From Iphione sp. A-MEVVRFRX5 (lineage: Eukaryota): a stretch of 64,000 nt of DNA. The DNA lies in contig OZ320316.1 of the NCBI GenBank assembly GCA_976226885.1, forward strand, positions 107,818,001-107,882,000. The letters run 5' to 3'. Both the position numbers and the translations under genes were made by a program. Of the stretch, positions 1-64,000 are shown one piece after another; the first letter of the stretch is position 1, and each line of letters opens with the position of its first letter. The notes beneath the pieces are model-generated. The model was not told where the DNA came from. It saw nothing but the letters and a program-made list of their open reading frames with translations, and made no database searches.

Positions 1-1987
1 TGTGGACCTTACTCAGCTTCCCCGTTATCTGGTCCTTGACCACAAAGTTGACCGGCGACAAGCATTCTACCACGCGATGATATGGCCGCCATCTCATATC
101 CAGTTTATGTTTTCGCAGGGGATTCTGTACATAAACAGGGTCCCCAATCTCAAAGGACACTTCGGTGGCACGCTTATCATGATACTTCTTCATGCGTTGT
201 CGCGCTTTAGCGACATTGTGACGCACCACTGTCATAGCTTGGTGATGCCGTTGCATCGCCAGCTTATGATGCTCCTCCCCATAATACTTCAACCTTGGTT
301 GGAGCAAAGTGTCCAAAGGCAACACCGGATCTCTTGCATGCAGCAAGTAAAAGGGGGTGTACTTAGTCAACTCATTCGTACTCATACGCATAGCCAACAA
401 GGCCGAGGGAATCACCTCCTCCCAATGTGCCATATCGCTCAATGTCAACTTTGCCACGATGTCATTCCATACCCAGTGCATACCCTTAACCTTACCGTTC
501 GCAGCTGGATGGTACGGACTTGTGGTGATACGCACTACACCGAGTTCCTTACAGAGTCCTGCGACAACCTCGTTCACAAATTCCGTCCCATTATCCGACA
601 ATAATACCACCAGACATCCGTGCCTTGGTATAATGTCCGTCGCTAGGATCTGTGCAACCGTCATGGCCCTCTTATCAACCATGGGGAACAACTCTGGCCA
701 TCCGGAATAGACATCGATCAAGGACAACACATACTTGTACCCTGCCTTGGACTCAGGATACGGCCCACACGTATCAACCGCTAACTTCTGAAATGGAAAG
801 ACAATGCTCTCCATTTCCTGCAGTGGTCTTAACTGCCTTCTCAGGTTCCTTGTGTTACACTCAACACATCGCCTGATGTATCTCACAATATCCACATACA
901 GATTTTTCCAATAATACAGTCCGCGTATGCGATCATACGTTTTATCAATCCCCATATGCCCCATCCGATCGTGTTGCTGATCCAACACTGTATTATGGAA
1001 CACCTGTGGCACCACCACACGTAAGCGGGCTTCCGGACGCTCACTCACATAGTACCACACTTCCTCCAGTCGCACAAACTTCAGCCCTTCCTTCAGCCGT
1101 CGGCATTCAGGGTCCTGCGCCTGTGCCCTTTTCAAATCTACATTTCGCAAGTCCGTTTCGCGAATTAGTGGTACGTCCTCTCCCTCCGAGTCGGTCTTGG
1201 GAGTATTCAGACGCTCACTCTCCTGGCTCTGAACAGAGGAGGAGTCACTAAGGGCCCCTGACTCCCCATCCGTATCCGTCCCTTCCACAGGAGCCATTTC
1301 TTCTGTGGTTGCGCCCTCATTACGCTTAGACCAGAGCCTACTCAAAGCATCAGTGGGTATATTTTGCTTCCCGGGGATATATTCAATTTCACAATTGTAC
1401 TCAGATAATTGCATAGCCCAACGCTGTACTTTAGCGTTCTTTTGTCCTGATTTGAACAAAAATTGCAAGGGTTTATGATCAGTCCGGACAATGAACTTAT
1501 GTCCATATAAGTACGATCTGAACTTGCGAATGGCGGACACAATGGCATACCCTTCCTTCTCAATTACGGGCCATCTCCGTTGGGTATCACTTAAATGGTG
1601 CGACATATACTGTATGGGACGTTCGCCTTCCTCAAATTCCTGGGCTAACACTGCCCCTATGCAAGCGTCACTTGCATCCGTGTACAGGATGAAGATTCTA
1701 TCGAACCTCGGGAACGCCAAAACTGGTGGGTGGGTCAGCTTCTCCTTTAGCTGATCAAAAGCAGTCTGACAATCTTCCGTCCACACAAACTCCGCATGCT
1801 TTCGGGTCATGGCAATGAGTGGCTCGGCAATCAGTGCAAAGGTAGGTACGTACCGCCGATAAAAACTGGCCATTCCAATAAAGGATCGCACCCCCTTCAT
1901 GTCCTGAGGTGGTTCTAACCCGGCAATGCTCTCTACCTTGTCCATATCAGGTTGTACCCCATCGGGGGTCACAACATGCCCCAGATA
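1..1987 (-). pseudogene. pol: RNase H and integrase region of gypsy 1 pol (disrupted)
   Basis: Minus-strand translation near 600-350 gives DNGTEFVNEVVAGLCKELGVVRITTSPYHPAANGKVKG (rve core; the catalytic E appears as K). Near 1650 it gives the RNase H motif DASDACIGAVL. Frames are broken. Confidence 0.9.
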
Positions 1988-2911
1988 TCAAATCTGTGGT
2001 GTGAAAAACTCACACTTGGAACGTTTAAGTTTCAAGCCTGCCTGTCGTAGCCGATCAAAAACCATCTGCAAATGGCACAAATGCGTTGCTTCATCTGGTG
2101 ACCAGATCAAGATATCATCAATGTACGCGGTGGTAAATGTGCCATTTATTCCATCGAGCACCTTTGCCATCAATTCACAAAACACACTCGGAGCGTTACA
2201 TAACCCGAAAGGCATGACATTGAATTCAAACAACCCCGCGTGACATGCGAAAGCAGTTTTAGGCCGAGAGGCTTCATTCATAGGCACTTGATGGTACCCA
2301 CTCCTCAGATTGAGAGTAGAGAAGCAAGTGCTGCCTCCCAGCTTAGCCAATATATCGTCGATGCGTGGTAACGGCCAGTTAAACTTAGAGGTCACATCGT
2401 TGACCCTTCTATAATCCACGCAAAACCGTTGGGTGACATCCTTCTTCTCTACCAAAACAATTGGAGACGCCCACGGGCTATGACTTGGCTGTATAATACC
2501 TGCGTCCAGCATGCCCTGGATCTTTTCTTCCACCACCCCCTGACGCGCAAGCGGCGTATGATAAGGCTTCTGCGCTATGGGAGTATGTAGCCCTGTATCT
2601 ATGTCCATAGTTAAAAGGTGGGTCCGCCCTAACTCCATGTCGGACGCTGCGAAAAGATCCTCATTCAATGTCACTAGCTCCTCTAGAGTAGTAGCTGCCT
2701 CTGGAATCATTCTCTCCACTGGTCCCGGCTTAGTTTGTATTAGACCAATCTCATGCACCGCTTCATTATTCACACCCTCTAACCTAGCTATCACATTACC
2801 CGTCTTGATAGCTATGGTGCGGGTAGTGGTGTTCACTACCACCACTGGGATATCTCCGTTCGCATGGGAAGTCAGGCAATTGGCTATCATTACTCCTGGT
2901 TCCTTAACCAA
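1988..2911 (-). pseudogene. pol: Reverse transcriptase part of gypsy 1 pol
   Basis: Contains SPWASPIVLVEKK, RFCVDYRRVN, LRSGYHQV, MPFGLCNAP and YIDD. Frameshifts at both ends. Confidence 0.95.
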
Positions 2912-3432
2912 GGGTCCTTCCTGGGATCCAGTGACGATAGAGTTCCCTCATCCTCGGGATCTCTCAACAGCCGTCTTCCCCGCAACACCATCGTGGTACC
3001 ACCTGGGATGACGAAGCTATCTACAGCCCTGACTACCGTTCCCAGCCGTTCCTCCCCTATCATGGGTATGGTTAGATGTCCACATCTCACCTTCTGCCGC
3101 CCCGGCATGAGCTGTATAGGGTGTCGGCTCAGCCAATCCCAACCAAGAATAAACGTGTGCCGGGTCCTCGTCAACACCCGAAAATCAACTTCAAAGTTGG
3201 TTTGCTGTATCCGAAATGAGACTCGAGCAACGCCTCGCTGCTCCAACACCCTACCCCCCACACCCTTAAGTGTGGTAGGCACATCCACCACATCCCAAGC
3301 TAGCCCCTTTTGTTTTAACAAGCGGTAGATATCCTCTCGCACCACAGACACATCTGCGCCCGTATCCAATAGAGCCCGATACCCAAACGGCCCCACTTGG
3401 ATCTTAATCGTTGGACGTTCCATTCCCGACAT
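2890..3432 (-). CDS. pol: Retropepsin aspartic protease of gypsy 1
   Basis: Contains ALLDTGADVSVV and the FILGWDWL motif. It is in the same frame as gag, after a single TAG. Confidence 0.9.
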   Translation of the reverse strand: MSGMERPTIKIQVGPFGYRALLDTGADVSVVREDIYRLLKQKGLAWDVVDVPTTLKGVGGRVLEQRGVARVSFRIQQTNFEVDFRVLTRTRHTFILGWDWLSRHPIQLMPGRQKVRCGHLTIPMIGEERLGTVVRAVDSFVIPGGTTMVLRGRRLLRDPEDEGTLSSLDPRKDPWLRNQE

Positions 3433-3447
3433 CCTGCCTCTCGAAAC

Positions 3448-4620
3448 CTAATTCCCCTGAGTGGAGTTATTCTTATTCGCTGGACACTGGGACTGGTAGT
3501 GCCCGAACTTCCTACAATTGTAGCACTGGACCTTCCTTCCCTTCGGGGCCTCTGCCCTAGCCGCCGATGGGTTCACCCCTTGAGCCCCTGTCTGCCTGCC
3601 CTTGGCTGTAAAACAATTCTTTGCATAATGACCCTTCTTTCCGCAACAATAGCAAGTTACGGACGTTGCTCGCTTCTTTTCCGCATCGACCACGTCAACT
3701 TCCATGGGAGTATGTTCGTCCCTACCTCGCAAGGTAAAGCGTCGGAGGACTTCCGTTTCGCCTCCCGCTGTCTTTACGGCATCCATGAATTGCGCCGGTC
3801 TCTCACGTATAACCTTCCTAGCTACCTTAGGGTTCTTCAACCCATCCACGAAGAACTCCACTAATTGCTGTTGCACCGCTGGCTGTTGTAATTCGGCTTC
3901 ATCAAATGCGTCCTTCGCTAAGTCTAAGAGTCGTTCTGAGTAAACATACACAGCCTCATCAGACTTCTGTTTACACTTCCTAAGAAGCCCTTTGGCATGG
4001 ACAGGATCAATGACTTCCCCGAAACAACGAGATAGCCTAGCCTTAAATTCCAGCCAAACTTCTGCCGTTAACACTGGCTCATCCGCCCCCAACTGCTGCT
4101 GACGCAAATTGTCGTCTTGTTCCTCTAGGTAACGGATGATAAAATCAGCCACTGACCCCTCTGCGGTTAGCTGTGCTTACTTCTGTTTAAATCGGACAGC
4201 CACTGCTGGTGTACTTACATAGCTGCGAGCAGCGTGTTCAATTGACTTCATCCATGTCTTAAAATGTTTCGGCTTCCCATCGAACGTTGTTACGCCTTGT
4301 CTTGCCCCTTGTAATGCTAAGTTATCTGTTACCCGTGTCAAATTCCGATCAATGCCCTGGAAGCATTGTTGCATAACTACATCTTCGGAGTTCTGGTTCG
4401 CTCCGCCAGTGGGATTCTGATTCGCTCCCGCAGCGAGATTCATTCCCCCAACGGGTCCCCCTGGGAATCGGTTAGCACCCCCTGAAGGCCCTGGTTGTGC
4501 GTTCTCATCCCACTCGATGCCTGTGTACCCACCTTGAGGGTTTACGTTTGGATTCAGATTTGGGTTTGGTGGTGGAAACTGTGGAATATCAAACCTCGAC
4601 GGGCGAACATCTGGGTTCAT
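3448..4620 (-). pseudogene. gag: gag of gypsy 1 (about 390 codons, one in-frame TAA at 4177-4179)
   Basis: ORFs 4177..4620 and 3448..4152 are in the same frame and separated by one TAA (KQK*AQLTAEG). Capsid-like region plus knuckles CYCCGKKGHYAKNC and CYNCRKFGHYQSQC. Confidence 0.9.
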
Positions 4621-5008
4621 CCTGGCCCCTTACTTCCTAAGCCAAAGTAACCGACCCCGGTTCGTTCTGGAAAGCCCTAGTCACTCCCATCGGGTCATGA
4701 GCCAACATACGGCAAGCCATTGCTACCATTGCGAACACAAACAAGCACAACAACATCAACATAGCAATCATACATCCTAACACAAGCGGCTCCATCTCTG
4801 GTCCCAGTTCTCTACAATTTTGGAACCATCCCTCATAGCTGCATTACACTACATCCGTCCCCCCTTCTCCCAACACCCTTGGTTGGCATTGGTGGACAGA
4901 AACAACCCCCACTCACCGTGACAACGTCGCGAGGCCATCCTGGCTTCCTGCATCATAGTTTCTTCGTCTTTCAGTTCGTGTTTCAGTTCACTTTTTCGGT
5001 CACAGTTC

Positions 5009-5716
5009 TTAGTTGTAGATCGGCGCCCCAGGTCGCAGCTCGGGTGGCGGTGTCCTACGGTTGCCTCTCGCTACCCCCATCCGCCACACTATCTGCGCGT
5101 CTTCCAACGGCATTCGTCCCTCTCTGAACGCCCGCAGGATCGCCTCAGTTTTCCGCCTCTCTCGACTCAACGCCTCACTCACCACCACCTCGTGTGCTGG
5201 CGCCGGCGTCCGTCGCTCGTCGTCCACGTCCCTCTGCTGTCGCTTACGTCGGGGAACAGGAACCACGGTCCCTGGTTTCGCTTCTAACCGGCTCTCGGTT
5301 GGGTCGGGGGTCCTCTCGCCTGCCGTGGCCGATAACTTCATACGAAGGTCCTCTGCCCCTCGTTCCTCTGCTCCTGTCATCAGCCGTCCCTCATCAGTCA
5401 CATCGATACGTCTCTGTTTCCGTGTAGCCGTTACAATAGACGCATCAGAATGAGGAGCCACAACCACCACATCTTGTCTGGCGTCGGGCACCCACGGAGG
5501 CACCCACCCAGTATGTAAGTGGCGTCCAGGTTGATCGAATGACTTAGTGACGCACAGGTATGATACTGGTGGTGTCGGCAGCAGCCCGTGCCCCTGTCCG
5601 TGCGGCCTTGTTCTACACGCCGGAGTGGAGCGTGTCTGCGCGCCCGCATATGCCACACATCGGTTAGCAGACTCTGCAACGTCTTCAACAAAGGGAAGAT
5701 GCGGTGACGCCCACAT
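5009..5716 (-). CDS. Extra 235-aa Arg/Pro-rich ORF in the gypsy 1 leader, between PBS and gag
   Basis: Open frame from an ATG at 5716, about 25 nt after the PBS, to a TAA at 5009. No recognisable domain. Confidence 0.45.
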   Translation of the reverse strand: MWASPHLPFVEDVAESANRCVAYAGAQTRSTPACRTRPHGQGHGLLPTPPVSYLCVTKSFDQPGRHLHTGWVPPWVPDARQDVVVVAPHSDASIVTATRKQRRIDVTDEGRLMTGAEERGAEDLRMKLSATAGERTPDPTESRLEAKPGTVVPVPRRKRQQRDVDDERRTPAPAHEVVVSEALSRERRKTEAILRAFREGRMPLEDAQIVWRMGVARGNRRTPPPELRPGAPIYN

Positions 5717-5740
5717 CCACCCTTCTTCTAGCGGCACAGA

Positions 5741-5761
5741 CGAATCCTGGTCACGGCACCA
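5741..5761 (-). promoter_or_regulatory. Primer-binding site for tRNA-His
   Basis: The minus strand reads TGGTGCCGTGACCAGGATTCG, complementary to the ...CGAATCCTGGTCACGGCA-CCA 3' end of invertebrate tRNA-His as I recall it. Confidence 0.85.
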
Positions 5762-5776
5762 AAATATTAACTCGGG

Positions 5777-6253
5777 TGTAACAAAGAACACCAAGAGCAG
5801 GTTCTTCAAATCGTCCGGCCTTTATTTCTGAAGCACAGCATCACAGGTTACACGGTTGTCTCTGGCGGGTCCCGACTAAGAACTCGCACTTCTCTCCTTA
5901 TATACCAAACAGTGACGTAAACAACGCTACGAAAATATGCAAGGCCCGCCGTGCTATCAGCAACGGAAGTCTCATTAGACAGCACACGATTGATCGCCCA
6001 TTGTGTCGACTCCAACTAGCTACAATACCGCATGCTTCCACTGATATCACCTCGTTAGTTGTAATGGTCACTTCGTTAACAAGATAAGGAACAACCTGTT
6101 TACAAGTTGGGCGTCACGTACGCCAATCGAAAATTTTAACTGCGTCTCCAGTAAAAGGTCTTTCTTTAACCACGTATATCTGTACACTATACAAAACACA
6201 GTACGCCCTTTTCTCATGCGTACATTCTTAACTCACTTTAGTACTGTGTTACA
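5777..6253 (-). repeat. Probable 5' LTR of gypsy 1 (about 477 bp)
   Basis: Bounded by the inverted 7-mer TGTAACA...TGTTACA. Minus-strand TATATAA at about 5898-5904 and AATAAA at 5821-5826. The partner LTR is not in the window, so the boundaries are unconfirmed. Confidence 0.6.
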
Positions 6254-6433
6254 ACTAATTAGTCTTTATATATTGTGTATGTACACCTGTTTTTTTTTAT
6301 ATCCATATCAAATTAATTTTCCATTATACTTACAGCAAAGAGTGACATTCTGCTATATTTCATTTTAATATGTCCACACCAATTTTATTCCTGAAGGTGA
6401 TGATGCTGGTGTCCCTCATGATGTCCATTTTGC

Positions 6434-6802
6434 CCCTCCTCCTGCAGACCAGCAGCTGCTGCAGCAGCACCAACAACACCAGCAGCTGGATGAGCGGCAG
6501 CAGCAACATCAGCGGCAACAGTAGCAGTTGCAGCGGTGGCAGCAACAGCAACAGCAACAACATCAGCAGAAACAACAACAACAGCTGCAGTTGCAGCAAC
6601 AGGAGCAATAACATCAGCAGCAACAAAAGCAGTTACAGCAGTGGCGGCAACAGCAGCAGCAGCAGCTGCAGTGGTGGCAGCAACATCAACAGCAAGAACA
6701 TCAGCAGCAACAACAGCAGTTGCAGCAACAGGAGCAACAACATCAGCAGCAACAACAGCAACAGCAGCAGTTACAGCAGCGGCAGCAACAGCAGCCACAG
6801 CA
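6434..6802 (+). repeat. CAG/CAA-rich low-complexity repeat (poly-Q-like, with in-frame stops)
   Basis: Degenerate (CAG/CAA/CAC)n array with recurring ...CAGTTGCAGCAACAGGAGCAA... units. It runs into the N gap. Confidence 0.9.
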
Positions 6803-6946
6803 NNNNNNNNNNNNNNNNNNNNNNNNNNNNNNNNNNNNNNNNNNNNNNNNNNNNNNNNNNNNNNNNNNNNNNNNNNNNNNNNNNNNNNNNNNNNNNNNNN
6901 NNNNNNNNNNNNNNNNNNNNNNNNNNNNNNNNNNNNNNNNNNNNNN
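6803..6946. other. Assembly gap (144 N)
   Basis: Run of N characters. Confidence 1.
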
Positions 6947-8479
6947 TAAGAAAATATTCACTGTTAATCTTTGGAGCATGCTTTCAGGAGTTGTCTCTAA
7001 TACTTATATGCATACAGGTATTAATGGCAGGAATCATTTGTTAAGAGTTATGTTTCAGAAGTAACTGTTTTTGTAACACATCACTTAAATTTGGTACATC
7101 TTTGTGCCTATCATATATATATGTGTCAGTATTAATCAAGAAGAACTCTTAAAATTTAAGGCATGTAGTATCCCAAACTACTAGGCCAACTGGTTATGGC
7201 CTGCATGGCATCTCCATGTATAAAAAACCATACATGGCAAGCCACCCACACAAGCATGCAAACCTCGCACAAACACAAGACAGCCACTAATGCCCATTTA
7301 ACATGTCCCATAATGTTACATGTCTTGCCCTAATGTAAACAAGGGTTTGTCTTCGGTTAATTCTGCAGATTCAGCCAGTTCCTCTTCTGAAGGCAGTGGA
7401 AACGTCATCATGCAAGCATTGAAGGAATTCGAGAAACGCCTCGACCGGCAGGACCCATAGGCCGGCGGCTGGATGCCCTCGAGTATCTAGCGCGTTTCCA
7501 TCGCCGTCCTTTGGATGCCAAAGACCACCAACTGCTCGCCCAAAGATACCAACGAATCAAGGATGTGACCGGTCTCTCACAGGAACAATACGAGGCATTG
7601 GGGCATCATATAATCAGGAACTTTGTTTTTTTTACCCCTATTGTAGACTTTTTTTTAATATTTATCCAAGTACTTTCTATATATACCCTTTTTACATGTT
7701 TCTGTTGAAGACTTTTTACTGTAACCATATGGACACTTTTGTCCTTGAACAGTACCAGATTACTGACACAGCTTAAATTAACTTTCTTTTAAACTCTTCC
7801 ATAACTTTTTAAAACTTTTCTTCTTTAATTTTTTTTTAATCATTTTTTATCATTTAAAGATTAGACTTTCCAAACAGCTTTTAAAATCATTTTCTTCTTT
7901 CAATGTAAAACTTATATTGTCAGTAACTTTTCACTTTTTTAACTTTTGATTTCTTTAACTTCAAATAAGTAATTTCTTTTTTATATTTTTGACTATAATA
8001 TTACATGTGGAGCAATGCTGTGATATTTTGTCGCTTTTGACACATATTTAACCTGGTACTGTTATAAATTTCTTAATTCAAGCTTCTGCAGGTGTTGGGA
8101 TTTCTTATCAAAATTTCTTCAAAGACATGATATATATGCACATTCAGCCCTAGTAAGTTAGTTCTTTATGCCTACGTGTGATCTTAAGATAATGTTATGT
8201 TCTGTGCAACTCCTTACACTTATAACACATCAACTACAAATATTTTGAAACTAGATATTTATTACATGAAGATAAAGAAAAGAAATGGGTCTCCCCCATC
8301 TCCCACACACCTCTTATATAAACACAGAATGGACCATTTTCGCAAACACTCATATACACAACTACTATAATGTTCAAAAATGGCAAACACTCATATACAC
8401 AACTACTACAATGTTCAAAAATGGCAGCGTAGGCAAAACGTGTATCCGACTCCCTCCCACAAGTGCACACAGAGGAATA

Positions 8480-10093
8480 ATGGGAAAGAAAGCAGCGTCC
8501 GCTGACAAGGGTAATGCAAATGGGAATACCCCCGTATTGAGATCATCTACGCGGAGAGATCGTAATGGCTCACAGGCGGGTGGAAATCCATGTCAAAACC
8601 CAGGCGGTTGGGACACGGTGACTAATGGTGGCAGGACATCGAGCACTGAGGGTGCAGGTACGACAGCCGGCATAGTCGCCAACAAACTGTCAACAAATGT
8701 GAGTACAGAGGCATGTAACAATAATTTGGTGCTAACGGAAGGCGCCGATGACACATCGGACACGCAGGGTCAACAAAAAGACACACCTGTTCAGGAACGT
8801 GGACCGGTAGCGAACATCAACGTGGAAGTACAGACTGAGGCAGCTTTCAACATCACTGTTGACACAATTGACAGGGCAGTAGATTCCTCGGTCCTCTTGG
8901 GGGATCTGCTTCAGTGCTTCACGGAATTTCGGGAAGAGAGCAGCAAGGAGATCAGCGAGTTGAAGTCAAGGCTCAACAAGGTGACCCGTAAGAAGGATGC
9001 TCTAGAACAATGCATATCGAAGTTGAGGATGGAACAAGATTGCCGCATACAAGCTGTCCATGATGGGCTGTCACATCTAAACAGCAGGGTAACTCTGTCC
9101 GAAAGATGGTGTCAACGAATCGATGAGGAGTTATCCAGATATGATATACATGACAGGAACCGAAGACTGGTTATCGAAGGTGTGAGAGGCGCGGACTCGG
9201 CTTCTATCAGACAAAACGCAATGAAGATAATCAGCACAGTGAAGGCCGACATACAGCGTCATATCATGGAGGTCGTCTGCTTGTCAGAAGGTAATGGAGT
9301 AGGCAAAGTGGGCAGGGAATCCCGCGATGAGGTTCTCAGGAATAAGGCACTCCTGGCCAAATCGGCATACTACACCGATGTCTTCATCAAGGAGGACATT
9401 CCCCCGAGGGCATTGAACGAACATAAACATCAATCGAGACTGGCGAGCTCGCTGCGAAGGAGAGGAAGACGCGCGATTGCGAAGGGCATTGACCCGCTAG
9501 TCGACGGGGAAAAATTCGCTCCATCGGAACTCGGAAGGCTACCTAACGATATCGCCGTCACTGATCTCACAACAATAATAACTGATGACCATTATTACTT
9601 TTCGAATGACACCCCGGGCTTGTCGCCAATAGAGCGAAGTGTTATCACTCACAATAATGAATTTTGTGAATCGGTCGAATTCGCGTACCAACGGGTTCAA
9701 TCGCGCGCCTTGGGTAGTGGGAAAGTTCAGCGCAAGGTAAACAAAGCGGGAAGTTCTCTCGAAGCCAGGAAACTTTGTGCAGAGTTAGAGGTAGACAAGA
9801 AATGGTTGGCCGAATCAAAGGTAGTACTTTGTGATATACTACGTGAAAAGCTCAAGTTTGACATGATTTTCAGGGATGTCTTGTGTAAAAGTGGTAAGCG
9901 TAACATAATATACGCGGACAGCAATCTGATACTAGGTTCAGGTATATCGTTGCGCAGACATGAGAACAGGGCTACGGAGTGGAAAGGTCATAATGTACTG
10001 GGGTTGGCACTAGAAGAAGTCAGAAACACTGATCCAAACGCAACAAGCTGCGTAGCATTGATAATGAATCAAACGCAGTGGGTTGCACAGTAG
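8480..10093 (+). CDS. LINE A ORF1 (537 aa): disordered N-terminus, coiled coil, RRM-like region, C-terminal NADAR-like domain
   Basis: Heptad region ISELKSRLNKV…LEQCISKL; RNRRLVIEGV; VFIKEDIP. The C-terminus has SVEFAYQ…KWLAESKVVLCDILREKLK…IIYADSNLILGSG…WKGHNVLGLALEEVR (NADAR/YbiA pattern). Confidence 0.8.
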   Translation: MGKKAASADKGNANGNTPVLRSSTRRDRNGSQAGGNPCQNPGGWDTVTNGGRTSSTEGAGTTAGIVANKLSTNVSTEACNNNLVLTEGADDTSDTQGQQKDTPVQERGPVANINVEVQTEAAFNITVDTIDRAVDSSVLLGDLLQCFTEFREESSKEISELKSRLNKVTRKKDALEQCISKLRMEQDCRIQAVHDGLSHLNSRVTLSERWCQRIDEELSRYDIHDRNRRLVIEGVRGADSASIRQNAMKIISTVKADIQRHIMEVVCLSEGNGVGKVGRESRDEVLRNKALLAKSAYYTDVFIKEDIPPRALNEHKHQSRLASSLRRRGRRAIAKGIDPLVDGEKFAPSELGRLPNDIAVTDLTTIITDDHYYFSNDTPGLSPIERSVITHNNEFCESVEFAYQRVQSRALGSGKVQRKVNKAGSSLEARKLCAELEVDKKWLAESKVVLCDILREKLKFDMIFRDVLCKSGKRNIIYADSNLILGSGISLRRHENRATEWKGHNVLGLALEEVRNTDPNATSCVALIMNQTQWVAQ

Positions 10094-10193
10094 TAATAGT
10101 GTGGGAAGTAATCTGTTCATAACCAATATTTACTGATACTTTTATCACCATATTAACTTGACAATATACGTGTATTCTAACCAGATAAGCTAA

Positions 10194-10895
10194 TTGAGTG
10201 CTGATTTTCATTATATAGAGGCATTCATTTGCAATCGAGCGCCATGGGACACTGGTAAACAAGAACGGATACTGGTGATATGTGATACGCGTACTGCTGT
10301 TTCGGCTATATCGATGCAACTTGAAGGTCTACCACCGCTCAGGGTTGACCTGGCAAGGGTGCACCATATCTCGTACAAGCGACTGGTAGCACGACGCATG
10401 CTGGTTGATACATCAACTTACAGTATGGTGATAGTGGCCATGCGTTTCGGCGATATACTGAAGCGTGAAACAGGCCAATGGTCGCCACGATTCTTCAAGA
10501 GGTCATCCTATGATCGTTATTACCACTACATCGGTAGGATGACGGTCATGGTATCCGGGCCGGAGGTGACTGGCCCAATACTGACTTTGGCCAATGTGGG
10601 CCCTATGGACATAACAGCACTGAAGCCTGATGTGGAGGACGTCTGCGAACAGATGATTCTCAACAACTTAATCGATATATACAATGCAGCTGCAGCCTGG
10701 ACATGCTCGCGCTACAATCTGCAGTCGCTGCCGCTTGAGTTGCCGTTTGTGCCGGATGAGAACAGTGACTTGAACACTCGAGATGACTACCTAAGGAGTG
10801 ATGGTCTGCATATCTCTGAGAGGGTAAGAAATATTTGGAGCGAGCAGTTTGCGCAATATATTCGAGAGTACATGAAAACAAAGACTGACAAGTGA
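10194..10895 (+). CDS. LINE A stand-alone SGNH-hydrolase-like ORF (degenerate active site)
   Basis: Block I-like ILVICDTR and block V LRSDGLHIS. It occupies the same position as the canonical SGNH ORF of LINE B. The start codon is uncertain. Confidence 0.65.
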   Translation: MSADFHYIEAFICNRAPWDTGKQERILVICDTRTAVSAISMQLEGLPPLRVDLARVHHISYKRLVARRMLVDTSTYSMVIVAMRFGDILKRETGQWSPRFFKRSSYDRYYHYIGRMTVMVSGPEVTGPILTLANVGPMDITALKPDVEDVCEQMILNNLIDIYNAAAAWTCSRYNLQSLPLELPFVPDENSDLNTRDDYLRSDGLHISERVRNIWSEQFAQYIREYMKTKTDK

Positions 10896-11581
10896 CAGGA
10901 TGATTGAACTAAACTATAATTAAAAACCAACCTCGAGCAAGACAATTATTATTTTGGGTGTGGGGTAAAATTAACAATTGTCATGTGTGTATGGGGTCAG
11001 GTGTCGTCGCAATGTGCACTTTACTATTATTAGGGAGGGATGGTACTCAGTAATCCTGACTGTATGTGTTAATCAAGAGCGACTTTCAACGTATATAAAA
11101 ACCAAAGTTGTGTTATAATAGATGTTAGACATTAACTGCCTGATGAATTGCTATGTTGTTGAATCTCAGTCACATCAGTTATAGTATCCTAAAACAGAGG
11201 CATAACAAACAGACATTTTTGGGTAAGAAAATTTTTCTAGATCGATTGTTATATATGTGTATACAACATTGTCGAGCAAGTAATATAATCAAGTGATGTT
11301 GTTGATGAACCTTTATTTAGGACTAGTAGCTGTGATGTTGTTAGTGTTGGGATCTTATAACTATTATGTATCAGGGAAGGGAGACATAGCATGGACAAAT
11401 ACATGTAGGGTGGGTTGCAGGTTACTGTACAAGACGGGAGGGAGTCAGAGTCGGAGCGATTCAAAATTGTTGTAGGGGCCGTTTGAACTTATTATAGGAG
11501 CCATTCGACATTAATACGGTAGTTAGGTCATATTACTAATCTCTAGGTATTAGGGGTGTGAGGGACAAACTGAGGACAAAT

Positions 11582-21830: not shown

Positions 21831-23400
21831 GTTGATGACGCCAAACTGGAGATGAAGACCACATATGGCGTGATGGTCTCCACATAGTAGATCATATATA
21901 AGAGGCCTCTGCCTACAGTAAGTTCAGTTCTTATCTGCCTTTTCAGATGTCAAACATCAAGGAGTAATGGATTACAGTAGGTGCTATGTGTCAAGCATGC
22001 CCACAACAATATTTCAAGTTAACGTTCTTCATATGTTACGATTCAGTCGGTATGCGTTTGTCCATTTGTACTAAACATACACAACACAACATGGCAACAC
22101 TGTCTTATTTACAGAAAGATGTGGCTGAATCATAGAAAGGTAAGTATACATAACCGTAGACAGGATGTATATAAAAAGACACACTTTGTATTTACAGTTG
22201 AACACTGCTGATCCAAGTGGAAGAGCCTGAGGGACGAAATAGTGAGGTGGAAAAGACTGAGCAAGGGGGAGAATCGTAGTGGTGCCAAGGCAAAAAAGAT
22301 TCAGACCTGGAAATTTTTCAAGGCCATGCAGTTCCTACTGCCGTATATTGGAGATCGGCCCACCATCTCCAGTGCCATTGTCTCTCAGACAAGTTCGCAG
22401 GAGATGATCGAACCATTGAGGGGAGGTGATGAGTCTCAAGGGGATCAACCAGGAACCTCCAGGGTGACTCCCAAACAACCCCAATGCCCAGACCACTGCA
22501 TCAAAAGTCAGTCGCCTACCAGTGATGAGGATGCAGACAATGTTGCAGAGCTTCCTCCAGCTATAGTGTCATCACCTGCTGTTGAAGTTGAGTAAGTTTT
22601 CTTTAAGCTATTAACACTTACATTTATATTTAGGTGCCAATGGTTACAGGTCTGAGAAAAGCTGCTCTTATCTCAGAATCTGCTCTTCTGAGCTGTTGGT
22701 AAGGCAATAATGTACAAAACATTTCCTCGGATTTACCTGCACAATCACATATCTGCATTCGCCTGTACACACTCTCATGAACACTTCCATGAAAAATCAC
22801 ATGTATATTTTCATTTCATTGCTTTTTAACCTGAAATATTTTCAATAATCTTCCATGTCATCCTTGAGTAGCAAACTAGTGTTTATTTAGAGATCATTAT
22901 ACATTGAATTAACACCAACCCTTACTTTGAATATGTTTCAGTGTTCTTTTTGTGCATTGGGGACAGAATCCTACACACTCACAGCTTTTGTCAGAAATGT
23001 TTACCAGTCTGGGTAGGCGATACAGTAAATCTGTTTTGTCATGATCATGAATCCAGACCCAAGATAGAACCTGCGACCTCTCAAGTACATACACATGGAC
23101 ACACTAACATACACACCTATATTAACAGACATTCTTTTATATACAATTTCAAACATTGGCACATACACACTCTCATAAAGACTCATTTTTGTTTGCAGTT
23201 CACAATTGCCAAAATGCCTGTCAGCTGAGCCTGCACCCAACCCTTGAAAGCGCAAGGCAGTGATGGAGAAGGAGAAGGCATTGGTTAAAGGAAGTATGGC
23301 ATCAGAACCTGAGGCAAAGGAAGACCCAATGCTGGTTTTAGATTTCAACCTCCAACCTACTTGTCGTGAAACTTGTTCCACATCCAAATAGTTGAAGGTT
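21831..23400 (+). pseudogene. Intron-containing MADF (Myb/SANT-like) gene remnant, probably Harbinger-derived
   Basis: An exon at about 22197-22595 reads SKWKSLRDEIVRWKRL…RSGAKAKK…WKFFKAMQFLLPYI (MADF C-terminal helix). GT-AG boundaries and in-frame stops are present. Confidence 0.65.
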
Positions 23401-23737
23401 TGATGATCGCCCGGGATTGCATTGAGGGGAGTCAATAAGTTATGTCTGGGTGTCTCTCAGTCTAGGTAAAGCATTAACAACTATGCCAAGGCTGTAATGA
23501 TGATATAAAAGTTCTTTGACTGGTAATAAGCATGACTGAGGAAGGACACTCCAAAATGTAGTTTTCAGAAGTTTTATTGAAGACAACACCAATGGGGTGA
23601 TTGTCTCCTACTTGACAGCACTGAGTTTTAAATAAAGACTATACTTGCCTTGACAGTTTGATGTGGCAGAATACCAAAAAGATTGTAAATATGAATGGAG
23701 GCAGAAGAGTCAAAGCACAAAGTTCTGTACAGAATAT

Positions 23738-24430
23738 ATACCTTACTGTATGTTGATTAGGTAGAACGTACCAACACAACACAGTGAATTCAATTATAAG
23801 TTGTTTTTAATTCCCAACATTTCGAACATTCAGTAGTTCTTCTTCAGGGGTTCATACCTTACTGTATGTTTGAAAGTCCAATGCAGTGTACTAGCATGAC
23901 CAGGCCTATGGAGCATATAGTCAGTGGTAGGCCCTGGGCTGGTGTAGGTAGATCTGTACTGGTCTGCTCCCTGCTCCTGACTGACTGCTGGCGGCTGGGA
24001 GCTAGCTGTTTTTATAGTCAGCTCCCTTCTAATTGGCCCCTATGTCTAAAGTGAGGGTCCCGTGGACCCTCTCTAACTAACTTCATTCTATAATAATTTC
24101 CTGATATAAAACATATATTACTGCAAACTTGTGAACTTGTTGATAGGAATCCTATACAAAGTTTACATATTAATGAGTTTGTTGATAGGATTTTATCCAA
24201 AGTTTCCGATCCTTATATATACCTATGTATAGGGTTAGGGTCACCCTAAATCCATTCTAAACATATTTGAATAACATTTAACAAACATTATTACATCTAA
24301 CTTACGTTTGATTTGGAGATTTATACAATGTTTTAATATTTGAGGGATTTGATAACTTAACATCCTCCCAAGCACTGAAAAAGCTGTGTTGCCAATATAT
24401 GTGCTGTCAAGTGGAGAGTAACACAAAAGT
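23738..24430 (-). mobile_element. Penelope-like element 3' remnant (pLTR with ribozyme motif; possible GIY-YIG remnant)
   Basis: A hammerhead motif lies between 17-bp direct repeats ATACCTTACTGTATGTT (23738-23754, 23854-23870). There is an upstream TATAAAA. TYIGNT…KHC at about 24300-24420 resembles a YIG motif. Confidence 0.6.
23813..23850 (-). ncRNA. Minimal (Penelope-type) hammerhead ribozyme motif
   Basis: The minus strand reads CCC-CTGAAGA-A-GAAC(tactgaat)GTTC-GAAA-TG-TT-GGG: catalytic core boxes, helix II and helix I pairing. Confidence 0.65.
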
Positions 24431-24855
24431 CACAAAATCAATGAATACAACATACACACTCAACTATGGAACACAATAACAATATTACATGAAAGTTGGT
24501 AATGTTAAAAGCAAATGTCTTTTTGTAAGTACAATGGACAGTGCCCAATGCAGCATTTATGTCTAATGGATAAGATCAATAATTTGTTTTGCAACAAACC
24601 ATGGACAATAACATAACCATTATTGTTTTAACTATGAGGTGTACATTGAGATGCGGCAATGACTGCTGATACATATTTTTGCCCAAGATTCGTTACTTGT
24701 ATCAGTCAGCCCAGCGATGCAACAATGTATGATAATACAAATTGATAACTAATCAAACTCACAAACCAATTAGGTGCTTGACCCAAACCAATATATCTAT
24801 GATTGCAAAGGATATACCTGAAGTATAACATTAGATCTGGCAAGTAAAAGGTACT

Positions 24856-25656
24856 TTACACATAATCATCAGATGCCAGACTTTCAGTAGAGTCTGCATA
24901 ACATGAGTTAAATAACCTGACAACATTATTCTGTTTCTTCTGGTCATGAATATTGGAGACTGAGGCTGGCTCCTCAATAAACTCACTGACATCTAATTTT
25001 GCAAGTAGCTCATTATAGACAGGAGGGGAGGAAATGATTGATTCAGCTCTCTTGGTCTGCTTACTGGGGGAGGCAGAAGGATGGGATGATGGAGGACAGA
25101 CAGTCATTGAGGGTAAGGCTGGGTATAAACCATTTTGTAAGGGCTGGGCCCATCCCTGTTCCCCTAGAATGATAGCATGGGCCGGGAGATCCTTGATTGT
25201 GTTACAGAGGTGGTTGATATGGCAGCCTTTCCACAAGGGCACTTTTATGATCACAGGCAGAGTTACTTTACGTGTTGAGATAGTATCAGATCTATACAGT
25301 GGGTTGGAGTAGTTCAAGTGGACCGAATAGGAGAGACAGTGCCTCTCAACAGAGAATTTTGTTACTTTCGGGACAAAAAATGTGGTTGATGGGAGGGCAT
25401 TAGTCCTGAATTCATGGAGTAGGAGGGTGGTATGGTCACGGGATGAACCTATCTTGAGAATGCGGAATCCTGAGGGTGATGGTAGGGGACCTGTGTCCGT
25501 TGACCTGTGTGAACAATATCTAATGACTGTTTGGACAAACTTGCAGAGGACCCATTCTTGGAGTGGGGAATCCGGGCACTTGCAGAGAGCAGAGTGTAAA
25601 CAAAGGGTTGTCAAAGCAATTTTCACACAGATTTCAAAGGTGTCATATGAAACCAT
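24856..25656 (-). CDS. Unknown 266-aa Cys/His-containing ORF downstream of the env-like remnant
   Basis: Long open frame in otherwise stop-rich DNA. No domain recognised. Confidence 0.4.
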   Translation of the reverse strand: MVSYDTFEICVKIALTTLCLHSALCKCPDSPLQEWVLCKFVQTVIRYCSHRSTDTGPLPSPSGFRILKIGSSRDHTTLLLHEFRTNALPSTTFFVPKVTKFSVERHCLSYSVHLNYSNPLYRSDTISTRKVTLPVIIKVPLWKGCHINHLCNTIKDLPAHAIILGEQGWAQPLQNGLYPALPSMTVCPPSSHPSASPSKQTKRAESIISSPPVYNELLAKLDVSEFIEEPASVSNIHDQKKQNNVVRLFNSCYADSTESLASDDYV

Positions 25657-26219
25657 TGTGACAAATGCATAGGTTTATCCTCAATCTTAAGGACTACATT
25701 AGTGTTTAGATAAGAATCCTCTGCTAAAATTTCTAATTAAGCAAAAAGACTACAGAGGTGAAAAGTGGGTGATAATCAGGGAGTTTCTGCATATTCTAAT
25801 GTGAACTCTAAGGCCTGGTGAAAACAAACTAATGATAATTTTGACAAATGCACTCCATCGTAAGGTAGTTTTACATGTGTGTTCATCATAATATCAGAAT
25901 TAGCATTCAAATCATTGTCAAATGATTATTATAGACATAAACATTATAATAGCTCAAAGAGTGAAACCCACTCTCTTTCACCTCCACCCCAGGCAACATG
26001 ACCTATATTGGACTAAAGCTACCAAGCTTATCAGCTGCTGTGACGTCATGCCCACTTGAAGAATATGCAGAAGAGGACACTTGCCACTACTTGGGATGTG
26101 TCAACATGATTGAAGTTAACCTCTATGTTGGGTGAGGGGGTGAAGGTTGGTCAATTGTTGGTCCTAGAAGCACTGGTGCAGCATCAGACAATGTGGCTAT
26201 ACTCATATAAGGACAAATT

Positions 26220-27190
26220 TGTTCATTTTTATGGATAGATAGATCACCAATACCAGAAGAATGATAGTGACAGCAGAGTGGATTGAGTTTCATACCCATA
26301 TAACAGGGTTAGCAACCTCTTGGGCTTGCATTGAGAGCCAGGTTTGCCAATGTGACATTTGCTTGCTGCGTCTTACGGATTCTTGGCAGGATTTTTCTAT
26401 GTCTGCTGCCACTTTTGTGAGGTCCACACCTGTATTTTTAGGGAGTGCCTGTGATAGGTTAAACAGAGGAACCTCATTCAACTGAATGTTGAATAAAAAT
26501 GAGTCATTAAATGTAGCAGAGGCTGTAAAATTTGAGAGGGATAAGTTAAATGTACCTGCTAAGGCTAGAATGATACCATGGATGGGTAGTTGTGTCTGAA
26601 TTTTGTTACAGGATGTAGATGGCTGTATTTTGTATGGGCCTACTATGAGAGTGCAGTTGCAGGGGAGTTCATATGTGCAGAGAGAACAGTTGAGAGTGTC
26701 TCTTTTCTCTGAACATGTGGTGAATACTGGAGCTGTGCTTGCTGAGATAAGTACTGAGTTATTAAGGATACGTACAGTAGAATCTTGATTTCCGACCAGT
26801 GGTTGGGTCCGGCCGAAAATGGTCACAATAACAAGTTTGGTCAGAAATTGATCGTTGTTAACCATAGAAATATATACTTTGGGTTCCCCTTTAGGTGGTC
26901 GTAATAGGCAGAAAGGTTGGAACTTGATATGGTCGGAAATTAAGACTTCACTGTATATGGAGTCATGGTTGCATTTTGGTGAACTGTGAATTGGCATAAT
27001 TGGTGTGCAAGGTCATGTCTGTCATATAAAAGTGCTGTACAGCATGCTTCAAGTGGTTTGGTGTTGAGCAGTGGTAAGTGCTTACAAACACGGATGTCAC
27101 GGCCTTGGCAGAGAGTCATGTCGTGGTGACAAAATTCTATAAAACTTTTTTGAAATTTACTAAGCTACATTTCAATTTGTTACTATTAAC
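26220..27190 (-). pseudogene. env: env-like (baculovirus F-type fusion protein) C-terminal remnant from an LTR element
   Basis: Cys pattern ACCTALLYDRHDLAHQLCQF and TCSE…NCSLCTYELPCNCTL…C; several N-x-S/T sites; C-terminal hydrophobic stretch VTIILLVLVIYLSIK. Frameshifts are present. Confidence 0.55.
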
Positions 27191-27795
27191 AGACCTCAGA
27201 TGGCTCTAAGCTGCCCAAAAGGATACTTTAGTAAATCAAATCACACTTATTGTTACCCCTGAAGAAGGCAAATTATACGCCGAAATGTTGGGACTTCTGA
27301 ATAAAGCCACCCTAAAACTTACTCTGTTGTCTTGTTGGTGTGTTCATCCTATCCGACTATACAGCCTACACTACCACACTAGTATCCTACCGTGGGATCC
27401 GAGACAACAAGAGTCAGCCACCAGTCCCAATTTTGTTACACAAACCGACACATTACCTACCCAAGGATAGTAACCTAGCATCCCATATAGGATCTGGGGA
27501 CAAGAGGCTCAACAGGCCCGATTGGCATATAGCCATATCAATATATCAATGGCATCGACTTCAAACACCTTACAGATCCCTGACCACTGATTGAGGTCCC
27601 CAACACCAATGCCTAACAGGCGCATACCTGACGACTCAGTGCCCTATTTCCGCATCCTACGAAAAGTGGCACTGGGTAAAATTAAGGCTAAACACCATGC
27701 AGAATACCTACGAGATACAAAAAAATACCGCGAGGATTACACATCAGGCAAAGAGATCAAGAACCTCTCTAGTAGAGAATTAACCACTGTCGAGA
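27190..27795 (+). mobile_element. Penelope-like element 5' fragment (pLTR + ORF N-terminus)
   Basis: A hammerhead motif and AATAAA (27300-27305) are followed by KIKAKHHAEYL…IKNLSSRELT, which resembles PLE N-terminal motifs. The sequence then switches abruptly to LINE RT. Confidence 0.6.
27256..27292 (+). ncRNA. Minimal (Penelope-type) hammerhead ribozyme motif
   Basis: CCC-CTGAAGA-A-GGC(aaattatac)GCC-GAAA-TG-TT-GGG. Confidence 0.65.
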
Positions 27796-28190
27796 TGTCA
27801 GTCAACTATGGGGTACCACAAGGCTTGGTCTTTGGACCGATCGTGTTCTCCATAGTGATCCATGAGGTGGTGAGTAGTATGCCACCGGGAGCAGATGTCA
27901 CCATGTATGCTGATGATCTCACCATTGTGGCTGCTGCACCAGACCTACTGAGGCTGAGAGGTGTTGCTCAACTGGCCACTGATAAGGTTGCTGCTTGGTG
28001 CAAGCAGGTTGGCCTACTATTAAGTGTGAGCAAATGCACCTATATGGTGCTGGGTAAAGCTTCTGACATGACGCTAGACATCATGCTAGATGGGGTAACT
28101 CTAGAGGCTGTACCTAAAATGAAGCTGCTAGGCTACATGCTGGATTCGCACCTGTGGTTAAAAAGCCTTGTCGTGCCTAAGCGTGATGCT
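27795..28190 (+). pseudogene. RT fragment of a LINE A-related family
   Basis: Contains YGVPQGLVFGP, TMYADDL and MKLLGY. Confidence 0.85.
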
Positions 28191-30611
28191 TAAAATGGGG
28201 AGGCGTCGCAAGCATGCAGTGTATGGCATTTACCGCCCACCACACGACAGGATGAAAGACAGTATAAGGGAGCTTGAAAGGGTGGCCAACCATATTAAAT
28301 CAATGTGCAGATGTGATGCCACAATAGCTGGTGATCTAAACTGATTACAAAGGAAGAGAGCGAACTGGAGTAGGTATTACTGACCTACTGACTATTAGGG
28401 GGTTCTCTCAACTAGTCAACACCGGAACAATGATTGCATCTGAACGCATTAATGACCAAATCTGGGTCAATTTCACAGGTAGGTTAACGAGCGATGTGCT
28501 TGAGTGGTCAATGAGTGACCACCTGCCTGTACTAGCTATACTGAAAAAGGGTATGGCTAGACTGCAAACCGAAAAGAGATCATTCAGGAGATGGAAAGAC
28601 CTAAACTATGACAACCTTCAGGAGGTGGTCAAACAGAAGGGTGGTCTCGCGAAGAGAGAAGATGCGGAGGCGGCCTGGGAACAATTCGCCTCGTGCACAA
28701 GATCAGCACTGGAGGAGCTATGCCCAACAAAGACCAGGAATGTGAGACATCAAGCTGATGGATTCCGCCCGAGTCGTGAAACTCTGGAACTCATCGCCGA
28801 TAAAAAGTACTTCTTCCAGAAATGGAAGAAACACAGATGCATCGATGCACTCAGAATCTTTAAGCATCTGAATAAGCAGGTGAGGCGCTCGTTACTGCAG
28901 GATCAGCGAGAATTTTGGAAGCTGAAACTACAAGAAGCTAGAGGCAGTACCTCGAAAACATGGGGGATCCTAAATGAAGTACTAGGGCGTGGAAAGGGAG
29001 AAATGAAACTGCCGAATAAGGACATTGCTAATGATGGACAAGGAGAAACAGTGGCCGAAAAACTGAACAACTATTTCATAGATGAAGTTGCGGCACTGGC
29101 ACCTCAGATTACAAAACCTGACATGGAGGTGAAATCGCGAAACACTCAGACTTTCGAGATCACACTCCCACCTCCGTCTGAACTAAGATCCCTCATTAAC
29201 AAAATCAATGTCAATAAAGCGTCCAGAGTTGAAGGGGTTCCGACGAAGATTCTAAAACATCTTCTCCTTGCCAACCTTGACTTCTTGCATTGGATCTTTG
29301 ACTCCATAGTCAAGAATGGGAGTTACCCAGGGACATGGTGATGTAGACACACTGGGAAACTACCGTCCTGTATCTATACTTCCACTACCTGGGAAACTTT
29401 TTGAAAAATGGTTCGTGGCTGACCTTATGAGACAGCTAGACAAAAGAAGATTCATCAGCAACAAGCAGCACGGTTTTCGACCACAAAGAAGCACGGAGAC
29501 AGCGGTTACCTACATCATGGGGAAGGCGATGGAACAGATGAATGCTGGATTGTACTGCTGCCTCCTGGCTTTTGACATGCGTAAAGCGTTTGATCTCGTG
29601 CCACCGGCGGAAGTGCTAAGAAGACTGGAGGTGGCAGGGGCAAGCCAAAACATCAGGAGGTTGGTCCGTAGCTACTTAGGCGACAGACAACAGTTCGTCT
29701 GATGCTACAACAAGGACTCCAGACTGCGAAGGATCAAGCATGGCATGCCGCAAGGGTCAGTGTTTGGCCCTGCGGCCTTCTGTCTGGTGATAGACGAGTT
29801 GGTACAGCACCTTCCATGCCACAGTGACGCAGTTCTTTACGCTGATGATTTGTCAATCATCGTCAGAGCGAAAGACTTACTGAGGCTTTGAGGGGCTTGC
29901 CAACGCAGCATCGACATTGTATCAACGTGGTGTAGTGGAAAAGGGCTGCTACTATCGGAAGGCAAATGTTGTTACATGCCTATGGGGAGAGCAGCCGGTA
30001 TGCCACTGGACCTTACTGTCAATGATCAGGGACTGGCGCTATGCACCAAAATGAGACTCTTAGGCTATATGCTAGATGCCAAATTGAAAGGAAATGAAGC
30101 CCTAAAGGACATGAAGACCAAAATGTGATCAGCGTCCTTGAAAGTGGCTAGAGCAAAAAAGCTCTTACCGTGGCACACGCTTCTGAATCTGTTCAAAGCA
30201 CTTGTGTTACCACACTTGCACTTTGGAGCAATAGTGTTATACAGTTGTTCCAAAGCTGGGTGGTGTAATATGCAGCTCCACCTAAACAGATGTGTCAGAA
30301 TGTGCCTTCAACACGACCCCGGGCAGACTGCATGGAGTATCTGCCAGAGAGGCGGCATAGAGCGGGTAGAGGACTTGATTGAGTGGAGAGCATTTGCTGC
30401 CATTCATAGACAGGTCGTCCTCGACCTGCTACCCAAGGCTGAACATTCAAGGACACGGCGAGGACACACGACTATAATCAAGGTCGATCGTCCAAAGAGT
30501 AGGTCCTTCAGTCGCTGCCTTCGTTACCGAGCAGCATTACGATGGAATGACCTGCCAGAATTCCAGAAACACCAACTCAATCTAACAAAAATCAGAGAGC
30601 ATCGCTTGTAA
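28190..30611 (+). mobile_element. LINE D: decayed 5'-truncated APE-RT copy related to LINE A
   Basis: Contains YGIYRPP, AGDLN, MSDHLP, NYRPVSILP, FDMRKAFD and LYADD, with many frameshifts and stops. Confidence 0.9.
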
Positions 30612-31458
30612 CTATGGAATCAGGGGTGCTACACCAAAAGGCAAAGTATCGACCGCATGACCTACACCATACTCAAGCGGGCAGCAAGTAGCTCCTTGTG
30701 TTAGATGTGAGCATAGAGGAGGGAGGGAGGGTATAGCAATAGACAGTGATGGCCATGTAATTACAATGGTGAACCATGGCCGCACAAGCTCTGTAGCTAA
30801 GTGTGTATGGAGGTGTACAAGAATAGGTGGGAGTGTGTGTGTAATGGAGGGTATTGGGATGATGCACTGGGGTTATAGGAAGGATGTATAAGAGAGTAAA
30901 AGTGCAGTAAAAGTAGATCATATGAACTGCAATGTATGACAGGGTCGGTCAGCTGTTAAAAGACCATAGCAAGAAGGGCGAGCTTGTAAAAGATGCAGAA
31001 ATGGCATCAAGTATGCATGTGAGGATGTGGATACTGCACTAGCCAGCTGCCATACTGTCAATAGTTGGGATAAAAGCATGAGTAGGCTGGTAATATGGTA
31101 TGGATGTTACATAATATAACATGCGAATGGGTGATGCAAGTGTGGTTATGAGACGTAATGTAAGTGGTAACTACAAGCGGAGTATACAAGCATGGCTAGA
31201 TGAGGTGGGCATCAGAAGTAAGGACTACACCGAGAGGTATGTGTGAAAGGATTAATGAGGATGTACAACAGATGTAATCTACACCGTGACTGGAGCTGAG
31301 ATTGAATTGAATTGAATTGAATAGAATTTTATTGTCTGATTTTCTTCTCCATTGGGAGCTCTTCATAGGTTGACAGTAGATGTGTGGTACAGTGAATAAA
31401 CAGATAATTGAAAACATTCATGTAAGTATACAGTACATCAGGGGTTGTTGCAGCATAT

Positions 31459-34233
31459 TCAAAGTATTTGTATTATTCTTTTTGTGAACTCACGCATCGT
31501 TACACTCAGTTTTGTTTCCATCTTTAGTGCATTCCACATTCTTATGCCTATGTCAAAAATACTGTTTCTAACAAGTCTGTTCTTACTGTTATATAGGACC
31601 AAGTTCCATTCTTTGCCTTTCCTTGTTTTTGTTTTCCCTTTACTAGCATATTTATTCACAAGCACCCCAGCGTGTATTAGTTGGTATGCACCAAGTCTGA
31701 TTCTATTATGTAGGCTCTGAATTTGACCAGTTAGTATTGAGTTCCCTTGTTTACTGGTGGAGATGATCGCTTTGGCACATCTTATATATGTCTTGTTGAG
31801 TTGTGATATATATCCCTTATTAGTGCCTATAATGAAGGGCACGATATAATCAATATGGGGATATATGTAAGCTTTAAATAAGTCAATCCTCGTTTTGGGC
31901 GGGATGTATCTTTTCATTTTTGCTATACGATATGCACTAAGCCAAATCTTTCGGATCGTTTCATTTATGGATTCCTTCCAATTCAGCTTCTCATTAAGAG
32001 TATAACCTAATATTTTTACTGTAGGGGATCTTTTCAAGGTAAAATTTTTGTAGTTCACTGACTGGAGAGGTATGTTTTTGGTATTTAGAAGGCAGAAGGA
32101 GCATTTTTCGTAGCTTAGTTGTAGTTTGTTACTATCACACCATTTCACAATATGGCCAAACGCATCGCTTATATTGCTTTCTAGGTCTTTTACTGTTTTC
32201 CCACCAATAATACATGTTATGTCGTCTGCATATACAACAATGCTAGTGTTTTTTGGAATATTGTCTGCAATGCTATTGATACTAAGGGCGAAGCCTAAAG
32301 GGCCAAATATGCTTCCTTGTGGAATGCCAATTGATTTAGGAAGTTTTCCAGAGGAGTAACCATTTATTTTAACATATTGTGTTCTGTTTCTGAAATAATC
32401 TTTTATCAGATTTAATACGTTGGGTGGAGCACCTTCTGCTTCTAATACATTGACAATAATGTTGTGGTTAAGGATATCAAAGGCTTTTTTCAGGTCAAAT
32501 ACAGCGATTGCAACATAATTTCCATCTATTACATGATCTAGGGTATGGACTAAGACATCTGTTATGGCTGTCTTTGTAGATCTCTTTGGAAGGAATCCGT
32601 GTTGGCACTTGGACCAGAACCGTGTACGGCTTAATTCAGATATAAGGATTTTACAGAATATTTTTTCAAAAATTTTTCCAATTAATGGTAGGGTACTAAT
32701 AGGTCGATAATTTTGGATTTCATCTTTACTGCCCTTCTTGAAAACAGGTACAACTTTTGCAGTTTTCCAGCTGTCAATGTAAGTACCATTTTGAATAAGG
32801 AGATTGAATAGAGTAGTTAAATCACTTACGAGGATAGATAGTGCATCTTTACATATAGTTGCATTTTCTATTTCTGGGATATTTGTAGATTTGGTACAGT
32901 CGATCTTACTTACTGCGTCAGCTACATCGGCCTCGGTGATCACCCTGAAGGTAATCGGTCCTGTTCCATTACGTCTGCATTCGAAACTGGTGGGCTGGAG
33001 CGGCTGCGTTATCTCATTGATACTGTCTATGAAGTACTTAGTGAAAATTGTTGGTAGATCGATATCTCTTACAGGTTTGTGATTAATTTTTATGCTAATA
33101 GATTCTTTAGATGCCTTACTCCCAATGATTTCCTGTATTGTGTTCCACAACTTTTTGGCATTCCTAGCCATGGATAATAATTTCTGTCTATAATAGATTT
33201 CGTACCAAATTTTAAGTTCATATTTCACCTTTTTATCGAGATACATGTAGATGTTATGGGCATCTATATCATTGAATTTTCTGTATTTCTTTAAAAAATA
33301 TCTCCTGTCTTTTATTAATTCAGTTAGGCCAGGACTTAGTTTGACTCTTCGCCTCCGTTTGCTATCACAGCGTTTCTTGTTTAGAGGGCATAGAGTATTG
33401 TAAGCTGTCACAATGGTGGTGTATATATTATTCCATAATAATTCTGGTATGGTGTCAGTGGCGTAACTGGAGTTTTCCTCAATTAGCTGTTTTAAATTTT
33501 AATAAGAGTATTTAGCCAAATTTCTTCGGGGGGGATTAGCGTAGGTACCAGGTTTAAGATTAATTCCAGTTTTGTAGTTGACGGCGATACCAAGATGGTC
33601 ACTATACGATATAGGGGATATACGTGGATTATTAAGGGAGTGGGAATTGGTGAATAACAAATCATTGGTGTTGGTGCCTTCTACCATGGTACTGCCCTGT
33701 ATCTGTTGCGTGAGCCCATATTGACTGAGGATAGAGGATAGCCTTTTCACATATACATTACCGAGGCTCCATCCCATATTGAAGTCACCAATAACTAAGA
33801 TTCGTATGGCTGGGTGAGGTTGCCATTTTGTTAATACTGAACTAAATTGAATAATGAAATCTTTGACTGATTCGCCAGGTGGTCGGTAGATAGTCATAAT
33901 ATACAACGGCTTGAGTTTACTGTATGATACCTTTACAGTAAGTAGTTCAAACAAGTCCGTGTTAACCGATAGCTCACTTACATGTTCAATAGTGGTACCT
34001 TGTTGTGCATATACAATAATACCTCCACCATTTTTCTTTTTTACAGACAGGCGGTCTTGCCTTACACTATTATAACCGTTCAGTTGAATAGCACCAACAG
34101 GGATTTTTTTACTTAACCAGGTTTCTGTCATACACACGATCCACGCTCTGCTGGATAATATATCATCATGTACAATACTTTTTTTATGAAACAGGCTGCG
34201 TACATTAAAGTGATATATGGTGCGCTTAACCAT
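31459..34233 (-). pseudogene. LINE C ORF2 APE-RT (one in-frame TAA at 33499-33501)
   Basis: Track ORFs 33499..34233 (HFNVRSL, TETWL, IGDFN, SDH) and 31459..33411 (NYRPIS, FDLKKAFD, GIPQG, VYADD) are in the same frame. Confidence 0.93.
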
Positions 34234-34263
34234 TTTCTTGCTTCGAGGTGGTAAGTATGTTCC

Positions 34264-34870
34264 TTAATAATTGAGATGCCAGAACGTTTCAGCCAGGAAT
34301 TTCCTAATTTCACAATACCAGCGGAAAACAACATCATCAGGCACCTCATCATCGTCATTGACTAAATAATCTCTGAAAGTGACATGATACCCTAATATAT
34401 TTACAGGGGAGCTGGTATCTGGTGTAGCATAACCGTTATATGCATTCATGCTCTCCGCTAGCCCATTGTATATGGCAATATGCAAGTTCAGGTCCCTCTG
34501 GGCACGCGGCAGTTGGTTAGCAATATTGTACAGGGAGAAATATAACGGTGTGTGAGTAGGGTCTGAACGCTATATTAGATATAGCTTGCATAAGTTCCCA
34601 AGTGTCATATTGATATGCTGCCGACGTCTCATACCTTACATGCTGTCCATTCTGTGTTGTGACTACCATGGAATGTAGACCTGGCAGATAGACGAAGGTG
34701 ATATTCGACTCCAATACCTCAATATGTTGGATCCTATGTAGAATATCCTCGAGTGTCGCTTCCGGAACAACAATCGTTGTCCAGTCAACATAGTCCCCGA
34801 GAATATTTTCTGTCATCCTGGCGAAGTCGTGCCCTCTGTCGTCTGTTATAAAGTTGACCACAGGTGTCAT
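34264..34870 (-). pseudogene. LINE C SGNH-like ORF (frameshift near 34520; catalytic motifs degenerate)
   Basis: FITDDRG sits at the block I position and IYNGLAESMNAYNGYATP is similar to the B ORF. It occupies the same slot between ORF1 and ORF2. Confidence 0.5.
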
Positions 34871-34954
34871 TGCGGGTGCTGGAAAACAAGGGGGTAGTGC
34901 AAGTAGAATTCCCGCGGGGCTGTGTTCGGGTAACAGAGGTGAACTGAGCTGAGT

Positions 34955-36619
34955 CTAGGCTGTAGTGTTTCTGGACAACGAATCCTGAGTTGAATCCTGA
35001 ATTGTAGCTCTTGCCTTCATTAGTGCTTTCCCCACATAATTCCTACCATAAAAATGGCCCTGTGACAATGAGTCCTCGTTGAAGCTACAAGCGCTGCCGT
35101 ATAGGTTGTGCTGCGATATCTCAATGATTGTCTTACCTGACGTTTGGAGTAGGGCGCTTCTAAATAGAGGGTATTGTAGAGACTTGCTGAGAATAATTTC
35201 AGTTAGGACGCTCAGCTCCTTTTCTTCCCAGTCCTGAGTGGTGGAGACGGAGTCACCAAGACGTCTGGCGTGATATGGGTCCTGTGTGGTCACGATTTGC
35301 GTTGCAGTGTCTGAGTGACCATTCAGTTTGGCTTTCGTAGTCTGTAGCGCATGCTCCATGGATTTGTATTCAGTATTTTCAAACGTAACCGTTTCACAGC
35401 GTAGGGTGGAGAGGGTGCAGCTTGGGCCCCTAAATGCCAGTAATCCCTCACGATCAATTGTGTTGGCGTTTTCGAGGGTTAATCCACTGGGCAAACTATG
35501 CAGCTGTGTATGATTGTACGATTTTCCGTCTATTCTGACAGTAAGCCCTCGTACACTTGCTAGATGTCCATTTTTTCGGGCCAATACTGCTATGTCGTGC
35601 AGATGTTGATAGATCAGAATTGCTCCTTTAGGTATGTCTTCCCTCAAATAAACATACGTATATTCAGGGGTTTTGCTGAGTTTGAATCTGTTAGCATACA
35701 CTCTGTTACGGTTGTTAATCGAGTTAAAGGTGATTTTGACTGGTCGCTCCCTACCTTCCTGATAGTTGCCCACTCTAGTGATGGACGCTATATCTGATTC
35801 ACTTGTATTCGCATCCAGTGTACTCATAATGTCATAGATAGCTTCATCTAAGTCATATTCTGGTGAGTCAGGTAGGCCTTTTGCAATTAGGTTTACAGAT
35901 CTCCTTTTTGTTTCTTGTGTTAGCCCATTGCGCCTCGCTGTGTTTGTTGATGCTGTTTGATCATTTCCATTGTTTTTAGTGGTGAGGGAGCGGTTGTGTA
36001 CATGGTTGCGGTTTTGTTGGGTTAGCCCGTTGTTGCTTTTGCTACCTTCGTAGTTGTGTGTGAGTGTGTCATCAGGTACGTCGGTGTATTGAGTGTTGGT
36101 GGAGATTATATGAGGGGTTTCTGCCTTGGACACTGTTTTTTCAATTACCTCCACTCTGCGTACTGTGGATTTAAGGAGTTCTATCAGTTGGGCATTGCTT
36201 TTTACCAGAGATTGTACCGCATCGTTAATTGCAGTGATGTTATTGTCAGTATAATCCTTGATTTTTTTCATTTCACTTAGGACGTAGCATTCATTGTCCA
36301 GTATTGTGGATATGATTGTGTCCATATAAGAGTCATTACCTTGATCACTTTTTGGTGTAGCTGTGTCCATCTGCTTGTTGTGCGGGCTCCCCGTGCGGTC
36401 CGCGTTGTCGGTCGTACCGGTTGTCTGGGGTATGCTCCCCTTGCCGTCGGTCGATAATAGGATACAGCGCACGGTGTCCTCCTTGTCCGAGACGTCCTTT
36501 ACTTTGCTATGGGTTTTCTTGTTGTTTCCTACTCGTTTTCTGTCTTTCAGGTGTATATTCCTATAAGCTAATTCTTTGGCTTTAGCTAGGGTAGTTTTAG
36601 GTCTAGTCAGTGTACCCAT
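34955..36619 (-). CDS. LINE C ORF1 (554 aa): coiled coil, RRM-like, NADAR domain
   Basis: RSVNLIAKGLPD…ITRVG…ERPVKITF…VYLREDIP. The C-terminus has LAFRGPSCTLS…SMEHALQTTKA…ARRLGD…DWEEKE…ALLQTSGKTIIE…GRNYVGKALMKAR. Confidence 0.85.
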   Translation of the reverse strand: MGTLTRPKTTLAKAKELAYRNIHLKDRKRVGNNKKTHSKVKDVSDKEDTVRCILLSTDGKGSIPQTTGTTDNADRTGSPHNKQMDTATPKSDQGNDSYMDTIISTILDNECYVLSEMKKIKDYTDNNITAINDAVQSLVKSNAQLIELLKSTVRRVEVIEKTVSKAETPHIISTNTQYTDVPDDTLTHNYEGSKSNNGLTQQNRNHVHNRSLTTKNNGNDQTASTNTARRNGLTQETKRRSVNLIAKGLPDSPEYDLDEAIYDIMSTLDANTSESDIASITRVGNYQEGRERPVKITFNSINNRNRVYANRFKLSKTPEYTYVYLREDIPKGAILIYQHLHDIAVLARKNGHLASVRGLTVRIDGKSYNHTQLHSLPSGLTLENANTIDREGLLAFRGPSCTLSTLRCETVTFENTEYKSMEHALQTTKAKLNGHSDTATQIVTTQDPYHARRLGDSVSTTQDWEEKELSVLTEIILSKSLQYPLFRSALLQTSGKTIIEISQHNLYGSACSFNEDSLSQGHFYGRNYVGKALMKARATIQDSTQDSLSRNTTA

Positions 36620-36869
36620 TGTGGCGGTTATAAGACATTATTTACGGAGCGCCTCTGGGCACGTCCGACCGCCATGACGCATAATTCCTTAATTCCATAA
36701 TTCCGCCTACCAAATGGGATTGAAGAAAGTGCTGAGCCTATGTTTATGAGAGCATAAGATAACACCAACAAGCATGTTCTTTAAGTGATCGTAAAACAAT
36801 GGCTTGTATTATGTGTAATAAGCGATAACATAAGACGTAACCTGGGACTGATGACTTCGAATAAGCAAT

Positions 36870-37065
36870 CTTTATTGACATGATGAACACAAGTGTACAC
36901 AATTGCCCTAGGTGACTCTACTGTATTGTTAACTCATGTTTCTAAGTACTACAACTGTCTGTGAATAATCTTAAGTACCTCCATGTTTCTGTCAATTGTC
37001 CACGGATAACTTTGTGTCATGTGCAAAGAAGGTCAATAAACAGACTGAATTGAATTGAATTGAAT
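36870..37065 (+). repeat. L2-like 3' end fragment with (TGAAT)n tail
   Basis: Short stem CTTTG…CAAAG, AATAAA at 37035-37040, and (TGAAT)4 at 37046-37065. Confidence 0.55.
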
Positions 37066-37504
37066 CAAGTCAAAAATGTGGGTAGCATCCCTGAAGTTGG
37101 GTAGAGTGAAGTCCATGATCCCGATTGAGGTAAAATGCAGGCTTTTCAAAGCATTAGTCGTGCTGCATGTGCAATATGCAGCCGCACTGTTTTATGGAGT
37201 GTCACGATCGGACAAAATAAGTCTCCAGATTCACCTGAATAGGTGCCTCAGGATTGCTGTGCAGATGAACAGGATGCTATCTGTCACCCAGATAGCAATG
37301 ATGTTCGGCATCCGCAGGGTGCAGGATCTAATTGAGGAAAAGGCCCTTGCTGCCATACACCATCAAGTGCATCTGGACCTGCTACCCTGGGATGCTAAAT
37401 CGAAGACCTGGGGTGGTACCTCGGTGCGGGTAAAGCTACCCAGGCTGAGAAGTGTCCAGTTTGCCAGAAGCCTTACTTATGCAGCCGTGACCAAGTGGAA
37501 CTGA
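37066..37504 (+). pseudogene. C-terminal ORF2 fragment of a LINE A-related family
   Basis: MWVASLKLGRVKSMIP…LFKALVVLHVQYA…QIHLNRC closely parallels the LINE A C-terminus. Confidence 0.8.
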
Positions 37505-38889
37505 CTGCCTGGTGCATTAAAATCTGTCCCCAGACTGCCTAGGCCAGATTGAGAAAATGCCGCCAGAGTTCAACGGAAAGGCGTAATGGAGGTATAGACA
37601 GCTGGGAGCTGTCTTGTAGATGATGGACCTGAACACCATGACTGATGCAACAAAGACATCTAAACTGTGCTGTCTCTGCTGGTGACAGTGTCTGGGTCAA
37701 TGTTGATGCTAATGGACAGTGACGGTGACTGTTAGCTACTGAGTGGGGTACTGATCCGGACCCAACAAGCAGGACTGATCACAACCTACAGGGGTGAAAT
37801 GGACATCCCTTTCGGGGACTAGACAAGAACACAAGTACTAAACCCACACTACACATATCAGTTTACTGTCTATAAGTTCGCCCTGCATATAAGCAGGGGT
37901 AGACAACACATTAGGGAATATTTGTGCTTCTATGTCGGATATAAGATATTACTGGGCTACATGCACAACCAACATCACACACTGTCATGGTTTGGGATGG
38001 GGACAAATGTGCTGCCATTTCTTCACTGTTAAAACAGGTCAGGAAGGTTTATAGTTAATACTTGGTCTACCTGTTAAGGGGAGGGTTCCGCCTACCAAAT
38101 GGGATCTCTGCTGCTGTTCCCAGAGAAAGGATAGCACTTGCAGGGCATACTGCACAATCGCATTAGGCCAAACGGGTAGATAAATACTGAGGGCCTTAGC
38201 GATAATTGATGAGCCTATCAATGCAACACTACATGACGACCTTTGTGGCAAGTGGTGTAGGTATGACTAACCCATTTTGTGAGTGTCACTGGGGATGCGA
38301 GGAGTTTGTACCCAATCAAGTGTCATGTCCGTTTTTGATCTTGTGTCACTGACATAATTGCCTGGCTTACAACCGTCTAGGCATGTTGTATGTATTGATG
38401 TCATACTGACTCTGTGTCAGATACCATCAGCCAGGTACCTGAAAGTTGGTTTGACCTAAGAGTGCACGCAGTAACAATATGTGCATGATGCAGGTATGGA
38501 TGGCATGTTGCCTGTGTGGAAGATGCCATTAGTCTGTTTGATCTTACAGCATCAACATGATTTGATGATGCCATAATGAGCATATTGTGTATACCCCGGC
38601 AGCCAACCAGTCTGGTGCTATGTGTTTCAGCCATTATATGTTTCGTGCAGCTTGTTTTTGAGACTGTATGTTTACTACTGTGATGTCTGCACTCAATGTT
38701 GTACTCGTCTCACCCTTTGTCTATATGTCATATGTTGTCGTTGCATGTTGTATTTATGTCTTGTATTAACCAAGGAGAACTTTGTACCAATATGAAGACT
38801 ATGGTTAAAAACACAAATCAAATCAAAAGTTTTTTTTTCATAAATGTACATGTTATTTTTTACTATATATACCATTTTCCACCGTACTG

Positions 38890-39100
38890 TTGAGATGACA
38901 ATGCCAACCGTCAACATCACTGTTGCTCATGATAAAAAATGCTCCAGGAGCTTGGTGGCCATGTGCTGCTGGTGATCCAGGTCAGTTTGAGGTACTGGAC
39001 CAGTTCCCTCAAGCTTGCGGGTGCTTTCTCTTCCAGCTTATGGAACATAGGTTCAATGTGCTCATGAGGAAGGAAGGGAATGGCACCATCTACTTCATAA
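38890..39100 (-). pseudogene. MULE/Mutator-type transposase exon remnant
   Basis: Minus-strand translation gives AIPFLPHEHIEPMFHKL…LVQYLKLTWITSSTWPPSSWSIF…(fs)NSDVDGWHCHLN. This matches the MULE C-terminal TWI…WPP..WS…RTNNxxEGWH signature. Confidence 0.7.
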
Positions 39101-40619
39101 ATTTATGTGGGTGGTTATGCTTCAAATAGGCTGACTGAAATACAAGAGATTATTTCAGCATTAAAAATTTATTACTGTCAGTAAGAATGTAAATGTAAAC
39201 ACAATGTAACTAAATGTAAATAACAACTCACGTAGCATTTTTATCTGGGCCCCAGCTGGGAACTGACTGGGTTAGCTGGGTATACTTGGGCTTGGGTTAC
39301 AGGTGGGCTTTGGCATAGGATGCAGCTTGGTCCCAGTTGGGCTAGCCCAGGAACTTTTCTCTTGCTATATTTATTGCCTTTTATTCACTTTCCTCCCACT
39401 GTCCATCCATTCCTTCCTCTTTCTCTTATCTAACCAGTATTTTTTTTTATATAAATAGGAACATTAACTATGTTTTTTAAAATGATGTTCTTATTAAATA
39501 ACTGAATCTAAATTTTGCTTTCAGCAAAGAGTCATAATTAAGTAATTATATGTACAGCATGCAAAATCAAATTCCATTATTTAGTCCAGTAGGATATGTA
39601 CAGATTTAACCCTGGCACATATTTCTGTAACAGATGCTCCCTAGCTTAAGACTAGATACCATAAAATGAAATCTCCCTACTTCAAAAGGTGAAGGTCACA
39701 ATCATGGCACAGGTTTTGAATGGGAAAGTTTGACCCATTTACTACTTCGGTTCTACTGCTACGAATTTGATACAACAACTTGCAAATAAAAGCTAAGAGT
39801 GTGCGGAATACAACGAGCTAGATCTTTCTATGTTGATTAGTGAGGAAGCTATGGCCATTTTAAGTTTCGTGGCTGATTTGCAGTAAAAATGGCGTTTTTC
39901 CTGTGATTCTTGGGAGTGGGGAATCAAGCCACTTCTGGCAAGCAAGGTGTAAACAAAGTGTTGTCAAACCCAATTTAAAAAGAACAAGCACCTTCGATGC
40001 CTATACTGGTTGATTAGAGTGTGTTGTTTATTTGGGGTTGGGGTGTCAGAGATGAGGGAAAGGGATCAAAGTTCAAAATGCCATACTAGTTTACAACCTC
40101 TCAGTTCTGCTTGACTGGACACACACGGTTGCAGGAATGCATCTCTCTGTGTAGAAAGTAGGGCCATATATATCATGTTTTTAATAGCAAGCATTCTATA
40201 CACACCAAAGATGAATCATCATCCCTATTTTGTCTTAAAATGAACTTATGGATCAATCAGTATAAAAACTATTGTATTTCTGTATAGCCACATCAGTATG
40301 AGATGATAGTCCCATGGCAGAACTACTTTCGGGCAACGTTTTATATGTGTAGTGTAAGAAACATTCGAAGATGACATAACTTTACTTGGTTCATTAGTGC
40401 TGCAGATATCAAATCTGGAGATATCATGTAAATAGTAAACCTGAAATGATATCTAATCTAAAATGGTGTGGCAGTATAAAATAGGTAGAAATCAAATGTT
40501 CATTTATAGTAAGCAACTGTTGGTAGTAAGCCATCAGTGTTTTTTCATAGTTTTTTATCAGATTCACTGTATCAAAATATCAATTAATCTAATTCTTTAA
40601 AACTTTGCTTTTCTTTTCA

Positions 40620-41480
40620 TAGGTCTCCATGCTTGGGGATATTGATGGGATAGCAGTCAATGATGTCATAAGGAGACTAATGAACCGACTGATGAGTAAT
40701 GAGATGACCTTGAAGTTTAACCTCCAGGAACAAAATGGAAAGAAGCCACTTGGTGACACAAGGCTTTTCCAAACTGCTTATAGTAAGTGCAGTCTAAACA
40801 GATGTCATCTCAAATCTAATTATTATTTAATAATATTGGAATATAGTTGGACCTCTCTACTGCAGACACAGGACGGATTTTGATAATTGTGTCCACAGTA
40901 GGGGTTGTTCATAGTAGACACGACACATTAAATAGAGGGCTTTCACATGGTTCTGGAGACATCATGTTGGCAGTAAGGATTGCCTACTGGGTCAGGTTGT
41001 TCATTAACAGCAGCCCACTGTATGATGTTCATGTGAACAGGTGGCAGAATACAGGCATATGCTCCATGCATTCCTGTGTTGATTCTCTCTTTACATGCTT
41101 CATTCCACTATTTATCTGCTGTATCATAAATATTTTTGCTCTATTATGATGATTTAACTAGTCATGTAACATCTTGTTTTATTTATATTCTTGTAATTAT
41201 AACTAGTCCAGTGCAAAACCAAGATCTAACCAACACTAAATCAACCATAGTTTAGTTCATTCACATATAACTTTATTCATTACTTCTCAAATAGAAATAC
41301 CCCTTTTACAAGTGATGCATAATCTACAAGTGAGACCGAGGATGTTAAGGGAAATGCACTGATGACTGACAAGACCCAGGAAGAAGTTGAAGCGTCAGTG
41401 CCAAAATGGTTACTTGGGGCAAGAGACAGAAATGGCCTGTGCTCTGTGCATGCACAGAGAGAAAAAGAAAGGCATGCACT
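40620..41480 (+). pseudogene. DUF4806/BEN-like two-exon gene remnant (transposon accessory type)
   Basis: Exon 1 reads LGDIDG…VIRRLMNRLMSNEMTLKFNLQEQNGKKPL followed by a GTAAGT donor. Exon 2 reads …EVEASVPKWLLGARDRNG. Confidence 0.5.
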
Positions 41481-42330
41481 GAACCAGTAGGAGACAAGAA
41501 AGATTTTTTGTAGTTTTAGAACTTAAGATAAATTTTTACATTTTTGCATCTTTTCTTAACCTTATGCTGTCCGCCGTAGAAGGCTCGCATGAAGGGCGGT
41601 GCATGGGGTGCTTCCTTCTTTTCCTAAGAAATGCGTATATGAATGGGTGTGAAAGTGTTGAATAGGTATTCATTGGTCAGAGTACATTCCAAATTGTGTA
41701 TGAGAGTATTTTATTAAAGGCTAATGATGGAAATAAAGATATACCGATTTGATGAATGACACAAATTCGTTAAAGATTTTATATAAAAAACCATGTTGTC
41801 TGCGGAAAAAGCTTGAAATCATCTCAAAATACTTACCAAAAGTGGCATATTGTTATGAACGAATTGTAGCAGGAATGGTTGTGAACACGTATGTATTTCA
41901 GTTGTAATTGTAAGCATACGATTTATGGAGAAAGCAGCATTTAACGAAGGGGTACTTTTTTCATGAATGAAACACCAGGTGGCAACAGTTGTTAGGCGCT
42001 ATCCTCATGTATGCGTGGACACGCTCACGTCCACACAGGCGTGGACATCGCAATGTCCACGCAAATGGATTTGATCAGAGCTATCCTCATGTACGCATAT
42101 TATACGTCCACGCGAGCGGGGGCGTATTGCCGATTGGACATGTAGCGGGATGTACGCTTCATTCTGCGTGGACATTCGGGGGAACTAGGTCAACTCACAT
42201 CACATGACCATGCATTCTCGAGTGGTTGACCCGCTTTCATGGCTTCCGTCAACTTTGCTTGGACATACGTGTGACCGATCCGCTGTATTTGTCCAACCAT
42301 TTTCGAGCTTGGACATAGGAACGTCCAATC

Positions 42331-42537
42331 ATGCCGTCAAAGAAAGGTACAAACCCATTGACACGTTGCGCTGATGCCGATGTGGATCTTTTCATCGCTG
42401 CCGTCCAGGTCCGACCGGTTTTATATGATGCGAGCAGAGCTGATCACAAGGATATCATAAAAGTTAGACAGGCCTGGCTTGGTGTCATTAACTCCATGTC
42501 GATGGAGGGACTTGAAGGTTGGTTTGCATGGACATAG
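42331..42537 (+). pseudogene. MADF domain first exon within the Harbinger element
   Basis: LFIAAVQVRPVLYDASRADHKDIIKVRQAW matches the MADF N-terminal pattern. Confidence 0.7.
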
Positions 42538-43669
42538 CAATGTCCGATCACGAAATAACATGTTGTTGTTATTCATATTTTAGTCTTTTTCTCAGTACTT
42601 GCATTTTCACCTTCTAACCACTCAAATAGCTTATCCTGTGCTTTTGGGGGTCAGAAGGTATCACAACAATGTTTTTTATGCTGATGTGTGGAAATAATGA
42701 GCCTCTGTTTTATTTTTTTTTGAGTTAGGTATCACTGCACTGTTTTTTATATGTATGTATTTTTTTTGTGTATATGTATTTATTTATTGCAAAGAATAGA
42801 CTTATTGCTTGCCAATTTTTTACCTTATATTTTCCTGTGCATACTGTTTCTTGTACACTTTGTAAATGATTTATTTTGCTGGATGAATAATATCTTAATG
42901 CAATCAGTGTAGTGAGACAGGTAGCCATCTTGTCTCAATTTGAAAAAGGCGGGAAACTCACACAGGCAGCAGGCAGACTCAGAGGAGGAGTGGATAAGGA
43001 GGACATTTTTGTTTTGTTTCACTAAAGTCAAGTAAGTATATATTCAATCTTGCATTTATGTTATATTTTAACCTATGTACTTGTAGTACATACTGATGTA
43101 CATTTGGAATTGTTTTTCATTATTTATGTCTTGCATTTTGGCAAATATTTCCTCTGCTAGGTTTCATCAATGGCAAGGATGGTTTAGTCACTTGACAGTG
43201 AGGCAGTTGTTATATGTCTTTTCCTGATGTTGTTGAATACATGTGTTTTTGATTATTTCACTCTGATGTACTTGCCAGCTGTTTTGCATATATTAACATT
43301 AGCTGAAGTTTTTCTTTAGTAGTATATATTTGCCATTTTTTGTATGTATGTGATTTTCTGGTTGGACATGTACATGGTAATGTAATTGTATGATAAAGTT
43401 ACACATATGTCGGTGTATGTTTCTGTTTATAGTAAATATCTCACCTGAGGTGTAAATTAGAGTGTTTATGTAATTTTTTTTGTTTAACTTTAATACACCA
43501 GGTGCTTGTCATGTTTATAGTTAGCAATGAGATATTGAATGTTTTTGTTCATGTTAAATTGGTCAATGTGTTTTAAGGAAACATGTAGGAAGCATATAAT
43601 GGTGTATGTTATAGTGAGAGATATATTTACTGCTGTGTGTGCATAGGAGAAATACAGCAAACCTATAGC

Positions 43670-44083
43670 AGGTGTTGTGTTATGTACCTAGCAACCAACT
43701 ACTTTTGCAGATAGGTTTAAGTTGGTTTTTTTTTTCCCATGGTAGAGTAGCATCAGTGGCATTGTCTGGCCTAGCTGTACTGGTAGGCCTACTGCTGTGT
43801 GCGCATAGGAGAAATACATATGTCAGGGTTTGGCATGTTAAAAGACACCTACTTTTTTTTTTTTTTTCCAAATAATTGTGTGTTGTTTGGTTTTTTTTGT
43901 GTGTGATCAATCTGTACTGCTTGGTCACTCAGTGTGATATACATATTTGCATACAGCTAACCTATACCAGTTGTTGTGTTATGTACATAGCAACCAACTA
44001 CTTTTGCAGATAGGTTTAAGTTTTTTTTTTCTCATGGTAGAGTAGCATCAGTGGCATTGTCTGGCCTAGCTGTACTGGTAGGC
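43670..44083 (+). repeat. Internal direct duplication of about 110 bp (about 43670-43785 and 43970-44083)
   Basis: Both copies read GTTGTGTTATGTAC…TTTTGCAGATAGGTTTAAG…CATGGTAGAGTAGCATCAGTGGCATTGTCTGGCCTAGCTGTACTGGTAGGC. Confidence 0.85.
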
Positions 44084-45499
44084 TGGTATTTGGAAGTAGG
44101 TTGCATGTAAGGGTATGTTGTGTTTGTTTTCTTCCAGTTGTAGCTATGAAGGCTATGCTGTAGTAATGGAGACCTTCTATTCACTGTGCTATAATATTCT
44201 TTTTAGGATGAAACGATTTGGTATTAGCCCAAATGCTCCAAAGTATAATGCAAAGCGCGCGAAGGCCTCCAGGGACGAGGAAAACACAGAAGACCCGGTC
44301 AGGGCCCGTGCCAGGCGATCCTTGGATCGCCTGGAAAGGCGTCGTTTGTAGAAGATCGGTGAGTGTTTGTCAATGTCCTTACAAGTTACTCCACTTGACT
44401 ACAGACAAAAAATGGTAGGTTGGAAGGGGGCATTATGGCATATGAGTGCGTTCAGAACAATTGCAATACACTGACTCCAAACTAAATGTCGCAGAGTACC
44501 AACTTAGAACTAATAGAGATGGTTAAAGAATATACTGAATTTACATCTGACAAGACATTAGGCAACCTATCATAATTTTGAAGAATAAACTAGTGTTCTG
44601 GTATTGTTTGTGATTTTTTATATATGACCTAATACAGGAATGATGCCTATTTTCTATAATCCAACATTAAAAAACATTTAATGTATTTCAGCTAAACGTG
44701 AATGTCCAGCCACTGTAAATATTTTTTCTGACTGGACATGTTACAAGATGTTGGAGACATAAAATCCTTGTTTTCTTTTGATCAGACAGTTCTATGTGCA
44801 AAATAAAAAATATTTTGGCTGATTGGACATGCTAAAGACCAAGGTAAACATTTCTAATTATTATTTGGACATGTCAGACATCATTATTCACTGTCAATGG
44901 GACACATGGGTGTTTGTTTACAACTGACAGAGGATGGGTACATCTAGAAATGGCAGTTTATATTCTATCAGACAGTACTATGTCCACGCAAAAAAATATT
45001 TTGTCTGATTGGACATGCTACAGTCCAAACTAAACATTTCTGATCAGTCTCCATTAATTACATGCCTATATATGCATGAATACTTACTTAAGATACGATG
45101 TTGTTAAAATCAGTGGTGATCGGACGCCATCTTGTGCCAGCCACATCCGGTTTGGACATGGGCGTGTCCACGCGTCAACAGGCGTGTCAACGCATACGTA
45201 TCCCCACGCCTCCTGGAGTGTATTTGTGCGTGGACACGCCCACGCCCGCGCGGACGTGGGCGTGTCCACGCGTACATGAGGATAGCGCCTTAATGACGAT
45301 GTAATCCATCCAGTGCACTCAAGTATTACGGATTAAATTACTATTCAAAAGGGTGTTTTTTTTAAACTAATATAAACATAGGAGTGGGACATCAAAATGT
45401 TAACACATTGTTCTCGAGGATGATGGAACAAGAAACTGTAATAAATAATAATGATTGCTATGTGTTAGGGAATGACACGTCATTCATGAATCTTAACGT

Positions 45500-46217
45500 T
45501 GGAGGAAGCTTGTCACATCGCCCGGGTCACATTGTAACTCTTGCTGAGATCAAACCAGTGTAAAGGCATCTAGAATGGAAAATCTCATCAGAGCTTTTGA
45601 AGAAGAAGGGTAAGTCAGTTGCTTTTGAGTTTGTATGCTTACAGAATGTTTACCATAGATTTATTTGTCAATTACAGCGAAAGTGGTGATATGTCACGCA
45701 ACACATGGCATTCAACCTTACGTCATGCAGTGTTGTTGTACTACATATCATGATCTGCTAATGTCATCGTTGTATTGAAATAGTTCTTGCTCACTGTTTG
45801 TAAAGCCCACTATTCATAATTGACACAATAGTCTTGTTCCTTGCAGTCTTACTGCTCCAGAAGGCCTTATAAGGTTGATTCAAACATCTAAGACGAGAAG
45901 GAGCATGTATCATGCACTGTGGGCCGCCTGCAAGGTATACAGCAGTTAACAATGAGCTCAATTGTCATGAAGTTGTAATAAGCTGTCTTTGGCTATACTG
46001 ATATATTACATACCACCTTCATATGAATGCAATATTTGCTTAATCTAACAGTCTGTCTTTATATTAGAACATGTGTAGTAAAAATCTGACTACATACTTT
46101 CAGTTTGGTGCCAATCTGAGTGGACACAAGAGGACATATGCATTCCCAATTGAAATAAGGGATGCATTCAGGGAGCAATTCCCTGAAATTTCTCCAGCAT
46201 CGTACGATGAACAGTAC
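45500..46217 (+). pseudogene. Possible P2X7-intracellular-domain-like multi-exon remnant, interrupted by gypsy 2
   Basis: The exon …YFQFGANLSGHKRTYAFPIEIRDAFREQFPE…QY continues as EGRPD after 57377. The resemblance is loose. Confidence 0.25.
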
Positions 46218-47120
46218 TGTAATGTTGTCTGTGGCACCACAGCCACTTGTACTGTACTTGGTGAACTCTAGAATTAACGCTGACTGTGGCCTCGCAGTCG
46301 TATGTAGTGGTAGACACATGTACTGTACTTGGGGAACGCTAGAACGGACGTTGACTGTGGCACTGCAGTCGTATACAGTAGTAGATACATGTACTGTACT
46401 TGGTGAACTCTAGAATTAATGTTGACTGTGGCACCGCAGTCGTATGTAGTAGTAGATACATGTACTGTACTTGGCGAACTCTAGAATTAATGTTGACTGT
46501 GGCACCGCAGTCGTATGTAGTAGTAGATGCATGTACTGTACTTGGTGAACTCTAGGAACAATCTCGGCTGCGGCACCACAGCCAGCCAGGGTAACTATGT
46601 CGTAGTAATTTAGAAAAATGGTCATGGCCTGTGGCATCACAGGCAAGTTGTATGGCCCTGAGCCCTGGATGCCCAGGCATCTGTAACTTCGTATCTGATT
46701 GCTCTGAGATGATTGGTAGAGAGTAAGGCACACACCACATGTTGTAACAGTTTTATTCCATGAATGATACATCGTATGGATCACATGACCAGGAGTTTGA
46801 CTATAAATATGGGCCCTGTGTGGCCAATAAAACAGTTTGCACTTGGAACTCACTAGTGGACCTTGTTGATTGGGGATGTAACAAACCCACTTGGATTACC
46901 TAGGGTTGACACTTGGATGTAACCGCACTGGGACTACAGTGAAGTAACTGAGACAGGATAGCACTTATCAATAGTTGGATTCACCAAGTGGGAAATTCAA
47001 CAGGGGAATTATCCTGGAGTTAGTAACTGGACATAGCCTCACTGGAATTACAGTGGAGTAACTAAGGGAGCTAGCATTTAGTTGGATTACACCAAGTGGA
47101 GGAGTTAACCAAACATTACA
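46218..47120 (+). repeat. 5' LTR of gypsy 2 (903 bp)
   Basis: TGTAATG…CATTACA. TATAAA at 46802 and AATAAA at 46826. I saw only 3 substitutions relative to the 3' LTR by eye. Confidence 0.98.
46248..46555 (+). repeat. 71-bp tandem array (4 full copies + 1 partial) in LTR U3; also at 56505-56812
   Basis: Units start at 46248, 46319, 46390, 46461 and 46532 (TGTACTGTACTTGGTGAACTCTAG…). Confidence 0.95.
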
Positions 47121-47121
47121 C

Positions 47122-47139
47122 TGGTGGCAGCGGTGGGAT
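47122..47139 (+). promoter_or_regulatory. Primer-binding site for tRNA-Leu
   Basis: TGGTGGCAGCGGTGGGAT lies 1 nt after the LTR. It is complementary to the …ATCCCACCGCTGCCA-CCA end of tRNA-Leu. Confidence 0.9.
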
Positions 47140-47152
47140 AATCAACAGCAAG

Positions 47153-47992
47153 ATGGCAACTCAGTACGTGGCAGTGGATGAGGAAGTGCAAATTCGGGTT
47201 CCCAGCCCAGCACATGCGGGCGAGGAAGAGGAAGAAGGTGAGAAGTTTGAACTAGCCCCTGAGGAACCCCTGAAGATGAACGCCATGAAGCCTGAATGCT
47301 TCGATGGGAAGACCGTGGATTGGGACAGTTGGATAGGACAATTCACAGAGTGGGCGGACGCTTGCAAGTGGAGTGAGAACACCCGCTGTTCTGCCCTGAC
47401 GCTTTCGCTCACTGGCCCAGCGCGTATGTATTATGGAGATTTACCACCGGAGGACAAGCGGGATTATGGATCCCGTGTGACGGCGCTTGAGCGACGTTTT
47501 GGCAGGCGATGTGACCGGGTGGTGGCCATGCAGAAGCTCTCTAGCATCCGCAGGCAGAAGGACGAGGATGTCCGGGACCTGGCTGACCGGGTGAGGCGTC
47601 TGGTAAGGAGTGCCTACCCCGACGTGTCTGGGGAGACTCGGGAACTGGCCGCCGTGGCTGCCTTTCAGCGATCGTTGGTCGACTCCCTCCACCTCAAATG
47701 CCTGGAGGCGAAGTGTACCACGTTGGACGCGGCAGTACAGGTAGTGGAGACTCAGGAACGATTCGTCACTAAGAGGGTACAGGTGGTACAGGCCCCGTCA
47801 ACCCCAGCGTGGACAAAGCCTATGGAAGAGCTCACTAAGGAACTTGCCAAGATCCGAGAGGAGATGCAAGCTCGAGAGGAAGCAAGGAACAAGAGGCCGC
47901 GCTACACTAAATGTTTCCAATGTGGACAAGAGGGCCATTTCCGGCGTGATTGCCCTGAGTTACAGGGAAACGGACCTCAGTCGACCAATTAG
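47153..47992 (+). CDS. gag: gag of gypsy 2
   Basis: ATG in AAGATGG context. Contains FDGKTVDW…QFTEWA, RQKDEDV and the knuckle CFQCGQEGHFRRDC. Confidence 0.93.
   Translation: MATQYVAVDEEVQIRVPSPAHAGEEEEEGEKFELAPEEPLKMNAMKPECFDGKTVDWDSWIGQFTEWADACKWSENTRCSALTLSLTGPARMYYGDLPPEDKRDYGSRVTALERRFGRRCDRVVAMQKLSSIRRQKDEDVRDLADRVRRLVRSAYPDVSGETRELAAVAAFQRSLVDSLHLKCLEAKCTTLDAAVQVVETQERFVTKRVQVVQAPSTPAWTKPMEELTKELAKIREEMQAREEARNKRPRYTKCFQCGQEGHFRRDCPELQGNGPQSTN
47965..47971 (+). promoter_or_regulatory. -1 ribosomal frameshift heptamer G GGA AAC
   Basis: The heptamer is correctly phased in the gag frame, and pol is in the -1 frame. Confidence 0.75.
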
Positions 47993-48033
47993 GCCAGGAT
48001 GGTACGACTGGGATAGCTTTAACGGGGACTACA

Positions 48034-51000
48034 ATGGAACCAGGTCAGGGACCACGACTGAAGGTAAGCCTTGATGGAAGATCGTTAGAACTGTTGATCG
48101 ATACTGATGCCGAGGTATCCATTGTTAACCCCCGTGTGGTCCCTGGCCTGGAGGAGAGGGGTTCACTGACGTGTATCACTGGGGCGGGAGGGCATGTTAT
48201 CCCTACTTTGGGACACCGCACCTGCAAATTAGAAATAACGGGCAAGAGTTTTCAACACCATTTCCTAGTGGCCGAAGTAGAAGAAGATGGCATCCTAGGT
48301 AGTGACTTTCTGTGCCAACATAGGGCGGTGATTGATTTAGCCAAACAAGAGATAGCCCTGAAAAATGGCGTCCCTAGATGCCGCCGGGTGGTGAAACGGG
48401 AGGTGGAGATCCGAGTGGCTCATGATGTGACTCTGCCACCTGGGGAGGGGGTTGCTGTGCTAGTGAACTACAATGGGGGGGCACCCCTGATGATTGAAGG
48501 GCTGCTGGATTCACAGTGGAATAACGGGGTGATTGGAATGAGATGCCTGGTAGAAGCCACCCTGCCCATGTGGAACACGACCGAATTGGAAATATTCCTG
48601 AAACAGGGAACCCAGGTGGCCGTGGGGGTCCCCGCCCGTCCCTGGGACGAAACGTCAGTGACTCCCCAGAAGAGTGTGTGTGCCATAAGAAGGGCAGTGG
48701 CTGACGTGATACAGGAGTTGGTGGGGTCCACCACGAAGACCCTTACCCCGGACCAGCAGGGACGTTTGAGGTGGTTGCTCAGGAAACACAGTCTTGCCTT
48801 TGCCCGGGACCGGGGTGACCTAGGGTGCACAGATGTAGTACAACATCGCATCTACACCGAAGATCCACACCCTATCAAGCAGCCTCCGCGGCGCATGTCC
48901 TCGCAAAAAGACAAGAGGAATGGAAACTGGTGAATGAAATGAAAAACCAGGGAGTGATTGTCGAGAGTAACAGCCCGTGGTCCAGCCCGGTAGTGATGGT
49001 CAGAAAAAAGGATGGGACGACTCGGTTCTGCGTCGACTATAGGAAGCTAAACGAGAAGACGAGGGTTGATGCCTACCCACTACCAAGGATCGACGACTCA
49101 TTGAGTACCTTGTCGGGGGCTAAATATTTCTGCTCCCTGGACTTGGCATCCGGATACTGGCAGGTCCAAATGCACCCAGAAGATCGGGAAAAGACGGCAT
49201 TCTCCACGTCCATAGGGCTATACGAGTTTACCGTCATGCCATTTGGGTTGATCAATGCACCAGCAACGTTCGAGCGCCTGATGGACACAGTGTTACGTGG
49301 CTTGACATGGGAACAATGCCTAGTGTACCTAGATGATATACTGGTGTTCGGAAGGACCTTCCAGGAAACCCTGGCCCGCTTGGATCGGGTGTTGACACGG
49401 CTCTCGGCGGCAGGACTGAAGCTGAAACCGTCAAAATGTCAGCTGTTCCTGCAAGAAATAGGTTTCTTAGGACATATCGTTTCACCTAAAGGGGTGGCTA
49501 CGGATCCCAGCAAGACGAAGAACATTGAGGAATGGCCAACTCCAACCTGCACGACAGAGGTACGTGCCTTTCTAGGCCTCTGTTCGTATTACCGGCGTTA
49601 CGTGCCACACTTTGCGAATGTGGCAGCCCCTCTGAACCAGCTAACCAGTGCCAAGACGCCTTTCACATGGGGGAAGTCGGAAGAAAAGGCTTTTCAGGAG
49701 CTGAAGTCAGCCCTCGCTACCAGCCCGATCCTGGGGTACCCACGACCTGAAGGACGCTATTTCCTAGACACGGATGCCAGCAATGTGGGGTTGGGGGCCG
49801 TGCTCGCCCAATGGCAGGAGGGACGAGAGGTGGTACTGGCGTACTATAGCCGCAGTCTGAGCGAACCTGAGCGGCGGTATTGTGTGATGCGTAGGGAGCT
49901 GCTCGCGGTGGTAGCGGCCCTGAAACATTTCCACTTCTACCTGTATGGACAAGAAGTCACTGTGCGTACTGATAACGGAGCTGTAAGCTGGCTTCGTCGG
50001 ATCAAGGATCCGGAGGGGCAACTGGCACGCTGGCTGGAACGGGTAGGGCAGTACAATATTCACTTGGAGCACCGAGCTGGCCGATTGAATGCCAATGCGG
50101 ATGCCCTCTCCCGCCAACCCTGTCGGCAGTGTAAACAGGAACACCTACTTGAAGAGGGGGTAACCCAGAAGGTGAGGGCGGTAACCCGCAGCCAGGCAGT
50201 GGGGACCCAACATCCAGAACTGAGAACGGCTCAACTCCAGGACGAGTGTGTAGGGCCGATCCTTAAAGCCCTGGAACTGGACCCTCAACAACCCCCCTGG
50301 GAGTGGGTGGCCCCATTGTCAGCTGCGACTAAGAGCCTCTGGAGACAGTGGAGCCGACTCACCTTGACGGATGGTCTTCTGCAGCGTAGATGGACTGGCC
50401 TCGGAGGGGACCCCTCTCGGCTGCAGGTGGTCCTACCAGCCGTACTCCGTGAAAAGGCCTTCAAGGAAGTACACGCGGGGCAAACCGGGGCGCACCTGGC
50501 CGCCGAGCGAACCACTTACCTGGTATCGTTGGCTTACTATTGGCCAGGGATGAGAGAAGACACCGCAACCTGGTGCAAGAGCTGCCACTGCGCCCTGTTG
50601 AACCAGAACCCACTTCGTCCCCAAGTGCCACTCAAACCTTATTTGTCAGGGGAGCCTATGGAGCGATGGTCCATGGATGTGGCGGGGCCTCTGCCGTTGA
50701 CTGAACGAGGGAACCGCTATATCTTAATGGTGGGCGACCACTTCACCAAGTGGCTTGAGGCATTCCCGCTACCAGACCAAAAGGCTCCTCAGGTTGCTCG
50801 GATTTTGGCGGAAGAGGTAATCGCCCGTTATGGCTGCTTCCATGAACTACACAGCGACCAAGGAACTAACTTCTGCAGCGAGATCATCACAGCCCTCTGC
50901 GACTACCTTGACATTAAGAAGACCAGAACCACCCCCCGCCATCCACAGAGCGACGGTTTCATCGAACGAAGTTTTCGCACACTTGGAAAAATGATCAAGG

Positions 51001-51593
51001 CACACTGCTTTGAGAGTCGGGATGAGTGGGACACCGCACTTCCTTTTCTGATGATGGCTTACCACGCCTCACCCCAGGCTAGCACTGGTTACACTCCGAA
51101 TTACCTCATGTTCGGACGGGAGATAACCCTTCCAGTGCATGCGGTGGATGGTCTCCCTCAAAAGACTCCTACTACGGAGGACTTACCTGATCCCGTGGGA
51201 GGAATGGTTCGGCGTCTCCAAGCAGCGTACAGTAGAGTCCGGGAGAAGTTGGGCACGGCGGCCCGAGCCCAGGCCCGGGCGTACGATCGGAGGGTGAGGG
51301 GGGACGCCTTGGAGGCAGGGGCGGCGGTATGGCTCCATGAAGCCCAACCCCCAAAAGGAAAGAGCCCCAAAACCCATTTCTCTTGGTCGGGGCCGTGGCT
51401 AGTCATACGGGCCCTGGATGATGAGCGAATGGTGGTACAACGCTCGAAACAGGCAAGGCCGAAAGTCGTACATAGGAACCGTTTACGGCTGTACCGGGGG
51501 GATCAATTACCCCGGTGGATCGTCTCCTGGCGCAGGAAAAGCGAGGGCCCCGCCCCCCCCGCGAGGGGTGAGACCTCTTCCCGGAAGGCCTAA
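48034..51593 (+). pseudogene. pol: pol of gypsy 2 (PR-RT-RH-IN); 1-nt frameshift near 48900 and protease motif DTD
   Basis: Contains LLIDTDAEVSIV, RFCVDYRKLN, YLDD, LDTDAS, HHCC-like region, SDQGTNF…DGFIER and WSGPW. Confidence 0.95.
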
Positions 51594-52415
51594 TAAGGAG
51601 ATGGGGGGCGAGAAAGCCCGCTGGGACCCAGCGTCCCGCAGACTCGGAAAGAATGAAGAGTCGGGAAGTAGGATGATAAACGTCCTGGCGATGCTCGAAA
51701 ATGTTCATGTAGGGTGACGGCCGCCCGGAGCCGAAAGGGCTCAGAATGGCCGCTATGGGTGCGACAGGCGACCCGGAAGCCATCGGCTCGAAACGACCTG
51801 TGAAGAGGGGAGGCCCCCTGGTAGCACTCGAAAAGTCCGTGGGGCAAAAAGGGAACGCCCGGAAGCACATTGCGCACTCGAAATTCCCTGGAGGAGGATG
51901 GACATCCTGGGGTTTTGACCCGGCCCAGAAAGTCCAGGTAGGAGGACGGACCTCCTGGAGATGCACGAAAGGCCTGAGGAGGGAGGATGAACACCCTGGA
52001 GCACGCGAAACATTTATGAAGCGGGTAGGGAGTGAACGTCCCGGAGACGGCGGAGCTCGAAACGATTCGGTACGGATTGGCGGATGGGAGACGGTGAGAC
52101 CCCAAATAGGACAGGGTTACTTTACCCAAGATGCTGTCCTTGTCCTCTCGACGAAGGGGGGTAGTTACACGGCCAAGATGCGGTCCACTTTCCTCTGGAG
52201 GGGCCCAGTTGCGGTCCGTTTCCTCTAGTAGACCGGTCGAGGGGAAGCAGAGGCTGCCTTTAGACACCTTTAAGAGAGAGAAAGACTTAAGAACCTTACA
52301 GAAAGGAAAACCACAGGGAGACGACTAACAGGTAACTGAAATTTATTTAACAACTCTTAATGCTGCAACAGGATCTATTTACATATTCACAATATTTACA
52401 TATTTAGTTGGACAG

Positions 52416-53286
52416 TTAGTCGGACAGCACGATCGGGAAGGACGCGCAGTCCCCCCGGCAGAGGCCTGGGTAACATTGGCAGAGGATGTCAGTTGGCATT
52501 TCCTCCAGCAGGGCCCGATCTAGTAGGGGGGTCCCCCTGTCGGGAGTGTCATTGATGGATGTGGTGCTGGAGGAGGAGGGAGAAGCCGGAAACCACGGCG
52601 GAGAGTCCAACGACAAGGAAGGGGAAGGAGGAGCAGACGGCAGCGGCGAGAACAGGTCGCTTAGGTCCTGGTCCGACCCCCAAGGGTCGAGACGGCTGGA
52701 CGTCAGCGTCGAGGCAGTCCCGTCTGTGCCCGCGTAGCTGTCGGTGGAGGAGAGAGAGGCACGATCATCTATGCCTAGGGCCCAGGCTGGGATATCACGA
52801 GGGGCCGAAGGACTGCAGTCGGCCCATGGAACGGCGGGAGAGGTGGCCAGACTAGTGTAGCTCGAATCCGGAGTGAGAGACGCTAGTGTCTCCTCCACGT
52901 CCCGAAGCCCCAAGTCAGGGGAGACGGCCTCATTCCGATCGACACACCACCATGGATCGTGTATGGTGGGAAGAGGCGGCTCTGACGGTCCCGCAGGATG
53001 GACCACCACGTCCAGAACGTGATCCGGGCCGAAGAGGCGGACATAGCCAGGCGACGCGATGTACAGCGGCGTGTCCAAGACGTTGTAGAGACCGTACACG
53101 CGTAAAGAGGGCCCTGGGGTGGTGACGTCTATGTGCCTATAGTACGCATCAGGAACGGCGTACCTGCAAAACCAAGAGGCACAGGTAAAAGAAAACGGCG
53201 TACCTGCAAAACCAAGAGGCACAGGTAAAAGGAAAAAAATTTGTGCCCACGGTGCACATCAGGAATGGCATCCACAGCACAGTACA

Positions 53287-53322
<36 letters not shown>

Positions 53323-53356
53323 TTACACCACTCAAGGACACTTACCTTCTAACCAT
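52416..53356 (-). CDS. Spliced antisense accessory gene of gypsy 2 (about 252 aa, acidic and Ser/Pro-rich)
   Basis: ATG at 53356, donor AG|GTAAGT at 53346/53345 and acceptor TTTTGCAG|G at 53164/53163 join in frame to the open frame ending at 52416. Minus-strand AATAAA at about 52342-52347. Confidence 0.6.
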
Positions 53357-53677
53357 CTGGATGGCAGCAAGGAGGACACACAGGCTGGAGATGAAGGGAT
53401 GCTTCACCCACCAGAGTCTGACCTTAACCTATGAAGAGAAAAGTTGAACAGAACCCTAACAACAACAAACTGAATTCCAGAACCATAAAATACAAAATGA
53501 CTGAAGCTGGAGACAATAGGGAACTTACTGGTTCTCAGTGGGAGGATAGGCCATGAGCCAGCTGGGTAGGTGATAGCTGCCACTTTCCATGATGTGGATG
53601 CTTTGAAGTCAGTTGAGGAACTAACGCCGAGGCCCGGATAGCGAGGGCTCTTATAACCACACGAAGCGCGAAAGCGA

Positions 53678-54171
53678 CTGTGGCGCCACAGGCAAGAGAG
53701 GGGAACCGAACTACGCAGTACGCCGAGCGGCTGTGGCCCCACAGGCACATATTGCCGAAAGTCTGTTGGCTGCTAAAATCCGACGAAAATTTGCGGAAAC
53801 GGCTTGAAAGGTTCCCACTTCGTAAAGAAAAGCATTAAATTCCACCCTGTGGCCCCACAGCGATAGAAAAGAAAAAAAACAGTGACTGCGGAACCGCAGC
53901 CAAACGTAAACTTCCGCCCAGCTTCAAAATAAGGCTCTTCAGCTCGGGAGTGCGGGAGAAAGAGAGGAGGATATGAAGCTGGACCTTCTGGGCCAGTAAG
54001 AACAACGACCAGGGCAAAGAAGTCGAAGGGAACCGCACCGCAGAAGCTTCGACGCTAGCTCGACGGCTGTGGTGCCACAGGGAGTGGAGGACGCATACAA
54101 GGTGAATAAACTGACTGCGGACCCACAGCTGTACCGAGTGGAGGGCATCAGAAACGCTTGTGGTTCCGCAG
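53678..54171. promoter_or_regulatory. Cluster of palindromic CTGYGGNNCCRCAG sites between the divergent accessory genes
   Basis: Perfect copies at 53678, 53731, 53847, 53886, 54067 and 54115, and a near-perfect copy at 54158. Minus-strand TTATAA at 53651-53656. Confidence 0.8.
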
Positions 54172-54187
54172 CCGCCGAGCGCCGACA

Positions 54188-55558
54188 ATGCCGCGCAAGA
54201 AGGTAAGTGGCAAACGGTGGCCCAGTAAGCTGACACCAGACTTACAGCTTACCCCAGAGGCCAAGATCTGTACCAGGTGTGTTGTACCACGTCCATTCAA
54301 GAATCAGGATTCATATGATCGTCATGTACATGATAAGCATGAGGGGGGGCGGGGCCGTGATATCATGTGCCTTTGGTGTTCGGTGGTGATAAACGATGAA
54401 CACTACTGGGTTACCCACCAGCGACGCTACCACCCCTGGGCCGTGGACTTCGGTTTAACCGAGAAACCTTACCGATGTCTCTACGATGTGGCGAGTGGGG
54501 GGCCTCGGATCGTCGCTGCCCCAGATGACGAACTGACCACTATTCTTATGCGTGCCCGCCGGGCCCGAGAGGAGGGATGGGTGCTTACTCAGCAAGATGT
54601 GGAGCACATGTTGGCCGAGTGCCCGCAACGGGCGAACCCCCCGCCACTGCCCCGTCAGTGCAGGATCGGGGGCCCCGTTGGGGAGGGGTCGGGGGCTGCC
54701 TCCTCCGCACAGGCGGCACCGGTTTCCCCACCCTGTGAGGCCCCCGCCGTGGAACCGGCGATTGGAGAGGTTGCGGCAACACCTGAGGAACGACGGCCGG
54801 CCACTCCTGGGTCCGACACGGCCTGTACGCCATCGCGGGTGCCAACTCAAGGGAAAGCCTGGCCCGCTGGCATCCGAGACGAGCCTTCACTCCTGGGGGA
54901 GGGCCATCTGGCCCGGCTGGCCGCCTATACCCTGTGGCCGCGGCGGCGACCGCATGTGACCGGACGCGTGCAGGACAGCCTCTCTGGCCTCTTCCCTCCA
55001 CATGTGGCCACTATGCGGAGCCAACTCGTGCCAGGCCCGGTCCGTCTACCACCTGTCATCACCTGGCCTCCCCCGCACTGGGACACACTCTCTCCGGTCC
55101 AGCGGTTGATGACATCATTATCTTTGGCCTGGGTGCTCCAGTTAGCGGAAGGAGGTGGGCCACTCCCCCCTACTGTGTTGGAACCACTGCGACAGAGGCC
55201 CGCCCTTCTCCTGCCCGGGATGGCACTCCCTCAGCCGCAGGACTGGGGAAACGTAGACGATATACTCGCCCGGAACAATCATACCGTTACTGTCGCAGAA
55301 AACCTCATTAAGGATCTCCAGAGGGAGGGAGGACAAGATAGGGGCCCTAGGGCCACCAACGCAGTTCGGTGGTTACGTGAAAGAGACGACGCGCGGATGC
55401 AGCAGGACCAGCAGTCCCCTACCCTGTATGACGTCTGTCATCATTCAGCCCCCAGGCAACTGTTGCTGGGGACACAAGAAGTGTGGAGACGCTGCCTCAA
55501 GGGGGCGGATGGCCGACCGCACCCTGCAGCGGAGAAAGGGAGGAAGGACGGGGAGTAA
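54188..55558 (+). CDS. Accessory ORF of gypsy 2 with two C2H2-type zinc fingers (456 aa)
   Basis: Basic N-terminus PRKK…KR; fingers CTRC…FKNQDSYDRHVHDKH and CLWC…HYWVTHQRRYH; Pro/Ala-rich linker; conserved-looking C-terminal region. Confidence 0.75.
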   Translation: MPRKKVSGKRWPSKLTPDLQLTPEAKICTRCVVPRPFKNQDSYDRHVHDKHEGGRGRDIMCLWCSVVINDEHYWVTHQRRYHPWAVDFGLTEKPYRCLYDVASGGPRIVAAPDDELTTILMRARRAREEGWVLTQQDVEHMLAECPQRANPPPLPRQCRIGGPVGEGSGAASSAQAAPVSPPCEAPAVEPAIGEVAATPEERRPATPGSDTACTPSRVPTQGKAWPAGIRDEPSLLGEGHLARLAAYTLWPRRRPHVTGRVQDSLSGLFPPHVATMRSQLVPGPVRLPPVITWPPPHWDTLSPVQRLMTSLSLAWVLQLAEGGGPLPPTVLEPLRQRPALLLPGMALPQPQDWGNVDDILARNNHTVTVAENLIKDLQREGGQDRGPRATNAVRWLRERDDARMQQDQQSPTLYDVCHHSAPRQLLLGTQEVWRRCLKGADGRPHPAAEKGRKDGE

Positions 55559-56474
55559 GGTCCCGTCCAAGCCTGGAGGCTGTGCCACCGCATGTGACTA
55601 CCTCCCTTGGAGGTTTCTTTAGTCTAGCTGTTGGGGGGGGGTTCGTTAAACAAGAGTGTTACTAAAAAGTAGGAAAGGGGACCCTACCCCCCATAAAAAC
55701 CTTACTGTTTGTAATTGTTACCTGTGATGCTAAGGTTTGGAGAGTTGTGGGAAGTGACTGAAGGGGACTGTACCCCACAAAAAAAAGGAAAGGTTATACA
55801 CTCAGGTTCTCTGCCTCAGGTGAAGTATTTATAATGTTTGTTATAATGTGATGTTGATCTGTAATGATTGTTACCCATGTTACTTGCCAAATGTTACCCC
55901 CTATGGGGCCGTGGAGTGTTATCAAAGAAATGACTGGAGGGGACTGTACCCCACAAAAAAAAAAACGGGGTTCAGGTTTGTCTTATTAGAAGTTGATGAC
56001 TACATCTTTATCTCCTATGGAGACTTTACCAGATTCAGCATACATTCCAGATAATCGATTACTAAAAGGGGGGTGTTCCTGTATGTACGTGCATATTCCA
56101 GACTGTTACCGTTGATGACCAGTGAATATTGATCACTACCTCCTAGGGAGGCTTTACCAGAGTAAGCATTTACCCCAGACTGTTCCTGTATGTATGTGCA
56201 TATTCCAGACTGTTACCGTTGATGACTAGTGAGTATCGATCATTACCTCCTATGGAGGCTTTCCCAGAGTTACTAGTTGTTATCCAAGAATTGTTGAGAG
56301 TGTTATTAATGATCATCACCTCCTATGGAGGCTTTGCCAGAGTTACCAGTAGTTATCCAAGAATTGTTAGGACAACTGTTAACCTCCCTAGGGAGATTTA
56401 TGCTAGCTCAGGTTGTGCCTCCCAGGACAACCGGTTTTCACTTCCCCCGGCGGACTGTTTTAAGGTGGGGAGAG

Positions 56475-57377
56475 TGTAATGTTGTCTGTGGCACCACAGC
56501 CACTTGTACTGTACTTGGTGAACTCTAGAATTAACGCTGACTGTGGCCTCGCAGTCGTATGTAGTGGTAGACACATGTACTGTACTTGGGGAACGCTAGA
56601 ACGGACGTTGACTGTGGCACTGCAGTCGTATACAGTAGTAGATACATGTACTGTACTTGGTGAACTCTAGAATTAATGTTGACTGTGGCACCGCAGTCGT
56701 ATGTAGTAGTAGATACATGTACTGTACTTGGCGAACTCTAGAATTAATGTTGACTGTGGCACCGCAGTCGTATGTAGTAGTAGATGCATGTACTGTACTT
56801 GGTGAACTCTAGGAACGATCTCGGCTGCGGCACCACAGCCAGCCAGGGTAACTATGTCGTAGTAATTTAGAAAAATGGTCATGGCCTGTGGCACCACAGG
56901 CAAGTTGTATGGCCCTGAGCCCTGGATGCCCAGGCATCTGTAACTTCGTATCTGATTGCTCTGAGATGATTGGTAGAGAGTAAGGCACACACCACATGTT
57001 GTAACAGTTTTATTCCATGAATGATACATCGTATGGATCACATGACCAGGAGTTTGACTATAAATATGGGCCCTGTGTGGCCAATAAAACAGTTTGCACT
57101 TGGAACTCACTAGTGGACCTTGTTGATTGGGGATGTAACAAACCCACTTGGATTACCTAGGGTTGACACTTGGATGTAACTGCACTGGGACTACAGTGAA
57201 GTAACTGAGACAGGATAGCACTTATCAATAGTTGGATTCACCAAGTGGGAAATTCAACAGGGGAATTATCCTGGAGTTAGTAACTGGACATAGCCTCACT
57301 GGAATTACAGTGGAGTAACTAAGGGAGCTAGCATTTAGTTGGATTACACCAAGTGGAGGAGTTAACCAAACATTACA
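56475..57377 (+). repeat. 3' LTR of gypsy 2 (903 bp)
   Basis: Copy of 46218-47120, preceded by the PPT AAGGTGGGGAGAG (56462-56474). Confidence 0.98.
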
Positions 57378-60238
57378 GTACGAAGGTCGGCCAGACATAT
57401 GTATAAATCATTTAGAAATTCACTTCATGTCCCCTATGTACGGTAGCATCTAACAACAATTATAAAGTGAAATATTTCCAGGAAGAGATGTAGTGTCTCA
57501 TCTTAATCTCAACATCTACATGAACCAAACATGTGTGCAATTTGCAAGCAAATGAAATGTATGCTTCATTATCGGGGCAATGTGACTTGGGAGTATGTAC
57601 ATATTTTTAATCATGTAAACCTCAAGCAAATATTGATGTACAATAGGCTATCTCAAAATTTCTACTTTGTAACATCTACCAATCTCTGTGTAACCCTACT
57701 CATCATCTTGAACCTCAAGACCAGGTACAGAGGAATAATGTATGTATATGACAGTGAGTTGCCCATCGAGACAAATTACGTGCTTCCTCTTTCCCAGGTG
57801 TATTATGTATCCATGCATGAACTGTGCATGTTAACCTATCCCAAGAGAAAGAAGTAATGATGCACAGTCATGGAGCAACCTGTGGCTGAAATAAAGTGGA
57901 TGTGTGGCCCAACACTTAGTTTATGTTCATCAAACGATCTGAATTAGTGTTTCAAAATGTTGTAATCAGTTATGAGTTCTTTGGTAATTAAATTTGTAAC
58001 TCAATGTGCCCTTGTGTTGTTCTTCACTTCTTAGGTTTTTTTCTTGTACCTGTACTGATCAAACCGAGGGGAGTGCCAGGTTGGGAAGCAATTGCGCTTA
58101 CTGTTTAGGCACAGATGGACCTGACATTGCTTTACCATGAAGGATATAGCATACGTGACAGTTGCGTCGGAGAGGGCTGTACTGGGGATCGTGTGGCCCG
58201 GAAAGATCCATGCTCTTTTTCTTCCTGATAGCTGGAAGGTAAATCGGTGGGCCTTCGTCATCCTGGATTCTCGCTAGTTGCCTTACCAGCTCCTCTCTGA
58301 AATCGATGTGTGTATAACCTGAAAGGTGTAAGGGCAGGTCTTGATGCAGACAGCAGTGAACTGTGATATTAGAAGCTTGATTAAATCTGTGCACTTAATT
58401 GACATGTTTCATATTTCTCATGTGTAAAATTCAGATGGAAGAAGAGTACTGACCAGCACAATGAACAAGGCCCAGTACCTCGGGGTGAGCAGCCTTCCAT
58501 TGCTTGAATAGAAGAAAACTATAACGTGGAAAAAAGCGTTTTCCACCACTTGGTTGATTTCTGAAGGCATGTGTATGACTGTATCATCTGGTCGGCAAGG
58601 TCGACGCCGCCCATGAATCGGTTGTATGAGTGAATACATCTTGGGATTCTGGTGAGCTTGTGTTGATAGGATTCGTCTTTAGATTTCCCGTTCCTGATGA
58701 CAAGAACATGGCTGTCTCCTCTGTGCATCATACTGATCATATTAACGATACGTTTGTCAAACCACTGCAAAACCAAGACATCTTCTTGAAGAACATAACA
58801 CATGTCCCCTGCCTTCACTTTCTTGGGCCATTCTTTGCCTTTCAGGACCTGTAAACACAGTTAGGTCATCTTCAACACTATGGATTGAAAGTTGACGAAA
58901 CCGTCTTTAGTCTAACTCGATGTAGTGCTATTCATAAACAAGGCCAAATATCAATGCTGAACTAATTGCATATTCTATGGTAAAACTTACAATTGGGAAG
59001 CCTTGACGCCAAGGCTGCATGGTGCCACACATCAGAGTGCCAACCTCCAACAAGTATTTGGCCAGCTAGAATGATGAGAAGAAGTTGTCACAAAATACCA
59101 TGTACCCCTGATGTAGGTATGGTTTCATCAAAGATGTGATGACATCGAATCCCAATCCATGAGAGCTTCGCTCACAACTGCGGTCAATATACACACTGAA
59201 AATTGTCATGAGAAGACATGTTAGCCATTATGTATTGGATGTATTTCAAAGCCACAAGCTGAATAACTCAACGTTATAAATTTTTCATTCCCATTATTTT
59301 AGCCCATTGCAAACTACATACTGTGATGGCTCATTTATATTCTCACTCACCTGAAATTGAATGTGTAGCCTGTCTCTGCATCGCAGAGACACCACAGTAA
59401 CCAAACCTCGTATGTTTGCTTGGCATGTATTGTTGGATAGGTGATCGTTGTTTTGAACGCACCATTCTCTCATCAATGGAAACTGTCTGCCTGGGTTGGA
59501 AATACTTCTTGTTGGCAGCACTCAGGTGATCGAGTAGGGGTCGGATTTTAGACAATTTATCATTTTCATCCTCCTCCCCAGGCTTTGAGACATGCAACAT
59601 GGCGTTAATGGCTTTAAATCTATAATATAGATTAAATCAAAATAATATATATTAACAAGTTTCAAAACAAACATTCACATGACAGGAACATATTCAAACC
59701 TCAAAACATCTACCATAAATTAATACACATGTACGCCCTTGCATTCGAATCATCATATTCTGAGTTTATCAGTCATAGCATACCTGTTCCTTGACAAGAA
59801 CCGTCGTGACCATCCCCCTGGATAGAGAGTGGCCTGTGACCAGTTTCTCTCTAAGTCACGCCTGCCATCTAATCCATGAAATATTATAAGAGCAATTAAT
59901 TGCTTCATTACCTGTAGGGAGGCTTCGTTCCAAGCTCTGTCTCTTCGATTGCCATATGATGGCTTATCAAGGATATGGAGCCACCCATATAAGTTTGTGT
60001 TGTCCACAACAGCCTGTAAAATGAATGGGTGCCTTTCTTACAACCATGCAGGATGGATTAGAATGCAAGATGAGCCAATGGTAATATTACAGTAAAATGT
60101 AATCCTGCGACATCAAAGTGTTTCTTAAGGATATGCATCATTACCTGCAATACATCTGGCATGAAGAGCCCAAAGAAGTCAATGGCTTTGGTGAATTTGT
60201 TTTTTCCAGTACGTATGATTCGATCCACCAGATGGGGT

Positions 60239-60376
60239 CAGGGCAATTAAGGGCGTTTGTCAAGAATGGTCCCCTGCCATAGTCACTCTCACCTCGGGGC
60301 GGGACTTCGTCCCAGCCCCTCGGTGAGAGTGACTCTGTCAGGGGACCATTCTTTCCAAACGCCCTTAATTGCCCTG
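60239..60376. repeat. 138-nt near-perfect palindrome/hairpin
   Basis: 60239-60293 pairs with 60322-60376 (4 mismatches). Inner stem GGGGC-GGGAC/GTCCC-A-GCCCC with a TTC loop. Confidence 0.95.
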
Positions 60377-60816
60377 TTCTAAAACTCTAACGGTGAAAGT
60401 CTGTATTGAAACTAAGACAAAGCGAGATATTCTGTCAATGGACAGAGTTACTCTTAACAAACGTTTTTCATTGGATATTGATTTTCATTCATTCATTCGA
60501 AAAGTAAACAAACAAAATGGCGGATGATATGTCGATTCAAAAAGAAAAAAAGACTAAACGTTAAATATATGCCATTAAAAGATAATTAAATAACTTCGGC
60601 AATATAAAAAGGAGCAGCAGGTCATTCTGAGAACAATATACCGTAGATAAACCAATATATGAGGAAAAATCAATTTTACATGACAAGCAGACGAAGACAT
60701 GAACGAACGAAATGGAAATGAATGCTATTGGCTAAAATCGATCACATGTCATCGATAATCAATAATGATTGGTGGAAACATTTGTTGACAAGCTGAAACG
60801 TCAGCAGGGCATCACG

Positions 60817-62643
60817 ATGGGGCGTTTTCGCCAAGGTGAATATTGCAAATTCGAGGGTAATGTCTACAAAGTCTTACTCAAGTTTCAACCAACTCATTAC
60901 CCATACTTTCTGTATCAAATACAGAGCATTGCAACTGGTGATATTCGCAATGTAGGCAGTCACCTCCTCGAAAAAATGGATTGGCAGCCGCAGACAGATT
61001 TCCAGATTGAATCATTTGATATTCCGACAGAAGTCTACGAAATATCATTCAAATCTGACAATGAAGAAATCGAAGCTACGCAGGCCTATGGTATTCCTGA
61101 TGACAACATCCAAGCCCGTGATGTTGAACCAACTCAAGCATACGAGGAAAGAAGAAGGAGCCCACCAAAGGATCCTCGTTTCAAGCGTCCGTCACCAGAG
61201 GAATTGGAAGCTGTGAAAAAGGCAAGAAACTCGAAAAAAAAAGAACAGCAAACAAAATGGGCGACAAAGTTATTCAGAGGTATTAAAAAAAATAATTTAG
61301 CTGAAACACATATCAGTTTTCGTTAATAAGACATAGTACCGGTACATATCTTACATTATTCTTAAAATTGCCTTGGTGTATTTCGTACAGGGTGGCTTGC
61401 TGCAGTGAACTACGATGCGGACTTCGAGAACGAAGCACCATCCGTTTTAGCTCAACGCCTTGAAGAATTCTACGCCAGCATCAAAACAGCAGAAAATAAC
61501 GACTACAGTCGCAGTGGGTTAAAAAACCTCCGTGCTGGGATTCAAAGGCACTTAGTATCGCCTCCATTCAACCGTAACATCAACATCGTAGCTGACCGTG
61601 AGTTCAGAACCGCCAATTTAGCGTATGAAGGACGATTAGCTAAGTTGCGTAAAGATGGAAATGACAAGGCTCAGCATAAGTTATTGATTGAGAAAGAGGA
61701 TGTCGAGAAATTATATTCCACTGTTTTTGTTCACACGCCAATAGGCTTACAACGTCAAGTTTTCTTCAACGTCGTCCTCCATTTTGGACGACGTGGAAGA
61801 GAAGGTTTACGTGAGTTAACTAAAAATTCGTTTGTTGTCTCTAAAGATTCTCAGGGTACTGAATTCGTGGCTATGTCAGCTGTAGAATGTGAGAAAACTA
61901 GGCAGGGAGTGAAGGAGGAGGATGACATCACAAACAAACGCATGTATGCTAATGCTTCCCATCCAGACAGGTGCCCTGTAAGGGCCTTCAAAGAATATGT
62001 AACGAGGTTGCACCCCGACAATATGTACTTTTTTCAGCGACCAAAAAGGAATTATAATCCGCACGAGATGATTTGGTTTGACAACATGGTGTTGGGGTGC
62101 AACACGCTCTATAACATGATGAAGGTTATGTCTAAAGAGGCATCCTTAAGCAAAATATATACAAACCACTGCATAAGGCGGACGGTTGTAACTGTTCTGG
62201 ATCATGTGGGATATTCAAATGCAAACATCCAATCTGTAACGGGACACAAAAGCGAAAAAAGTCTTGTTCCTTACCTCGGGGGTCCTTCTACCACGTGCAG
62301 AAAAAACATGTCTAATCTGTTATCTGATTACGGCAACGAAAAAGCAGTACAGCGTTTGCCATCTTCAACGATTTCAAAACCATTGGAAGGTTGTTGTACA
62401 GGTGAAAAAAATGAACAGCATGTTGCAATCGAGATGGGGAATCCATCCACGCTTGATGTTTGTAATGATGAGGTGGTAGTTCAATCGAAAGAAATTGCTG
62501 AAGTCGCTTCAACTTTGTCACAAGAAAACGTTACCTTGACACAGGTTACTATGTCAAAGGAAGAAGTAGTTCCTGCAATGTTCTCAGGCAAAACGACCTT
62601 ACATAATTGCACAATTAATTTCAATTGTATTTCCAAGAAGTAA
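60817..62643 (+). CDS. Tyrosine recombinase (DUF3504/Crypton-like), 2 exons (60817-61279, 61391-62643), about 571 aa
   Basis: A GT-AG intron joins in frame (TKLFRG|WLAAVNY). Catalytic set: FGRRGRE (R), EKTRQG (K), NHCIRRT (HxxR), TGHKSEKSLVPY (H…Y). Confidence 0.88.
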
Positions 62644-64000
62644 TTCTGAGTTGATGTGCATGCCTTCCCGCTGTTTAATGCGTCATAAAAAAAAAATTAT
62701 CCGGTACCGTTTTTCTACCGAGAGTAACTGCATAACAATTGTTCTTGTATACACAAAACAGCTAAAACGAGGAATTTACAGAATATGTGTGATTGTTACA
62801 TTGAATAAAAACCTGTTCATGTTTAAATCAGAAAAAACTTGTTTTTTCATTAAGTCTCGTTCAAAAAAAACAGAGCGTGACTTCAGATATAAACAAGACG
62901 CCATATTGAAATGATATTTGCAAGCGGACGAAAAAAGTAAGCAGATAAGCTTAAAATTACATTGACTTAATGTTCAAACTCGAATTATTATTAATAAAAT
63001 AACCAAAATATGCTATGATACAACAGTTTTCGTTTTTAGAACCGCGATTAAGTGCGTTTGTCAAGAATGGTCCCCTGCCATAGTGGAACAGTGGCGGGTT
63101 TGAATTTCCTCATAGGTGGCTGCACATCAGGGTCGTCAAATGATGAAAATCGAGAAAATAATTTTATTGAAATGATCACCCATATTAAGATCTTTACTTC
63201 ATAGTATTAATCTAATCTTAAAATATAGCAAAAAACATGTATACAAGCTGTAAATCATAGAAATATTTATGGCATTGTGGGTATACACCGTCATGACGTT
63301 GCAAACGTCACACGCCGAGTGGCGTCATGCGCTTAGCAGACGACAACAGCTACAATAAGGTAAATAATGTACAATCAAGCTCATTCTCATCACAAATCTT
63401 CTTCCCCAATCGACAAAAAGTTCCTTTTTAACATTTCTGCTATTCTCAATTTTAATTTAGTGTTGTAACAGTTATTCACAACATTCAGAAAGATAAAATT
63501 GACCTACGCACCTGACGTTCTGCCATGAAGCTCCACTCTTGGAGCTATCACTCAACCCTTCGTCTCCAAATCATACAAATCCTTGGCTAATCCTCCTGAA
63601 ATCTCTTCATTCAGTGCATCCTCTTCATCCTCAGACATCCCTACACTTCCTATAGCATCTACTACATGTACATTGTAGCCTTTTGCAATTAATTCACGGG
63701 CCTGTAAGGCCGTGCTCCTCTGAGGACGAGACATGTTGGTGACAGAAACATACACAAACACAAGTGCGGGACTGTTGTACAGTTGAATCTCTATTTACGA
63801 CCACATTGATTTCCGACCATTGTCAATTTAAGACCACTTTAGTTGGGGCACAAAAATATGAATTTCTATACATCTGATACTCTATTGTGGGCGGAGTTAG
63901 CGGAGTAGCGGAGTTAGCGGAGTTTGAGGCGGAGTGTCTAGACTCCAGGCAGAGTTTTACAGTTCCTATAAATATCGCTTCAGGGCGGAGATCGTGGTCA

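Follow-up and report, generated by a model that had tools for sequence, protein, structure and literature searches.

A putative spliced antisense gene and its divergent zinc-finger partner in a Ty3/Gypsy retrotransposon of Iphione

LTR retrotransposons are usually taken to rely on host transcription factors, without a defence against silencing. In plant and fungal elements, antisense accessory ORFs of unknown function have been described between pol and the 3' LTR (PMC7264820; PMC8365987 and PMC11963269, in part). This aORF-3R group, as it appears in the cited parts of the literature, includes gene23 of maize Grande, the ORFs of rice RIRE2, Silene Retand, and bean PvRetro13, and brtn of Botrytis Boty (PMC7264820; PMC8365987). 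The aORF-3R review mentions no intron in such genes and asks for a search for spliced antisense transcripts (PMC7264820). Three other systems come close in one respect or another. HBZ of HTLV-1, a gene that begins in the 3' LTR and overlaps with sense genes, encodes a bZIP protein (PMC3185765, in part); foamy virus Tas and Bet are both sense and derive from one transcript of a retrovirus (PMC13220597, in part); and VANC of the Arabidopsis VANDAL elements belongs to a DNA transposon, with DNA demethylation shown (PMC5735166, in part).

Here, we analyzed a stretch of 64,000 nucleotides from Iphione sp. A-MEVVRFRX5 (assembly GCA_976226885.1, contig OZ320316.1, positions 107,818,001 to 107,882,000; hereafter the window, whose own numbering is used throughout). 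The assembly measures 1.18 Gb and holds a Skp1 exon identical to arthropod records, in keeping with an animal host. Judging from the sequence, an LTR element in this window likely encodes both its own on-switch and a shield against host silencing. The element is a young Ty3/Gypsy retrotransposon at 46218-57377. Its two 903-bp LTRs (TG...CA; 46218..47120 and 56475..57377, plus strand) differ at 3 positions, and the target-site duplication GTAC is present on both flanks. The primer-binding site at 47122..47139 (+), which we take to be tRNA-Leu-like, follows the 5' LTR, and a polypurine tract lies 5' of the 3' LTR. A gag ORF with a CCHC knuckle (47075..47992, +) precedes protease and then RT-RNase H-integrase (47959..51593, +). 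Pfam matches fall in Ty3/Gypsy order (gag, then PR-RT-RNase H-integrase), and since the LTR pair, target-site duplication, primer-binding site, and polypurine tract are all present, the element bears the marks of a Ty3/Gypsy LTR retrotransposon. Near 48820-48930 the window copy has protease and RT in different frames, unlike 10 of 20 diverged elements (described below), in which a single ORF of ~1200 codons is found. The interval from pol to the 3' LTR holds two genes set back to back, the antisense gene and a sense gene of 456 aa. The ORFs 51713-52228 (sense) and 51590-52324 (antisense), situated between pol and the antisense gene, have only patchy matches in relatives, and an Rfam search of the element matched no family.

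Several further features were observed in and around the element. Tandem repeats of 73-107 nt occupy 56074-56368, 5' of the 3' LTR, and 71-nt tandem repeats occur in U3 (46218-46660), with one palindrome per unit. A short G-rich/C-rich hairpin with (A/C)CAAAAA after it recurs at 55672-55699, 55760-55783, and 55936-55959; the stretch from the finger gene to the polypurine tract has 1-4 such repeats in the window as well as in 20/20 diverged elements (L051-L070), with none beyond the LTR and none elsewhere in the window. Its stem letters change in pairs between families, and we regard the repeat as a candidate packaging or export signal. Outside the element, a unit at 60239-63084, presumably a Crypton-like DNA transposon, comprises a 425-aa ORF (61366-62643) in which DUF3504 and, weakly, a tyrosine recombinase are matched, together with a further ORF upstream and short repeats on its flanks. 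A transposase fragment lies at 58519-58860 (-; Pfam DDE_Tnp_1_7, E 1.5e-11).

The antisense gene is read on the minus strand. A TATA box and an initiator-like TTAGTT (53619..53656, with TATAA at 53655-53651) predict a transcription start near 53622. The coding part of exon 1 (53529..53590) begins at ATG 53590, in the context ACATCATGG, and runs for 20 codons and 2 bases to the donor GTAAGT at 53528; if this donor is unused, a stop follows directly. A middle exon of 83 nt (53346..53428) is bounded by the acceptor CATAG ending at 53429 and the donor at 53345. It contains a non-conserved ATG (53356) and, in the exon-1 frame, the stop TGA at 53406-53404. A T31 tract (53290..53320) separates the second donor from the branch region, and a 40-nt tandem duplication of the 3' splice site (53154..53233) places one acceptor AG at 53164 and its duplicate at 53204, use of which would shift the frame. 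The main coding exon (52416..53163) consists of 1 base, 248 codons (53162-52419), and a stop, and is free of lysine; AATAAA follows at 52342..52347. A splice from donor 53528 to acceptor 53164 keeps the frame and would yield a product of 269 aa. An earlier note on this DNA, made from its letters alone, had placed the TATA box, both donors, both acceptors and the duplicate of the second, the T31 tract, ATG 53356, the 248-codon exon, and AATAAA, and all of these were recovered where it had put them. Its statement that introns can persist in such an element only if they are antisense is too strong, given that spliced sense env-like messages occur in LTR elements such as barley Bagy2 (PMC7264820).

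Conservation was assessed in close copies (the 30 best of 52 DNA matches in the genome, the window itself included) and in diverged elements. Both donors, both acceptors, and ATG 53356 are kept in 30/30 close copies, so that the splice-site conservation on which the earlier note had made its gene depend is borne out; AATAAA is kept in 29/30. The main exon is open in 25/30, the other 5 being broken by small deletions, a stop, or truncation. Over its 248 codons, dS is 0.167 and dN 0.015 (dN/dS 0.09, in the antisense frame only), and variable columns number 43/24/115 by codon position; the antisense frame contains 1 stop among the close copies, compared with 108-239 in the other five frames. By dN/dS, codon position, and stop counts, this is a protein-coding frame kept by purifying selection. 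As a control, the same strand was scanned over 73.5 kb from the pol side; it held 0.04 strong donors per 130 nt and not a single T tract of ≥15.

A protein search of the genome returned 187 matches. Twenty diverged elements with 33-66% protein identity were taken for comparison, 14 chosen by the antisense protein and 6 by the finger protein alone. The antisense gene is present in 6/6 of the latter, and the order of gag-pol, antisense gene, and divergent sense C2H2 gene is kept in 20/20, which upholds the pairing with a sense zinc-finger gene that had been suggested. We conclude that this is almost certainly a real protein-coding gene; splice-site conservation and dN/dS support the view that it is of intron type and lies antisense within an LTR retrotransposon, as the earlier note had proposed.

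The start codon had been assigned to ATG 53356, an assignment that we correct: this ATG appears not to be the conserved start, and the middle exon appears to be non-coding in the conserved frame. The 20 diverged elements all lack ATG 53356 (L033 read by eye), as do L071 and L073-L075, and in copy L005 it is out of frame though the main exon is intact. Nor do the 20 diverged elements have any in-frame Met before the second donor (L033 by eye). By codon position, variable columns are coding-like in exon 1 (2/7/14) and not so in the middle exon (5/2/5). The conserved start, which had been missed, is very probably ATG 53590. Indeed, an exon-1 ATG, a peptide ending in a PP motif, and a donor were found in 21/21 elements (the window and the 20 diverged ones), the peptide measuring 20-45 residues in the diverged elements, and an unused exon-1 donor leads to a stop within one codon in 18/21. 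A TATA box is present in 20/20 diverged elements, usually with an initiator-like TCAGT ~30 nt on; each of these elements has an ATG in good context, and a poly(A) hexamer lies 51-162 nt past the tail in 20/21 (L033 unparsed). Although their introns cannot be aligned, all diverged elements share two successive donors, a T15-45 tract, and an acceptor rich in pyrimidines. Since the donor and acceptor search in these elements was restricted to phase 2, phase agreement is partly built in, and the informative points are therefore the fixed place of the donor behind a conserved peptide and the stop that comes one codon later. None of the four odd relatives inspected is an intron-less copy. On the sense strand, the T tract appears as an A15-45 run in the genomic RNA of every family, with lengths that differ among copies.

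This arrangement predicts a splice gate, in that the full 269-aa protein would need skipping of the middle exon (53528 to 53164). A crude score of U1 pairing favors the second donor over the first in 20/21 elements, with one tie. This donor also lies nearer the acceptor, and its use keeps the exon-1 stop and hence yields a premature stop. Because the second donor is stronger and nearer the acceptor yet leaves that stop in place, the default products are predicted to be unproductive, and the middle exon is a predicted poison exon. In the window's family, acceptor 53429 is kept down to ~72% identity, and the exon body behind it diverges and carries the exon-1-frame stop (computed for 25/30 close copies and read by eye for the remainder). 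The middle segment is not always poison, because family C permits an in-frame middle cassette of 30 nt in 4/5 elements (L033 by eye). The 40-nt acceptor duplication is found in 20/30 close copies, and selection is alike in copies with it (20; dN/dS 0.13) and without it (10; 0.12). The middle exon is doubled in 4 copies according to a close-copy survey, the source also of the L005 frame, that left 19/30 copies unparsed. A shorter product made from 53356 by re-initiation is possible in the window subfamily. A conserved splice choice of this kind could confine the accessory protein to one cell type.

The antisense proteins were compared in an alignment of 18 sequences, which leaves out L043, L046, and L048 (broken exon) and whose counts are not independent, because the 18 represent ~8 related families. 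An N-terminal block of 56 residues (52995..53162, -) is conserved and was modelled, at low confidence, as beta-rich. Also conserved are an SP(D/E) motif accompanied by a short helix, a motif of the LDPW type, a helix towards the C-terminus (52449..52508, -, weakly F-box-like), and a terminal P-I-x-hydrophobic-S-D with acidic residues, which in the window is the SIM-like motif PIVLSD (52419..52436, -). The product had been described as acidic and S/P-rich with hydrophobic-acidic motifs such as DLSDLF and a CxC..C..C tail. Its composition agrees with that description (11-15% D+E, 27-36% S+P, few basic residues), and an acidic activation domain is possible; DLSDLF, by contrast, is not conserved in the 18 proteins, which have no invariant or near-invariant Cys, and the conserved tail is SIM-like instead. 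Lysine occurs once in 4060 residues, compared with 48 expected from base composition and with 24 and 15 in the other two frames. The deficit may be partly compositional, because Asn is likewise depleted (26 vs 73 expected). Lysine deserts are enriched among ubiquitin-system proteins, according to the cited part of PMC10169902.

A loose SIM pattern is matched by the tail in 18/18 proteins and by 6.5% of shuffles. SIM patterns are degenerate. Ser and acidic residues flank the core, giving SD, SDEE, SDEDEDE, and SDDDD tails. Measured against the strict hXhh/hhXh core (PMC8616421, in part), most members have Pro instead of an aliphatic residue at the first position. The tail resembles SLS-4 of HSV-1 ICP0 (IVISDS) and the C-terminal SIM of Daxx (IIVLSDSD) in its short hydrophobic core, SD, and acidic residues (PMC3174244 and PMC8616421, both in part); this is a likeness at the level of the motif, as the antisense protein has no RING and its first core position is usually Pro. 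We consider it slightly more probable than not that the tail binds SUMO.

Homologs of the antisense protein were found neither by word search, by profile search over 1.84 billion representatives, in the Atlas, nor in Pfam; a repeat protein returned by the profile search at E 7e-6 was judged from its sequence to be a chance match. The structure model of the exon is of low confidence (pLDDT 42). An F-box identity for the conserved helix was also considered. Pfam PF12937 matched 1/10 tails at E=0.016 (15.4 bits vs a cut-off of 24.3, positions 1-22 of 47), and the window's own tail had no Pfam F-box match. With a host F-box profile, 4/13 tails beat all but ≤4 of 300 shuffles, and the window tail did not (103 of 300). 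The profile-profile probability was 15%, and a PDB sequence search gave one chance-level match (argonaute, E 1.6). With a score under the cut-off and helix 3 missing, a full three-helix F-box was rejected.

The sense partner (54188..55558, +; 456 aa) combines two C2H2-type fingers at its N-terminal end with a C-terminal domain that is helical and conserved. The finger Cys and His residues (Cx2C...Hx3-4H) are kept in 16/16 aligned members, and the model of the protein reaches pLDDT 74-95 over residues 11-160. Pfam zf-C2H2_4 scored E 0.02-0.9 on the fingers, below cut-off for both finger 1 and finger 2. The best Foldseek match was to CTCF fingers (E 0.99), the fold search gave no match at E 0.001 or Z 5, and no homologs were found, with Atlas scores <0.9. 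The protein has an acidic linker of its own; in two families (L039, L044-L047) the variable linker contains IDLT motifs, which we take to be of the classic SIM type. Among sense promoter signals before the gene, TATA was seen in 2/17 elements and an acceptor in 3/17, neither of which accounts for expression. A sense splice-donor-like site occurs in the 300 nt before the finger-gene ATG in 10/17 elements (L031-L049), compared with 0.09 expected per 300 nt, and is absent in the window copy.

Seven palindromes of the form CTGYGG-NN-CCRCAG lie between the divergent genes (53678..54171). The 64-kb window contains 21 in all, namely these and seven in the U3 of each LTR, with 0 elsewhere. Other families have different palindromes. 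The class present at the internal promoter is also that of U3 in 19/20 elements, by classes written after the data had been seen (the helix/palindrome survey, which left 9/30 close copies unparsed, and four LTRs) and in a matrix without L048 (no LTR found, assessed at the internal promoter only). A blind 9-mer test of promoter against U3 gave 8.7 shared words within families (60 cells) and 1.9 between them (340 cells). In this test 12/20 elements exceeded the maximum of 100 shuffles and 8 did not; L032, L033, L034, L036, and L039-L041 were at or under it.

The palindromes appear to co-vary with the second finger. Helix DEHYWVTH goes with CTGYGG across four different first-finger helices, and other pairs of finger-2 helix and half-site are DEYYW-CTACGG, D(M/E)YAW-TTGGG, DEQSW-TCGTGG, HEQSW-TGGCGG, and DTQSW-TCGTGT. 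DEHYWVTH stays with the same palindrome even where finger 1 and the remainder of the domain have diverged to ~52-55%, and a changed palindrome comes with a changed helix. In a pol tree of elements from the Iphione genome, AW helices and QSW helices each appear in the two main clades, and their half-sites match. The physical linkage and common descent of helix and palindrome count against taking their co-variation as evidence of binding. All in all, we think it probable that the two-finger protein binds the palindromes of its family, and the presence of at least 8 natural helix/palindrome pairs makes sequence-specific self-recognition testable by cross-family binding. The modules also recombine, as in L043, which has pol from one family and the antisense gene from another. 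Among close copies (L001-L030) whose antisense proteins are 96-99% identical, finger domains range from 50% to 99% identical.

Taken together, these features lead us to favor, tentatively and at somewhat less than an even chance, an antisense protein that acts as a splicing-gated, SUMO-binding anti-silencing factor switched on by the zinc-finger protein. The two-finger protein would bind the palindromes, probably as a dimer, and activate the LTR and the internal promoter. Most antisense transcripts would then splice from the downstream donor, which is the stronger one, or include the middle exon, and would run into a premature stop. Full protein would be made only where the weaker exon-1 donor joins the last acceptor, with the U tract as a candidate site of control. 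The 269-aa protein would dock by its tail on SUMOylated silencing factors and displace them or hand them over to degradation, and its lack of lysines may allow it to escape its own ubiquitylation. We hold as more doubtful the complete two-gene circuit, which would combine a zinc-finger master switch, whose finger-2 helix co-evolves with the LTR and internal-promoter palindromes, with an antisense, splicing-gated, lysine-free, ICP0-like SUMO-targeting counter-silencer.

SIMs are able both to recruit and to oppose repression, a point against the anti-silencing reading. An unlikely alternative is an HBZ- or Bet-like negative-feedback or latency factor: after the finger protein had switched the element on, the antisense protein would bring in SUMO-dependent repression or titrate co-activators. 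The layout and the SIM-like tail are compatible with this as well; HBZ, a spliced antisense product, represses sense transcription (PMC3185765, in part), and Bet, set by splicing, suppresses the internal promoter (PMC13220597, in part). Repeated attenuating changes, such as the acceptor duplicated in 20/30 copies and the middle exon doubled in 4, would suit a feedback factor but fit a toxic activator equally well, and no repressor domain was recognised in the antisense protein. We judge it improbable, too, that the protein is an acidic co-activator giving the DNA-binding finger protein an activation domain. The acidic, S/P-rich composition, conserved hydrophobic-acidic patches such as LDPW, and the constant pairing with the finger gene speak for such a role; against it, the motifs first named (e.g., DLSDLF) are not the conserved ones, the finger protein already has an acidic linker, and activation domains would rarely need a fixed hydrophobic-acidic terminus, a dN/dS of 0.09, or the loss of lysine.

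Lysine depletion and the weak F-box-like helix (PF12937 in 1/10 tails; 4/13 tails against shuffles) could instead point away from chromatin, to a factor of the particle or of post-transcriptional counter-defence, such as an SCF-type adaptor directed against a host restriction factor. We give this little credence, as the window tail fails against shuffles, the profile-profile probability is 15%, helix 3 is missing, and the F-box idea arose after the alignment had been seen. It is likewise quite unlikely that the main product is a 252-aa protein from ATG 53356, with exon 1 non-coding. In close copies that ATG and its frame are kept in 29 or 30 of 30, the middle exon is the least diverged segment (0.028), and re-initiation past the short upstream frame might take place; however, the ATG is missing from the diverged elements and the four further relatives named above, and coding-like variation is found in exon 1 and not in the middle exon. 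Finally, the chance that there is no functional gene, the motifs being fortuitous or the RNA antisense with an incidental frame, seems very slight. The missing homologs outside the Iphione genome and the fold at pLDDT 42 would agree with it, but dN/dS, third-position bias, and a protein conserved across families whose introns are unalignable do not.

Outside Repbase, Dfam, and the subscription journals, literature searches turned up no animal Gypsy element described as having a divergent finger/antisense pair, and the parts of PMC13486581, PMC5408684, PMC8220671, and PMC10665810 that were covered hold nothing closer. The element supplies two orphan protein families, and the role of antisense accessory genes, an open question in PMC7264820, becomes testable in an animal. 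With the aORF-3R genes, the Iphione gene shares position, orientation, presence in most copies, an orphan protein, and an upstream promoter of its own, which was demonstrated in Grande and is predicted here. It differs in its animal host, its two conserved donors with a predicted unproductive splice, and its divergent sense C2H2 partner; in the Pfam and database searches, no match links it to aORF-3R members (Transposase_28, SMC-like).

The likeness to HBZ lies in a spliced antisense retroelement protein gene with its ATG in a short first exon (PMC3185765, in part), whereas the Iphione gene has a predicted internal TATA promoter, no overlap with sense genes, and no bZIP. Like foamy virus (PMC13220597, in part), the element would encode a DNA-binding factor acting on the LTR and an internal promoter, with binding inferred in our case, and a second accessory protein set by splicing; unlike it, the two are divergent genes in a Gypsy element. 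The anti-silencing protein VANC recognises short, often tandem targets that differ between related VANDAL families (PMC5735166, in part), as the palindromes do here, but is a different protein, and the Iphione element, known from its sequence, has C2H2 fingers and palindromes. The circuit thus appears to work like a mix of HBZ, foamy virus Tas/Bet, and VANC, yet to be a member of none of them.

Follow-up and report, generated by a model that had tools for sequence, protein, structure and literature searches.

The general view is that LTR retrotransposons leave their transcription to host factors, whereas a DNA-binding regulator encoded by the element itself is characteristic of complex retroviruses and of a few DNA transposons. 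A first-pass annotation of the DNA described here had likened it to both foamy virus Tas and HTLV Tax. HTLV Tax acts through host CREB and is not known to read a site of its own, and the HTLV analogy is therefore weak. In the foamy Tas circuit, as set out in the available part of PMC3798896, an internal promoter lies 3' of the structural genes beside the accessory genes, elements are found in both U3 and the internal promoter, the regulator is dimeric and its sites are virus-specific. The locus described here is alike on these points, with a predicted internal promoter, predicted response elements and a predicted dimeric regulator. Unlike the foamy system, it is a gypsy element without env, its candidate regulator is a C2H2 protein, and its best-formed internal promoter is antisense. 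Foamy response elements (TREs) are also little conserved in sequence according to the same partial source (PMC3798896), whereas here each promoter has seven near-identical palindromes. The Arabidopsis VANDAL/VANC system offers another parallel, with an accessory gene and a dense, family-specific short motif that lies in non-coding regions and is amplified by tandem repeats (PMC5735166, available part). VANDAL, unlike the present element, is a plant DNA transposon with a 9-bp motif in direct orientation, and there the link to methylation loss has been shown (PMC5735166, available part).

The element and its two palindrome arrays

The window, that is, the whole 64-kb stretch of DNA analysed, contains a young insertion of a Ty3/gypsy LTR retrotransposon (Table 1). 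It has LTRs, a primer-binding site, presumably of tRNA-Leu type, a polypurine tract and a target-site duplication (GTAC at 46214-46217 and 57378-57381), and gag is followed by the order PR-RT-RH-INT. Its pol groups with gypsy elements, both by database matches and in a quick tree. The closest database protein to pol has 54% identity, and the named matches are arthropod and bivalve elements, several of them called "transposon 412"; the label 412/mdg1-like is taken from these database names. In this copy pol is broken, changing frame near 48.8-48.9 kb, and its protease motif departs from the canonical form. A strong splice donor lies inside gag at 47238. A search of the element for env gave no env-like ORF and no Pfam match. 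Nine degenerate repeats ending in CGAAA or CGGAAA occupy 51645-52058, between the end of pol and an antisense poly(A) signal.

Table 1. Coordinates of the features of the element, counted from the first letter of the window
Feature	Position	Strand	Details
5' LTR	46218..47120	+	903 bp, TG...CA; 3 mismatches to 3' LTR in 903 bp
U3 array, 7 palindromes	46226..46645	.	46229, 46284, 46355, 46426, 46497, 46568, 46629
LTR core promoter	46802..46837	+	TATAAA 46802, AATAAA 46826, Inr-like CAGTT ~32 nt after TATA
Primer-binding site	47122..47139	+	same sequence before gag in L002, L003
gag with CCHC knuckle	47153..47992	+	Pfam zf-CCHC E 5e-7
Protease, RT, RNase H, integrase	47959..51593	+	pol
Antisense gene, last coding exon	52416..53163	-	248 codons; AATAAA at 52347-52342 after stop
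Antisense promoter and 5' exons	53346..53655	-	TATAAG 53655-53650, Inr TTAGTT 53624, ATG 53590
Internal array, 7 palindromes	53675..54174	.	unrelated flanks, spacing 39-181 nt
Candidate sense 5' exon	53973..54171	+	ATG 53973, donor 53996, weak acceptor 54171
ORF3	54188..55558	+	456 aa; length reached in 0/500 simulations
Polypurine tract	56462..56474	+	
3' LTR	56475..57377	+	same 7 sites, 56486-56899

Other mobile elements share the window. Three LINE-like elements at 8276-36637 have an ORF1 with a NADAR domain, one of them also a weak GDSL-like ORF. The stretch 41994-45290, with 51-bp terminal inverted repeats that are 90% alike and subterminal palindromes rich in GGACA/TGTCC, is probably a non-autonomous DNA transposon. 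A Crypton-like unit at 60243-63084 carries a tyrosine recombinase/DUF3504 ORF between 41-bp direct repeats. A further gypsy element has a 270-codon ORF 5' of gag on the minus strand (5009-5904), with a TATA at 5904 and an Inr-like TTAGTC at 5879; this ORF has no Pfam match and holds no copy of the palindrome.

The first-pass annotation had counted the palindrome CTGYGG-NN-CCRCAG six times perfectly and once nearly in the internal region, and seven times per LTR. These counts were reproduced. In the window there are 15 perfect copies, against a mean of 0.02 and a maximum of 1 in 100 dinucleotide shuffles, and 21 copies once a single mismatch is allowed, where the shuffles average 0.29 and never exceed 3. 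All 21 fall within this one element, seven in each of the two LTRs and seven at 53678-54171, and the rest of the window has none at the same tolerance. When spacers of 0-12 were scanned with the arms in the same orientation, spacer 2 accounted for 15 of 15 copies and no other spacer occurred. A scan of all 6-bp inverted dyads with spacers of 0-8 returned the palindrome as the best motif shared by LTR and internal region (7/7); the highest value was 1 when the internal region was shuffled 40 times, and 2 among 82 real 700-nt tiles. The symmetry extends to about 20 bp, YGN-CTGYGG-NN-CCRCAG-NCR; of the 14 internal half-sites, 13 have Y at -3 and 10 have G at -2 (P ~0.001 each). The Y/R letters of the two arms combine as T/A in six, T/G in five, C/A in two and C/G in one of 14 sites, and the letters of the spacer are free while its length is fixed at 2 bp. 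The array is real, highly non-random and operator-like. Because of the fixed spacer, the dyad symmetry and the independently varying arms, the palindrome is very probably a dimer-type site on double-stranded DNA, and the dimeric geometry first proposed from kept arms and varying spacer letters stands.

The two arrays do not weigh the same. Four sites in the 5' LTR and five in the 3' LTR are perfect, the remaining three and two having one mismatch, and six of the seven LTR copies lie in or derive from a 71-bp tandem unit and are therefore not independent. Within the four full units, mismatches per site are only slightly fewer in the arms (0.042) than outside them (0.064), and two of the four have a damaged arm. 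The internal array thus carries most of the evidence. Its sites at 53678, 53731, 53847, 53886, 54067 and 54115 are perfect and that at 54158 has one mismatch, so that 83 of 84 arm positions are kept. As the annotation had it, these copies lie outside the 71-bp unit; they have nothing in common with the LTR beyond the site itself, with alignments of at most 24 nt. Since their flanks are unrelated, the site itself must have been kept or gained seven times. Present seven times in U3 and seven times in the internal region, the site is a predicted response element; foamy-type circuits also have such elements in both places.

Two genes around the internal array

The 4.9 kb between pol and the 3' LTR hold two head-to-head genes with the array between them; the first internal site lies 23 nt upstream of the antisense TATA, and the last ends 16 nt before the ORF3 ATG. 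The antisense TATA reported in the first pass appears as one part of a fuller predicted gene, together with an Inr, two GTAAGT donors (53528 and 53345), candidate acceptors (53429/53385/53357 and 53204/53164) and a poly(A) signal. The TATA-to-Inr distance is 33 nt, versus 32 nt in the LTR. The two GTAAG donors are the only ones on the minus strand in 52300-53760 and both stand at exon ends (P ~0.01). Of the six frames, the one read in the last exon scores highest for codons, and its ORF length was reached in 6 of 500 simulations; several splice choices leave an open frame of 252-286 aa. These features support a well-formed, spliced antisense gene with, by its anatomy, a predicted internal promoter. 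The predicted protein has a beta-rich N-terminal part and a long acidic tail rich in S, P and D (residues 96-225: 16 D, 27 S, 19 P, 15 L, 4 W, no K). No homologue or domain was found for it in database and Pfam searches, and tblastn against the gaps of six relatives gave nothing convincing (best E 0.013, low-complexity). Two details of the gene are recorded here as well: a 40-bp tandem duplication at 53154-53233 doubles its last splice acceptor, and a 31-nt A run at 53290-53320 forms a U tract in its second intron.

On the other side of the array, ORF3 encodes a basic N-terminus, two atypical C2H2 fingers (ligands C28/C31/H46/H51 and C61/C64/H77/H82), a P/A-rich linker and a predicted helical C-terminal part. 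It matches Pfam zf-C2H2_4 weakly (E 0.67), with the zinc ligands kept and the helix of finger 2 atypical. A protein search gave no match in 8000 scored candidates, and the sole match among 1.84 billion representatives, a repetitive Thr/Gly-rich protein, was rejected as spurious. The ESM Atlas returned weak C2H2 look-alikes only (0.82-0.85). Single-sequence AlphaFold models were unusable for both accessory proteins (pLDDT 38.5 for ORF3 and a low-confidence 41.6 for the antisense protein), and a homodimer prediction with ORF3 residues 20-140, run without an alignment, scored 0.00 and gave no usable answer. By its length (0 of 500 simulations) ORF3 is clearly coding, and it looks like a real gene of the recurrent ORF3 type described below. 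Its 3' UTR, and no other part of the window, has a second small palindrome, CTCC-N3-GGAG, five times, at 55602, 56012, 56140, 56247 and 56320 (and 56384). One change falls on both sides of the outer pair, and the motif may be an RNA triloop hairpin; we take 56384 to resemble a COE/EBF site.

The first-pass annotation had called the internal region a divergent promoter. The antisense half of that claim is supported by anatomy, through its TATA, Inr and donors, and the sense half finds no such support: neither TATA nor Inr is present on the sense strand before ORF3. A candidate sense 5' exon ends in an acceptor that coincides with the end of the seventh palindrome, and a splice to it from 53996 is in frame with ORF3. 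By chance the frames would agree one time in three, and only 10 of the 20 nt counted at the acceptor are pyrimidines. A polypyrimidine-AG acceptor stands 0-3 nt before the ORF3 ATG in six of nine relatives; L036 and L042 have none there and L041 is ambiguous. Given the missing sense TATA and Inr and the acceptors of the relatives, the divergent promoter is half shown, and ORF3 could instead be spliced from the LTR transcript. The lack of an acceptor in L036 and L042 hints, for those two loci, at an internal promoter.

ORF3-type genes and LTR words in related elements

Searching GTDB with pol, and keeping the best 80 of 205 confirmed stretches, yielded 78 related loci. They are contigs of eukaryotic gypsy elements that have ended up in bacterial bins. 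The annotation had proposed to scan related families for the motif; among these distant relatives (728 kb, again the best 80 of 205 stretches) the palindrome is absent as an array, with no perfect copy and two isolated one-mismatch copies. This absence is no refutation, because foamy TREs and VANC sites are also family-specific. A dyad array common to the LTR and the 700 nt before ORF3 was found in none of nine ORF3-bearing relatives with LTR sequence (best 1); the comparison used partial LTRs for L002, L003 and L030 and left out L066, whose slot was gag. An earlier set of LTR limits was rough, taking a non-LTR stretch for L041 and leaving L066, L072 and L011 out of the count. A shared-k-mer test of LTR against internal windows was dropped, as the window's own array reached only z ~2.

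The gene itself fared differently from the site. A C2H2 ORF follows pol in 13 of the 78 loci (best 80 of 205 stretches), many of which are too short to show the region after pol. Seven of the 13 built a profile and six were found with it; a 14th match, L026, lay outside its element. Seven zinc ligands are invariant across eight aligned ORF3 proteins, six of the eight match Pfam zf-C2H2, and the profile matches DNA-binding fingers, for example those of CTCF and TFIIIA. A two-finger C2H2 ORF3 is thus a recurrent feature of this gypsy lineage. With a profile built without the window protein, ORF3 ranks first among the frames of the window (E 0.019), and BLASTP of ORF3 against L030 is not significant (E 0.56). 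In a quick tree, which underlies all clades of relatives given here, L030 and L066 group with the window element in a clade of 9 rows (SH-aLRT 99); in both of these loci a two-finger ORF lies some 1 kb beyond pol.

Some features of these relatives are noted in their own right. L036-L043 are a family that has intact LTR pairs and an ORF3 with two, one or a degenerate finger. L030 has ten words of the ACGGAGT/GCGGAGT type in both orientations (732-1195, 1887, 1910), eight of them upstream of a TATA at 1288; its gap before ORF3 (7486-8622) has four antisense AATAAA and GACGT[CT] repeated eight times, and what may be a broken antisense ORF contains "DVVVNPG", resembling "DVVVHPA" in the window's antisense protein. 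In the LTR array of L003 (35-112) the window half-site CCRCAG occurs three times, probably derived from one tandem unit.

The fingers of some relatives can be compared with their LTRs. L002, L003 and L025 share a finger 2 of the form R-x-D-N-x-x-R and an R6 in finger 1. By the zinc-finger code, as we apply it, these fingers predict GAG-G, and the LTRs of the same three loci have tandem TGAGG arrays in one orientation, followed by CT, AG and TT, respectively. Ranked by clustering shared across the three LTRs, TGAGG comes first among 512 5-mers, with 9, 7 and 3 copies per 150 nt, and two other words tie with it on the minimum count. By TGAGG density L002 ranks first and L003 joint second among the 78 loci (best 80 of 205 stretches). 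Over the whole LTR, counted on fuller limits, GAGG is raised only in L003 (12 versus 6.0; L002, 17 versus 16.5; L025, 7 versus 5.0). The three loci form one clade and therefore make about one observation, and the agreement was noticed after the fact. Elsewhere the predicted word is not enriched in the LTR of L036 (6 versus 4.3), the 5' array of L030 (ACGGAGT) does not fit the L030 fingers in canonical order, and L006 has the same finger as the three loci at a locus without an LTR. We take the fit in L002, L003 and L025 as a modest sign that ORF3 may read its own LTR. For the window itself, finger 1 (N-1, D2, S3, R6) would by the same assumed code fit the half-site G-Y-x-G in three of four contacts, and finger 2 (D-1, H2, Y3, T6) is atypical and predicts nothing clear. 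The available part of PMC4330361 confirms Arg for G and no further part of the code, and describes one-to-one finger codes as context-dependent.

Candidate readers of the palindrome and described systems

We think it rather probable that the protein reading the palindrome is encoded by the element, and give an even chance to a reading in which the palindrome serves as an operator, specific to this family, for the two-finger protein that the element makes from ORF3. We infer that a protein binds the site, that it is ORF3, that ORF3 dimerises and that there is an internal sense start. An operator of about 20 bp would then be read as double-stranded DNA by a dimer, each ORF3 monomer sitting on one half-site of 6-9 bp, and the arrays in U3 and the internal region would let a single switch encoded by the element control both the genomic (gag-pol) promoter and that of the accessory genes. 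Low basal expression of the accessory genes would let the regulator build up, act on U3 and feed back on the internal region. At U3, activation or anti-silencing seems somewhat likelier, and the sites overlapping the ORF3 leader could repress ORF3 itself. The weak homology of the window ORF3 to its relatives, its atypical finger 2 and the absence of any relative with a shared dyad array argue against ORF3 as the reader. As for the complex-retrovirus-like circuit claimed at the outset, the site shared by U3 and internal region, the anatomy of the antisense promoter, the recurrence of ORF3 and the fit of finger residues to an LTR array in three relatives speak for it, and the divergent sense promoter is its weaker part.

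A host transcription factor, RUNX/CBF or another dimer, could bind instead, the copies having been gathered for a tissue or stress programme; we regard this as less probable, though a serious rival. RUNX cores occur in the LTR enhancer repeats of murine leukaemia virus. To our knowledge, no motif of COE, p53, NF-kB, NFI, RFX, CTCF, Zic or GCM fits the palindrome. The annotation had pointed to a RUNX half-site, and the TGYGG core is indeed present and a pair of inverted TGYGG cores, as in the GM-CSF enhancer, can be bound by a RUNX dimer (PMC2952845, available part). However, that dimer binds at 4-bp spacing with a preference for TGYGGT, and a site with 3-bp spacing bound one molecule (PMC2952845, available part), whereas here the spacing is 2 bp in 15 of 15 copies and conservation extends further outward. 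The full TGYGGT occurs in 7 of 14 sites and in only three of the seven internal ones, and neither the outer C, which never varies, nor the YG at -3/-2 belongs to the RUNX consensus given in the available text of PMC2952845. The motif does not recur in the window's remaining 53 kb or, as a perfect match, in the 728 kb of relatives, which come from other hosts. The RUNX alternative is thus weaker than had been claimed.

The antisense protein might itself be the element-encoded binder, a Tas-like beta domain with an acidic activation tail, alone or with ORF3. A positive feedback loop would call for an array immediately upstream of the antisense TATA, and that is where it lies; a shared dyad array is missing from relatives in which no antisense gene is clear; and an acidic composition rich in S, P and D, like that of its lysine-free tail, is typical of activation domains. 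With no homologue or domain in the databases searched, an N-terminal part that is not basic and a low-confidence structural model (pLDDT 42), this protein is an improbable reader. Still less probable is that the sites act in RNA or splicing, as tetraloop hairpins or YNCAG acceptor ends, or that the internal region serves only the antisense gene and ORF3 is spliced from the LTR transcript. The region does fold better than shuffles (z -3.2), every site ends in CAG, the last site stands where six relatives have their ORF3 acceptor, and the donor in gag is strong. But the folding score is explained by cross-pairing of the repeated palindromes, and C/A and T/G arm pairs are both present, so no single strand pairs at all sites. 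The sites also lie upstream of both TATA boxes, have no polypyrimidine tracts and match nothing in Rfam; an LTR-spliced ORF3 is quite possible, yet it would not explain the dyads. A neutral by-product, whether relics of repeat amplification or a captured U3 fragment, would suit the LTR, with its tandem-derived copies and arms not clearly better conserved than the unit. It is very improbable as a whole: the internal copies are irregularly spaced, have no flanks in common with each other or with the LTR, and keep their arms almost intact.

Reportedly, a 2026 preprint describes transposases as sequence-specific activators. If an ORF3 operator does exist here, a zinc-finger ORF3 with a matching operator would bring the logic of a self-encoded regulator to animal gypsy elements. 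The role of the extra ORFs between pol and the 3' LTR, a long-standing question, would become directly testable, with a site, a candidate protein and related protein-site pairs (L002, L003, L025) in hand. Zinc-finger factors and their sites would, moreover, have one more way to spread jointly through invertebrate genomes.

Singly, internal promoters, antisense accessory genes, varied ORF3s (PMC5408684, available part) and a Rev-like regulator are already known. Oikopleura Tor3b and Tor4b are likewise invertebrate gypsy-type elements with a third gene and an internal promoter after or within pol, but there the promoter drives env, and the available text of PMC4402516 describes no shared operator or regulator. 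As predicted here, the plant elements Grande (gene23), RIRE2 and Retand (aORFs), and also Boty, have an antisense gene that lies between pol and the 3' LTR and has a promoter of its own, and Drosophila micropia has an antisense RNA (PMC7264820, available part). The function of such antisense genes is not known and a regulatory role has been proposed; unlike here, neither a divergent zinc-finger gene nor an LTR/internal site is described in the accessible portion of that source, and the micropia RNA is non-coding (PMC7264820). CERV, encoded by Cer1 of C. elegans, shows that regulators like those of complex retroviruses do occur in gypsy-type elements of animals, but CERV is Rev-like, acting in RNA export, is made by splicing and is no DNA-binding factor (PMC10309623, available part). 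In the mostly open-access literature searched, no gypsy element is described as carrying a C2H2 ORF3 or as encoding its own DNA-binding regulator, and zinc-finger terms do not appear in the available text of PMC13524379, PMC8220671 or PMC6238403.

Taken together, the analysis puts the case for a putative self-encoded zinc-finger regulator on firmer ground than before. A wider picture is tentative and, in our estimate, unlikely to hold in full: an envelope-less animal gypsy lineage encoding its own sequence-specific C2H2 factor that co-evolves with LTR arrays, in which a dimeric operator here couples the LTR with an internal promoter that works in both directions, for the factor and for an antisense regulator, a foamy-like two-step circuit that would have evolved independently. 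With no env, a gypsy-type pol and accessory ORFs without a database homologue, the element stands apart from spumaretroviruses and other complex retroviruses. Its motif is, like that of VANC, family-specific, arrayed and carried in tandem repeats, and no Pfam family matches either accessory ORF. By analogy, the element may work like the foamy Tas circuit or VANC while being a member of neither.

Follow-up and report, generated by a model that had tools for sequence, protein, structure and literature searches.

The 64,000-nt stretch of contig OZ320316.1 analysed here (the window, in whose coordinates all positions are given) contains an open reading frame (ORF) of 456 amino acids, P0001, that has two C2H2-like zinc fingers and lies downstream of pol in a gypsy element. 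It very probably represents a genuine accessory gene carried by one clade of animal Ty3/gypsy elements, where it occupies the position that env has in other elements. The ORF, its family, the selection acting on its relatives, and the palindromic sequences (dyads) found in the element with their positions are observed directly. We further propose, tentatively and with slightly under even confidence, that P0001 would be a DNA-binding protein through which the element regulates its own promoters, activator-like and working in the manner of the foamy-virus Tas protein.

The host element

P0001 sits within a complete Ty3/gypsy (Metaviridae) LTR retrotransposon that has direct LTRs with TG...CA ends, a primer-binding site, a polypurine tract and a target-site duplication. 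A Pfam-style domain search gives the order gag, protease (PR), RT, RNase H, integrase, i.e. the gypsy type. The preliminary description had called this a gypsy element, and with all these features present the assignment is confirmed.

The 5′ LTR (46218 to 47120) and 3′ LTR (56475 to 57377) are each 903 bp in length and differ by three mismatches (99.7% alike), showing that the element is young. They are bordered by the duplicated target GTAC at 46214-46217 and 57378-57381. The 5′ LTR contains a 71-bp tandem array (4.3 copies), and the TATAAA of the LTR is at 46802. The primer-binding site (47121 to 47139), which we take to be of the tRNA-Leu type, is identical in sequence in the related loci L008, L090 and L092. 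There follow gag with a CCHC knuckle (47153 to 47992), which contains a strong splice-donor match at 47238, the protease frame (47959 to 48933) and the RT-RNase H-integrase frame (48819 to 51593), for which the closest database protein is P0004 (54% identical). These three occupy three different reading frames. The polypurine tract is at 56462 to 56474, and all of these features are on the forward strand. The usual motif of retroelement proteases is D-T-G; the frame at 47959-48933 has D-T-D in its place. Though young, this copy of the element may be defective, given the altered motif and a protease that is out of frame with RT, a break that may be either a mutation or an assembly error.

Other frames and repeats were seen in the element. 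The G+C-rich stretch after the integrase (51594-52330) holds a forward frame of 160 amino acids (51746-52228) and two overlapping reverse frames of 237 and 244 codons, together with short imperfect repeats; its frames have no Pfam match and no relative. The 3′ untranslated region (55560-56460) contains a 107-bp tandem repeat, three 67-nt copies and three 36-nt copies ending in runs of A.

The window as a whole is crowded with mobile elements of animal type. At 8285-10093 (forward) and 34955-36619 (reverse) there are two long ORFs that contain a NADAR domain, each lying upstream of the endonuclease/RT frames of a LINE-like element, for which this is an unusual first ORF. On the reverse strand there is a GDSL-lipase-like ORF at 15713-16396 (a LINE first ORF), an RT frame at 1988-2890 preceded by a weak dUTPase match (E 0.007), which is another retroelement with an accessory domain, and a fragment of a piggyBac-type transposase at 58519-58860. 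A DUF3504/tyrosine-recombinase frame that is Crypton-like is found at 61873-62643 (forward).

Features of the two-finger ORF

The 456-aa ORF had been described as lying between the integrase and the polypurine tract, and it is present exactly so at 54188 to 55558 on the forward strand, beginning 2.6 kb past the integrase stop (51593) and ending 0.9 kb short of the polypurine tract. From stop to stop the frame is 482 codons long; in 2000 Markov resamples the region never gave so long a frame (maximum 414).

Finger 1 (54269 to 54340) has the arrangement C28-x2-C31-x14-H46-x4-H51 and finger 2 (54368 to 54433) has C61-x2-C64-x12-H77-x4-H82, separated by a linker of 9 residues. Both satisfy the ligand pattern C-x2-4-C ... 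H-x3-5-H and have the conserved hydrophobic residues. Among 100,000 shuffles of P0001 a single pattern arose in 1,533 and an adjacent pair in none. The two fingers of the preliminary description are thus both found, with weak backing from Pfam. A Pfam search with the whole of P0001 gave nothing at E≤0.1; taken alone, finger 1 matched zf-C2H2_4 (E=0.068, 14.4 bits, under the curated cut-off of 27) and finger 2 matched zf-C2H2 (E=2.3, 9.3 bits, under the cut-off of 25.2). Helix positions −1 to 6 read NQDSYDR in finger 1, with R6 and S3 at base-reading positions, and DEHYWVT in finger 2, with D-1, Y3 and T6. The helix of finger 2 is acidic and non-canonical, unlike that of finger 2 in the relatives.

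The protein had been judged not to be env-like, and we agree. The highest Kyte-Doolittle mean over 19 residues is 0.94, so there is no transmembrane stretch, and a domain search found no match of P0001 to an env family. The NLS-like N-terminus was upheld in part. A basic stretch is there, but the strongest splice-donor match on the forward strand of the element places the first intron base at 54203, after the fifth codon of the ORF. The basic N-terminus therefore straddles this donor, and part of the supposed NLS may be intron; note that splice sites were scored with crude weights. The ORF's own ATG has A at −3. The donor in gag at 47238 is in phase with an acceptor-like site at 54258, a coincidence expected one time in three.

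Toward the C-terminus (55052 to 55228) is a helical domain with a W-P-P-x-x-W motif, which the finger ORFs in L008, L010 and L123 also possess. A single-sequence structure model of P0001 had a mean pLDDT of 38.5, with a helix over residues 40-51 only, and the predicted folds (pLDDT 38.5 and 42.8) are both too poor to inform. Foldseek with the predicted folds gave no match at E≤0.001, and the best result of VIA structure comparison (Z 5.8) was to generic helical bundles, from these low-pLDDT models.

Finger ORFs in a clade of related elements

Two protein databases yielded nothing directly homologous to P0001. A phmmer search of 1.84 billion representatives returned a sole match, the repeat protein P0002, that was rejected as spurious, and a word-seeded search with residues 1-150 scored none of 116 candidates. 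There were no matches in a sequence search of the PDB, in a locus scan of metagenomes with P0001, or in viral scans using the integrase alone or a C-terminal alignment. The C-terminal alignment searched against five genomes refound only the contig of L123, and a profile search with alignment A2 gave one match, P0138, that is near-identical to the ORF of L106. In tblastn the only trace of P0001 was its C-terminal stretch of residues 289-347, in L010 (E 0.24). The best ESM Atlas score was 0.85, to unnamed clusters, with C2H2 families among the lower-ranking matches as a lead only. Since direct searches with P0001 gave nothing usable, relatives were collected by pol.

P0004 has 777 cluster members. 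An alignment-based pol scan yielded 147 loci, 117 with enough pol for a tree; the pol trees contain unnamed loci and automatically named proteins, with no reference elements. Many loci come from metagenome or bacterial-bin records, and these are presumably host-derived contigs. A scan for finger patterns over 3.5 kb past the integrase flagged 22 loci within one clade and one outside, from which L007 and L067 were removed as false pattern matches on inspection. A post-integrase C2H2 ORF is then present in 21 of the 33 informative loci inside the pol clade, compared with none of 28 outside. Loci left out as uninformative were 21 short ones, 7 lacking integrase and L007 inside the clade, and 23 short ones and 4 lacking integrase outside. 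The carriers include near-copies, L093, L094 and L096-L099 being one record set in which five of the six are near-identical; on collapsing at 80% pol identity about 17 of 27 families inside the clade carry the finger ORF. The boundary of the clade was set after the labels were known and has a local support of no more than 0.86-0.91. We do not rely on a Fisher p of 7e-6, with its post-hoc boundary, related loci and two false hits included.

Five more post-pol finger ORFs, obtained not by pol but through a C2H2 family search in contaminated bins, were all placed inside the same clade, a check that is only partly independent; a sixth, L153, is absent from the tree. In some of the 12 loci inside the clade scored as having none, the downstream ORF is truncated at the edge of the contig; L046 and L049, the loci nearest to the window in pol, are among these and end before a finger could show. 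Acidic post-pol ORFs are seen in these nearest and clade-mate elements (L046:4540-5270, L049:5608-6194 and L019:8892-9450), two of them cut by the contig.

Extra ORFs other than env had been called uncommon in such elements. Within this pol clade the opposite holds, as the majority of informative loci carry one. By the same count, the ORF is not a capture unique to this copy when considered at the level of the family.

The tails of the relatives' finger ORFs vary, being Arg/Ser-rich, acidic, fused to a TatD DNase (L069), or carrying the W-P-P-x-x-W domain (L008, L010, L123). In L069 the post-integrase ORF (7372-9000) has two C2H2-like fingers fused to the TatD DNase (E 2e-38); in the pol tree this locus is sister to L185-L187 and L190, that have finger ORFs without TatD. 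Among 15 relatives, finger 2 has Arg or Lys at helix position 6 in 13 and Arg at −1 in 9, residues that make up the usual DNA-reading layout of C2H2 fingers. The best finger score among relatives was that of L097 (E 5e-11). An acceptor-like sequence lies shortly ahead of finger 1 in several relatives, with no Met in that exon in L010 and L165, and none of the relatives' splice donors paired consistently with the finger exon.

We also observed multi-C2H2 ORFs in L152, L157, L158, L161, L174 and L177, which have no gypsy pol match in the available stretch and have a long C-terminal region in common that resembles Polinton-type proteins. They are a possible source pool for the fingers.

Kinship and selection

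The kinship of P0001 to these ORFs is seen at its C-terminal domain. A profile of three sequences (L008, L010 and L123), excluding P0001 and covering a region picked by eye, matches residues 289-347 with 19.2 bits (E 4e-8 as a single comparison); none of 2000 shuffles was as good, and the best other frame of the window reached 9.8 bits. A full-length profile without P0001 matches the same residues with 15.5 bits (none of 2000 shuffles; best other frame 5.8). The profile of the finger region scored −1.2 bits against P0001, equalled by 599 of 2000 shuffles. The window pol does not group with those of L008, L010 and L123, being under 50% identical to them. With the finger region unmatched and pol standing apart, deep divergence or an exchange of modules is required. 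At the level of the family P0001 does therefore have homologues, to judge from the C-terminal match.

Purifying selection is likewise seen among the relatives, where three close pairs, all from one family, have dN/dS of 0.18-0.20. In L093/L096, for example, differences fall at 19.5 of 110 synonymous sites and at 12.5 of 355 non-synonymous ones. L090, L092 and L101 have saturated synonymous sites at 64% protein identity in their finger region, and the other six pairs are saturated or nearly so and give little information.

The dyads

The preliminary description linked the protein to palindromic sites. Such sites do exist. The sequence CTGYGG-N2-CCRCAG at up to one mismatch occurs 21 times in the window, compared with an expectation of 0.29 and none of 100 shuffles. 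All 21 lie within the element, with seven in each LTR and seven just upstream of the finger ORF. Those of the 5′ LTR are in its 5′ part (46229 to 46642), upstream of the TATAAA, with four inside the 71-bp tandem array; the first is 11 bp from the end of the element, and the same seven recur in the 3′ LTR (56486-56899). The seven internal dyads (53678 to 54171) form a candidate bidirectional internal promoter. Their spacers and flanks vary from site to site and are unrelated to one another, and the last overlaps an acceptor-like sequence 16 nt ahead of the ATG of the finger ORF. The dyads are upstream of the TATA boxes and do not cover them.

In the 22 half-sites of 11 sites CTGYGG is almost invariant and G is favored two bases before it (18 of 22), while the 2-bp spacer is free. 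Half-sites that are nearly fixed around a free spacer fit a dimeric protein bound to DNA. As RNA the internal cluster has a better folding score than shuffled sequences (z −3.2), which arises because the dyads are self-complementary; mismatches of both the C-A and T-G kinds are found on the forward strand, so that a DNA site is likelier than a hairpin. An Rfam search gave no matches.

The half-site resembles what we take to be the RUNX core, and the sites could accordingly be due to a host factor. RUNX favors a T after TGYGG, and only 7 of the 22 half-sites have it, which indicates that there is no selection for the full RUNX site, and RUNX as the binder is weakened by this.

A comparable array of dyads with 6-bp arms was not observed in 16 finger-bearing relatives, many without a complete LTR, with the exception of L029 (4 dyads) and possibly L097 (4 downstream matches). 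Repeated LTR motifs occur in finger-less elements too (L078, L079 and L124), and a motif search of the non-coding DNA of relatives gave no consistent correspondence of finger to site. In the LTR of L029 there are several dyads like CGACTAC...GTAGTCG (L029:115-190), a second candidate pair of protein and site in a finger-bearing relative.

It is plausible that P0001 reads the dyads of the window element. They stand where the sites of a self-regulator should, ahead of the finger ORF and within the LTR's 5′ part.

A putative antisense gene

A second, spliced gene, overlooked in the preliminary description, appears to start beside the internal dyad cluster on the reverse strand. Its putative promoter and first exon (53529 to 53655) contain TATAAGA at 53655 and TTAGTT at 53624, presumably TATA-like and initiator-like elements respectively, an ATG in good context at 53590 and a GTAAGT donor at 53528. 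A putative middle exon of 83 nt (53346 to 53428) has strong acceptor and donor matches. The putative last exon (52416 to 53163) has 248 open codons after the acceptor at 53163, with AATAAA at 52347; this acceptor is duplicated by a 40-bp tandem (53203 and 53163). The phase of the first exon agrees with that of the acceptor at 53163, and the middle exon also has an in-phase ATG. An open frame of 280 codons was reached by 7 of 2000 resamples, so that most gave a shorter one.

The predicted product has a beta-rich-looking start, an acidic Ser/Pro-rich tail and a C-terminal cluster of Cys. This tail resembles activation domains. No homologue, family or fold was detected for it in the ESM Atlas, Pfam or the loci of relatives. 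If the gene model is right, the internal dyads separate two divergent accessory genes.

A possible regulatory circuit and its alternatives

We infer expression, nuclear import, dimerisation, dyad binding and the sign of regulation in the following scheme. The finger protein would be made from a subgenomic message, arising from an internal promoter and/or by splicing to an acceptor just before finger 1, and would pass to the nucleus. There it would bind CTGYGG-N2-CCRCAG as a dimer, with two fingers per half-site, and the C-terminal helical domain might supply dimerisation or a contact to a cofactor. With dyads upstream of the LTR TATA box and between the two divergent accessory genes, the protein would bring the LTR, its own gene and the antisense gene under one feedback loop. 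Activation would be the simplest sign.

Self-regulation of this kind is supported by the placing of dyads about the TATA box of the LTR and the TATA-like/initiator pair of the antisense gene, and by the usual DNA-reading layout of finger 2 in the relatives. It is weakened by the non-canonical finger 2 of P0001 and its unmatched finger profile, by the absence of the dyad array from most relatives, and by the repeated LTR motifs of elements that have no fingers. The wider proposal, that an env-less Ty3/gypsy clade encodes sequence-specific C2H2 factors, with a dyad circuit like that of a complex retrovirus in the window element, in which a bidirectional internal promoter drives both the finger gene and the spliced antisense gene, and with fingers and sites co-diverging by family, we regard as possible and on the whole doubtful.

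Several of the same observations would be accommodated if the accessory gene were real and a dimeric host factor bound the dyads, leaving the finger protein some other nuclear role, which might be to tether the integration complex to chosen DNA, to oppose silencing by the host, or to bind the element's RNA so that it is exported. We would not call this probable, and it deserves serious weight. The departure of finger 2 from the canonical layout is then of no concern, relatives with canonical fingers would mostly lack dyad arrays as they do, and the very different tails of the finger ORFs within the clade suggest varied uses. The folding of the internal cluster as RNA might also be cited, but that score is expected of self-complementary dyads and the two kinds of mismatch fit a DNA site better. 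Moreover the full RUNX site is not selected, and the sites cluster at the 5′ end of the finger gene itself.

The sign could also be reversed, with P0001 binding the dyads as a repressor to give a self-limiting LTR switch, in which damping of the LTR would provide control of copy number or tissue, and the acidic-tailed antisense product acting as activator or partner. The dyad 11 bp from the end of the element and the one overlapping the acceptor-like sequence are suggestive of this, as is the acidic, Ser/Pro-rich tail of the antisense frame. We think it unlikely, as dyads placed upstream of the TATA boxes rather than over them speak against it, and neither a homologue nor a fold could be detected for the antisense product.

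Lastly, the ORF in this lineage might be a decaying or recently swapped-in passenger with dead fingers, its openness reflecting only the youth of the copy (3 of 903 LTR bases differ), with fingers below the Pfam cut-offs that fail to match the finger profile of the relatives and pro and RT in different frames in a copy that may be defective, but the eight metal ligands and the two hydrophobics of the helix are all in place, and a frame of 456 codons with a distant yet recognisable C-terminal domain at under 50% pol identity to the other carriers requires long selection, so this is very unlikely.

Comparison with known systems

Extra ORFs as such are known in gypsy elements; a clade-wide C2H2 accessory family in them is apparently undescribed. 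We found no description of a post-pol C2H2 gene in the literature (subscription journals, Repbase and supplements lay outside the search). Term searches of PMC6238403, PMC8220671, PMC13524379, PMC5408684, PMC6431247 and PMC12440569 revealed no such ORF, and in surveys of the LTR elements of molluscs and annelids and of elements with env the terms 'zinc' and 'zinc finger' are absent from the main text.

The fingers of P0001 share with those of the Kruppel/Zif268 type (PF00096/PF13894) the C-x2-C...H-x4-H ligands and the conserved aromatic/hydrophobic pair. They differ in that there are only two, finger 1 has two extra residues, and the 9-residue linker is not TGEKP-like. With the env of errantiviruses and the small ORFs of MDG1-type elements, P0001 has in common that it is a gene beyond gag-pol in an animal Ty3/gypsy element; as presented in the parts of PMC13524379 and PMC11952523 drawn on here those are membrane or fusion proteins, whereas P0001 has no hydrophobic stretch.

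The gypsy-like elements of bdelloid rotifers have a non-env ORF3 after pol, typically with spliced messages (Rodriguez et al. 2017, PMC5408684). In the sections of that paper used here, the ORF3 products are env-like, GDSL lipase, DEDDy exonuclease, coiled-coil or TM proteins, and 'zinc', 'finger' and 'C2H2' do not occur in its main text. Plant elements have ORFs between pol and the 3′ LTR, such as Grande gene23 and Retand ORF4, and the fungal Boty has an antisense ORF (PMC7264820). Some of these extra ORFs run antisense from a promoter of their own and yield nuclear products, and a regulatory role has been proposed and is unproven (Vicient and Casacuberta 2020, PMC7264820); the putative antisense gene of the window would be of the same kind. 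The portions of PMC7264820 on which we draw make a comparison with the transactivators of complex retroviruses and describe no C2H2 protein or cognate DNA sites for the plant and fungal elements. Unlike these, the window element has sense and antisense genes that appear to diverge from one cluster of sites.

A candidate 14-bp target within the same element makes the function of non-env extra ORFs testable with one protein and one site. Element-borne C2H2 genes also reverse the usual view of zinc fingers as weapons of the host against transposons. If the wider proposal is true, such elements could also supply their hosts, as a mobile source, with new zinc-finger genes and new binding sites.

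LTR retrotransposons are usually regarded as dependent upon host factors for transcription, and self-encoded transactivators are a mark of complex retroviruses. The closest parallel to the circuit proposed here is with the foamy viruses. There Tas/Bel1 (BTas in the bovine virus) is a transactivator with binding sites both in the LTR and in an internal promoter that precedes its gene (PMC4929722, PMC8670036). P0001 would work like Tas without being a member of its family, and no likeness of sequence between them was noticed. Tas and P0001 differ in that Tas belongs to the Retroviridae and is encoded downstream of env, whereas the window element has no env and P0001 has C2H2 fingers. Common to the two is a gene located after pol in the element, and the layout of the dyads, known here from the sites alone, would correspond to the same kind of circuit.
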